The translations under genes were made by a program, and so were the position numbers. From Isurus oxyrinchus (taxonomy: Eukaryota), in contig JANJGN010000026.1 of NCBI GenBank assembly GCA_026770705.1, forward strand, positions 38,750,001-38,814,000: DNA of 64,000 nt, written 5' to 3'. Below are positions 1 through 64,000 of the stretch, one piece after another; position 1 is the stretch's first letter; the number at the start of each line of letters is the position of its first letter. The notes under the pieces were generated by a model. The model did no database searches and had not been told where the DNA came from. It was given only the letters and a program-made list of their open reading frames with translations.

Positions 1-346
1 TCTTTGTACAGCGCCCTCCCGTGCTCTGTAACACTGTATGTCTGTAATCCCACCATGTTCAGGTTTTTGTACAGCTCTCTCCGTGCTCTGTATCACTGTG
101 TGCCTCTAATCCCACCATGTTAAATTGTTGTACAGCGCCCTCCGTGCTCTGTATCACTGTGTGTCTGTGATCTCACCATGTTCAGGTTTTTGTACGGCTC
201 TTTCCGTGCTCTGTATCACTGTGTGCCTCTAATCCCACCATGTTAAATTGTTGTACAGCGCCCTCCGTGCTCTGTATCACTGTGTGTCTGTGATCTCACC
301 ATGTTCAGGTTTTTGTACGGCTCTTTCCGTGCTCTGTATCACTGTG
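1..346 (-). repeat. Tandem array of 23-bp-spacer RSS units (61/62-bp monomer, 123-bp dimer), truncated by the window start
   Basis: CACAGTG heptamers (minus strand) at 340-346, 278-284, 217-223, 155-161 and 94-100, each with a 23-bp spacer. Nonamers alternate ACAAAAACC (308-316, 185-193, 62-70) and ACAACAATT (246-254, 123-131). A degenerate sixth unit is at 1-38. Confidence 0.93.
308..346 (-). other. 23-RSS of the supporting Vdelta
   Basis: CACAGTG-atacagagcacggaaagagccgt-ACAAAAACC directly after ...CALSRRT; perfect consensus heptamer and nonamer. Confidence 0.95.
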
Positions 347-652
347 CTGTGCGCCGACTCAGTGCACAATAATACACAGCGGAGTCGCTCAGTTGTAGTT
401 TGGAAATATATAACCGGCTGATTTTCTCGGCAGAATCGATAGAAGCAGAAATTCTCTCCCCGGCAGCATTTTCTTTATTCTCCTCTCCTGAAGTGTGTCT
501 CTGAAGCAGGTATTCCGGAGCCTGTCCTGGGGACTGACGGTACCAGTGTACTGTGTACTGACAGATGCCTGAATATTCACAGCTTAAAGTAACGGTGTCA
601 CCGGCAGCAGAGATTTGTAAAGGTGGATTCTGGAATATCAGGAGACTGGAAC
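347..652 (-). CDS. TCR delta V exon, NAR-TCR-supporting type (apparently leaderless, non-canonical CDR1 Cys)
   Basis: Acceptor ...cacccttcag|GT (phase 1). Translates (G)SSLLIFQNPP...TLSCEYSGICQYTVHWYRQ...DSAVYYCALSRR with canonical Cys, Trp and YYC plus an extra CDR1 Cys. No credible leader exon found upstream. Matches the described shark NAR-TCR supporting Vdelta. Confidence 0.9.
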
Positions 653-2343
653 CTGAAGGGTGAAAAATGAACATTTTGTGTTTGTTTAGCTACTGCTGAT
701 ATGGGGAATTTGTCAATCGCGCGAACAGCTTTGTGTTTTTTATCTTGATTTGAAGCCTGTTCGAACGCTGCTCGTTGTTACTGAAATATGATCAACTGGG
801 GAATGAGGTGATATTTTCTCTTCCATAGCGAATTCCTCCGATCAGGGCTTCACTATCTGAATGGGTTTGGGGAACAGATTCAATAGTAACTTTCAAACGG
901 GCGATTTATCTGTTCTGAAGCAGAAAAATGCAGGAATATGGGGAATATGCATGAGTGGTAGGAACAATTGGATTACACTTTTAAAGGGACAGCACCTACA
1001 CGATGGGCCGGATGTCATCCTTCCACGCTGCATGGTTCTATTATGTATATTAGATTTGTTTTTATTTTCCCCGCTGAGAGACAAACCCGAGGGAACTTCT
1101 TATTAACAGTGAAACAGTCAGTTTCCAAAAACTATTTGTCTGACAGTGACCTAGATATAACTCATCACTGCGCAAAGCACGGTCCAACAGAATGCGATTG
1201 CAAATCGTCAGCACCAATCGGGTCAAACAGATAGTGAATATCGATGGTGAAATGTCACCCATTAGCTTCAGTTTCACACTTCTCAGGAGTTTCCATTTGG
1301 CTTTGGGTCTATTAGTTTATTTTTTTCGATCAATCTATGTTTCCACATTTCTCTTTAAGTTGAAATATTTACAGTTAGTTTCATTTTATTTCTACATTTA
1401 CTTTGCACTGTTTGTACGTCTTGCAATCGTGGGAACTTGTCCTAAACTCTCTCAGTTGTCGGTTGGGTTCAGCGTGTTCAGTTTCCGCAGTGGTTTTACT
1501 GTTGGGAGCTGTCTCTTCCGGCTTTCTGGCAATTTCAATTCTTTCCGCCCATTGACTGATTCTCTCCGCTTTCTCTGGGCGGAGTTTTCTCTAAATTTTT
1601 CATTGTACTCAAACTGCAGGAGAGGGATCAGCCATTTGGCACAGTGATTTATGCTGTGGGTATACTCCACAGCAGTCTCCCCAACCTGAAACCTAATTGA
1701 CCATTTCCATCCATATTTCTTTCTCCCTCCTGTATTTTCAGCCTTCCCATAAATCTATCAATAACGTCTGCTCCAACTACTCAGTGTAGCATCAAGTTCC
1801 ACATTCTGACGGTTTTAGTGTACATTTTTCTTCTTAATGTCTTTGTTCTCTTAGTGACGATCTGATATTAATGTCCTACTGATCTCGGCTCATCCATCAA
1901 TATACAGCTGCCACACACGCACTCCATTAAACCCGTTCATAATTTTAAAGATTTCTCTGAATTCTCTTTCCGGTTCTCTGTTTTCCAGATATAAGTGAAC
2001 CAGACTTTTCAATCATTCCAGAGAGATGTGCAGTTTTGCTGATTCCTTTTCTCAGACATTTAAAAAATCTTTGCGAATAATCTTACAAATAGAAGCAGGA
2101 ATGGCCATAACAACTTACAAACCCGCTCCGACGTTCAATAATACCGTGGATGATCATCGACGTAAGCATCACATTCCCATTTCCTAGATTCTTTTAATAA
2201 CCAAGAATCTATGGAACACTCCCATTCATCCACTGAGTATCCGCAGCTCTCTGAACTATAGAATGCAAGAGGTTTACAACACCCACCCGTATCTGCCTTG
2301 TCAGCCGTTGAGAATGAGATCTGCTCACATTCCTCTAAACTAC

Positions 2344-3254
2344 TGTTACGAAAGTACAATGAGTTTAAAAATATTTTTCTGGCTAATTGTGCAGTGTGTT
2401 AATGGGTGTAAGTATAGTTGGTTCTGCCTGTGTGATTTTATTGCATTTGGAGTCAAGTGCATGGCAAGTTTGAAATTATCAAAGGAAGCTACATGTGGAA
2501 ATATGCTTGAAATTCTAAGATGTAAATGTGGATGCTGGCTTAGCATTTAAGGTGTGAAGGAAAGTTGTGTTTCAAAGTGGTGTTAGACTGTTTACAATGA
2601 ACCAGATAAACAAGGCTAAGGAGTCAGATTTAATTTGGTCTGAAGGATGCTGACAATATTGGCAACATGAAAGTTTTTATGTTATGAGGAAGATACAGTT
2701 TCAAAGAAATGTCAAACAATAGAATTTACATGTTAAAGAGAGAGAAACATACATACAGGAGAATGAAAGGCTATGTGAGGAGAGGGCCACGTAAGATCTA
2801 ACAGGTGTCCGTGAAACAACCTTCATGAAGCCTCCTGCCATTTTTGCATATGCCTGCTATGTAAAGGTAGTGAAGTTGGGGAAGCCATTTGGAATTCCAC
2901 TGTCAAATGTGTGCTATGTTAACTTGCTGGTTCTGTTTGAAATCGAAATCTATTTGGACTGTTGCCTTAAAGGGGTGTATAACTGGGAGTCATGTTAATT
3001 CAGAATTTTAGGAGTTGTTATAATAGTAAATAACTTGTCTCTTATGTATGTGTTTGAAATATTTTATTTTGTTAATAAATATTATAATTTAATTTCTCAA
3101 AAGACTCTAAAGGTCTTGCTGGTCTCATTACTTCAGAACCAGTGCATACATCTTCCCGTAATACATATAGATTGCAAAACCGTTGTGACAGAGCAACAAA
3201 GTTTCCTTTGTGGATTTGGTCTGCCTGGCACACATCACCTGCCACGTGATAACA
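2344..3254 (+). mobile_element. LTR-like element (TG...CA termini)
   Basis: Begins TGTTACGAAAG and ends GTGATAACA. It interrupts sequence that is contiguous in the paralogous introns. A homologous inverted copy is at ~27674-28789. Confidence 0.5.
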
Positions 3255-4464
3255 TGACTGAGGGCTCTCTTTGGGATACAGGAAGTTGCTCAATTGGTTC
3301 GGAGTTGGTCAATCTTAAGGCTACCAGAAGAAAATTGAATCCAGGAGTTACTTTGAGGGGTTTCAAAGTGAGAAGAGTGCAAAAATTGTTGCATCCATGG
3401 CACACATCATCTGTAACGTCATAACACGAGGCAATGCAGGCTGTCACGACTTCATCTCTTCTCATAGGATAAACCATTTAACTCAGGAAGCTGCCTGACG
3501 AAACTTTGTTCACTTCCTTCAAGGCATGTAGATGTTTTCTCAATTATGAATCTAAAACTTTACACAGCATCCAGACTGGAGTCCAGTGCAGTCCTTCCCA
3601 CACACAAGAGTTCTCCCAATAGCTTTGTAATACCGAGGAGTACTGATTCATCAGCTGAGGTGGCAGTTCGTGCATAGGTGGTAACCAGCAGGAGGTTTCC
3701 TTCCTATCATTGGGCTGATACCATGAGACGTCCTGCTATGGGAGTCAATGTTGAGGGCTCCAAGGGCAACTCCCTGCTGACTGCATATCACCTCGCCACC
3801 ATTTCTAGGACTATCATGCTGGTGGCCCAGGACATACACAGAGATAGTGATGGTGCTAGATAAGACACTGCCTCTAAGTTATGATTCCGTGAGTTTGACT
3901 CTGCCAGGTTGTTGCTTGACAAATATTTGGGAAAGCTCTCCCAGTTTTAGCACATACCTCCAGATGTTAGTAAGGAGGACACTGCAGGATGGACAGGCCT
4001 AGGTTTGCCATTGTCATTTCCGAAGCCTAGGTCGATTGCAGGTGGTGTGGTCCATGGATTATTCTTTTTTTTAGACTTAGCAGCCATTTGATTCAAATAA
4101 GTGGCTTGCTCTGTCATCATTTTACAAAGCACTGAAGAGTAAACTACAATTCTTTGTGTCTGAAGTTTTATGTAGGTTAGACCAGGTAAAAACAGCAAAT
4201 TTCCTTCGATTAAGTAGACTAGGGCGCTGGGCGGCTCGCAACAATCGGCAACAGTTTCATGATCACCATACTACCAACATCTTTTAACTCCTGGTGCTTG
4301 AATGCCACCAGCTGCTGCAGTGGGGTTTGAACCAGTATTAACACACAGAGGATTGACAGGGCATCTGGGTTACTAGTCTAATGACATTACCACGAGGCCA
4401 CCCCTCCCCATGGCGATTATTTGCCTGGATTCTTTACAACACGTCACGGTTTGGAGTCACTTAC

Positions 4465-4809
4465 CAGCTGTGACAGTCACCTCTGTCCCGGATCCGTCTG
4501 CATAACCATCTTTCCAAACGGAACCACATCCATATTTGTACTGAGCTTTACAGTAATAGGTGGCCGTGTCTTCAACGCTCAGATCCCGAATTTCCAGCGA
4601 AAAATTATTTACCGCTTTATTTATCGACACAACAAATCTCCCTTCGCTGGGGATCCGCTTCCACTCAGTGCCTGTCTGGGTTTTTCTGAAGAAATGTCCA
4701 TCCTGTAAACGATGATAATTACCATGGAATACACAGGTAATGATGAGGGACTGACACTCCTTCCTGGTCACCGCTACCGGGGTCTGTGTCACTGACTGAC
4801 TGAAAAAGC
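4465..4809 (-). CDS. Germline-joined NAR-TCR-type V(D)J exon, copy A
   Basis: Acceptor ttaatttccag|GC, donor G|GTAAGT. Open 345-nt frame FFSQSVTQTPVAVTRKECQSLIITC...YYCKAQYKYGCGSVWKDGYADGSGTEVTVTA. V runs directly into J-like sequence with no RSS. Confidence 0.92.
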
Positions 4810-4957
4810 CTGGAAATTAAACAGAGAGAGTTTAATGGGCCATCAGATCCGAAGTACAAAACGCGGTGCAAACGCCAGACAGTGTCTGTAATTGGGAAGG
4901 ACTCCGGCAGCTTTAGGTAAAATGCACACAACGTCGATTAGTTCGATTGGTTGCCAC

Positions 4958-4991
4958 GGAGTATACAGGGCAAAACAAGCTAAATTCCCAT
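4958..4991 (-). pseudogene. Defective leader exon of joined copy A
   Basis: ATG GGA ATT TAG (in-frame stop at codon 4), 9 nt shorter than the intact 43-nt leader, donor degraded to GTGGCA. Confidence 0.85.
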
Positions 4992-5045
4992 TCTTCTGCT
5001 TCCTGGAGCTGATAGTTTGTATGACGGGGAGCAGGAGATTGCGGC

Positions 5046-5547
5046 AATAAAAGCAGAAAGTGCTGGAAAAACTCAGCAAGTCTGGCAGCCTCTGTGGAGA
5101 GAGCAACAGCGTTAACGTTTCCAGTCGCTGTGGAGTGGTGTTGTTTTCAGACTAGTAGCCCAGGGACGCAGGCCAATATTCTGGGGTCCCTGGTTCGAGT
5201 TTAGCCAAGGCAGATGGTGGAATTTGAATTGAATCAACATCAGGAATCAAAAGTCTAATGATGACCATAAAACCATTGTCGATTGTTGTAAAAACCCATC
5301 AGGTTAACTTATGCCTTTTAAGGAAGGAAATCTGCCAATCTTATCGGGTCTGCCCTACATATGACTCCAGACGCACAGCAATGTGGTTGTCTCTGAAATG
5401 CCCGGATAGGCAATAAATGCTTGCCTTGGCAGTAGCGCCCACATCCAAAGATTAAAATAAAAGATGTTGCCAGAACTGCTGAGGATTTTCCAGCATTTTC
5501 TGTTTTTATTTCCGGTTTCTAGCATCCGCAGTATTTTGTTTTTATGT
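5046..5547. mobile_element. Composite insertion (Penelope-derived short repeat arms around a SINE-like core) in the promoter/5'UTR of copy A
   Basis: Flanked by an imperfect 13-bp direct repeat aggagattgcggc (5033-5045) / aggagactgcagc (5548-5560). Absent at the same position in the other three paralogues. Confidence 0.75.
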
Positions 5548-6860
5548 AGGAGACTGCAGCTCTGAACTGCTCATGGAGACTGCAACTCAGAGCTGGACTG
5601 AAATATTTTAGACTGTACAGTTCATTTGCCGTGGACTGTGTCCCTCGGATGATTGATGAGCCGTCCCATTTCCATCTCTCCGCTTGTGTGTTGCCTGAAT
5701 GAGTGACAGGTTTAAAAACGGAACCAGCGGTTTCATGTTGCTTCTTTGGGTCTGGAAGCCTGATGTGAAGTCCCCACTCCCATTTGTCTGATGTACAGTT
5801 GCTGGCGGGATGGGACGAGGGAGGTGGAATGGTTTTCCTTAGGAAAGTCTGCCTTCCTCTTTCTCCCACAATAATGAAATTGCAGGTGCGTCCATGTGCT
5901 TTTAATAAGAGGTAATGTTTGAGGGTGGGATGTGGGAGAATCTCTCTGTCTCCAATATTGTCCTAACTGTAGTTAAAAACAGACAAAATCTGGAAAAACC
6001 CGGGATATCTGGCAGCATCTAGCGCGGGTGAAACAGAGTTAACGTTTCGAGTCCCCATGACTGCTTCAAAGCTGCCTCTGCCGGAAATTGTTAAACATCT
6101 CCCTGAACTGGCTGGTGAGACTTCATTTGACTGCTTGATCAAAGGGAAGAAGCCTTATACCCGCCTCAGACAAGCAACTGAGGATCAAGATGCAATATGA
6201 GGTAGTCCAGTGACTTCCCAATGTTCAGGCAGAAAGAATCAACTCGCCATATCATTTAAACAAAAGCTTGTTGCACTCCTTCCATTATGATTTGCATTTG
6301 AACTGATCTATCCAGTAAACTATGGTTGATTTCCAGGTCCGGATTACTTAGAGCTTCCAGTTGCAATTAAATAACACGAAGAAACACTTAGAAGTGCAGT
6401 AGAAATGCGGAAACACGGTTTTTAAAATTTTATTTAAAGATCACAGTCACTGCCTTATGAAAGCTTTCATGTGGATTAGTTGTCCCTGATCCAACAACAC
6501 TGTTAAAATATAGCTCGTGAACAGTACCGGAGCAAAATCTGGAACTCCCTCCCTAACAGCACTGTGGGTGTACCTACACCACATAGAATGCAGCGGTTCT
6601 GGAAGGCAGCTCACCTTCTCAAGGGAAACTAGGGATGGGCAATAAATGCTGGCCCAGCCAGCGAAGCCCACATCCCGTCAATGAGAAAAAAAAACTATCT
6701 GCTCCAACATTTCCCTGTGGCAACAAGTTTCAAATCCTGGCGTGCCTTTGTTTAAATTTACCTTTCTTAATGCCTTTATTTTTTTGTTAGTGTGGATCAT
6801 ACATTGACGGCCCATTCCTCTGGACTCGCCCACAAATAAATTTGTGCTCCACATCCACCC

Positions 6861-8822
6861 ATAAGACCATAAGACATAGGAGCAGAAATTAGGCCATTCG
6901 GCCCAACGAATCTGCTCCGCCATTCAATCATGGCTGATAAGTTTCTCAACCCCATTCTCCCGCCTTCTCCCCGTAACATATGACCTCTTACCATCAAGAA
7001 CCTATCTATCTCGGTCTTAAATACACTCAATGACCTGCCTCCACAGCCTTCTGTGGCAATGAATTCCATAGATTCACCACTCTCTGGCTAAAGAAGTTTC
7101 TCCTCATCTCTTGTTCTAAAAGGTCTTCCCTTTACTCTGAGGCTGTGCCCTCGGGTCCTAGTCTCTCCTACTAATGGAAGCATCTTCCCCCTGTCCACTC
7201 TATCCAGGCCTTTCAGTATTCTGTTAGTTTCAATCAGATCCCCACTCATCCTTCTAAACTTCATCGAGTATAGACCCAGAGTCCTCAAACGTTCCTCATA
7301 TGTTAAGCCTTTCATTCCTGGGATCATTCCAGTGAAACTCTTCTGGATCCTCTCCAGGCCCAGCACATCGTTCCTGAGATACGGGGCCCAAAATTGCTCA
7401 CAATATTCTAAATGTGGTCTGACCAGAGCCTTATAAAGCCTCAGCAGCACATCCCTGCTTTTATATTCTAGTCCTCTTGAAATAAATGCCAACATTGCAT
7501 TTGGCTTCCTAACTACTGACTCTGCACTTTAGCCTTAAGAGAATCCTGTACTAGGACTCCCAAGTCCTTTTGCACTCCAGATTTCTGTATTCTCTCCTCA
7601 TTTAGAAAATAGTCTATGCCTCTAATCTTCCTACCAAAGTGCATGACCTTACACTTCCCCACATTGTAATCCATCTGCCACTTCTTTGCCCATTCTCCTA
7701 ACCTGTGCAAATCCGTATGCAGCCTCCCCACCTCCTTAATACTACCTGTCCCTCCACCTAACTTTGTATCATTTGCAAACTTCGCCAGAATGCCCTCAGT
7801 TCTTTCATCTAGATCATTAATGTATAAAGTGAAAAGTTGTGGTCCCAACCTGACCCCTGCGGAACTCCACTAAACACCAGCCATCATCCTAAGAAGGACC
7901 CCTTTAAGCCCACTCTTTGCCTCCTGCCAGACGGCCAATCTTCTTTCCATGCTAGTACCTTGCCTCTAACACCATGGGCTCTTATCTTACTGAGCAGCCT
8001 CCTGTGCGGCACCTTGTCAAAGCCCTTCTGGAAGTCCAAGTAGATAACATCCATTGGCTCTCCTTTGTCTAACCTACTCGTTACCTCTTCAAAGAATTCT
8101 AACAGATTTGTCAGGTATGACCTCCCCTTGATGAAACCAGGCTGACTTTGCCCTAATTTACCATGCACTTCCAAGTATTCTGAAATCTCATCCTTAATAA
8201 TGGTCTCTAAAATCTTACCAACGACCGAGGTCAGGCTAATCGGCCAGTAATTTCCCGTCTTTTGCCTCAGTCCTTCTTAAACAGGGGGGTTACATTAGCG
8301 ATTTTCCGGTCCTCTGGAACCCTCCCTGACTCCAGTGGTTCGTGAAAGATCACCACTAACGCCTCCACTATCTCTTCAGCTATCTCCTTCAGAACTCTGG
8401 GGTGTAATTCATCTGCTCCAGGTTATTTGTCCACCTTCAGACCTTTCCGTTTTCCTAGCACCTTCTCCTTGGTAATGGCCACCATACTCACCTCTGCACA
8501 CCACCCCCCCCCCCCCGACTTTCTTGAACTAGGGGGATGTTACTCGTGTTTTCCACCGTGAAGACTGATGCAACGTCCGTATTCAGTTCCTCTGCCATTT
8601 CTTTGTTCCCCAATATTACTTCTCCAACGTCATTTTCCAGGGCCCAATGTCCATTTTTACCACTTTCTTACCCTTTATATATCTAAAAAAAAACCTCTTG
8701 CAATCTTGTTTTATATTACTGGCTAGTTTACCCTCATATTTAATCTTCTCCCTCCTTATTTCTTTTTCAGTTGTCCTCTGTTGGTCTTTGTAGCCTTCCC
8801 AATCCCTTGGTTTCCCACTGCT
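6861..8822 (-). mobile_element. CR1-like LINE, 5'-truncated, frameshifted ORF2 (RT)
   Basis: ORF fragments YLDFQKGFDKVPH, GPQLFTLYINDLD...AKFANDTKL and LYKALVRPHLEYC. Short tandem tail (ataagacc/ataagac) at the 3' end. Confidence 0.92.
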
Positions 8823-10321
8823 CACCCCAGTGAACACGTTCATTATTTAGAAGATTTCTCTGAATTCTCCTCGCGTTTCTCTGTTTTCTAGAGAAAAGAA
8901 ACCAGGCCTGTTCAGCCTTTCCAGACAGATGTCGATTTGTTGTTCATTTATTTTCCAAAAAGTGGAAGAAATCAAAGAAGGTGACATAAGAAATAGGAGC
9001 TGCCGCCACCTTTCAAATCTGCTCCTCTGTTCAAGAATATAGTGGCTGATCTGTGTCCTGAATATCACAATCACGCACTGTCTCCATATCCCTTGATTCT
9101 TTCAGAGTCCAAACATCTATGAACACTGCCCATCTTTGATTAGATGCCATGAGACCTCATGGTGTCTGGAGTCAATGTTGAGGACTCCCAGGGGCAACAC
9201 CCTGCTGAGTGTATATCACCGTGCAGCTGCCTCTGGGACTGTCCTGCTGGTGGCAAAGGACATACACAGTGACACTCACTTTTGAGTATCCACAGCTCTC
9301 TCAGGTATAGAATGTCACGGATTCAAAATAATATTTTGACCAAAGACAAATCTCCTCATCTCAGTTCTAATGGCCGACCTCATATTCTAAACTCTGACAC
9401 CTGGAGAAACACCAACCCCAGAAGCTGCCCTGTTAGGCCCTTTAAGAATACTTCATGTTCCAATGATATCAGCTGTAATTTCTTCAAGCTCGAGGGAATC
9501 TATGCTTTAACTACGTAACTTCTCCTCATAGGACAATCCGTTTGGCTCTGGAATCAGTACGATGAACGTTGTTCACTTGCGCCAAAGCATGTAGATCCTT
9601 TCTGAAGAATGAGCCCCCAAGTTTACACAGCATTCCAAACTGGAGCCCATTGCAGTCATTGCCACACTGAATGCTTCCTCCAATTAATGTTCAATACGGA
9701 GGAAAACTGATTCATCAGTTGGTGGGTCGGTGGTAATCAGCAGGAGGTTTCCTTGCCCATCTTTGATTAGTTGCCATGAGACCTCATGGTGTCTGGAGCC
9801 GATGTTGAGGACCCCCAGGGGCAACACCCTGCTGAGTGTATATCACCTTGCAGCTACCTCTGGGACTGTCCTGCTGGTGGCACAGGACATACACAGGGAC
9901 AGTGATGGTGGTGCCTAAGACATTGTCAAAAGGCTATGATTCTGTGAGCATGACTCTTGTCAGTGTGTTGTCAGTGACTAGGCCATCATTTCAGGGAGCA
10001 TTTAAGAGTAAACCACATTGTTTTGTGTCTGGAGTCACATGCGGGTTAGACTAGGTTTAAACTGAATATTTCCATCACTAAAGGACATTCGTGAATCAGA
10101 TAACTTCCAGCAATGATTTCATGATCACTAGTTTAAATGCCAGTTGTTTATATTATTTGATTTTTAATTCCACCAGTTGCTGGGATTTGAAGCCGATTTC
10201 CCAGTTCATTTGCCTTGCCCTCTGGATTACGAGTCTAATGACATTACAACTAGACCACCCCCTCTCCAATGTGAACATTAACCTGGATACTCTGTAATAC
10301 ATGGCGGTTGGTGTCACTTAC

Positions 10322-10669
10322 CGTCAGTGACAGTCAACACCGTCCCTGATCCGAGTTCATATACATCTTTCGAAACGGTGCTCCCACATCTATATCTGTA
10401 CTGAGCTTTACAGAAATAGGTGGCGGTGTCTTCAACTCTCAAATCTCGAATTTCCAACGACAATGTCTTTTTTTCTTTATTCACGGACACAACAAATCTC
10501 CCTCCGCTGGAGATCCACTCCCGCTCTGTCCCGGTCTGGGTTTTTCTGAAGAAACGCCCGCCTTCTAAACTTTGAGAATTACCAGATAAAGCACAGGTGA
10601 TGGTGAGAGACTGACACTCCTTCCTGGTCACCGCTGCCGGGGTCTGTGTCACTGACTGACTCAAAGAGC
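10322..10669 (-). CDS. Germline-joined NAR-TCR-type V(D)J exon, copy B
   Basis: Intact acceptor (ttaatttccag) and donor (G|GTAAGT). Open 348-nt frame SLSQSVTQTPAAVTRKECQSLTITC...YFCKAQYRYRCGSTVSKDVYELGSGTVLTVTD. No RSS. Confidence 0.92.
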
Positions 10670-10816
10670 CTGGAAATTAAACAGAGAGAGTTTAATGGAC
10701 ATTCAGAGCCGAAACACAGAACGGGCTTAAACCCCAGACAGTGTCTGTAATTGGGATGGACTCCGGCAGCTTTATATTAAATCCATACAATGTCTGTTTG
10801 TTTGACCAGTGTTCAC

Positions 10817-10859
10817 GGGGTAAAAAAACACAAAGGGTGAAATCAAGGAGGGTTCGCAT
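10817..10859 (-). other. Leader exon of copy B, probably weakened
   Basis: MRTLLDFTLCVFLP is open but has Asp in the hydrophobic core. Donor is GTGAAC versus GTGAGT in the rearranging V. Confidence 0.75.
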
Positions 10860-13666
10860 CGTTCTGCTGTTTGGAGTTGGTGGTTTATTTGACATGGAGC
10901 AGGAGACTGCAGACCGGGACTGCTCTTGGAGACTGGGCCTCAGAGCTGGATTGAAATACTTTAGAGGGTAGAGTTGCTTTGCAGAGGGCGGTGTCCCACG
11001 GGCCACGCTGTATCCATCTCTCTGGTTGTGTGTTGTGTGAATAAGTTACAGATTTAAAAACGGAACCTGCAGTTTCATGTTGCTTCATTGGGCCTGTGAG
11101 CCTGAGGTGAAGTCCCCTCTCCTATTTACCTGATGTACAGTGCCCGGCGGGGTGGGTGAAGGGAGGTAGGGTTGTTTCCATTAGTGAAGTGTTCCGCCCT
11201 CATTCTCCCAAAACAATGAGCTTGTAGCTCCATCCATGTGTTTGTAGTGAGAGCTACTTCATGAGGATGGGATGTGGGAGAATCCCTCTTTCCTCAATAT
11301 TATTCTAACTGTCACGAGTATCAGAAAATGATGGAAACCTCATTAGTTCTGGCAGCATCTATGGAGAGTGAAACAAAATTAAAGTTTCGAGTCCATATGA
11401 CGCTTCTTCGGAGTTGACTGTGCTGGGGATTATTAAACATCTCTCTGAACTGTCTGGTGGGACTTCGGTTGAACGTCTTATCCAAGGGAAGGAACCTTAT
11501 ACCCGCCTTAGTCCAGCAACTGAAAACCTGGTTGAAATAAAAGACAGCCAAGTGACTTTGCCAAAACTGAGGCAGAAGTACATAATGACCGGAAAGAATA
11601 ACGTGTCCACATCATTGAAAGAAATGCTTGCTGCACTCCTTCCTCTGTGATTTGCATTTGAAATAATGCTTCCAGTAAACAATGTTTGATTTCCTAGTCT
11701 GGATAATTCAGAGTTTCCAGTTGCAGTGTTAGAACTTGAAGCCACACTCAGATGGACAGTTGAAATGGAGGCGGACACTGTGTTTGGGAATTGTTCAAAA
11801 TATCACACTCACTACCTTGTGAAACCTGGTCACTGTGTATAAACTGCACCAGGTCTAACAACACGTTCTGTTGAAATAAACCTCGTGAAGCAGCCGCGGT
11901 CAAATGCTCCTGGAAACTGACAGGGACGAGGACATGGGTCTGCTCAATAAACCAGATAGGTGCGCCAAGGGCTGAAAAAGGTCAAAAAAACGACTTTAGG
12001 AGCACCGAACTTCAAACTAATTTGGTCCACTGTACGTCACACAAACATGGCCGATCGTCCGACACTCAAATGTGGTCGATTGCTGAATGGACCTTTGAGT
12101 AGGGCCGGATGGGCTACCGCTGATCCCCAATGTGCCATCAAAGATATCAACCTCATCTCATTGACCGAAAAAGAAAATGAAGATCTGACAAGACCTCCTT
12201 GCTTCATAAACAAGTTTTGTAGATTAAATATCATCCATTTTCCTTCTGATTTTTCCGAATTCTCCTCGGGGTTCTGTGTTTTCCAGAGGGAAGAGGCCCC
12301 GCCTGCTCACCCTCTCCCGAGAGATGTCGATTGTTACTTATTTCTTTTCTCAAAAGCTGAATAAATCATAGCAGAGAACATAAGAAATAGAAGCTGGAGC
12401 CACCATAACACATTTCAAACCTACTCTGCCATTCAACAATTTCCTGGCTGATCTCCTTCTTCAAAATCACAATCCCACACTTTCCCCATATCCCTTGATT
12501 CTATCAGAGTCCAAACATTTATCGAACACTGTCTTGAATCCACTCACCACTGAGTGTGATCTGAAACTGTGACCCCTAGTTACAGACTGGACAGTCTGGA
12601 GAAACACCAATCCAGAATCTGCCTGTCAAGAATATTTTATATTCCAATGATATCAGCTGTTATTTCTCTAAACTCTCAGGAATATATGCTTTGACTACTT
12701 AATCTCTTCTCCTAGGACACTCCCTTTAACTCAGGAAGCAGTCTGCCGAGTCTTTGTTCGCTTCCGTCAAAGCATGTAGTTCCTTTCTTAATACTGAGTG
12801 CAAAGCTTTACACAGCATGCTGACTGGAGTCCATTACAATCCTTGCCGCCCTCAATGCTTCTTCCAATTGATGCTCAATAAGGGGGAGGACTGATTCATC
12901 AGCTGAACTAGAGATAGATGGTCATCAGCGGGAGGTTTCCTTGCCTATCTTTAACCTGATGCCAGGAGACTTCATGGGGCATGGATTCAATGTTGAGGAC
13001 TCCCAGGGGCAACTCGCTGCAGACTGCATATCAGCGCGCCGCTACCTCTGGTCTGTCTTGTCCGTGGCACAGGGCATACACAGGGATAGTGAAGACATTG
13101 TCAGTACGTTAAGTTAAGTGAGTATGACTATGTCAGGCTGTTGCTTGATAAACCTCCCAATTTTGGCACATGCCTCCAGAGTTACGAGGACATTGCAGGT
13201 TCGACAGGGCAGGGTTTAGCCACGGTCATATTGGGTACCTGTGTCGATGGCAGATGCTATGCCGAGTGGTGGGTCCAGGTTTCATTCCTTTTTATTTCAG
13301 GCTTCGCAGCGATTTCATTCATCTGAGTGACTAGGCCACCATTTCAAGCAGCATTAAAGAGTAATCCACATTGCTTTGTGTCTGGAGTCGCATGTACGTT
13401 AGACCAGGTTCAAACGGAAGATATCATTTCCTAAAGGGCATTGGTGAATCAGACATCTTGCAGCAATGGTTTTCTGATCACTTGTTTATATTATTAGATT
13501 TTTAATTCCATGCGTTGCTGCTGGTGGGATTTGAAGTAAGTTTCTCAGCTCATGGGCCTTGGCCTCTGGATTACGAGTCCAATGACATTACAACTAGACC
13601 ACCCCCTCCCCAATGTGATCATTAACCTGGATAGACAGTAATACATGGCGGTTTGGTGTCACTTAC

Positions 13667-14002
13667 CGGCAGTGACGGTCAACAACGTCCCAGGTCCGTC
13701 TTCATAAGCATCTTTCGAAACGGTGCTCCAACAATTATATCTGTACTGAGATCTACAGTAATAGGTGGCGGTGTCTTCAACTCTCAAATCTCGAATTTCC
13801 AGCGAAAAGGTTTTTTCTGTTTTATTCACCGACACAACAAATCTCTCCCACTCCCATTCTGTCCCGCTCTGGGGTTGTCTGAAGAAATGTCCGCTCACTA
13901 AACTATGAGAATTACCAGAGAAAACACAGGTGATGGTGAGAGACTGACACTCCTTCCTGGTCACCGCTGCCGGGGTCTGTGTCACTGAGTGACTGAAATG
14001 GC
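13667..14002 (-). CDS. Germline-joined NAR-TCR-type V(D)J exon, copy C
   Basis: Intact acceptor and donor. Open 336-nt frame HFSHSVTQTPAAVTRKECQSLTITC...YYCRSQYRYNCWSTVSKDAYEDGPGTLLTVTA. In-frame 12-nt deletion in the FR2/HV2 region relative to B. Confidence 0.92.
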
Positions 14003-14151
14003 CTGGAAATTAAACAGAGAGAGTTTAATGGACATTCAGAGCCGAACCACAGAACGGGGTTAAAACCCCCAGACAGTGTCGGTAATTGGGATGGACTTGG
14101 GCAGCTTTATATTAAATCCACACAATATCTGTTTGTTTAACCGGTACTCAC

Positions 14152-14194
14152 GGGGTAAACAGACACACAAGGTGAAAACAAGGAGGACTCCCTT
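14152..14194 (-). pseudogene. Leader exon of copy C with lost start codon
   Basis: AAG GGA GTC CTC CTT GTT TTC ACC... aligns to the intact leader with ATG changed to AAG. Donor GTGAGT is retained. Confidence 0.85.
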
Positions 14195-16599
14195 CGTTCT
14201 GCTGCCTGGAGATGAGGGTTTATATGACGGGAAGCTGGAGACTGCAGCCCTGAACTGCTCTGGAATACCGGACCTCAGAGCTGGACTGAAATACTTTAGG
14301 AGCTAGAGTTTCTTTGCAAAGGGCGGTGTCCCGCGGAGCATTGACGGGCCACACGATTCCCATCTCTCTGGGTGATTTCTCTGTGATTAAGTGACAGGTT
14401 TAAAAACGGAACCTACAGTTTCAGGTTGTTTCATTGGGCCTGTAAGCCTGATGTGAAGCCCCCTCTCCCATTTCTCTGATGTACAATGGCCTGCATAATG
14501 GGGCAAGGGAGGTGGAGTTGTTTCGGTTAGTGAAGTCTACCTCCTTCATTCTCCCACAGTAATGAGCTGGCCGGTCTGTCCATGTGTGTTTGGCAAATGG
14601 TATTTTATGAGAATGGGGTGTGGGAGAATTCCTCCTTCTCCAATATTATTCTAACTGTCATAAAAAAACAGAAAATGCTGGAAAGAGCTCGTCAAGTCTG
14701 GCAGCATCTGTGAAGAGTGAAACAGAATTAACGTTTCGAGTTTGTATGACTCTTCTTCAGAGCTACCTGTGCCGGAAATTATGAAACATCTCCCTGAACT
14801 GGCTGGTGGGTCTTCAGTTGAAAGTCTGTGCCAAGGGAAGGAGCCTTACACCCGCCTTAGTCCAGCAGCTGAGGACCAGATTACAATGTGAGACAGTCCA
14901 GTGACTTTTCCAATATTCAGGCGGAAGTACAGAAATACCACAAAGAATAAACTCTCCACTTCATTGAAACAAATGCTTGCTGCAGACCTTCCCCTGTGAC
15001 TTGCAATTAAAATGATGTTTCCAGAAAGTAATGTTTGATTTCCAGGTCTTGATTATTCAGTTTCCAGTTTTAGTGTTAAAACCTGAAGCCACACTCAGAG
15101 GGACAGTTGAAATGGGGGCGGACACTGTATTTGGGACTTGTTTAAAGTATCACACTCACTACTTTAGTGAAATCTGTTAGTTATGTTTAAACTGTCCTGG
15201 ATCTAACAACACGTTCTATTTAAGTGAAACTTGTGAACCGGCCGCAGTCAAATGCTCCTGGAAACTGACGGGGACAAGGACATGGCGCTGCTCAGTAATC
15301 CAGGCAGGCATGCAAAGGGCAGAAAAGGGCCAAGAAACTCCTTCAGGAGCAGAGGACCTCACCCTATCTTGGTCGACTGTACATCACACAAAAATGACCG
15401 ATCGTACGTCACTCAAAAGTGGTCGATTGTTTAATCGACCTTTGAGTAGCTCCGGATTGGCTGCAGCTGATCCCCAATGTGCAATCAAAGACATAAACAT
15501 CATCTGATCCGTCGAAAACTAAAACAAAAGCCTGAAAAAGCCTTTTTGCTTCATCTACAAGTTTTGCACATTAAATATTGTCCAATTTTCTTCTGATTTT
15601 GAATGCTACTGACGCGAAACGGCGCAGAACAGCGCATGACATAAACATGTTTTGCCTCAGAGCAACCACAAATATAACTTGTATTTTAAAGCACATTTAA
15701 TACAATGAAAGGTCCCTTCAGCAGCTCGTGACAGTGATCTTCGTGAAGCATGAATCGTAAGAGGCGGATGTGGCTGATCACCCGAGTCACCGTCTGCAAT
15801 GTGGGACCGTGGATACATTTTAGCATCGTGGTTACCAACACTCAGATTGTAGCAGTCTCATTTTAAGAGACCAAGATTCTTTAAAAGCAACCGGAAGGAG
15901 AAATATTATCTGAATGTTTTTCAATCAGCATTTGTTTGGAAAAAAAAAACATAATTTCTTCCATCAATAGTTTTAATTTTTCTTCCATTCAATTTATCTT
16001 GATATACTTACATTTAGTTTCATTTTATTTCTCCATTTCCTTTGTGCAGTTTGCGCTTCTTGCATGGGAACGTAGCAATCGTGAGAACTTGCCCCAAAGT
16101 CTCTCAGTTGTCTGTTGGGTTCAGTCTGTTCAGTTTCCCTAGTGGTTTTACTGTTACTCACTGGGAACTGCGTCTTCCCCCTCTCTGACAATTTCAAATT
16201 TGTTCCGCCCATTTACTGATTGAAGTTTTCTTGAAGTTTTACTTTACTCAGTATCTACCAGAGGAGGAACAATCCATTCTGCTCAACTGATTTATGCCTG
16301 CGTATTTACTGCGGACCAGCCCTCATCCGCCCGAAATCTAATTTCCAATAAGCTCCCTGAGTCAGTCTGTTCGGCTCTCCTTCCTGTACTTTCAAGTCTT
16401 CCCATAAATGTATCAATACTCTCTGCTCCAACCACTCCCTGCGGCAGCAAGTTCCACATTCTGACCTGCCTGTTTTTACACTTCTTCTTCTTAATGTCAT
16501 TATTTGTTCTGTGAGTGACTGTCTTATTCTAATAGTTCTAGGCTCACCCACAAATAAGCAGCTATTCCACAAATACCCCAATGAACCCACTCGTTACTT

Positions 16600-17310
16600 A
16601 AACGATTTCCATGAATTCTCCTCCTCTTTCCCTGTTCTGCAGGGACAAGAGGCCCGGCCTGTTCCATCTCTCCACAGAGATGTAGATTATTCTTTTCTTT
16701 TTATTTTCTTTTCTCAGAAGTGTAACAGATCAAAGCGGTTAATGTAACAAACAGAAGCAGGAGCGGCCATGTTACCTTTCAAACCTTTTCCCATTCAAAA
16801 ATGTCCTGACTCATCTCCTAGCTCAACATCACTTTGCCGCAATGTCCCCATATCCCTGGATTCTTTTAGCATCCCGAAATCCATTGAAGACTTCCTTTAA
16901 TACACTGAAGTACTGAGCATTCACAGCTCTCTGAGGAAGAGAATGTCAGAGATTCACAACAATGGCTTCACCGAAGAAATTTCTCTTCTTCTCATTTCTC
17001 ATGGTCGAGTCCTTATACTGAAACTGTGACCCCTAGTTATAGGCTTCTCAGCCTGGGGAGACACCCACCGGGAATCTATCGTGCCCTGGATGTTAGATGT
17101 TCTAATGAAATTACATCTCATTCACATAATCCCCAGGGAACATAGGTCTAGACAACTCAATCTCTTCTTATACGACAATCCATTTATCTTAGGGATCAGT
17201 CTAATGAACATTTGTTGCACTCCCTCCAAGGTACGTAGATCCTTCCTTAAGTAAGGAGACCAAAACTTAACCCAGCATTTCAGACTGGAGCCCATTTCAG
17301 TCCTTTCGTC
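16600..17310 (-). mobile_element. Old CR1-like LINE remnant; paralogous copies sit in each duplicated intron
   Basis: ORF 17122-17322 (FWSPYLRKDLRTLEGVQQMFIRLIP). Homologous tracts near 1950-3600, 8850-9660 and 12250-12850. Confidence 0.7.
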
Positions 17311-17862
17311 CATAAACCTCACCCACCTCCCTGGGCTCGGATTGTACTTTGAATGGGCCAGAGATCCTCCATTCCTTTTCTCCTTTTCGATGAATTATTT
17401 ACTCCAGTTTCTAAATGAACATTCCCCCAATTTACAACTTACTATTGTTTCCTTGGTTTCCTGTTCTCCTTTATAAGATTAATGCATCATCCTCACTATC
17501 TCACTGCACTGTGTTGTTTCAATTCACGTAATCAGGGATAGAGATAAATTTCACCAATCCCATCTCTCAAACATCTACATTCCATATAGAGCAGTGTCTG
17601 CAGTTCCAAACTTTCACATTTCGGTCTGAGGGTGGAAAAGGAGGAGAGTGATTGGTTCTATGAAGATAATTGAAGGAAATGGCGGGGACAATGTCATTTA
17701 TTTCAGTCACTGATTGTCCAAAAATAAAATTCCATCTGGACCCACATCAGGATCTCTTATAACTGTGTCACTTATAACATTGTGTCACTCTCCCGTTTTA
17801 CTCCCGGGATTGGTATTGAACGAGCCGCTGCAGGTACCCGAACTGGCCGCAGTTGTGTTGAG

Positions 17863-17950
17863 TTTATTCACCCGGTACTTCATTCACATTGCACGGCTCG
17901 GACTGCAATCTGCTGCCCAGGAGAGAGCTCTGTGACCCCGCTCCCGGGCT
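17863..17950 (-). CDS. Candidate short terminal (secretory-tail-like) exon downstream of the NAR-TCR J
   Basis: Acceptor ctctttctgtcccttag| at 17951. In J phase it reads EPGSGVTELSPGQQIAVRAVQCE-stop (TGA 17882-17880), with AATAAA at 17868-17863. No transcript evidence. Confidence 0.35.
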
Positions 17951-18211
17951 CTAAGGGACAGAAAGAGCTCCCTCGGTCACAATTAACACCGGGAGTGGAG
18001 TCCGGAGTGTCGACAATCTGCGCTCATTAAAAGTGATTCAGAGAGTGAGTCTGTGATGTTGATATTGTCCCCGATGTGCCCGTTGAACAAATAATGGGCC
18101 AGAATCCACCAACTCCCACATCCCACCCAAACTCTACTGATATCAATAATAAACTGACGGTGAAAATTACACGGGACAGGCTGTAACCCGGCGGGGTTTG
18201 GAGTCACTTAC

Positions 18212-18269
18212 CGGCTGTGACAGTCACCACTGTCCCGGATCCATCCACATAATCATCTTTATAACTCAC
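18212..18269 (-). CDS. NAR-TCR J segment
   Basis: VSYKDDYVDGSGTVVTVTA followed by G|GTAAGT. IgNAR-like DGxGT motif, preceded by an RSS. Confidence 0.93.
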
Positions 18270-18308
18270 CACAGTGACACCGCTCTCAGTCTCCCTGGTA
18301 CAACAACC
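18270..18308 (-). other. 23-RSS of NAR-TCR J
   Basis: Plus strand CACAGTG (18270-18276), 23-bp spacer, ACAACAACC (18300-18308). Confidence 0.92.
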
Positions 18309-18624
18309 ACCGACACTTCAAACTGGCTGGAGATCATCATCAGACAGTAGGAACTGCCCAACTATTCAACGGATTCAAATAAATAAACAGTATTCAATGT
18401 TTCAAAGTCTCTGTTGAGTCAAACTGTTTTTTGTGAGTCCCTGAGCTCTGAGTAAATGGTCCCGGGAACGAGATGTTCATTTCATATAAACCGAGAAAAG
18501 TATCAAAGAAAGATAACTGAATGGTGGAAATTACAATAAAATGTAACCAGATTTCAGCGATAATAACATCAACACGACAATTCACTATCCGGACCCGGCG
18601 AATTTATATTTAAATTTTTGCAGA

Positions 18625-18700
18625 AGTATTTGTTAAGGTCTCTCCCACTGTGATTTCCCCAGTCACCACCCACACAGTATTACAAGTCAGCATGAAATCC
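18625..18700 (-). other. NAR-TCR D segment (coding 18653-18672, TGGGTGGTGACTGGGGAAAT) flanked by two 12-RSS
   Basis: 3' RSS CACAGTG-12-ACAAATACT (18652-18625); 5' RSS CACAGTA-12-ATGAAATCC (18673-18700). Frames WVVTGE, GW-stop and GGDWGN. Confidence 0.88.
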
Positions 18701-19027
18701 CCCGGGTAATTGCTGAGATTTCGGGACATCAGTTAAACAGCGGGGACTGCGGTTACCGGTTCCAGCTGTTAGACCAGGATCACATCTGGTGTTAGGGGTT
18801 TGTAACTGGGATCAGTCATTCCCAATCCCCATTCGCTGACACCAATCCCGGGAAAGACATCACCATCTGCCCACACTCGGCATTTATAAAACTCAAGATG
18901 TTAACGGCAATAATCCAATCTAATTATAAACTAGACTGTCAGGCAGACGGTGTGAGGCGGAACTCTGGGGCTTTAACTGCAGATTAACTCCGCTTTTTCG
19001 TTTGTTTCTGTAATAATCTGCAGTGAG

Positions 19028-19065
19028 AGTTTTTGTATCGCGCGAAGGCGAAGCCCATCACTGTG
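19028..19065 (-). other. RSS (22-bp spacer, 23-class) of the rearranging NAR-TCR V
   Basis: CACAGTG (19065-19059), 22 bp, ACAAAAACT (19036-19028). Confidence 0.93.
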
Positions 19066-19354
19066 TATGTGTAGTATCTGTACTGAGCTTTACAGTAATA
19101 GGTGGCGGTGTCTTCAACTCTCAGATCTCGAAGTTCCAGAGAAAATGTGTTTTCTGCATGATTCACCGACACAACAAATCTCCCCCCGCTGGAGATCCGC
19201 TTCCACTCTGTCCCGGTCTGGGTTTGTTTGAAGAAATGTCCCGTTCGGAAATAATGCCACGAAGCACCGGAGAAAACACAGGTGATGGTGAGAGACTGAC
19301 ACTCCTTCCTGGTCACCGCTGCCGGGGTCTGTGTCACTGACTGACTGAAAGAGC
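19066..19354 (-). CDS. Unrearranged NAR-TCR V exon (IgNAR-like V), apparently functional
   Basis: SFSQSVTQTPAAVTRKECQSLTITCVFSGASWHYFRTGHFFKQTQTGTEWKRISSGGRFVVSVN...DTATYYCKAQYRYYT. VNAR-like short FR2/CDR2, FR1 Cys, followed by an RSS. Confidence 0.94.
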
Positions 19355-19503
19355 CTGGAAGTTAAAGAGAGAGAGAGTTTAATGGACATTCAGAACCGAA
19401 CCACAGAACGGGATTAAATCCTGGACAGTATCTGTAATTGGGATGGACTCGGGCAGCCTGATATTCAATCCAAACAATGTCGGTTTGTTTGACCTTTACT
19501 CAC

Positions 19504-19546
19504 GGGGGAAACAGACACAGAGGGTGAAAACAAAGAGGATTCCCAT
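19504..19546 (-). CDS. Leader exon of the rearranging NAR-TCR V
   Basis: MGILFVFTLCVCFP + C|GTGAGT, 43 nt, phase 1, compatible with the V exon acceptor at 19355. Confidence 0.92.
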
Positions 19547-19664
19547 CGTTCTGCTGCCTGTAGCTGAGGGTTTATATGACGGGGAGCTGGAGACTGCAGC
19601 CCTGGACTGCACTGGGAGACCGGACCTCAGAGCTGGACTGAAATACTTTCGCGGGTCCGAGTTG

Positions 19665-19793
19665 ATTTGCATAGGGCAGTGATGTTGAGATTGTAGATGG
19701 GCCGCACGGGTCCCGGGCCGCTGGCTAAGTGTTGTGTGAATTAGAGACAGGTTTATAAAATGAGGCTGCAATTTTCTGCTTCTTCATTTGCAT
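19665..19793 (-). promoter_or_regulatory. Two octamer motifs (ATGCAAAT in sense orientation) in the NAR-TCR V promoter
   Basis: ATTTGCAT on the plus strand at 19665-19672 and 19786-19793, about 120 and 240 bp upstream of the ATG. Same orientation as in IgH V promoters. Confidence 0.65.
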
Positions 19794-22650
19794 TGTGATC
19801 CGGATGTGAAAGCCCCTCCCACAATACTCTGGTCTACAGGGGTGGGGGAGGGGAGCTTTTCTTTCTGCCAGTTGTGCTGCCGCCTTCCTTTCCCCACAGT
19901 AATGAACTGGGAGGTCGGTGCATGTGTTTGTATTGGGTGGTGTTTGTTAAAGATGGAATGTGGGCCCAGGACACCAGGAGAACCCCCCGCCCCGATCTTA
20001 CTCCAATATTCCGGAGATTGTTTCACATCGCCCTGACCAGACTGGCGGGACCTCAGTTAGACTTCTGATCTGAAGGTCGGCGCCTCAGGCCCGGCATCTT
20101 CCCTGGCCCAGCAACTGGGGGCCAGGTTACAATACGAGGAGTCTAGTGACATTACCAATATCCTGGCAGATGTACACAACATACACAAAGACGAAGTAGC
20201 AGCTCGTTATCTTACTTGGCTAGGTGGCTAGTGTCTGCTGCGGAATAATGCCAATATTACGGGATCTGGAAGCATAGGAACATTCGAACATGAGAAGGCC
20301 ATTCAGCCCGTCGAACCTGCTCCACCATTCAATACAATCATGGCTGATCGAACACTTCAAAGTCTTTTTAAGCAGTAGTAATTCAGAAATGGCCGGGTGT
20401 GATGCAAGCAGACATGAGTAATGCCGCAATAAATGAGATTGGGCCTCATGTACCGTAAATAGAGACAAAGGCTATTATAATAAAAAGAGTGACATTATCT
20501 TGTGTAATACTGAGACAGGATGTTGCCTAACACTAATGGAGATGACCTCCTGCAGTAGTAACTGCGATATGACCTTGGATCACATTGACAAAGATGCAAT
20601 CTATTGCAAATAACTGAAAAAAGGAACGAATGCAATATAAAGTGAGATGTGCTCTAGTGTAGTTCGATTGGGGCAGTGTCAAGTGTAATATAAACATTAG
20701 CATTAAAATGTTGTAGTCAGTAATAACAAAAATAGGGCCTCGTCTAACATAAGCGGAGGCAGATCTAATGCAATAATAGCTAACACATCATCTAATGTAA
20801 CAGTGCAGTGCAGTAATAAATGAGGCGACCTCTGGTTTAATATAAACAGAGGAATTGTGCAATGCACTAATAAATGAGTAATGCTTCATCCTTGAGTAAC
20901 TGTGTACGATCAGGCACTGAGCTCATGCACTGAGGTGGACATCACTCAAGTCACAGTAAAGGTGCTCAGATTCCTATACCACGACTTTGTTTTATTTTAA
21001 CTTGCTGTTTTTTTCTGTTAGCTGTGTGCTAATGTTTGCCTTTGTTTTCCATTGTTTCCTTTAGCGTCATCCCCATTTTCCTTATTAAAATCTGCAGGAT
21101 TCTCCAATGTTCATGTTTCCTGGTGTTGCTGAGGAGTCTACAGACTGTGTGTGCGTCCCAGAACTTCAGTCAGTGTTAATCTCTCTTGTCCATTTGTATT
21201 ACCCAGAGCAGTGATGATCCCTTTACCTCAGTTCACTGCACCATGTGCCATATGGGAGAATAACCATTACGAACCATTTACTTTCTGTGCCTTTATATTT
21301 ATAAATACATTTCTGCATCAATACCCTTCTGCTATTCTCGATTTGTACCACTAACTGTCCTCACCTCAGCATTATACACCTCTCTCTGTTAATATGTCTC
21401 TCTGCCACTCAATGTAATCAATCTCACCTTCATTTATGTCCCTCTATTAGTGTTTCTGTGCATTATTACCATACCGAGTGTCATTTTTATCAAACTCCCT
21501 ATGAATCGTCCATCGTTCTTAGTCTCAACTTTATATTCGGCATTGTGTAGGTGTCTGAAAGCATACAGACAGAAACAGGGCTAATCTGTAGACGAGGTAC
21601 ACATTCGCCTGTCACAGCTCAATGTTTCAAATCTTTAACTAGGGAGAGCAGACGGCACTGAAATTATTCACCATGGAGACCTCATTCGCTGATCTTCACA
21701 GGAAAGTCTCTCTGGTCTTTAACCATGGAGGCCAGACAGGCATTGAGCCGATATACGACGGTGATGGTGGAGGCGGCGACGGAAGGAGGGGTTTTCATTC
21801 ACCGTCACCGAACATTGTTCAGATTTTGAACACTCGGTATAAAGTGTGGGGCTGATGCACCGTGGAACAGGCGGCATCGCGTGCACAGGGACAATGTTCC
21901 TTTCAATCACAGCCATCGCACGATTCAATAATTTTAACCCGTTCTCCCCTTTTCTGCTTCCTGCCTGGATTTGTTAACTTGATTTATTTATATAATTTCT
22001 GTTTTTATTTATGCTTCTCTCTCTCCGTCTCCCTCTTCCGTTTACAATCCACAGGATCCCCCGCTGCCAGGCGGTGAGAAATTCTCCGTCTATTTACTGA
22101 ATTCGCTGGACTTTCTTTATATGAGCAGCTGGGTTTAGGCGGCTGAAAGGAGTCGTGAGGTGCGGGGAGTCCCCTGGGGGTTCGGGGGTTGGGAGTGTCC
22201 CGTGGGGGGAGTTGGAGTCTGAGAGGTGGGGGACTCCCTGGGAGTTCGGGGGTGTGGAAGGAGACTCGTGGGCGTCAGGGTGGCTCTGTACAAAGTTACT
22301 CAGAAACTAGAAGTGGTTTTAATTCTAACTTTTTCTGGGCAACTCTTGATGTCGGACAGTCGGAACCATTCGCGGTTTGCAAGGTAAATTGTATTTTCTG
22401 TTTGTTCCCAGTACAGAGCAATTGCCCATGGGAAGTTTCCACTTCCCGGACAATTGTCGTGTAAACCTTGCCTGGGAACTCCAGGCCGGGGTGTTCCCCG
22501 GCGCATCTTCGGTGTATCCCCCACTTACACGGCCTTGGAGCTCGGAGGTCATGGCCCAGCAGAATGTTACGGTTGTCTTGCTCTTTTAAGGAAGCTCCGC
22601 CTGAATCTGAAACGAAGGCTGAATATTTGCCCTTGTTTCCCGGTGTTCGA

Positions 22651-22664
22651 GCGCCCTCTGCTGA
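22651..22664 (-). promoter_or_regulatory. CTCF-like core motif within a CpG-rich stretch
   Basis: TCAGCAGAGGGCGC on the minus strand, 13/14 match to the CCAGCAGAGGGCGC-type core. Motif match only. Confidence 0.45.
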
Positions 22665-23496
22665 GCATTAACTGAGCCGCTCGTTCTGGCATTTTGACCG
22701 GGATCCGCCGAATCTCTGCTGCAGTGTGCGGTTTGTGCACAGAAATTCTCGGCTGCGCCGCAGATCAGAGCCTCAGCTCCGTTATCTTGGTAGTTCTGTT
22801 AAGTGTAGAAGAGAATTGACCAACAATGTCTGTCTTCTTGTTTTCATTCTCATCGATCAGATTATTCGGGAGCTGCGGATGTTGCCCAGGCCGCTGACTC
22901 TACCAGAACAAATAGTAATGGAGCAAAAATAAAAATAGCTGGAAGAGGAATACAGTTAACGTTTCGAGTCCGTATGACTGTTTGTATGGTTATGGAGATA
23001 TGTTTTCAAGATTCAGATCACGTGGTGTTACTGCCGTCTTCGGCATCATTTCAGCTTCGGCATCATTTCAGCAACCGACCCGACCAGTGTGTGTGGATGG
23101 CTCCATCCTAACATAAAGTAGTTGGGTAGATGTCATCATTATCAGGATCATCATCACCATCATTTCAAGTAGCTTCATCATCAGCAGCATCACCTTACAA
23201 TTAATAACATGTAGGTTACAGCAGTCATGGGGAGAACGGATTTTTTCTGGGAAGGAAATACTTACTAAGAAGTGATATAATGACGAGGACCGGGTGTGAT
23301 GAAATTCCCCATGATGCTCCCTGAGTCTGTAACTCTACAGTCCGCCAAATCCTCTGTCAGGGCAGAAGTGCAGATCCCCGGCGCACTGTACTGTTGATCC
23401 AACCAACGTCAAACCAGGAACAGTGGAAAACAACTTTCCATTTCAGAGGAAAGGCAAGGAAGGTCAGAGCGAAAGAAACGAACAGAACTATGGGGG

Positions 23497-25180
23497 ATAA
23501 AAACAAAAAAACTGCGGATGCTGGAAATCCAAAACAAAAACAGAATTACCTGGAAAAACTCAGCAGGTCTGGCAGCATCGGCGGAGAAGAAAAGAGTTGA
23601 CGTTTCGAGTCCTCATGACCCTTCGACAGAACTTGAGTTCGAGTCCAAGAAAAAGTTGAAATATAAGCTGGTTTAAGGTGTGTGTGTGGTGGGCGGACAG
23701 ATAGAGAGAGAGAGAGAGAGAGAGGTTGGGGGGGGTGGGGTTGGGGGTTGGGGGGTTGGGGGTATGGTTGTATGGACAAACAAGCAGTGATAGAAGCAGA
23801 TCATCAAAAGATGTCAACGACAATGGTACAATAGAACACATAGGTGTTAAAGTTAAAGTTGGTGATATTATCTAAACGAATGTGCTAATTAAGAATGGAT
23901 GGTAGGGCACTCAATGTATAGCTCTAGTGGGGGTGTTTTTTTTATATAATGGAAATAGATGGGAAAAGGAAAATCTTTATAATTTATTGGAAAAAAAGGA
24001 AGGGGGAAACAGAAAGGGGGTGGGGATGGGGGAGGGAGCTCAGGACCTAAAGTTGTTGAATTCAATATTCAGTCCAGAAGGCTGTAAGGTGCCTAGTCGG
24101 AAGATGAGGTGTTGTTCCTCCAGTTTGCGTTGGGCTTCACTGGAACAATGCAGCAAGCCAAGGACAGACATGTGGGCAAGAGAGCAGGGTGGAGTGTTAA
24201 AATGGCAAGCGACAGGGAGGTTTGGGTCATTCTTGCAGGCAGACCGCAGGTGTTCTGCAAAGCGGTCGCCCAGTTTACGTTTGGTTTCTCCAATGTAGAG
24301 GAGACCACATTGGGAGCAACGAATGCAGTAGACTAAGTTGGGGGAAATGCAAGTGAAATGCTGCTTCACTTGAAAGGAGTGTTTGGGCCCTTGGACAGTG
24401 AGGAGAGAGGAAGTGAAGGGGCAGGTTACATCTTTTGCGTGGGCATGGGGTGGTGCCATAGGCGGGGGTTGAGGAGTGGACCAGGGTGTCCCGGAGGGAG
24501 CGATCCCTACGGAATGCCGATAAGGGGGGGTGAAGGGAAGATGTGTTTGGTAGTGGCATCATGCTGGAGTTGGCAGAAATGGCGGAGGATGATCCTTTGA
24601 ATGCGGAGGCTGGTGGGGTGATACGTGAGGACAAGGGGGACCCTATCATGTTTCTGGGAGGGAGGAGAAGGCGTGAGGGCGGATGCACGGGAGATGGGCC
24701 GGACACGGTTGAGGGCCCTGTCAACGACCGTGGGTGGAAAACCTCGGTTAAGGAAGAAGGAGGACATGTCAGAGGAACCGTTTTTGAAGGTAGCATCATC
24801 GGAACAGATGCGACAAAGGTAAAGGAACTGAGAGAATGGGATGGAGTCCTTACAGGAAGCGGGGTGTGAGGAGCTGTAGTCGAGGTAGCTGTGGGAGTCG
24901 GTGGGTTTGTAATGGATATTGGTGGACAGTCTATCACCAGAGATTGAGACAGAGAGGTCAAGGAAGGGAAGGGAAGTGTCAGAGATGGACCACGTGAAAA
25001 TGATGGAGCGGTGGAGATTGGAAGCAAAATTAATAAATTTTTCCAAGTCCCGACGAGAGCATGAAGCGGCACCGAAGTAATCATCGATGTACCGGAGAAA
25101 AAGTTGTGGAAGGGGGCCGGAGTAGGACTGCAACAAGGAATGTTCCACATACCCCATAAAAAGACAGGCATAGCTGGGGG
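23497..25180 (-). mobile_element. Penelope-like retroelement, 5'-truncated (RT C-terminus, GIY-YIG endonuclease, terminal repeat)
   Basis: PSYACLFMGYVE...FLRYIDDYFG...LPFLDL (RT) and FTCISPNLVYCIRCSQCGLLYIGETKRKLGDRFAEH (GIY-YIG). Confidence 0.9.
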
Positions 25181-25710
25181 AGGCGGCCGCGGGCACTGTT
25201 GTCACTCGTAAAATCTAACGACAATGAGCTGAGTTCAAAACTAACACGCTCAACAGAAATTATATAATTCTGCCTGTCTGTAAGGACTGCGTTACGTTCA
25301 TAGTCATTTCGAATCTGGGGAAAACAGTCTGGCGACAAGAATTAGGGAATTGTTGTATTATTCCGTAATTACAGATACCTTCATAGTTGAAATCAATTAA
25401 ATCAAGGGGCTGAATCTGACGTGGGGAGCAGAACAACTGGGCATCTCATCCCAATGTACTGGAGCTGGGCTGTTGATTAACACTGAAATAAAACTTCCCA
25501 ATTATGGGTCTCTAAGGAAACGTCACACTGATGGGCATAAATACGAGATGAAACACCATTTTTCCTCAAGTATTTTTAAGGAAGTTTGTCAGGAGGTGGG
25601 AATCCACGGCTTTATGCGCCACCTGGTGGCCGAACCTAATGAATCTTATTTTCACTGATCTCACAAAACACAGGAACGGTGTGAGTTGCCCCGAGGCCTT
25701 TCTCAATGAG

Positions 25711-26001
25711 GGTCTCAGCACACAGTAATACATGGGGTTGTCAGCGACCTGAAGCACAAACAAGGTGAAAGCAGCTATATTCCTGGCTATTTTTCGAATG
25801 ACTGAAAAGCGACCTTTAATGTTTTTTCCACAAGAATATGCCCGAATTACGAAAGCTGGAGCCGGGTTCTGGTTTTGACGATGAAGCAGCAAAAAATAAT
25901 TTACATCGTAAGTTGAATAGATGCAACTGATGCTCATCGAGATGCCTCCAGTTATTGGGCTTCTGTTGACAACTGTCCGACTGAACATCCAGAACTGACT
26001 C
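25711..26001 (-). pseudogene. TCR alpha/delta-type V pseudogene
   Basis: Acceptor ttctgcag|GA. The phase-1 frame GVSSGCSVGQLSTEAQ hits a stop; the shifted frame gives SISCIYSTYDVNYFLLLHRQ...RFSV...LQVADNPMYYCVLR. Conserved Trp lost, heptamer degraded to CTCATTG (25710-25704), no good nonamer. Confidence 0.8.
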
Positions 26002-26069
26002 CTGCAGAAATTATTACATGGTTAACCATGGAAACATAATGAACAACAGATAACGAATAGATGAATTAA

Positions 26070-26218
26070 NNNNNNNNNNNNNNNNNNNNNNNNNNNNNNN
26101 NNNNNNNNNNNNNNNNNNNNNNNNNNNNNNNNNNNNNNNNNNNNNNNNNNNNNNNNNNNNNNNNNNNNNNNNNNNNNNNNNNNNNNNNNNNNNNNNNNNN
26201 NNNNNNNNNNNNNNNNNN
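26070..26218. other. Assembly gap (N run) next to a GGAT-type microsatellite
   Basis: Run of n. Confidence 0.99.
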
Positions 26219-27673
26219 GGATGGAGTGATGGACAGATGGAGGGCTGGACAGATGGACAGATCGGGGTTGGAGAGATGGATGGATGGGCGGATGTAAAAA
26301 CAGAAAATGCTGGAAAAGCTGAGCAGGTCTGACATCATTTGTGGAGAGAGAACGAGTGTTAACGGTTTAGAGTCCGTATGACTCTTCTTCAGATGGATGA
26401 ATGGATCGGTGGAGTGTGGGTGGATGTGCCTGACATTTTCACCTTTACGATTGACTGCTCCATAACTTACAGCAGGTCCTTTATTCCATTTGCGTCTGTC
26501 TGGTGCTTTCAGTCCTTCACGGATTTCTGAATCATTCCCATTCCTTGGCTGTTGACAGCTGACGAGCTGAACGTCACCAAGTGCAACCTGGAGATATCCC
26601 TGCCTGATCAGTGCCTGATGATCCTTTTCTGGTGATGCTGAATCTTCATCTTAAAGTTAGAAAGCTGTTTCATGACTCTGATAAGAAACGGGGATTATAA
26701 CATGTGCAACATGTGGCCTTTTCACGTATAACAAAGCACTCAGCATAACCTCAACCAAATTACTTCAATCGCAGCAGAAACAAACCAGATGGTTGAATAC
26801 ATACATTCTTGCTGCTCTCTGATTCTGGTGCAGTCACACTATTCTGAACACCACGGGTAAAACGTGCATGAACTGTGACTTTCTTTACGGCAAAATATTG
26901 ATTGTAAACCGATTGTCACAATGAAATATATCCGATGGGTATTACAGATTGTTGTCGCAAATTCAAAAGCCCTTAACCCCTTTAACCACACTCCCGAGAT
27001 GCTTCCCATTCAGTACATTCGTGCAGAGAATCAATTCTTCATGAGTTGGATGGGTGAGGTCAGTACTCCAATGAGATGTGCTCAGGATCGCCGCGATGGA
27101 GATTCTGGTTAGATCTGACATGGTGCATGAACTGGACAGAACTGAGTCGGTGAATTGGCTGAAGTGATTTGAATCACAGTTTTGAACATGAATACAGAGT
27201 CAGTGCTCTATGGGACGATATGAATCCAATCTCATGTTTATCATATTGTTGCAGTTGCATTGTGAGACGTTTTAGGATCGGAGAGAAACGGCGTTGTGAT
27301 ATGAAGCTTCCAACGAGGAATCAATGTGGGAATATTCAGTAATTACCTTTCCACACAAATTTCTGCTCTGAATTTATACCTTGAAACCCGTTGCAAATGT
27401 TCGAAACTACGGCAAAATTAAGTATTAATATTGTTATTAATATGGTCATTAATATCATATTGGGGAAATCTTTTTAGGTAAACAGCACAGAGTTCCTTAA
27501 TACACATTGATCCTCCCTAATTGCAGAAGAGGATCTCTACCTTTAACGTGGATAACTACCTGCTCTGTACACATTGTCATTCATGTTCAATGTCCCACTA
27601 TCAGGAGTAACTGTCGCTGTGCCAACTAACAGAAACAGTGACAGACAAATGGAGAGATAGTTCCAGATCCATG

Positions 27674-28789
27674 TGTTATGGCGTAGGAGATGATATGTGG
27701 CCTGGCGGACCAAATCTACAGGGAAACATGGTCACACCATCACAAATGTTCTCAATTTGTAATTATTATGGGAGGATGAGTGAACTGCCTTCAGAAGTAA
27801 CGAGTCCACTAAGACTTTTGGAGATTTTCAAAATTAAATTAAAATATACATTGACAAAATAAAAGATTTCAAAAACATACATAATTCTGTAGCAAATCCT
27901 AAAATTCTCAATTAACCTGACTCTCAGTCACACACCTCTTGAAGGCAGCAGCCCAAAATCATAGAATCACAGAATCTCAGAATCATACAGTGCAGAAGAG
28001 GGCCTTCAGCTCATCGAGTCTGCACCAACACATGAGAAACACCTGAGCTACCTACCTAATCCCATTTACCAGCACTTGGCCCATAGCCTTTAATGTTATG
28101 ACGTGCCAAGTACTCATTCAGGTACTTTTTAAAGGATGTGAGGCAACCCGCCTCCACCACCCTCCCAGGTACTGTGACTGTAGATTTCAAAGAAAATCAG
28201 CAAGTTAACCCAGTAATCACTTGGCAGTGGAATTGTAAATGGTTTGCTCCAACTTCAGTTACTGGACAGAGCCGGCTTATGCACAAAAGGCTGGAGGCTT
28301 CTTGAAGGCTGTTTCACACACTCCATCTTACATGGCCCTTGCCTCACATAGCCTTTCATTCTCCTTTATGTATTTTTATCTCTCTTTAATATGTAAATTC
28401 TACTGTTCCATATGACTTTGGAGCGGTACCTTTCTCATAATAAAGAAAAATTCATGTTCCAATATTATCAGTAACCTTTGGGAAAAATAAACACACTCCT
28501 TAGCCTTGCTTAGCTGGCTACTTGTGAACTTAAAATCCATACAATCCTTTCATTTATGTAAAAAGGCAAACTCCCTTCCTTCCTTGCATGCTAAGCCAGC
28601 ACTCATGTTTATTCGTTAGCATTTCAAACACATTTCTACACCTAGCTTCTTTTGATAATTCCAAGCTTGCAGTCTAACTGACTCCAAATGTATTTAAATC
28701 ACATAAACAGAACCAAGTTTACTCACTCCCATAAACCTACTTTCCCATAATCCAGAAAAATATTATGAAATTATTATACTTTCGTCATA
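27674..28789 (-). mobile_element. LTR-like element (same family as 2344-3254) with a nested CR1 3' fragment (~27958-28170)
   Basis: Reverse complement matches both ends of 2344-3254. The nested fragment carries an (agaatcac)n tail. Confidence 0.5.
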
Positions 28790-30944
28790 ATAGGGGTTCC
28801 CAGGCTGTCATATTGCAAAACAATTTATATTTCTTGGTATTTTTGCCATTGATTATGTTTAATAAACATCAGCTGTGCCTCAATCCATTAATGGTTTAAT
28901 CTATTGATAGTTCCAAACCTTCAACTTCCCCATACAATCGATGGCTTGCAACTGAATGATGTTTCTCACTGTATCAAGAATCCTCCACACTTTCACCACT
29001 CCTAATCGATTGATGAAATATATTAATGATCTCCAATTCTGTAACGATTCAAGGCTCAATGAATATTCTTTTGTTTAAGGAAATGAGCTAGTTGGTCCAC
29101 AAATCATTTGAATTACTGTGAAGTTCTGGTTAACCTACAAACTGGTTGGATCTTACAGTACAACTCACACAGTGAAGTAGCTGTACTGTTGTCAGATTCA
29201 AGATCACACCCACAGTCAGTGCCTGTCCTACCAGCGGAACTCTACGATAGGGTTTTTGGTACCGCTGCGGCCAGGTTCAGTCTGATTTAACTATGTACCC
29301 ATGTATAAAGTTGAGCCATTGGATGCCTGGATTTCTATTTATTTATGTCATATTCATTCACAAGGGACTTTGGTTGTCAGCTGTGTCTCAGTTGGCAGCA
29401 CTTTCCCCTCTGACATTAAACTGGGGGCCGTCTGCCCTCTCAGGTCGATGTGAAAGATTCCATGGTACTATTCCATCTGGAAGTGCAGGAGAGTTATCCC
29501 CGGTGCCTTCGCATTTATCAGTTAATAAACATTTTAAAATACGCAGAGGCGCAGATTACCTGGTCATTATCATATTGCGGTTTGTGGGAACTTGCTGTGC
29601 TCAAACAGGCTGCGGTGTTTCCTACATTACAACTGTGAACATACATCGTAAGTGCATTTTTGGTTGTAAAACACTCGGAGACTTCCGGTGATCGTGAAAA
29701 GTGCTGTAATATATATATTCTTTTCTTTTTTTCCTTTTCCTTTTTATGAAGTATAAGTGCAAAATGAAAAGTGTTGCATTAAGCCAATTATTCATAGACT
29801 TCTAGAATGAACCCGTGCTCCCGGCTGGGATGGAGGTCATTCAGCTCCTCAGGATTGTACCAGCAAATAAAAAAAAACTATCGAATTTGCCTCATACACT
29901 CTCACCACACCCACTATCCATCCCGCAGTCGCCTCCCCGCCCCCACCAACACCCACCCCCCCACCCCACCCCCCACCTACACCCATGCTGTTTCCCCATA
30001 GCCCAGCAATTTATGCCCATTGGAGATCATGTCTTCGTTGATAATGGATCAGATTCTGTCCAGTTGTCCCACTTATATTGCTCTGGACCATGGGGCCTTT
30101 TATATTATGTAAATCTGTTTTTTAACTATTATTTCACTACATCATACCCGAGGGTTTGGAAGACATTGGAGCAGAAATGATGAATGTAATGGGGTAAGAA
30201 GGAATAACGTGACAACAGAAATAGTGTGAAACTTGCTGGGGAGCAGCAAGTGTTTCATTCCTTTCCAAGCAAGGGAAATAATAAATCGGGGTTTTAAAAC
30301 TGAGTAAATTTATGTCAGATATGGGTATTATCATTTGCGCAACGTATCACACTCTCAACCTTTATGTCAGGAGTTTCTATTTAATGCTGAGCGAAGCACT
30401 TAACACAAATGCAAAGACTAGTGGGTATATGCTCACCATCCTTGGAATAATTTAGTCCATTTTCCAACAGAATTACAGAACAGAGGTATTCGTTGTTAAG
30501 GGAATGCGCAATGTCTTCTCAATCAATGCTAACGACGTTAAACGAACAGCAAATACATTTTCAATAAAATAAAATCTGGAACATAATAGGTAATAATGGT
30601 TATTTATCGTTGTGGACTTCACTTGTCAGTAAAGCTGAAGCATGCAATCACACACACACATTTCAGTTTAAGATCCCATCTTTCCTACTTTGGAGGCTCT
30701 GTCGCACCTGCAGAATCGGAGAAAATCACGACCACCACATTTCAGGTGGTTCCATGAAGAAAAAAATCTCTCCCCACTTCACACCGGTTGAGTTGGTCAT
30801 TAAAGCTCCCATCATTCCCACAATGTGCGCCTTAGTCCACATTCTTCGGTTAATCTGCCACAGTTGCACCATAAGTATTAGGAGTTCGCTCAGGAGGTAA
30901 TGAGCCGATACTTCAGTAGAAGTGGTTTCTTGATACGTTAAGCC

Positions 30945-32660
30945 AGCATGGATCTGTTAAGGGAAAATCACGTTTAACTAACTTGCTTGAGTTTTGTGAT
31001 GATATAGCAGCGATGGTTGATGAGGGTAATGCTTTTGAGGTGGTTTACATGGTTTCCAAAAGACATTTGATAAAATGCCGCACAACAGACTTGTGAGCAA
31101 AGTTGGAGCTCACTGGAATAAAATGGATGGTAACATCATGGATTGGGAACTGGCTGAGTGCCAGGAAACAAAGAGTAGTTTTGAACATTTGTTTTTCGGA
31201 CTGGGGGAAGGGTTTTAATGAAGTTCCCCAAGGGTCACTGATACAACGCCTACTTTTCATAATATTTATTCATAAACTGGGCCTTGGTGTACAGGGCACA
31301 ATGTCAAAATATGCGGACGATGCGAAATGTGGAAGCATTGCGGGCCATGAGGAGGATAGTGTAGAACTTCAAAAAGACATCGAGAGGTTGGTGGAAAGGG
31401 CGGACAAGTGACAGATGAAATTTTGGTGTGAAGAACGCAGATAGACAGTATAAAGGAAAGGGTGTGATTCCAAAGGGGCTGCAGGAGCCGAGTGACCTTT
31501 CAGAGACCATGGAAACCATGTCAAAAGCATTACCCTCATATCATCGCTGCTATGTCAACAAAAAACTCAAGCAAGTTAGTTAAACATGATTTTCCCTTAA
31601 CAGATCCATGCTGGCTTAACGTATCAAGAAACCACTTCTACTGAAGTATCGGCTCATTACCTCCTGAGTGAACTCCTAATACTTATGGTGCAACTGTGGC
31701 AGATTAACCGAAGAATGTGGACTAAGGCGCACATTGTGGGAATGATGGGAGCTTTAATGACCAATTCAACTGGTGTGAAGTGGGGAGAGATTTTTTCTTC
31801 ATGGAACCACCTGAAATGTGGTGGTGGTGATTTTCTCCGATTCTGCAGGTGTGACAGAGCCTCCGAAGTAGGAAAGATGGGATCTTAAGATGAAATGTGT
31901 GTGTGAGTGCACGCATCAGCTTTACTGACAAATGAAGTCCACAACGATAAATAACCATTGCTACCTATGTGTATAAATTATTGAAGGTGGCAGGACAAGT
32001 TGAAAGAGCGCGATTAATAAAGTATGCAACATCCTGCGCTTTATTAATAGAGGAAAAGCGTTTAAAAGCAAACTAGTTATGTTAAACTGGTGTGGCACAC
32101 TGGTTAGGCCTCAACTGGAGAATTGCATCCAATTGCAGGCACTGCACTTTTGGAAGAATTTGAAGGCATGAGAGAGGGCACAGGAAAGGTTCATGGAAAT
32201 TATTTCAGGGATGAAGAACTCCAGTTATGTATAAAGAGTGGAACAGTTGGCTTTAATCTCGTTTGAGGAGAGTAAGTTCAGAGGAGATTTGATACAGGTA
32301 TTAAATATCATGAAGGGCCTGCGCAGAATAGATAGTGTGAAATTGTTTCCATTGGTGGAAGGATTGAGAACCAGATGGCTCAGATTTAAAGTAATCTGGA
32401 GAAGAAGCAATAGAGATAAGAGGAAAAACATTTCTCGCAGTGAGTGGTTAGGATCTGGAATGCACTGCCTGACAGTGTGGTGGATTGAGGGACAATTGAT
32501 GATTTCAAAACGAAACTGGATCCTTATCTGAAAAGAAAAAAAGATGCTGGACTACAGGGAAAGCTGTGGCCCAAGGTCAATTACTCCTTCAGAGGGTTAC
32601 TACGGACAGGAGTAGCCGAATGGCATCCCCCTGCGCTGTAAGAATTCTATGATTCTATCA
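30945..32660 (+). mobile_element. Degenerate CR1-like LINE interrupted by an inverted local duplication
   Basis: WIGNWLSARKQRVV, VPQGS and SKYADD motifs; 3' tail attctatgattctat. Confidence 0.85.
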
Positions 32661-32779
32661 TTAATGTCGGAAGCAGCAACTAAAATCGACATTTTCACAA
32701 CATCTGCAATAGAAGTATCCGTCCAGTAGATGGCAGTGAAACAGTGAATACTGACATTATATGAATCGAGCACTGTCTC

Positions 32780-34860
32780 AATCATTTCTGCACCAAACCC
32801 TGTCCCTGTTCATATTAAACTTGACCTTTGACTGTATGTATTACACTCAGTGATGTCTCTGATCATATTATAACAGGCTGTGTCACAGTTGTTTCTATAA
32901 TAGCTCAATCTCAGTCAATATACAGGGCAAAAACCATATTACACTATACATTCTCTCAGTTATCACATCACTAAACCATGTCTTGGCTAATATGACAATA
33001 GTCCATGTCTCAGTTGTTACTGCACTGGTACTTGTCTCTACTTATACGAAACCAGATCATGTTCCTGTTTACATGTCACGAGGCTCTGTCTCAGTTATTG
33101 CACTACTAGACTCTGCCACGTTAATACTAAACTAGGGGATGCCTTGGCAAACGCTGCACCAATCTATGTCTTTGTTTATATCACACGATGCCCTGTCACT
33201 GTTATTATTGTATAATACCATGCGTCTCTCTTATTGCTGCACTTTCCCACATCTCTGTTTATATTAATCTAGGCCCTGTGTTGGTAGTTATTGCACGAAG
33301 TTCTGTCTCATTTTATATTAGACAACGTCCTGTATCAGATGAAACTGCAGTAGACCCAGTGTCAGTTTCCTTTCACTAGATCCTGCCTCAGTCATTACTG
33401 AACTAGACCATGTCGGTGTTCATATTACACAAGACACTGTCTCAATTATTATTGCACTCAGCACTGCCTCGCTTTTTACTCCACTATATCATGCCTCTGT
33501 TTATATTACACTAGATCACTTTTTTGCTTATATTCTGTTAGACCCTATCTCAGTTTATATAACACTTGACCCTGTCTCAGTTTATATTACCGTCTCAGAT
33601 AATGTTACACTGGAGCCCGTCTCGGTTTATATTATACTAGAGCATGTCTTTGTTTACATTACAATAGACCCTGTCTCAGTTTATATTACACTAGACCCTG
33701 TCTCAGTTTATATTACACTAGACCCTGTCTCAGTTTATATTACATTAGATCCCGCCCCAGTCTATATCACACTAGGATAAAAACAAAGAAAACTGCGGAT
33801 GCTGGAAATCCAAAACAAAAACAGAATTACCTGGAAAAACTCAGCAGGTTTGGCAGCATCGGCGGAGAAGAAAAGAGTTGACGTTTCGAGTCCTCATGAC
33901 CCTTCGACAGAACTTGATACCATCGAAGGGTCATGAGGACTCGAAACGTCAACTCTTTTCTTCTCCGCCGATGCTGCCAGACCTGCTGAGTTTTTCCAGG
34001 TAATTCTGTTTTTGTTTTATATCACACTAGACCCTGTTTCAGTTTATATTACACTAGACCCTATCTCAGTTTATATTACACTAGACCCTGTCTCAGGTTA
34101 CATTACACTAGACCCTGTCTCAGTTTATATTACACGAGGCCCTGGCTCCGTTTATATGACACTAGGCATTGCTTCTGTTTATATTATAATAGGCTCTGTC
34201 AATGTTATTCCTGTGTAGGACATTTCTCTATTTATACCACACAAGGCCAAGTCTGTTATTACTGCACTAAACCCTGGCTCAATAATTGCTGATACTAGCC
34301 CCAGCCTTCGTTTGTATTACTGTAGATGCTGTGTCAATAATTGGTGCACTCGGGCCTGTCTCAGCATTACTGCACCAGACCCTGACTTTTTCTATATTGA
34401 AATGGATTACGTCTATGGTAATATTACATCAGTTCCTGCCTCGGTTATTTCAGTGCTTGGCCTCGTCTCAGCTGGCCCTGAATTCGGCTGTGGCTCTGTA
34501 TTACGTGTGGAAAACCCTGAGTTATTTCTGCTCTCGGCCCTGTGTCTGTATATACAACGTGAAACCCTGTCTTAGTTTCTGCTGCACTAATCCATACATC
34601 TCCTTTTATTACACTCGCCCTGTCCCTGTTCTTATTCCACTAGATCATGTCTTTGTATGTCTTACACTATAGGCAATCTGAGTTATTAGTGCACCAGACC
34701 CTGTCTAGGGTGTTATTAATCCATGTGTCGGATCAATCATTATTGTTCTAGCCCCGAGACAGGATTAATATCAATTGACCCAGTGCTTAATGCGCTAACC
34801 CTGCCTCAGTTATTTCTACGCTTAGCCATGTCTCTGTGATTATTGCAGTGGTCAATGTCT
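32780..34860 (+). repeat. 27-bp minisatellite (ctagaccctgtctcagtttatattaca)n, degenerate at the edges
   Basis: Near-perfect units at ~33660-33775 and ~34020-34140; gives 9-aa periodic spurious ORFs (DPVSVYITL). Confidence 0.9.
33778..34017. mobile_element. Fold-back insertion of a Penelope terminal-repeat fragment
   Basis: Arms ~33812-33907 and ~33923-34018 are near-perfect reverse complements. Flanked by the direct repeat tatatcacactag. Confidence 0.85.
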
Positions 34861-36746
34861 CCAGCTGTGAGTTGGAGAGATAATATTATACACAAAGATG
34901 TTGAGATGGGAATTGTTCCCTGCCGTTGGCCTAAAACGGGCGGTATTGGATGGCCCGTTCTTTGCAGTACCTGATTGTTATTTTCATTTAGTTTTAGTCA
35001 AAGAAATTATAGATCAGATACGGTCAGTTATGTGTGCCGTATAGAAAAAAAATCACGCCTCTTGCTTATACCGCCGTTTCTCAAAGATAAATGATGACCT
35101 TTACCCGAGTGTTTCAGTATTTAATTTTCTTTTACACAAACTGTCACTGCGGATTATTTAGTGCTGTAAACATTTACTAATAGTATGTTTCGTTGTGTAC
35201 TTTTGCTTAGAAAGTGATGTCATACTGACACTTTCGTCACTAAGACGAGCATGTTTATCGCCAAACTCATTTGATGTCTCCTCTCTCCGTCTGAGGCAGC
35301 GTCTAACTCATCGAACCTCTTCTCTCTCTCTCTCTCTCAACCTTTCTTTCTCTCTCTCTCTCTCTCGCTGTCTCTTCACCCACCATCAAACTCCCGCCTT
35401 CCCCCCCCCCCACCCCCCAACCCCCAGCCCCCTTCTCCCCCGCACTCTCTCTCTCTCTCTCTCTCTGAGACAGTCCCTTATTCATTTTGAATCCCCTGTT
35501 ATCTAATAACACTCATTGGAGATTTCTTTTCGCAATTTCTCTTCATTTCTCGCAGTGACAACTTTCAGTCCACTCCTGCCTTCAGTGATGGTGCTCAAAT
35601 CCAAAACTATGCATTTATTTAAATTGTAGATAGTTTAATACTGTAAGTATTGATAACCAGTCTGTTGTGTGCATTTGTTTATAAAGTGATGTGAGACTGA
35701 CGATTTCGTTTCTAAGGTGCTCTATCTGTCTCCGGTGATCAGTTGGAAAGCGGAGCAAATCACATCCAGAAGAACCAGCAGGTTATTAACAAATGATCAC
35801 CTCAATATCTCTCAGAAGCTCCTCAAAATCTCGAATGTGTGATGATTTGTGCAAGTGATGGCAAAAATCAAACTTCACCTACACCTGACATGAGACTAAT
35901 ACACCTGTAATTCTCCGGTTTATTATTCCGGTTGATAGGAAGGATTGAAACTCCTGCTGTTATCCGGAGAATTTCACTATTTCTATGTCCTCTTTTTTTA
36001 ACTGTTATCTTCACAAATCCCACCACAACCACTCGAATCATGTTTGAATAGACTGCAGGTTGTATATTCATTGTAATCTTAACAAAAATAAACCAGGGCC
36101 TAGTCGAGCATAAACAGAGACCGAACTTGATGTAACATAAGCAGAGATATGGGTTACTGCATTGATAACAGAGACAGTATCTGCTTTAATATAAAAGGAG
36201 ATATCGGCTAATGAAGTAATAACAGAGACAAGACCTGCTGTTATATAACCAAGGATTTGGGCCCGTGCAGTAATATCAGAGACAGGACCTGGTGTAATAT
36301 AAACTTAGGTATCGGCTAGTGTAAGTAATAACAGGCACAATACCTGGTATAGTACAGACAGAGGCATGTGCTAGTGCGATGATAACACAAATTGGTCCAA
36401 GGAGTCAGATCAGCAGAGAAATTGGCTAGTTCAGGAATAAGACAGAGGGAGGACTTGGTATAACATTGAATGAACCGATATTTGTGTGAACATTATAACA
36501 AAAACACTTTGTATAAAATACCAACTGAAAGAGGTCATGGTGAAACACTAGCAGAAACAGGGTCAACGTTAACAATATCAGAATCAGGTTACAATTGAAA
36601 ACTGATCGGCACAAGGTTTTCAGAAATAATGAGAGAGGTTTGCATTAGGATTGAATGACATGTAGGCTCTTCGTGCAACAGAGATAGCGTTTTATACAAT
36701 GAGATTGGATATAGGGAACAGATTAAAAACAGTAAAGCTCTGTGTA

Positions 36747-38903
36747 ATAAAAATAAAAACAAAAAGCTGCGGATGCTGGAAATCCAAAACAAAAACAGAA
36801 TTACCTGGAAAAACTCAGCAGGTCTGGCAGCATCAGCGGAGAAGAAAAGAGTTGACATTTCGAGTCCTCATGACCCTTCGACAGAACTAGGTGAATCCCA
36901 GGAAGGGTTGAAATATAAGCTGGTTTAAGGTGGTGGGGCGGGGGGGGGGGGGTGGGGGGGGGGGGTGCGGCGTTGGGTGGGGGGAGAGAAGTGGAGGGGG
37001 GTGGTGTGGTTGTAGGCAAAAGCAGTGATAGAAACAGATCATCAAAAGATGTCACAGACGGCAGAACAAAAGAACACATAGGTGTCGAAGTTGGTGATAT
37101 TATCTAAACGAATGTGTTAATTAAGAATGGATGGTAGGGCACTCAAGGTATAGCTCTAGTGGGGGTGGAGGGAGCATAAAAGATTTAAAAATATTTAAAA
37201 TAATGGAAATAGGAGGGAAAAAGAAAAATCTATATAATTTATTGGAAAAAAAACAAAAGGAAGGGGGAAGAAACAGAAGGGGGGTGGGGATGGAGGAGGG
37301 AGCTCAGGACCTAAAGTTGTTCAATTCAATATTCAGTCTGGAAGGCTCTAAGGTGCCTAGTCGGAAGATGAGGTATTGTTCCTCCAGTTTGCGTTGGTCT
37401 TCACTGGAACAATGCAGCAAGCCAAGGACAGACATGTGGGCAAGAGAGCAGGGTGCAGTGTTAAAATGGCAAGCGACAGGGAGGTTTGGGTCATTCTTGC
37501 GGACAGACCGTAGGTGTTCTGCAAAGCGGTCGCCCAGTTTACGTTTGGTCTCCCTAATATAGAGGAGACCACATTGGGAGCAACGAATGCAGTAGACTAA
37601 GTTGTGGGAAATGCAAGTGAAATGCTGCTTCACTTGAAAGGAGTGTTTGGGCCCTTGGACGGTGAGGAGAGAGGAAGTGAAGGGGCAGGTGTTACATCTT
37701 TTGCGTGGGCATGGGGTGGTGCCATAGGTGGGGGTTTGGGAGTAGGGGATGATGGAGGATGGACCAGGGTGTTCCGGAGGGAACGATCCCTACGGAATGC
37801 CGACAGTGGGAGTGATGGGAAGATGTGTTTGGTAGTGGCATCATGCTGGAGTTGGCAGAAATGGCGGAGGATGATCCTTTGAATGCGGAGGCTGGTGAGG
37901 TGATAAATGACAAGGGGAACCCTATCATGATTCTGGGAGGGAAGAGAAGGCGTGAGGGCGGATGCGCAGGAGATGGGCCGGACACGGTTGAGGGCCCTGT
38001 CAACGACCACGGTTAAGGAAGGAGGACATATCAGAGGAACTGTTTTTGAAGGTAGCATCATCGGAACAGATGCGACGGAGGCGAAGGAACTGAGAGAATG
38101 GGATGGAGTCGTATGGGAAGCGGGGTGTGAGGAGCTGTAGTCAAGGTAGCTGTGGGAGTCGGTAGGCTTGTAATGGATATTGGTGGACAGTCTATCACCA
38201 GAGATTGAGACAGCGAGGTCAAGGAAGGGAAGGGAAGTGTCAGAGATGGACCACGTGAAAATGATGGAGGGGTGGAGATTGGAAGCAAAATTAATACATT
38301 TTTCCAAGTCCCGACGAGAGCACGAAGCAGCACCGAAGTAATCATCGAGAAAGAGTTGTGGAAGGGGGCCGGAGTAGGACTGGAACAAGGAATGTTCCAC
38401 ATATTCCATAAAGAGACAAGCATAGCTGGGGCCCACGCGGGTACCCATAGCCACACCTTTTATTTGGAGGAAGTGAGAGGAGTTGAAGGAGAAGTTGTTC
38501 AGTGTGAGAACAAGTTCAGCCAGACGGAGGAGATTAATGGTGGATGGGGATTGTTCGGGCCTCTGTTCGAGGAAGAAGCTAAGGGCCCTCAGACCATCCT
38601 GGCGGGGGATGGAGGTGTAGAGGGATTGGACGTCCATGGTGAAGAGGAAGCGGTTGGGGCCAGGGAACTGGAAATTGTTGATGTGACGTAAGGTGTCAGA
38701 GGAATCACGTGTTCTTTTATTCTGCCGTCTGTGACATCTTTTGATGATCTGCTTCTATCACTGCTTTTGCCTACAACCACACCACCCCCCTCCACTTCTC
38801 TCCCCCCACCCAACCCTCCCCCCCCCCCCAACCCCCCTTCCCCCCACGACCTTAAACCAGCTTATATTTCAACCCTTCCTGGGACTCACCTAGTTCTGTC
38901 GAA
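36747..38903 (-). mobile_element. Penelope-like retroelement with inverted partial terminal repeat (~38710-38903)
   Basis: RT MDVQSLYTSIP...GVAMGTRVGPSYACLFM and GIY-YIG ORF 37304-37633. Highly similar to 23497-25180. Confidence 0.92.
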
Positions 38904-41900
38904 AGCTCTGTGTAATTAGTGCAATATTTGATGATAACAGAGGATAGCAGGTCAATGCATTACTGAATACATCACTGGGTCCAGTGTGATAACGACACAG
39001 TCAGCACCTGATCCACCGAAATCGAAGTTGGGTCTGATATAATAGTGTTTGTGAGACAGCGCCAATTGATACAATAGCAAATCTTTTGCCTAATGCCCAA
39101 TAACAGAGTCAAGCGCCACTGCAATATGAATGAGATGGAGTTGGTGCAATAACACTGACACAGTCTAGTGTAATAGCAAATAAAACATAACAATTTGGAA
39201 TCATTCTGCAGGTCAGGCAGAATCTGTGGCGATAAACCGAGTGAACGTTTCATGGCGATGACCCTTCAGCAGAACCGGAGTCATCGATTGGAAACTTTAA
39301 CTCTACTTCTCTCCACAGCCACTGCACTCCCAAGTGGTACAGTTGATCGTCCTCCTGCTTTTGAGCTGTAGGATCTGTGTTCAGATTTCACTCCAGGCTC
39401 AGTTGACCACGGGAAGAGTGTCTGTGTGCCAGACGCCGGTTTTTAATCAGCCTCCAAATTCCTCCCGCCTCTCCACTTTCCCCAAAGCTGCAAAGTATAT
39501 GACGAACCGGAAAACAAACAGGCTCGACACTTGCTGTCTGACCTGTTGAGGATTTCCAGCAAACTCGGTTTTTATTTTAGATTTCTAGCATCTTTATGTT
39601 GCCGTTGTACTAATGCAATTGGAACTGGGGATACATCATGTCAGCATTGACGAATTAGCATCACTCTTACCCCTGGGTCAAACGGTTGTGGGTTGAAGCC
39701 TCGATCCAGAGATCTGTCCATTTAATAACGCCCAGTGCTCACGGTGAGAGTTTATATGTCAGCCTTTCTGTTCTTCTATCCATTATTTCCTTACAGTCAG
39801 GAGGAGGAATTAAAAGCAGAGAAACTCTGGATAGTTTCTCCATCCAGCAAAGGGCGGGTTCCTGGGACTTTGTTGCTGCTTTGATCTTCCCGCCCTCTCC
39901 AAAAATACAAAGAACATCACCCTTCTTGGACTTGCGAAGGAAATTCTGACTGCCCGGCCCGGACCAGACTGGGGCCTGGTCCAATAATAATCACAGAGGC
40001 CGTCTCCAGTGTGTCAGTAACAGAGGCTGTTGGGAATCTGACATAAAGAGAGGCAGGGGTTCTAATAAGTATCTGACTGTAAAAGGGTGTGAAAGTGTGA
40101 GGAAACAATGATGTTTAGGGCCTTAGCGCAGGCTCTGTGTTATGGTGAGTGACACAGGGATTTGTGTGGTAAAAACGGAGCGGAAACATCATGACAGAGG
40201 CCTGGGTGACTGACTCCACCTGACTGAGAGCTGTTATACCCAAGGGGAGGACAATCATGGCGGACTCCAGAGATTTCTGATATCTGCAGGGTCAATGCTG
40301 CATGTGTCAGAGGAAAAGAAAATAATGTGTTCCCTCTCATTCTTACCGACAGTTCTCCATTTACACAGACCCGGCAGCTTGTAGAAACCAATGTTTCAAT
40401 CTTCAGCTTGAGGCACATGATGACTGAAAGGATTAAACACCGAAACCTCACCAGAGGAAAAATCAGAGCCGAAAATGTTAAATAGAGATAATCGTGCTTT
40501 CTACTAAACGAGCTCTATTCAGTGTTATTATTTTGTTCAAAGTAGTGGTTTGTAAACAATAGTGAACTTCTGAATGATTCTTGGCAATTATAGACACATA
40601 CACACTCAAGCTCTGTCAAAAGACAGGGTTAGCAGAAGACGAAAGCTGTATAATTATTGCATTTTATTTGGGCTCAATGAGGGACAGAGGTAGATACAGG
40701 AAAGGTGCTGGGACAGTGATATAGATGAGCATTTCAATTGACCCCATTCCCTGTAATCCTTCAAATTCTCACACCTTTAAATAATTACAGAATTCATTTT
40801 ACAAAGTCACTATTGGTCTGATGCCATCACCCTTTCAAACTGTGCATTCCAGTTCAGAACAACTTGCCGTGTTAAAAAAATAAACAATTATCCTCCTGTC
40901 TTCCTGTTCAATAAAGGAAATTTGCGTCCCCTGGTTACCGACTCTCCTATCAGTTGAAATAATCTCTCTTTATTCACACTATTAAAACTTTCATGATTTT
41001 GAACGCTTCTATTTAATAGACACTCAGTGAGGTGGACAGAGATACACAGAGAGATAGACAGAGATAAAACTAAGGGAAGGAGACTTAAAATGAAAAACGG
41101 AGATGGAATGTTGCAGAGAAACAGAGGAAACAAGTTTCGAGGGAAAGTATATGTGCAGGGAGTGTGTGTGTGCGTGGCGGGTTGGGAGGTGGGCGGTGTT
41201 GGTGAGGTGTGGAGGGGGAGTTAGAGTGGGGGCAGGTGGTGGAGCATGACAAAGAAAAATGAAAGGTAGCAAGATCTCATTTCCCAGCTTCAGGGACTCG
41301 AGGGATCTCAGTGACTGACCATCCAGTTATGTCCTGGAAATGGAAGCTCTAAACGGATCACACAGGCTCATTTGTAAATGTCACCACCATGTGATCTGCG
41401 TGACTCGGCCCTGACTCTGTGGCCAGATATAAGCCGCCTTGACAGATGTTCTCACCAGATTGTGGCCCCTGCATTTATTTTCTGCTCAGAAGTGAGATGT
41501 GCGGTTTGGAACCAACAGCAGAGAAGCAGGAAGTTGTGTTACCTGAGAATGAAAAAGCTGGCGTCAGTTTCATGTTATCACCATGAACAGTCTTCCTGCC
41601 TGTAAGGGTGAACTCACTCTGACAGCATCAAGAACAACCACACAGATTGAGGTCGGCCTCAGCATTACATTCACCTCCATTCCCAATTTAAACAATTAAA
41701 TAAATGAGGTTAGTTTGGTTATAACATATTAACGGAAGACGAGATGGACTGAAGGTTATCACTGGGAGAAAAGAGCGGAAATTAAAACAATAATACCACT
41801 CACAGGGGGTTATTCTGAAATAGAAAGTTTTAAGAGGGTTTGGTGGTGTCTGAGAGAAAATGAGGAGAGAGGTTAAGTGAGTGATCTGGTGTCTTTCTGG

Positions 41901-42356
41901 GACTGAATTTTCCTCTGATGAGGTTTTGGCGCTTAATCTTTTCATTGATAATGTGCCTTAAGCAAAAGATTTAAACATTGGTTACTCGAAGCTGCCAGAT
42001 CCGGCCCTTGTGAGTCTGTGTAAGTGAGTTAAGTGAAGTCTGAGACAGAGGAAGAGAGGGAAGAAGTTCAGCGAGTCATTTGAAAGGTGTATTTTCCTTG
42101 ACAACGCAATGGCCAGTTTGACATTACTTTCCAGAGCACTCAAGACAACGCATTACCGATAAATATTAACGGCAGCATAGGCAGCATATTGATAAATTCT
42201 CAATAAACTATCGTAATGTGTTAAAAAAATAATTATGTCTTTTGCAAGCAATGAAGCATGATATGTTCTAGATGTACCTGCATCCACAACATACAGCTGC
42301 ACACATTTACACACACAGCCACACACAAGGACACACGCACACACACAGCCACGCAG

Positions 42357-42488
42357 NNNNNNNNNNNNNNNNNNNNNNNNNNNNNNNNNNNNNNNNNNNN
42401 NNNNNNNNNNNNNNNNNNNNNNNNNNNNNNNNNNNNNNNNNNNNNNNNNNNNNNNNNNNNNNNNNNNNNNNNNNNNNNNNNNNNNNNN
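42357..42488. other. Assembly gap (N run) next to a CA-type microsatellite
   Basis: Run of n. Confidence 0.99.
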
Positions 42489-43114
42489 AACATTGGATAT
42501 TCGAAGCCTGCGGCCGCCCATTTGCCTGAGGTTGCGGTTTCAGATCCTGTCTCTCACAATCAGTGGCCACGCCAAAAGCAAACAGAAATTCCTATTGGAA
42601 GAATGAAAAGTATCTGGAAATTAAAGAAAACTGTGAGCAATTGCCACTGATCAACTCAAGTATGAATTATTCATCTCCAACACAATGCAGTTTGTGACTT
42701 CAGTTGTGCAATGTGCAGTGCAATGTGGTTCACCTTTATTTCTGTTAGTCAATCTCATTGATGAAAGGAATGTTACAAGATTCACCCCAAACTTTCAACA
42801 CAAACGTTACACACATCACACTAGAGCAATTAGAAATTGCACACAACGTCTCATAGTTAGTAACAAGACTAAATGTATTCTTCCAAAATCTTTTTACCTA
42901 CCGGATATTATAACATTTTAAAAATTAATACCCACCTATCCACCTGGCTCTCTCTTGAGCTCTATCCAGTTAGCAGAGACCTGTTATAGTGCAGTAATAA
43001 CTGAGACTTGGTCTAGTGTATTAATAAATGGTATAGGACCTTTATAATATAAGGTGAGATATAAAAGAGTACAGTAATGAATGAAGCAGCCTAATACAGT
43101 AATATCACAGGTTC

Positions 43115-44230
43115 ATAGAATCACAGAACTTTAACACACAGAAGGAGGCCATTCGGCCCATCTTGTCTACATCGGCTCTCCAAATGAGCATTCTGACCTA
43201 GTGCCATTGCCCTGGCTTTTCTCCACACCCTTGCACTTTGTTTCTATTCAAATAATCATTTAATGCCCTCTTGAATGCCACAATTGAACCTGCATCCCTC
43301 ACACTTCCAGACAGTGTATTCCAGACCCGGACCACTCATTGTGTGAAAAAGTTTTTTTCTCACATCAAATTTGCTTTTTTTTGCAAATCACTTTAAACCT
43401 GTGCCCTCTCGTTCTTTATCCTTTTACGAATGGGAACAGATTCTTCCTCTCTACTCTGTCCAGCCCACTCATGATTTTGAAAACTTCAATCAATTCTCCT
43501 CTCAGCCTTCTCCTCTCCATGGAACACAGTCCCAACTTCATCCCTGGGAATATTCTTGTAAACCTCTTCAGCACTCTCTCCAATATCTTCACATCCTTCC
43601 TATAATATGGTACTAAGGACGGTACACAATATTCCAGCTGAGGGCTAATGAAGGCCTTATATAAATTCCGCATAACCTCCCTGCTCTTGTACTCTATGCC
43701 CCTATTAATAGAGCCCAGGACGCTATATGCTTTAGTAACAGCTCTCTCCACCTGTCCTGCCACTTTCAATGATCTATGCATATCTACACCCAAGTCTTTC
43801 TGCTCCTGTACTCCTTTCAAAACTCCACTCCTTATTTTATATTGTCCATGTTCCTCCTCCCAAAATGCATCATCTCACACTTCTCCACATTGAACTTCAT
43901 CTGCCACCTATCTGCCCACTCCAGCAACTTGTCTGTGACCGCTTGAGGTTCCACACCATTCCCCTGGCAGTTTGCAACACTCCCAAGCTTTGTATCATCC
44001 GCAAACTTTCAAATTGTTCCCTGCAGACCAAGGCCTAGATTGTTAATATATAACAGGAAAAGCAAGGGTCCCAATACCGGCCCCTGGGGAACTCGACAAC
44101 AAACCTTCCTCCAGCCCGAAAAACATCCATTGACCATTAACCTCTGCTTCCTTTTTTTCCAGCTAATTTTGTATCCACTTTGCCACTGTCCCTTTTATTC
44201 CATGAGCAATAACTTTTCTCACAAGTTGGT
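43115..44230 (-). mobile_element. CR1-like LINE 3' fragment
   Basis: ORF 43416-43820 (KDLGVDMHRSLKVAGQV...PQLEYC...RRLRGELIEVFKIM). Confidence 0.88.
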
Positions 44231-44509
44231 TATCAGATAAATCCTAATTTAATACAAACAGAGACTGTGCAATGCAACAGCAGCTCAGAAATTGTCACTT
44301 GCAGTATATATAGAGGCACGGCCATGTGCATTAATAAATGAAGCATCATATAATGTAATAGAGATAGAGACATAGTCTAGTGCAGTAATAACTGAGAAAA
44401 GGTCAATTGTAGTGTATATAGAGGCATGGTCCAGTGCATTCATATGTTAAACTGCAGATAGCATTATATACACAGATGCAGTGCTGAGAGAAAGATAAAA
44501 GGAGAAATG

Positions 44510-45180
44510 GTAAGTAATTGGGAAAGCTAATAGAATGTTATCATTTATTGCGAGGGGAATTGAATACAAATGTACAGAAGTTATGTTTCAGCTGTACAGG
44601 GCACCAGTGAGATCATGTTTGTTGCACTGTGTACAGTATTGGTCACCTTAATTAAGGAAGGATGTAAATGTATTGTAAGAGGTTCAGAGAAGGTTTATTA
44701 GAGTAATACTTGGAATGGGTGGGTTGTCTCATGAGGAATGGTTGGACAGGCTAGGCTTATGTCTTCTGGGGTTTAGAAGAGTAAGAGGTGATTTGACTGA
44801 AATATATAAGATCCTGAGGGGTCTTGACAGGGTGGATGTGGAGAGGATGGTTCCCCTTGTGGTAGAATCTAGAACTAGGGGTCACTGTTTAAAATAAGGG
44901 GTTGCCCATGTGAAACGGAGATGAGGCAAATTGCTTTCACTCTCAGGGTCGTGAGTCTTTGGGAATCTCTTCCTAAAAAGACAGTGGAAGCAGAGCCTTT
45001 GAATATTTTTAAGGCAGAGGTGGATAGATTCTTGCTGAGCAAGGGGGCAATAGGTTATCGGGGGTAGGCAGGATGCAGATTTCATGTTACTGTCAGATCA
45101 GCCATGATCTTATTAAATGGCAGAACAGGCTCGAGGGCCTGAATGGCCTACTCCTGTTTTTTCTTCGTATGCTCCTATCT
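44510..45180 (+). mobile_element. CR1-like LINE 3' fragment (another 3'-end piece at ~45500-45670)
   Basis: LDRLGL...RRVRGDLTEIYKILRGLDRVD and a CR1-like 3'UTR. Confidence 0.85.
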
Positions 45181-45977
45181 TCATATGATGCAGTACAGTC
45201 ATCACTGAGAAAAGGTCAACAGGTCAAGGAGAGTGATCACTGAAGCATTGTTCAGTATAATATAATGAAACACAAGGTTCAGTGAAATATAAATTAAAAC
45301 ATGGTTGTACTACAGTGTGAACTGGAACAGTGTTAATTGGAGTGTGCACAGAAGCAGGGCCTGATGTAGTAATAACTGGCGCAAGACCTAATGATATAAA
45401 CAGGAGCAGGGTCAGGTGCAGTGATAACTGGGAAAGGACCAATTGCAACACAAGTCAAGATATTGATGGCTGCAATAATAAACAATATAGGGCCTGAGAT
45501 TTAGACCGAGAAAGATAGGTTCTTGATTGGTAAGGGGATCAAAGGTTAGGGGGAGAAGATGGGAGAATGGGGTTGAGAAACTTATCAGCCATGATTGAAT
45601 GGCAGAGCAGACTCGATGGGCTGAATGGCCTAATTTCTGCTACTATGTCTTATAGTCTTATGGTCTTTTGGCCCATTGAACTATTAACAGTGACGTTCAC
45701 CTATTCAACAATAACTAAAGCAAAATGTAATCTAACGTTTACAGTTACACATGAGGGCATAAAATAAATTGAACAGGGAATGTATAGGAATTATTAAAAC
45801 AGGGCCTTGATTGACATAAACTGAGGCAAGGTCTAGCGCAGTGATTCCTGATGCATGGCCTGGATAATTATAGGCTGAGACAGGGCCTAGTGCAGTGATT
45901 ACTTTTACAGGGCCGAGATTAATGTCAATGGAGGCAGGGTCCAATCCAATAATTACTGATACAGAGTCTAGGCTGAT

Positions 45978-47305
45978 ACAAAAACAGAAAATGCTGGAAG
46001 GACGATATCCCATCCTATCAGTTCCCTCGCCTCCTTCACATCTGTTCCGATGATGCCACTATTCAAAACGATGCTTCTGACATGCCTTCCTTCTTCTTTA
46101 ACCAAGGTTTCCCACCCACTGTGGTCGACAGGGCCCTCAACCACGTCCGACCCATCTCCCATGTCACTGCTATCATGCATTCCTCTCTCTCCCAGAATCA
46201 TGAAAGGGTACCCCTTCTGATCACATTTCACCCCGCCATCCCCGCATCCAAAGGATCATCCTCCACCATTTCCACTAACTCCAACATGATGCCACAACCA
46301 AACACAGCTTTCCTTCAACACTCCACCCCCACCCACCCACTCCAGTCAGCATTCCACAGGGACCGTTCCCTCTGAAACACTCTGGTCCACTCTTCCATCA
46401 CCCCCAACACCTCATCCCTTCCCATGGCACCTTCCCAAGCAATCAGAGAAGATGTCACTCCTGTACTTTTCCCTCCTCCCTCCTCATCATCCAAGAGCCC
46501 AAATATGTCTTTCAGGTGAAGTACCGCTTCTTTGCACCTCCTTCAATTTGGTCTACTGCATTCGATACTCCCAATGCAGTGTCCTCTAGATTGGTGCACC
46601 AAACAGACTGGCAGATGGTTTTGTGGGACACCTTCAGTCTTTCTGCAAGCATGACCTAGGCCTTCCTGTCCCTTAGAATTTCAACACGCCATCCTTCTCT
46701 GACACCCACATGCCCCTCTTTGACCTGCTGCATTGTCCCAGTGAAGTCCAACTCAAACTGGAGGAACAGAAACGCATCGTCCGAATATGCACTTTACAGC
46801 CTTATTCATTTATTCATTGTTTTATCCTCTTTTTTATCCCCTTTCTTATTCCCGTTTATGCCATTTGTCCCCAACCACTGCCCCCTCTCCCTACCACACC
46901 CCCAAAAGGGCCATCAGTTACTAGTCCCATGTTGTTCTTTCACAGTGTGCTGATTCTGGCTCTGCTGTTAACACATTCTGCTTTCTTACCTTTATGACTT
47001 TAGTAGCACCTACTTTAGCCTTACCATTACCATTAACACTCCATTTTTCCTTTTACCTATGATATGTTTGGCAGTGTCACCTTACTCCTACCTATTGCTT
47101 GCCTTCTATCCAACCTGACCTGCTCCATTCTGCTTAAACAGCAAATGTTATCACATTTTGATTTCTCTTTAGCTCTGAGGAAGGTCATATGGTCTCAGAA
47201 AGTTAGCTCTGCTTCTCTCAGCACAGGTGCTGTCAGACCTACTGTGATGTCCCAGCATTTTATGCTATTCTTTCAGATTTCCAGCATCCGCACTATTTTG
47301 CTTTT
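45978..47305 (+). mobile_element. Degenerate Penelope-like element
   Basis: FFNQGFPPTVVDRALNHVRPI and LLHCPSEVQLKLEEQ match the younger copies in the opposite orientation. Confidence 0.8.
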
Positions 47306-50300
47306 ATCCAGATTGATATAAAGTGAGACAGTGCCTCGTGCAGTGATTACTAATGGAGGGTCTAGATCATCAAGAACTGAGACAGGGCCTAGTGCAATGC
47401 TTACTGATACAGGATCTAGATTTATATGAACTGCGACATGCTCGAGTGCGGTGATTACAGACACAGATCTAGATTAATATAAACTGAGACGGGGTCTAGT
47501 CCAGTGTTTACTGATATTGGGTCACCGTCAATATAAATTCAGACAATGTCCAGGGCAACGATTACTGATACGGGGTCTAGGTTTATATACACTGAGGCTG
47601 GCCATAGTGCAGTGATTACTCATACAGGGCTGAGATAAAAATAAACTAGGACAGGGGGTAGTGCAATGATTACTGATACAGGGTGTAGATCAATATAAAC
47701 AGAGACAGTGTCCTTTGCACTGATTATGATATAGGGTCTAGATCAATATAAACTGAGGCAGTGTTCAGCGCAGTAATTACTGATACAGGGTCTAGATTAA
47801 TAAAACTTGTGATGGGGCCAAGTGCAGTGATTACTGTTGTCGGGTCTAGGTTGATATAAACTGGTGCAGGGGATAGTGCAGTGATTACTCATAATGAGTC
47901 TAGATTAATATAAACTGAGACAGGACCAAGTGCAATTATTACTGATACATGGTCGAGATCAATATAAACTGAGGCAGTGTCCAGTCGAGTGATTACTGAT
48001 ACAGGTCTTGATTAATATGAACCGAGACAGGGTATAGTGCTGTGATTACTGATACAGGTTCCAGCTTGATATAAACTGAGACAGGGCATTGTGCAGTGAT
48101 TATTGATACAGTGTCTAGATAAATATAAACTGGGACAGGGGCTAGTGCAATGATCATTCTTACAGTGTCTGGACTAAAATAAACTGAGTCATTCCCTAGT
48201 TCTGTCATTATTAAAACAGGTTCTGGACTAATATAAATTGAGTTAAGGCCTAGTGCAGTGATTACTGATACAGGATACAGATTTATATAAACTGAGGCAT
48301 GGCATAGTACAGTGATTACTGATACAGGGCTTCGATTGATATAAAATGAGACAGTGTCCATTCACTGATTATGATGCAGGGCCAAGATCAATATAAACTG
48401 AAACAAAAACAAAAATACCTGGAAAAACTCAGCAGGTCTGGCAGCATCTGTGGAGAGGAACACGGTTAACATTTTGAGTCTGCATGACTCTTCAACAGAA
48501 CTAAGAAAAAATAGAAAAGGTGTGAAATATAATCTGGTTTTAAGTTGGGAGGTTGGGACAAGAAGAGCTGGATAGAGGGCCAGTAATAGGTGGACATAAC
48601 CAAAAGATATCACAGACAAAAGGACAAAGAGGTGTTGAAGGTGATGATATTATCTGAAGGAATGTGTTAATTATGGGTAGAAAACAGGACGAGCAAGGTA
48701 CAGATAGCCCTAGTGGGGGTGTGGTGAAGGAATTGAAAAAGGCTAAATGGTAGAGATAAAACAATGGATGGAAATATATTTGGGTCTAGTGCCGTGATTA
48801 CTGATACAGGGTCTAGATTAATAGAACTTGAGACAGGCCAAGTGCAGTGATTACTGCTAGAGGGTTTAGATTGATATAAACTGATGCTGGGTCTAGTGCA
48901 GCGATTACTGACACAGGGTCTAGATCAATATAAACAGAGATAGGGTCGAGTGCAGTGATTACTGATACAGGGTCTAGATTAATAGAACTTGAGACAGGCC
49001 AAGTGCAGTGATTACTGCTAGAGGGTTTATATTGATATAAACTGATGCTGGGTCTAGTGCAGCGATTACTGACATAGGGTTTAGATCAATATAAACAGAG
49101 ATGGGAGCAAGTGCAGTGATTACTGATCCAGGGTCTATATAAATATATACTGGGATGGGGGCCAATGCAGTGATTACTGATACAGGGTTTGGACTCTTAT
49201 AAACTGAGGCATTTTCGAGCTCTGTCATTATTCATACAGGGTGTGGACTCATATAAACTGAGACAGGGCTGAGTGAAGTGATTACTGATACAGGATCTGG
49301 ATTGATATAAGAAGAGGCAGGCTATAGTGCAGTGATTACTGATATGGGGTCTAGATCAATATAAACTGAGACAGATCATAGTGCAATGATGACTGTTACA
49401 GGGTCTATATGATAAAGACTGAGGCAGGGCATATTGCAGGGATTACTGATACAGGGTCTACATTAATGTAAACTGTGACAGAGCCTAGTGCAGTGATTGC
49501 TGATACAGGGCCGAGGTAAATATAAAGTAGGACAGAGGCTAGTGCAGTGATTAATGATACAGGATCAGGATCAGTATAAACTGAGGCAGTGTCCATTGCA
49601 GTGATTACTGATACAGGGCCTAAATTAATATGAACTCAGGCAGGGCCTAATGCAGCGATTACTGATTTAGGGACCAGATTAATATGAACTGAAGCAGGCC
49701 ATAGTGCAATGATTACTGATACTGGGTGTAGATCAATATAAACTGAGACAGGGCCCAGTACAGTGATTACTGATACATGGTGTAGATCAATATAAACTGA
49801 GACAGGCCCTAGTGCAGTGATTACTGATAGACGGTCTAGGTTGATATAAAGTGAGGCAGGGCCTAGTGCAGTGATTACCGACACAGGGACTAGAGTAATA
49901 TAAACTAGGTCAGGGGCTAGTGCAGTGATTAATGATATCAATGATACAGGATGAGGATCAATATAAACTGAGACAGTGTCCATTGAAGTGATTACGGTTA
50001 CAGGGTGTACATCAGTATAAACTGAGATAAGTTCCACTGATGTGATTAATGATGCAGGGTCTGGATTAATATAACATGAGATAGTGTCTAGTGCAGTGAT
50101 CACTGATCCAAGGTCTTGATAAATATAAAACTGAGATAGTGTCTAGTGCTGTGATTACTGATACATGGTCTAGATTAATATGAACTGAGGCACAGACTAG
50201 TGTAGCCATTACTGATTTAAAGTCCTAGATTGAAATAAACTAAGACAGGGCATATTGCAGTGATTGCTGATACAGGGTCTAAATTATTATAGGCTGGGGC

Positions 50301-53300
50301 AGGGCATATTGAAGTGATTACTGATACAGGGTCTAGGTTAATAGAAACTGAGAGAGGGCAAAGTGCAATGATTATAGATTCAGGGTGCAGATTATTATAA
50401 TCCCAACAGGGACGAGTGCAGTGATTACTGAAACAGGGCCTTGATTAATATAAACTGAATCAGGCTTTTGTACAGTAATCACCAACACACGGACTGAATT
50501 AACATAACCTGAGACAAGGCCTGGTGCAGTGTTCACTGACACAGGGCCCAGATAAATATAACTGAGACAGGGGCTCGGGCAGTGATTACTGCTGCAGGAA
50601 CTAAATTAATGTAAACTTTGATACGGCCTAGTGCAGTGATTACTGATACAGCATCTAGAATGATTTAAAAAAAACTGAGGCAGGGCATAGTGCAGTGATT
50701 GCTGATACAGGGTACAGATTTATATAAACTCAGACAGGGCCTAGATAAATATAAGCCAGGCCAAGGGCTAGTGCAGTGATTAATGATACAGGATCATGAT
50801 CAATATAAACTGAGACAGTGTCCTTTGCAGTGATTACCGATACAAGATCTAGATCAATATTAATGGAGATAGGGCCCAGTGCAGTGATTACTGATAGAGG
50901 CTCTGGACTAATATAAACTGAGACAGGGCCTAGTGCAGAGATTACTGATACAGGGTCTTGATTGTTATAAACTGAGTCAGGGCATTATGCAATGATCCAA
51001 ATGCAGGCTTTATGTTAATATAAACTGTAACAGGATCTTGTTCAGTGATTACTGATACAAGGTCTATTTGATATAAACTGAGGGAGGGCATATTGCAGTA
51101 ATACAGAGCCTAGATCAATATATATGGAGACAGTGTTCATTGCAGTGATTACTGATGCAGGGTCTTAATTAATAAAAGTGGAGACACTGCCAAGTGCAGT
51201 GATTACAGATACAGAGTCTAGGCTGATATAAACTGAGGCAGACCATAGTCAGTGGTTACTGATACTGGGTCCAGATAAATTTTAAACTGAGACAGGCTCT
51301 AATGCAGAAAGAATTTTTGCAAAGTCTAGATCAATAGAAACTGATGCAGGGTCTAATGCAGTGATGATTGATACAGGGTATAGATTAATATAACCTGAGA
51401 CAGGGCCTGCTGTATTGATTAAAGATACAGGGTCAAGATTGATAAATACTGAGGCAAGGCATAGTGCAGGGATTACTGATACAGGGTCGAGATTAATTTA
51501 AATTGAGACATGGTTTGGTGCAGAGCTTACTGATAGAGAATCAGGATCAATATAAACTGAGACAGGGGCCCAGTGCAGTGATTACTGACACAGGGTCTAG
51601 CTTAATATAAACTGTGGCAGGGCTCAGTGCAGTGATTACTGACATTTGGTCTCAATCAATATAAACTCAGACAATGTCCAAAGCAGTGATTACTGATACA
51701 GGGCCGAGATAAATATAACTTGAGGCAGGGCCTACTGCAGTGATTACTGATACAGTGTTTAGGTTAACAGAAACTAAGAGAGGGCCAAGTGCAGTGATTG
51801 TAGATTCAGGGTGCAGATTATAATAACCAGAACAGGGACGAGTGCAGTGATTACTGAAACAGGGCCTTGATTAATATAAACTGAGACAGGGTCTTGTACA
51901 GTAATTACTGATACACGGTCTGAACTAACATAAACTGAGACAGGGCCTGGTGAAGTGTTCATTGATATAGGGCCTAGATAAATATAACTGGGACAGGGGC
52001 TCGGGCAGTGATAACTGACACAGGGTCTAGGTTAATATATATTGAGATGGGGCCTAGTGCAGTGATAACTGAAACATGGTCTAGATTCATAAAAAAAAGC
52101 TGAGGCAGGACATAGTGCAGGGATTATTGATAAAGGGACTCGGCTAATATCAAGTGAGACAGAGATAAAAACAAAGAAAACTGCGGATGCTGGAAATCCA
52201 AAACAAAAACAGAATTACCTGAAGTGAGACAGAGTCTAGTGCAGAGATAACAGATGTGGGACCACGATCAACATCAACTGAGATAGCTTCTACTGTGGTG
52301 AATCCTGATACAGGGTCTCAGTCAATATAAACTCAATGTGCAATGCAGTGATTACTGATACAGAGCCAAGATAAATATGAAATGAGGCAGGGCCTACTGC
52401 AGTGATTACTGATACAGGGTCTAGGTTAATAGAAACTGAGAGAGGGCCAAGTGCAGTGATTATAGATTCAGTGTGCAGTTTATTATAACCAGAACAGGGA
52501 CGAGTGCAGTGATTACTGAAAAAGGGGCTTGATTAATATAAACTGAGATCGGCTCTTGTATAATAATTACAAATACACGGTCTGAACTAACATAAACTGA
52601 GAAAGGGCCTGGCAAAGTGTTAATTGATATAGGGCCTAGATAAATATAACTGGGATGAGGCTCGGGCAGTGATAACTGATACAGGGTCTAGATTGATAAA
52701 AAAAAAAACCTGAGGCAGGACATAGTGCAGGGATTACTGATACCGGGCCGAGATTAATATAAACTCAGAGAGGGTCAAGTGCAGTGATTACTGGTATAAG
52801 GTTCAAATTGATATAAAATGACATAGGGTCTACTGCAGTGATTACGGATATAGGGTCTAGACTGATATGAACTGAGACAAGGCCTGGTGCCGTGATTTGT
52901 GTTACAGGGTTGGATGCATATAAAATGGGACAGGGCCTAGTGCAGTGATTACAGGCACAGGCTTTAGATTAATTGAAACTGAGAAACAGTCCAGTGCAGT
53001 GCTTTTAGGTTCAAGGTGCAAATTATTAATACCAGAACAGGGTTGAGTGCAATGATTACTGAAACAGGGTCTTGATTAATATAAACTGAGACAGGCTCTT
53101 GTGCAGTAATTACTAATGCAGGGTCTGAACCAACATAAACTGAGACAGGGCCTGGTGAAATGTTCACTGGTACAGTGCCTAGATAAATACAACTGGGACA
53201 GGAGCTCTTGCAGTGATGACTGCTGCAGGGACTAAATTAATATAAACTGAGGCTGGATCTAGTGCAGTGATTACTAATAAAGGGACTAGACTAATATAAA

Positions 53301-55500
53301 GTGTGACAGAATTTAGTGCAGAGATAACTGATGTGGGGTCAAGATCAATATAAACTGAGACAGGGTCTGTTGCAATGATTACTGATACAGGGTCTAGATC
53401 AAAGTCAACTGAGACAATGTCCATTGCAGTGATTACTGATCCAGAGTCTTAACTGATAAAAACTGAGACAGGGCCTAGTGCAGTAAGTAATGTTACAGGG
53501 TCTAGATTAATATAAACTGAGAGAGCCTCAAGTACAGAGGTTACAGATACAAGGTCTAGATTATTATATTCTGAGACAGATCTAGTGTGGAGACTACTGA
53601 TACATGGTTTAGCTCAATATAAACTGTGGCAGGGCACAGTGCAGTGATTACTGATGCTCTAAAGTAATGTAAGGAAGACAAGGTCTAGTACGGTGATTAC
53701 TGATACAGGGTCTAGATTGATAAAAACTGAGGCAGGAAAAAATATAATTCTAAAATTGGCTTAGTTGTTGGAGAGAGAGGGTGATGACAGAAGGACACTT
53801 TATTAACTGGAAGCCAGTGTCCAGTCATGTACCACAGGGATCTGTGCTGGGTACCCCATTATTTATTATTTATATAAACAAAAGTAGATGCCTACATGTG
53901 GGGTAGGATTAGTAAGTTTGTGGAGGACACAAAGATTGACCGGTTGGTTAACAGTGATGTTCAGTGCTTTGGGCTACAGGAAGATATAGATGGAATGGTC
54001 AAATGGGCAGATAAGTGGCAAATAGAATTTAGCACTGAAAAGTGTGAGGTGATACACTTTGGAAGGAATAATTTGACTAGGAAGTATTCAATGAATGGGA
54101 TGACACTAGGAAGTTCTGAGGAACAAAGGGACCTTGGTGTGTGTGTCCATAGGTCTCTGAAGGCAGAGGGGCATGTTTGTCAGGTGGTGAAAAAGGCATA
54201 TGGGACACTTGCCTTTATCAATCAAGGCATAGATTACAAAAGTAGGGAGGCCATATTGGACTTGTATAGAACCTTGGTGAGGTCACAGCTGGAGTACAGT
54301 ATGCAGTTCTGGTCGCCAGATTATAGGAAGGATGTGATGCACTGGAGACGATGCAGAGGAGATTCACCGGGATGTTGCCTGGTATGAAACATTTAAGTTA
54401 TGAAGAGAGGTTGGATAGACTTGGGTTGTTTTCAGTGGAGCAGAGAAGACTGAGGGGAGACCTGATCGAGGTGTACAAGATAATGAGAGGCGTGGACAGG
54501 GTGGATAGGGAGCAGCTGTTGCCCTTAGTTGAAGGGTCAGTCACAAGGAGACATAAGTTCAAGGTGAGGGGCAGTAGATTTAGGGGGCTTTTGAGGAAAA
54601 CCTTTTTTACCCAGAGGGTGGTGACAGTCTGGAATGCACTGCCTGGGAGGGTAGTGGAGGTGGGTTGCCTTACATCCTTTGAAAAGTACCTGGATGAGCA
54701 CTTGGCATGTCATAAAATTCAAGGCTATGGACCAAGTGCTGGTAAATGGGGTTAGGCAGGTAGGTCAGGTGTTTCTCACGTGTCGGTGCAGACTCAATGG
54801 GCCAAAGGGCCTCTTCTGCACTGTGTGATTCTGTGATTCTGTGATAATATAAACTGATATTACCGATAGAAGTCTAGATCAATATCAAGTGAGACAGCGT
54901 CTAGTGCAGTGATTACTGGCACAGAATCTAGATTAATATAAACTGTGACAGGGCCGAGTGCAGTGATTACTGACACAGGGACGAGATTATTATAAACTAG
55001 GACAGGGGCTAGTTACTGATACAGGATCAGGATCAATATAATCTGAGACAGTGTCCTTTCCAATGATTAATGATAAAGGGTCTGGACTAATATACACTGT
55101 ATCAGGGCCAAGACCAGTCATTACTAATACAGATTCAGGATTAATAGAAACTGAGAGAGGGTCCAGTGCAGTGTTTACTGATACATGGTCCTAATCAATA
55201 TAAGCTCAGACAATGTCCAGTGCAGTCATTACTGATACAGGGTCTGGATTAATAAAAACTGAGACAGGCCTAGTGCAGTGGTTACTGATGCAGGGTGTAG
55301 GTTAATATAAACCCAGACAATGTCCAGTGCAGAGATGACTGATACATGGTCTGGATTAATGTAAACTGAGACAGGGTCCACTGCAGTTATTAATGATTCA
55401 GGGTCTAAATTAATATAAACTGGGACTGTGTCTAGTGCATTGATTCCTGATATATGGTCTGGACCAGAATAAACTGAGACAGGGCCAAGTGCAAGAATTA
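47305..55500 (-). repeat. ~8-kb array of the 27-bp minisatellite organised as a 54-bp dimer, with nested Penelope fragments (~48400-48780, ~52165-52221) and a CR1
   Basis: Alternating gtgcagtgattactgatacagggtcta / gattaatataaactgagacagggccta. The insertion at ~52165 is flanked by the direct repeat aagtgagacagag. Confidence 0.93.
53750..54845 (+). mobile_element. CR1-like LINE 3' fragment nested in the minisatellite
   Basis: ORFs 53896-54387 and 54351-54755 (SKFVEDTKI...WQIEFSTEKCEVIHFG...RRLRGDLIEVYKIM); tail (gattctgt)n. Confidence 0.92.
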
Positions 55501-56719
55501 CTTCATCATTGATGCCCATATCCTAAGAACGAATTAAAACACTGCAAAATACTACAGATTCTGGAAATCAAAAGCAGGGCAAAAAATAACCACTCAGCAG
55601 GTCAGTGGGCATCAATAGAGAGAGAAACAGGTCAAACGTTCAGGCCAATGACAGGTGCAAAATCTCCCTTGGTACCAATCTATAGAGCAGGACTGTTCTC
55701 CCCCCTATCCTAGTCCAGTATTCATTCTTCAACTAAAATCACATATTATCTCATCATTTTTCGCAGGTCTATTCATGGGAGCTTGCTGTGCACAAATCAC
55801 CGGATGGATTTCCAATATTACAGCAGTGACTAAACTTCAACAAATGTACATTAACGAATTTCAAGGGCTTTAGGACTTCATGGGGTCATAAGCAGCATTC
55901 TATAAATGTAAATTCTTCCTAAATGTTAACATTTTAAAATGCTAGTTGTGATATGTTGAAAACTCTGAGATTAATATGATTATAGGTCGGTCCTGTGGCT
56001 GCTGTTTTAAATTGTCCATTTTAATCGGTTAAATCTTCCAACAAATTGACAATGAGTGTAATCCCAGCCTGTTCAAATATTCATCATTGATTGTGACAGT
56101 AGAACTTACAGAATTGAATTATTAATTTAAATGTATTTTTAATTATTTGAAATAAATAACATCTGTTCTAATGGATGTTGAAAATGTTTCTATTAATTTT
56201 ATACCAACTGTCAATATTCTTAAAATAAACCCTTGTTTTGAGTTGAAACCAATCAATAAGTGTCTATGTTTATCTGGTTTTGCTGCCATGAACACTTCAT
56301 TGAAGTCAGTTTATGTAAATGAACACAGAAATAGAAGTCCCAGATTAGATTCTGGAGACACAAAAACACAGCAATAGAGTCAAACATGCAAATACATCAA
56401 CCGATTTCAGTAGCAATTGTTTTTGGGCATTTTTAAAATCAGTTATATGAGAATTATGTCACGATGATATCTATGTTTAGAATTAAGTAAGATTCCCACT
56501 TATCATGAAATATAATGTCATGGCAAATGTGTTTGGAGGGATGTCCTGTATCCTCTCTCTCTCTCTCTCTGTCTCTTTCTCCTCTCTGGTACTTTGTCTT
56601 GTCTCTCCAACATGGGTCACTGTCTTTACTCCACAACATGAAGTCAATGTCTAGCCAATATATTCTCTCAGACCGATTCATACACTTCAAACTAAATTGA
56701 TCTAATGAAATGGATTATA

Positions 56720-57770
56720 ATCCGTAGAGGGAACTTTATTCTAAATCTGTTTTGAGCATTCACTGACTTGAGAGTGCTTGGTGGGAAACTGCAGACGAAA
56801 CTTTACTCTGTATCTAACCTGTGATGCAGCCAGTAGCATAGATATGATGTGGCCGTGCCAAAGAATCTTTCCCTGTATCTAACCCGTGCTGTTCCTGCCT
56901 TTGGAGTGTCTGCCGGAGTGTAGAGGGAGCTTTATTTTGCACCTAACCTGCACTGTGACTGCCCTGGGAGTGTTTGATACAACTGTGTCGAGGGAGATTT
57001 ACTCTGCATCTAAACTGTGCTATACGTGGCCTGAGATTAATTTATAGGGCCGTTTAGAGAGATCTTTACTCTGCATCTAAACCACGCTATATTTGACATG
57101 GCTGTAGACACTGTAGAGGGGGATTTGCCCCTATCTAAGCCCTGGAAATATCTGATGTGACGGTGCAGAGGCAGCTTTCCTCTTTACCTGCCCCCAGTGC
57201 CGAGCTTCCTGGGAAATGTCTGATGAAGAGTGCAGAGGAAACCTTACACTACATAGAACCCTTACCCTACATGCCTCAACTGTGTTTGAGCGGACAATGT
57301 AGAGGAAGTTTTATCCTGTTTCTGAACTGTGCTGCACCTGTCCTGGAAATGTTTGATGGTGACAGTGTCGAGGGAGATTCACTCTGAATCTAACCCATGC
57401 TATACCTGCATTGGGAGATTTTCATGTGGCAATGTAGAGGGAACTTTACATTATTAATGTAGCCCCATGCTACATCTGCCCTGGCACTGTTTGATGGAGC
57501 CATGGGCCTTGTCTATGCATTACACTAGACCGTGTCCAACCGTATCTAACCCGTGCTGTACCTGCCCTGAGAGTGTTCAATGTGACAATGTAGTGGTAGC
57601 TTTAAATTCTGTGACTAGCCCCATGGTGACAGTGTCGAGGGAGTTTCCCTCTCTCTAACCTGTGCTGCATCTTCCCTGGGAGTGTTCAATTTGACATTGT
57701 AGAGGTAGCTTTAAATTCTGTGACTCGCCCCATGCTGCACCTGTCCTGGGATAGTTTGATGGGACAGTAG
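56720..57770 (+). repeat. ~65-67-bp degenerate minisatellite
   Basis: Repeated ctgtatctaacccgtgctgtacctgccctgggagtgtttgatgggacagtgtagagggagctttact-like units. Confidence 0.85.
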
Positions 57771-59280
57771 ACCCTGACTTGATATTGCGTTCGACCGTGA
57801 CCCTGTCTCTCTTTATATTACAGTCGACCCTGCCTCTGTTTGTATTACACTAGGCTGTGTCCCTGTTTATGTTGCACCCAACATGTCTCTGTTTATATTG
57901 CACCAGACGGTGTCTCTGTTTACATTGCACTAGGCCCTGCCCCTGTTTATATGACACTCAACATGTCTCTTTATATTATATTAAACCTGCCTCTGTTTAT
58001 ATTGCATGAGACGCTGTCTCTGTTTATATTGCACTAGGCCCTGCCCCAGTTTATATTACACTAGACTCTGTTTCTGTTTATGTTACACTGATCCCTGTTT
58101 TGGTTTACATTACATTAGACCATGTCTCTGTTTATATTATATTAGGCTCTGCCCCTGTTTGTATTACACTTGATATATCACTGTTTATATTACACCCGGC
58201 ATGTCTCTGTTAATATTATACTCGACATGTCTTTGTTTATTCTGCACTAGACGCCGTCACTGTTTATATTGCATTAGATCCAGTCTGTGTTTATATTGCA
58301 CTAGGCCCTGCCCCTGTTTATATTAAAGTGGGCCCTGTATGTTTATAATACACTAGACCCTGTCTCTATTTATATTACACTGGACCCCATTTCTGTTTAT
58401 ATTACTCTAGATCCTGTCTTTGCTTCTATTAAATAAGGCCTTGTCTCTGTTTATATTATAATTGACCTGTCTCTGTATATATTAATCTTGAACTGTCTCT
58501 GTATTTCAGTAGCCACTGTCTCAGTTCTGTGCTAGATCATATCTGTATTTAAATTACATTAGACCCTGCTTCTGTTATTACTGCACTGCACACGTGCAAT
58601 AATGGGGAAATTGGCTGGGGTGGAAATAGTGAAGATAAGGCAGCAAGATGGTGGGAACAATTATCATGGGGGCCTATTTAGATGTTATGACTTGTCCTCC
58701 CTGCATCCCAGATTTGTGTTCATGATCCACAGACCTCTCTTATCTAGCAGCTGTTTAAATTAAACCATTTAACTCCTATTTTCAGGGTCTAGTGCAATAA
58801 AGTAAGGGAATATACTAATGTAATATAAACTGAGGACAATTAGATAAATATCTAAGACAGGACCTAATGTTACAGAAATAGAAACATGGACTAGAACAGT
58901 AACAAAGAGACCGGCCCAGTAAAATATGAACAGAGACATGGTGGAGAGCAGCAATAACTGAGACAGGACCTAATGTTACAGAAACAGAAACATGGACTAG
59001 AACAGTAACAAAGAGACCGGCCCAGTAAGATATGAACAGAGACATGGTGGAGAGCAGCAATAACTGAGACAGAGTCCAGTGTTACAGAAACAGAAACATG
59101 GACTAGAGCAGTAACAATGAGACAGGCCCAGTGTAGTATAAACAGAGACATGGTGGAGAGCAACAATACTGAGACAGGGTCTAGTAGTACAGAAACAGAA
59201 TCACAGACTAGAGCAGTAACAATGAGACAGGCTGAGTGTAATATGAACAGAGACACGGTGGATAGCAGCAATATTGACAC
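57770..59280. repeat. 27-bp minisatellite family in both orientations (plus ~57770-58590; minus ~58780-59280 with ~106-108-bp higher-order units)
   Basis: Same monomer as 32780-34860; near-identical blocks start at 58861 and 58967. Confidence 0.85.
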
Positions 59281-59824
59281 CATATTGAAGTCCCACAGAA
59301 CCACAGTATCTGGGTGGAGATACCTCCTGGTGATTACCACCTATTGCCCTCCCTCAGCTGATGAATCTGTACTCCTTCATCTTTAGCACTGCGTGGAAGA
59401 AACACTGAGGGTAGCAAGGGCAACGAATATGCTGTGAATTTGCAAAATCAATTACCATTTGACAAGACCAAGAATGCTGGAGCTGGATGAGTCCTGAATG
59501 ACGTATCTGAAAGGATGGACCTGCCACAGATGGTTAGAGAGCCAACACGAGGGAAACCCTTACCTGATCTCTGGCCCACCACACTATTGATATAAATGTG
59601 ATTGACCCCTGCACTGTCCTTGCGGAAACCCAGGCCGGTATTCACACTGAGCACATTCTCCATTGTGTTGTGTGGCACTGCTGCTGTGCTAAACGGGACA
59701 CATTCAGAACAGATCTACCAGCTCAAAACTTAGCATCAACGAGATACTGTTGGTCATTTACAGCAGGATAGTTGCATTCAATCACACCCTGTAATCTCCT
59801 GGACCAGAATATCCCTCACTCAAA

Positions 59825-60515
59825 CCTGAGTGTGCATATCCACAGGTTCCTAAAGGTAGCAGGGCATGTAGATGAGGTGGTTAAGAAGGCATATGGGTTA
59901 CTTGCCTTTATTATCTGAGGCATAAAACACAAGAGCAGGGAGGTTATGCTGGAACTTTATAAAACGTTGGTTTGGCCACAATTGGAGCACTACTGCAGTT
60001 CTGGTCACCACAGTTCTAGCAAGTATGTGACTGCACTGGAGAGAGTGCAGAGAAGATTTACAAAGATGCTGTCTGGGCTGGAGGATCTGAACTCTGAGGA
60101 AAGATTGGATAGGCTGGGCTGTTTTCCTTGTAGCAACAATGGTTGAGGGGCTGCTGAGGGGCATAGGTAGGGTGGATAGGAAGGCACCTTTTCCATTAGT
60201 AGAGAGGTCAAAAACCAGAGAGCATAGATTTTAGATAAGAGGTTCGAAGGCTAAGTGGGGAGTTGAGGAGAATCTTTTTCACCCAGAGGGTGGTAGAAAT
60301 TTGGAACTCACTGCCTGAAAGGGTGGTTGAGTCAGAAACTCTAGTAACATTTAAGAAGGATTTAAATGTTCACTTAAGCTGCCATAGCATCCAGGGCTAG
60401 GGCCAAGTGCGGGAAAATGGGATTAGTGTAGTCAGATCTTTGTTTACTGGGGCAGAAACGATGGGCCGAATGGCCTCCATCTGTGCTGTAAACGTCTCTG
60501 AGTCTATGAGTCTAA
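59825..60515 (+). mobile_element. CR1-like LINE 3' fragment
   Basis: MLELYKTLVWPQLEH...LERVQRRFTKMLSGL. Confidence 0.85.
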
Positions 60516-60619
60516 CATTCAGCCTGGGAATAATGAGGAATGTACGCCAGCAGGTCAGAAGCAAGACCAGGCATACCTGAAAATGATGAACCATAGCGTG
60601 AAGATAGAATACTGTACGT

Positions 60620-61730
60620 AATGGACAACAGATTATGTCCGTCCCCTGACAGCTTAATCAGTCTACTCTCAATCATCAGTAAAGTGACTGAAGGTGTCGC
60701 CGACCTGCTCACCAAAGCTCAGACTGAATCCACCAGGATCAGCTAGCGTCAAAGCTCATTGTAAACTTAGTCTGAACATGGACAAGAGAGCGAACTTCCA
60801 GACATAATGTATGAGTGCTTCAGTACTTGATGTCAAAGTAGCTGTTAATTGAGTGTGGCATCAGGAAGCCTTGGAAAGTGTCAGGTCAACGGGAATCAGG
60901 GGCAAGTCTCTCCACTGGCTGGAGTTTCACCTAGCGAATATGAAGATGTTGCGTTGTTGGAGACCGAACATCTCAGCACCAGGCCATCATTCCAGGAGTC
61001 TCACACAGAAGTGTCCTTGGTCCAACCATTTTCAGCAGCTTGATCAATGACCTTCCCTTCATCACTGGGTCAGGAGTGGTGATGTTCGCTCATAGTTGCA
61101 GTGTTCAGTTCCATTTATGACCTATCAGATAATGAAACCGTCCTTAATTATTGCATCTCGAACTGGACAAGTTTGTGCTGATAAGTTGCAAGTGATATCA
61201 GCAGCACACATGTGCCAGGCAATGACCAACTCCAACAATAAAGAAACCAAACATCTCTCCTTGACGTTCAAAAGGCATAACCGTCGCTGAAACCCACCAT
61301 CAACGTTGTTCAGATGCCATTGAACAGAAACTGAACTGGACCAGCCATATAAATACTGTGGCTACAAGATTAGGTCAGAGGCTGGGAATTCTGTGTGAAT
61401 GACTCACCTCCCGATTCCCTGAAGCCTTTCCACCATCTGCAAATCTGCAAGTCAGATGCCTGTTGGAATTTCTTTACTTTCCTTGATGAATGTAACTGCA
61501 GCAACACTCAAGAACATCACACCAACCAGAGGAAATCAGGGAGCCTTGATAAGCTCCTCATCCAGGAGTTAAACATTCACTCCCTTCACCACTGATACAC
61601 AGTGGCTGCAGAGTGTATCATCCACAAGATGCACTGCAGCAACTCTCCAAGGCGTCTTCAACAACACCTTCCATACCTGTGACCTCTACCTCCCAGAATA
61701 ACAAGGGCAGTAAGCACACGGGAACACAAT
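60620..61730 (+). mobile_element. Highly degenerate LINE RT remnant (CR1/L2 group)
   Basis: VWHQEAL...GIRGKSLHWLEFHL resembles the RT DxVWH...LxWLxSYL region; many frameshifts. Confidence 0.6.
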
Positions 61731-64000
61731 GCCCTGTATCCTCCTACACATACCACTCCATAGGTAGGAAATTGGCATTTGGCACCGGAAAAGAAGGGAT
61801 ATCTGAAATCTAATTCTGCTGACTGCACTGAAAATGAATATCAAGTGCTGCATAGCATATACGGCTGATCTGATACCGTCCTTTCAGGCTACTGCCAGAT
61901 ACTGATTTCTAGCCTAATGTCTTTATTTATCATATTATCTCTCCATCTCACAGAAACATGGAGTAATGCAGCCATAATTTAAACAGAGGCACAGATAAAA
62001 TCAAAATGCTGCAACTGCTGGAAATCTGAAATAAAGACAGAAAATGCTGGACAAACTCAGCAGGTTGGACAGCATCTGCGGAGAGAGAAACAGAGTTAAA
62101 TGTTTCGAGTTCATATGACTCTTCTTCAGAAACATAGCCTAGTGTCATAGTTACAATGACCACTATAATGTAGACATAGTCAAGATTTAATATAACATAA
62201 ACAGAGACAGGGCCTAGTGTAATATAAACAGAGAAAGAATCCAGTGCAATACAAACTGAGATGGATTCCAGTGGAACATTAATGAGATAGGGTCTATTTT
62301 AAGACAAACGGAGGCCTGATCCAGCACAATAGAAATAAAGTAGCCCCCAGGGAATTAATAATCAAACCAGGATCCTGTATAACATGGGAGGGACAATCAT
62401 GCAGTGGGAACGTCATTGGATCAGTAATCCAGAGATCCAGGCCTTTTCCCTGGGGATAGGGGTTTGAATCCCTTTATGGTAGCATGTGGAATCCAAATTC
62501 AATTAATAAATCTGGAATTGAAAGCTCATCTCAATAATGGTGACCATGAAACGATATTCGATTATATGAAACATCCACCTGGTTCACCGATGTCCTTTAG
62601 GGCAGGAAATCTGCCGTCCTTACCCAGTCTGGACTACATTTTTTTTGTTCGTTCATGAGAATGGGGGCGGCGCTGGCTAGGCCAGCATTTATTGCCCATC
62701 CTTAATTGCCTCCTTGAGAACAGTGCGGCTTGTTAGGCTGGGTTTTTACGACAATATTTTCATGGTCATCATTAGATTTTTCCATTCAAATTTCACCATC
62801 TGCCGTGGTGGGATTCAAACCCAGACCCCCAGCGATTTACTAGCCCAGTGAGAATACCAGCACATCACCACCTCCCATACATATAACTCCAGACCCACAG
62901 CTTTGTGGAGCCCCATTCTCCAGTTACTTGTTTACTTGTCTACCACCATTTACGACTGGATGTGACAGGACTGCAGAGGTAAATCCGATCGGTTTGAATT
63001 GGGAACTTCCAGACTGTGTGATATAAATATTGGTATTGACTGGTGCAGTATTATTTGAAACAGGGTACATTGAAATATAAAGAGAGACAATGTTTGGTCT
63101 AACATAAAAATGGATGGAGTCCAATTGAAAAAGACAGAGACAGGGTCCAGTGCAGTATTATCTGAGACAATGCCTGTTTCATAGAATGTGTCCATCAAGA
63201 TTCCATCTCCATCCGCTAGCCAAACGTTGCAATTGCAGCTACTGTGAAAATGTCGCTGTCAGGTTAGGTCTTTGACATTATTGTATCAAGAATCCACTTC
63301 CCCAGGTGTCACACCACATCGCCTTCTGCAGGAGGTGCCAAAATTTAACAAAATTCAACTAATTGCAGATGAACATGGTTGATTAGCGCACATTAAAGTC
63401 AGCACCAGAGTAAAGCGGCCCAATTCCTGGTGATGGATCTTTGTTCATCTTGATTAAAGGGAGGGATGTTGACCAGGGAGCTGTATAGAGACGGCGGGTG
63501 CTTTAATATCCACCTCAACAAACATAGTGTTGGGAAGAGTTTATAGGTTCATGATACCACCTGATAGACAGTTAGGGTCATTTTCTTCAATGGTTAAGTC
63601 TTATGGAGCCTCCCAGGAAGTCAAGGTGGCATCTTAAGTTGGTCTGTGTGTGTGAGGGAGATTGGGAGGAAGAGAAAGAGTGAGAAGCACATCACATTGT
63701 TTGCAACTGAAATTCACGGTAATCCTGGACAACCTTCCATCTATGAAAGGTCACAGACACACAATGGAAACAAACCCATTTCAGATGTGCTGATTGCTAA
63801 GGAGGCCAATTGTTGTGAGGCAGGCTCTGCCATAAGTGCTGCACATGAAGCTGCAAAGTGTCGTTGTGGCTTGTTTTTTTTTCTCGGTGTTGGCCTGGAG
63901 TGCCAAGCCGCTTTAGCCGCTGGTCATCGTGGTGATTCACGTCAACCCACAGGAGGTGTCGCCATTTTCCTCAGCTGTCAGTTAGTTTCACTCCTTTGTG

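Follow-up and report, generated by a model that had tools for sequence, protein, structure and literature searches.

The cassette analysed here raises the question of why three V exons that were joined in the germ line, and whose leaders are damaged, should keep open frames and intact splice sites between the J and the supporting V-delta of a T-cell receptor locus. The window, a stretch of 64,000 nt of Isurus oxyrinchus DNA, carries on its minus strand a cassette of the NAR-TCR (TCR-delta) type: a rearranging NAR V-D-J comes first, then C, B and A, the three V(D)J exons joined in the germ line, and last a leaderless supporting V-delta. All genes located by coordinates below lie on that strand. 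The rearranging V (R) has an intact leader exon (19504..19546, donor GTGAGT) and an open V exon (19066..19354), followed at 19065 by an RSS (CACAGTG-22-ACAAAAACT). The single D (18653..18672) is flanked by two 12-spacer RSS, the 5' nonamer being weak and read by eye, and the J (18212..18269) has a 23-spacer RSS and a phase-1 GTAAGT donor. Downstream lie exons C (13667..14002, 336 nt, with a 12-nt deletion), B (10322..10669, 348 nt) and A (4465..4809, 345 nt), each with four Cys. They were said in the first-pass annotation to have open frames, AG/GTAAGT sites and only in-frame length changes, and this is what we find: the acceptors are AG, the donors GTAAGT, and indels of 3 and 12 nt account for all differences in length. 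All joined exons are in phase 1-1 with lengths divisible by three, so any subset of them preserves the frame. The supporting V-delta exon (347..652) is open, with a CDR1 Cys (CEYSGICQY) and a perfect 23-RSS at 346, and no match to a leader was found upstream of it. RSS are found at the V, D, J and V-delta of the cassette. At the gene level, the DNA of the window therefore has three further in-frame V exons beyond the two-V-domain NAR-TCR plan.

The NAR-TCR is described as a doubly rearranging TCR-delta of cartilaginous fish with three extracellular domains (PMC1845163, PMC5931798), whose NAR V has a leader and an a-b loop Cys but no WYRK Trp; a putative interdomain bridge is ascribed to that Cys and the CDR1 Cys (PMC1845163). 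R has these features of a NAR V (leader MGILFVFTLCVCFP, a-b loop Cys in KECQS, HFFKQ in place of the WYRK Trp), and the window resembles the NAR-TCR further in its leaderless supporting V-delta with a CDR1 Cys and in having V-D-J followed by a V-delta with its own RSS. The joined copies also keep the a-b loop Cys and lack the WYRK Trp; their working leader is lost. In the PDB, the sequences that match exon A best are VNARs (7spo_C, E 3e-19). Homologues include NAR-V/V-delta chains, and a near-length protein search returned only two unjoined Vs. In contrast to the described receptor, cassettes like that of the window insert between J and the supporting V-delta one to three further NAR V exons, joined in the germ line and with dead leaders, so that four to six extracellular domains are predicted rather than three, the extra ones carrying a CDR3 Cys. 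The literature searched holds no description of joined NAR-TCR Vs, though other papers or their supplements could mention them.

It had been proposed from the sequence that the leaders and proximal promoters of all three joined copies are damaged. The leader part of this claim stands. The leader of copy A (4958..4991) has its ATG at 4991, a TAG at 4982-4980 (codon 4), a 9-nt deletion and the donor GTGGCA, and the insertion of about 500 bp reported just upstream is a repeat of 503 bp (5046..5548) that separates this leader from the upstream promoter region. Stop-leader copies elsewhere show an offset similar to this insertion. In copy C (leader 14152..14194) the ATG is AAG at 14194, and on two other contigs with the same cassette, C151 and C210, the leader donor GT is additionally lost. 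Copy B (leader 10817..10859) has an open leader, MRTLLDFTLCVFLP, with an Asp in the core, an altered TATA-like box and the weak donor GTGAAC, which scores five of nine U1 matches vs seven of nine for the donor of R; this donor is polymorphic, being GTGAGC on C151 and C210. Overall the leader is dead in 17 of the 18 joined copies examined vs one of 17 rearranging Vs (the other 16 being intact), through stops, AAG, ATA and GT>CT, a contrast beyond what chance would give. Because the joined copies are related, these represent at least four lesion events, not 17, and a Fisher test on leader state was set aside for the same reason.

The promoter part of the claim did not survive comparison with other cassettes. 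Variant octamer sites are indeed present at 5624, 10977 and 14312 (A, B and C) vs a perfect ATTTGCAT for R at 19665, and the two caveats originally attached, the open leader of B and perfect distal octamers at 6290 and 11650, both hold. However, of 16 rearranging Vs, 12 have a site that could be located, and in these it is perfect only once, in the R of the window. Octamer changes are thus not specific to joined copies, and octamer loss was dropped as evidence. One variant, CTGCAAAT, is common to two joined copies elsewhere and one rearranging V. Another perfect octamer lies at 19786.

The arrangement seen in the window is repeated along the same chromosome, where we found 17 joined exons in 11 cassettes, 16 of them with dead leaders. 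A V...J module lies upstream in ten of these cassettes and a supporting V-delta downstream in all 11; five appear complete, namely the window and those at 37.9, 30.05, 31.15 and 35.93 Mb. Blood-derived assemblies can include rearranged V(D)J, and the joined exons might in principle be an assembly artefact or a somatic rearrangement of the sequenced animal. This is refuted by the junction itself, which is the same in 11 cassettes, recurs with the C-B-A order on further contigs, and is identical in the white-shark gene models P0001 (with two joined exons in tandem), P0002 and P0004 and in basking-shark P0003, so that we regard an artefact as having practically no chance of being the explanation. 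White- and basking-shark models also have the B/C junction; the loci concerned in these two species are those of XP_041031384, XP_041031398, XP_041031388 and XP_078393265. By their V parts, the 15 joined rows all group in a single clade (support 87/91, unstarred), and all joined exons share one origin. In models from Mustelus, Heterodontus, Stegostoma, Hemiscyllium, Scyliorhinus, Rhincodon and Pristis the exon is covered in full but the junctions are unrelated, and these were taken as joins made by the model or the transcript and not as the event seen in the window.

Alternatively, the joined exons could be relics, pseudogenes left by an old germline RAG event that are skipped or degraded and whose frames are open by chance or through conversion by active Vs. 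Six of the 17 chromosomal copies are broken, in keeping with such relics, and the V ahead of two open joined exons has no D and a degenerate RSS, which speaks against internal use. In favour of internal use, the three stop-bearing copies belong to cassettes in which the upstream V is frameshifted or absent. The pattern of substitution also argues for constraint. Among A, B and C, the comparison that had been suggested, dN/dS is 0.70 (p=0.13), below 1 as expected but not significant, and we discarded this three-exon comparison as underpowered. With ten open joined exons it is 0.62 (p=0.004), and 0.50 in the framework (p=0.003), 0.73 in the loops and 1.27 in CDR3; the overall value is modest and the input was restricted to open exons, a point in favour of relics. 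It is, however, significantly below 1 and lower than the 0.89 of 12 rearranging Vs. Exon and flank divergence separate in the direction foreseen, with tree lengths of 0.54 for the exon, 0.95 for leader plus intron and 1.23 for the downstream intron. Codon positions 1-2 evolve at 0.41-0.50 of the flank rate and fourfold sites at 0.95 (25 sites), so that there is no sign of homogenising conversion, and the joined Vs are a clade of their own, both contrary to conversion from active Vs. Indels are in frame in two of two cases in the exon vs five of 18 in the flanks (p=0.11), which is not significant, and this test was set aside. Flank rates predict about 22 frame-breaking events on the ten-exon tree, vs three to four lesion events among all 18 joined copies, and exon acceptors and donors are preserved while leader donors die. 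The four Cys are invariant in all ten open joined exons, but as 55 of 115 columns are invariant, the invariance of the CDR3 Cys is not significant by itself. We consider it very improbable that the joined exons are relics.

The constraint is clearest in the A class. Six A-type exons with one common leader stop have a dN/dS of 0.57 (p=0.023), and since the stop is shared, this constraint postdates the death of the leader: purifying selection acted on A-type exons after leader loss. For the three B/C-type exons alone the value is 0.98. The claim of selection on internal exons thus held for the A class, in which both splice sites are also used in presumed-RNA contigs, and is not shown for B/C. 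On another reading only the A-type exon is used, as one extra internal domain, with B and C drifting duplicates that are skipped or tolerated. Exon C is four residues shorter, a B/C-type copy on contig C242 is frameshifted, and RNA support is limited to the A type, all of which fit this reading. Yet in B, C and the 37.9 Mb copy the frame is open, the splice sites are intact and four Cys are present, the B/C junction is preserved in white- and basking-shark models, and three sequences offer little power; we think it unlikely that A alone is used.

How the exons are spliced was examined in contigs from two presumed-RNA studies, the RNA label of the runs being a guess; none of the matching runs listed was recorded as RNA. 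Four runs were compared, two of which (X12 and X14) gave nothing useful; a comparison over the whole span 340-19800 was swamped by repeats, and the exon compared on its own was A. The contigs are few, with a depth of 4-7, and show up to 18 differences from A in 191 letters, being paralogs or from a relative. In these presumed-RNA contigs, the A-type exon is spliced to a supporting V-delta: records 1-2 of X1 break at the A donor, 4465, and continue at the start of a supporting V-delta, and record 7 of X10 (70 nt on the exon, 114 nt beyond) stops at the same donor and likewise enters a supporting V-delta at its start. Record 7 of X10 is closest to the 25.2 Mb copy, whose cassette here has no upstream V. 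A joined-type J end is also spliced to a NAR-V acceptor, in record 3 of X1, where the J end is joined to a NAR-V exon start. Its J side has one difference from the end of A vs 4-10 in the 22 unjoined Js fetched, which points to a joined-to-joined splice or a back-splice and not to an unjoined J; the exact 35-nt pattern expected from an ordinary J (one pattern) matched no unjoined J. The jump is exactly as long as the exon (345), and on the reading of the exons as relics the record could be a circular by-product. Neither intron is covered by any of the presumed-RNA contigs, and none of these contigs joins a rearranged or unjoined J to a joined exon.

Splices from the exon into V-delta are also compatible with joined exons that are, or recently were, standalone N-terminal domains of an invariant NAR-TCR, expressed from their own promoter, of which B would be the surviving example. 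B has an ATG, an open leader and, on C151 and C210, a stronger donor; in models P0002-P0004 the joined V is preceded by an intact leader, which may or may not be its own; and germline-joined TCR V-J is used in this way in the TRD locus of the newt, as described in PMC12698447. On the other hand, a leader is impossible in 16 of the 17 chromosomal copies, constraint persists beyond the shared stop, no contig covers the leader region of A, and the sole spliced leader in the contigs belongs to the rearranging type, with its leader intact. The CDR3 Cys would presumably also lack a partner at the tip. A standalone role seems improbable to us. In the reading that we favour and regard as likely, splicing adds A, B and C as invariant internal domains to a NAR-TCR delta chain that is thereby longer; the case for A is strong, that for B and C weaker.

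Such a chain may have arisen by duplication of a NAR V-D-J module upstream of V-delta, with RAG then joining the downstream copy in a germ cell. The leader intron kept in the joined exons indicates direct joining at the DNA level and, together with the D-like start of the junction, suggests RAG as the agent; heptamer slippage was rejected as the origin of the junction, the D-like start suiting a coding joint better. Transcription would start at the rearranged upstream V, and the J donor would first meet the acceptor of a joined exon, giving a product L-NARV(DJ)-[joined V]n-Vdelta(DJ)-Cdelta with n = 1 in most joined-exon cassettes and up to 3 in the window, that is, a predicted four to six extracellular domains. 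The joined copy's own leader, useless or harmful, would have been lost repeatedly, as in the supporting V-delta. Each joined domain, with its a-b loop Cys and CDR3 Cys, could link upward to the a-b Cys of the previous domain and downward to the next CDR3 Cys or the V-delta CDR1 Cys, leaving no free thiol, and this putative disulfide stacking would form a stackable stalk that raises the binding tip. We tentatively extend this to a mackerel-shark TCR delta of variable height, a possibility to which we give rather less than even weight, in which a diversified single-domain tip stands on one to three invariant joined NAR V modules, locked by a-b-loop-to-CDR3 disulfides, atop a second rearranged V-delta, with up to six extracellular domains and a stalk length set by gene copy number and perhaps exon skipping.

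The nearest parallel is Vmu-j of marsupial TCR-mu, described as an invariant germline-joined V(D)J exon that follows a rearranging V-D-J and is spliced in as a non-terminal domain (PMC7615758, PMC3457774, PMC2275272), as the shark joined exons probably are. According to the same sources Vmu-j is a membrane-proximal V that pairs with V-gamma, is IgH-derived, has no leader intron and lies in its own C-mu cluster, whereas the shark exons are NAR-derived, keep the leader intron, are additional to a rearranging supporting V-delta and occur in tandem; we take the likeness as convergence, not homology. RAG-type joining fixed in the germ line is likewise reported for Ig clusters of cartilaginous fish (PMC3149040) and for TRD V-J of the newt Pleurodeles (PMC12698447), which are described there as ready-made binding domains, unlike the shark exons, mostly leaderless and apparently internal. 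If the internal-domain reading is true, it would add a second independent path, at the DNA level, by which RAG activity in the germ line gives rise to a structural V domain, and a receptor longer than the three-domain NAR-TCR described so far; it would be taller than any TCR described, with implications for the way in which antibody-like TCRs gain access to native antigen. It also matters for annotation, as one joined-exon model carries the label DSCAM-like protein at NCBI.

The window holds a NAR-TCR cassette, all of it on the minus strand. It comprises a V exon (R) that has a leader and a 22-spacer RSS, a single D with a 12-spacer RSS on both sides, a J with a 23-spacer RSS, and three germline-joined V-J exons from which the RSS is gone, C (14002-13667), B (10669-10322) and A (4809-4465). 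These are followed by a supporting V-delta (652-347), which has a Cys in CDR1 and a perfect 23-RSS and shows no leader match upstream of it. R has the leader, the a-b loop Cys and the missing Trp listed for NAR-TcRV in PMC1845163. The best structural matches of exon A are VNAR structures, and its closest named relatives are white- and basking-shark gene models, which makes a mackerel shark the likely source. The cassette matches NAR-TCR in sequence features but departs from its two-V layout. The V-delta 23-RSS lies within a 62/123-bp tandem repeat (3-346) and is therefore present in three perfect copies (346, 223 and 100), of which the extra ones could serve as decoy or secondary cut sites.

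Own-genome searches and 40 fetched stretches yielded 18 joined exons: 17 on contig C26, where they are spread over 11 cassettes, and a single one on contig C242; by our count C26 also has roughly 50 unjoined NAR-V-like matches. A supporting V-delta lies downstream in all 11 cassettes with joined exons and a V...J module upstream in 10, while in six comparison cassettes the J directly precedes V-delta. The copies have a common junction, with a germline-D-like start and J sequence at the end. Among 43 longer homologues, four have this junction too; three of them are from white shark and one is from basking shark. In a tree of the V part alone, which omits haplotype-like contigs and broken rows, the 15 joined rows form one group (support 87/91, below the starred threshold). 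The junction common to white and basking shark and the grouping of the joined Vs place a single germ-line joining event before the split of the species that have it. An assembly artefact or somatic rearrangement is ruled out by the occurrence of the junction across the genome and between species. The joined copies retain the leader intron, unlike marsupial TRMVj, which lacks it according to PMC2275272, and this points to joining directly at the DNA level. The cassette would work in the manner of marsupial Vmu-j, to which it is unrelated. No germline-joined or multi-V NAR-TCR was found in the literature surveyed, namely the accessible parts of PMC12227049, PMC6795676, PMC7615758, PMC5931798, PMC3457774, PMC3149040, PMC1845163, PMC2275272 and PMC12698447, a set outside which three key papers lie. 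A second three-copy cassette, at 37.9 Mb on C26, has one B/C-type and two A-type exons, with a truncated V fragment between the latter.

The first-pass annotation had described damaged leaders and promoters with intact exons in A, B and C, and every lesion it listed is present. Its promoter-octamer argument fails, as the site was located in 12 of 16 rearranging Vs and is perfect only in R. A dead leader, due to a codon-4 stop, ATG>AAG, ATG>ATA or GT>CT with or without a deletion, occurs in every joined copy except B (17 of 18); ATG and GT are retained in 16 of 17 rearranging Vs. This tally speaks for an internal role of the joined exons rather than for a ready-made receptor. B's weak leader donor is an allele: contigs C151 and C210, whose near-identical cassette copies have ~2.5 kb extra between J and C, carry GTGAGC there; in both, the leader donor of C is missing its G. 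From these donor differences leader decay looks polymorphic and still under way. On C26, 11 of the 17 joined exons are open; three of the broken ones have TAG at one codon, with the upstream V frameshifted or absent, and three a common acceptor-removing deletion. At 36.38 and 33.16 Mb the cassettes are dead and their frameshifted upstream Vs continue straight into a D, the mark of either a V-D join in the germ line or a deletion. Three tandem cassettes at 29.97-30.04 Mb, which resemble basking-shark model P0009, have a rearranging V with a degenerate RSS, no D match before J, and each a joined copy with the acceptor and most of V deleted.

Codon tests were confined to open copies. Ten non-identical joined exons gave a dN/dS of 0.62 (p=0.004; framework 0.50, p=0.003; loops 0.73, not significant; CDR3 1.27), compared with 0.89 for 12 rearranging Vs. 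Tree length per site was 0.41, 0.50 and 0.73 at the three codon positions and 0.95 at 25 fourfold sites; it was 0.54 for the exon, 0.95 for leader plus intron and 1.23 for the downstream intron. As a rough estimate, flank rates predict ~22 frame-breaking events and 3-4 were observed. The six A-type exons with a common leader stop gave 0.57 (p=0.023), so constraint persisted after leader loss. The three B/C-type exons gave 0.98, and A, B and C alone 0.70 (p=0.13). The observation is confirmed, and its interpretation as selection on internal exons partly supported, for the A-type and not for the B/C-type.

Four runs presumed to be RNA, none recorded as such, were compared with 4400-5035. Ten contigs map to exon A and none to either flanking intron; run X12 had no match and X14 a 35-nt partial one. 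An A-type junction in X10 record 7 ends at donor 4465 and is followed by 114 nt nearest a supporting V-delta start (6/30 differences). X1 records 1 (20 nt only beyond the donor) and 2 likewise pass from 4465 into a V-delta start, their consensus differing by 2/30 from three such starts. In X1 record 3, a 40-nt J end is followed directly by 85 nt from the start of a NAR-V exon. Its J side differs from the J of A at one position and from 22 unjoined Js at 4-10, so it is a joined exon spliced to a NAR-V acceptor, either through tandem inclusion, which white-shark model P0001 also has, or in a circle. One contig in which a V start carries an intact leader fits ordinary rearranging Vs. On the evidence of these contigs, the acceptor and the donor of A-type exons are both used; a rearranged J spliced to a joined exon was not seen among them.

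Phase 1 holds for the J donor and for all acceptors, and the joined exons have lengths divisible by three, so any subset of them keeps frame into V-delta. Having no usable leader, these exons would reach a surface protein only behind an upstream rearranged V, in a putative chain NARV(DJ)-[joined V]1-3-Vdelta(DJ)-Cdelta. Four Cys are kept in all ten open joined exons: besides the canonical pair, there is one in the a-b loop and one in CDR3, the latter apparently not encoded at that place by the fetched Ds; 55 of 115 columns are invariant, and the CDR3 Cys is not statistically singled out. The a-b loop Cys and the V-delta CDR1 Cys form a putative interdomain bridge (PMC1845163). An inserted domain would break this pair unless it had a Cys at its top, for which the CDR3 Cys would serve, and from this count we infer that interdomain bridges may be stacked. 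At 30.03 Mb on C26 the V-delta CDR1 reads CEYSCIRQY versus CEYSGICQY, the extra Cys having moved two residues rather than being lost.

Elsewhere in the window, 25707-25950 (minus strand) is a degenerate TCR-V-like remnant resembling part of basking-shark model P0039, and 33605-34165, 47310-55452 and 57799-59273 are long, related 27-/54-bp satellite arrays in both orientations.
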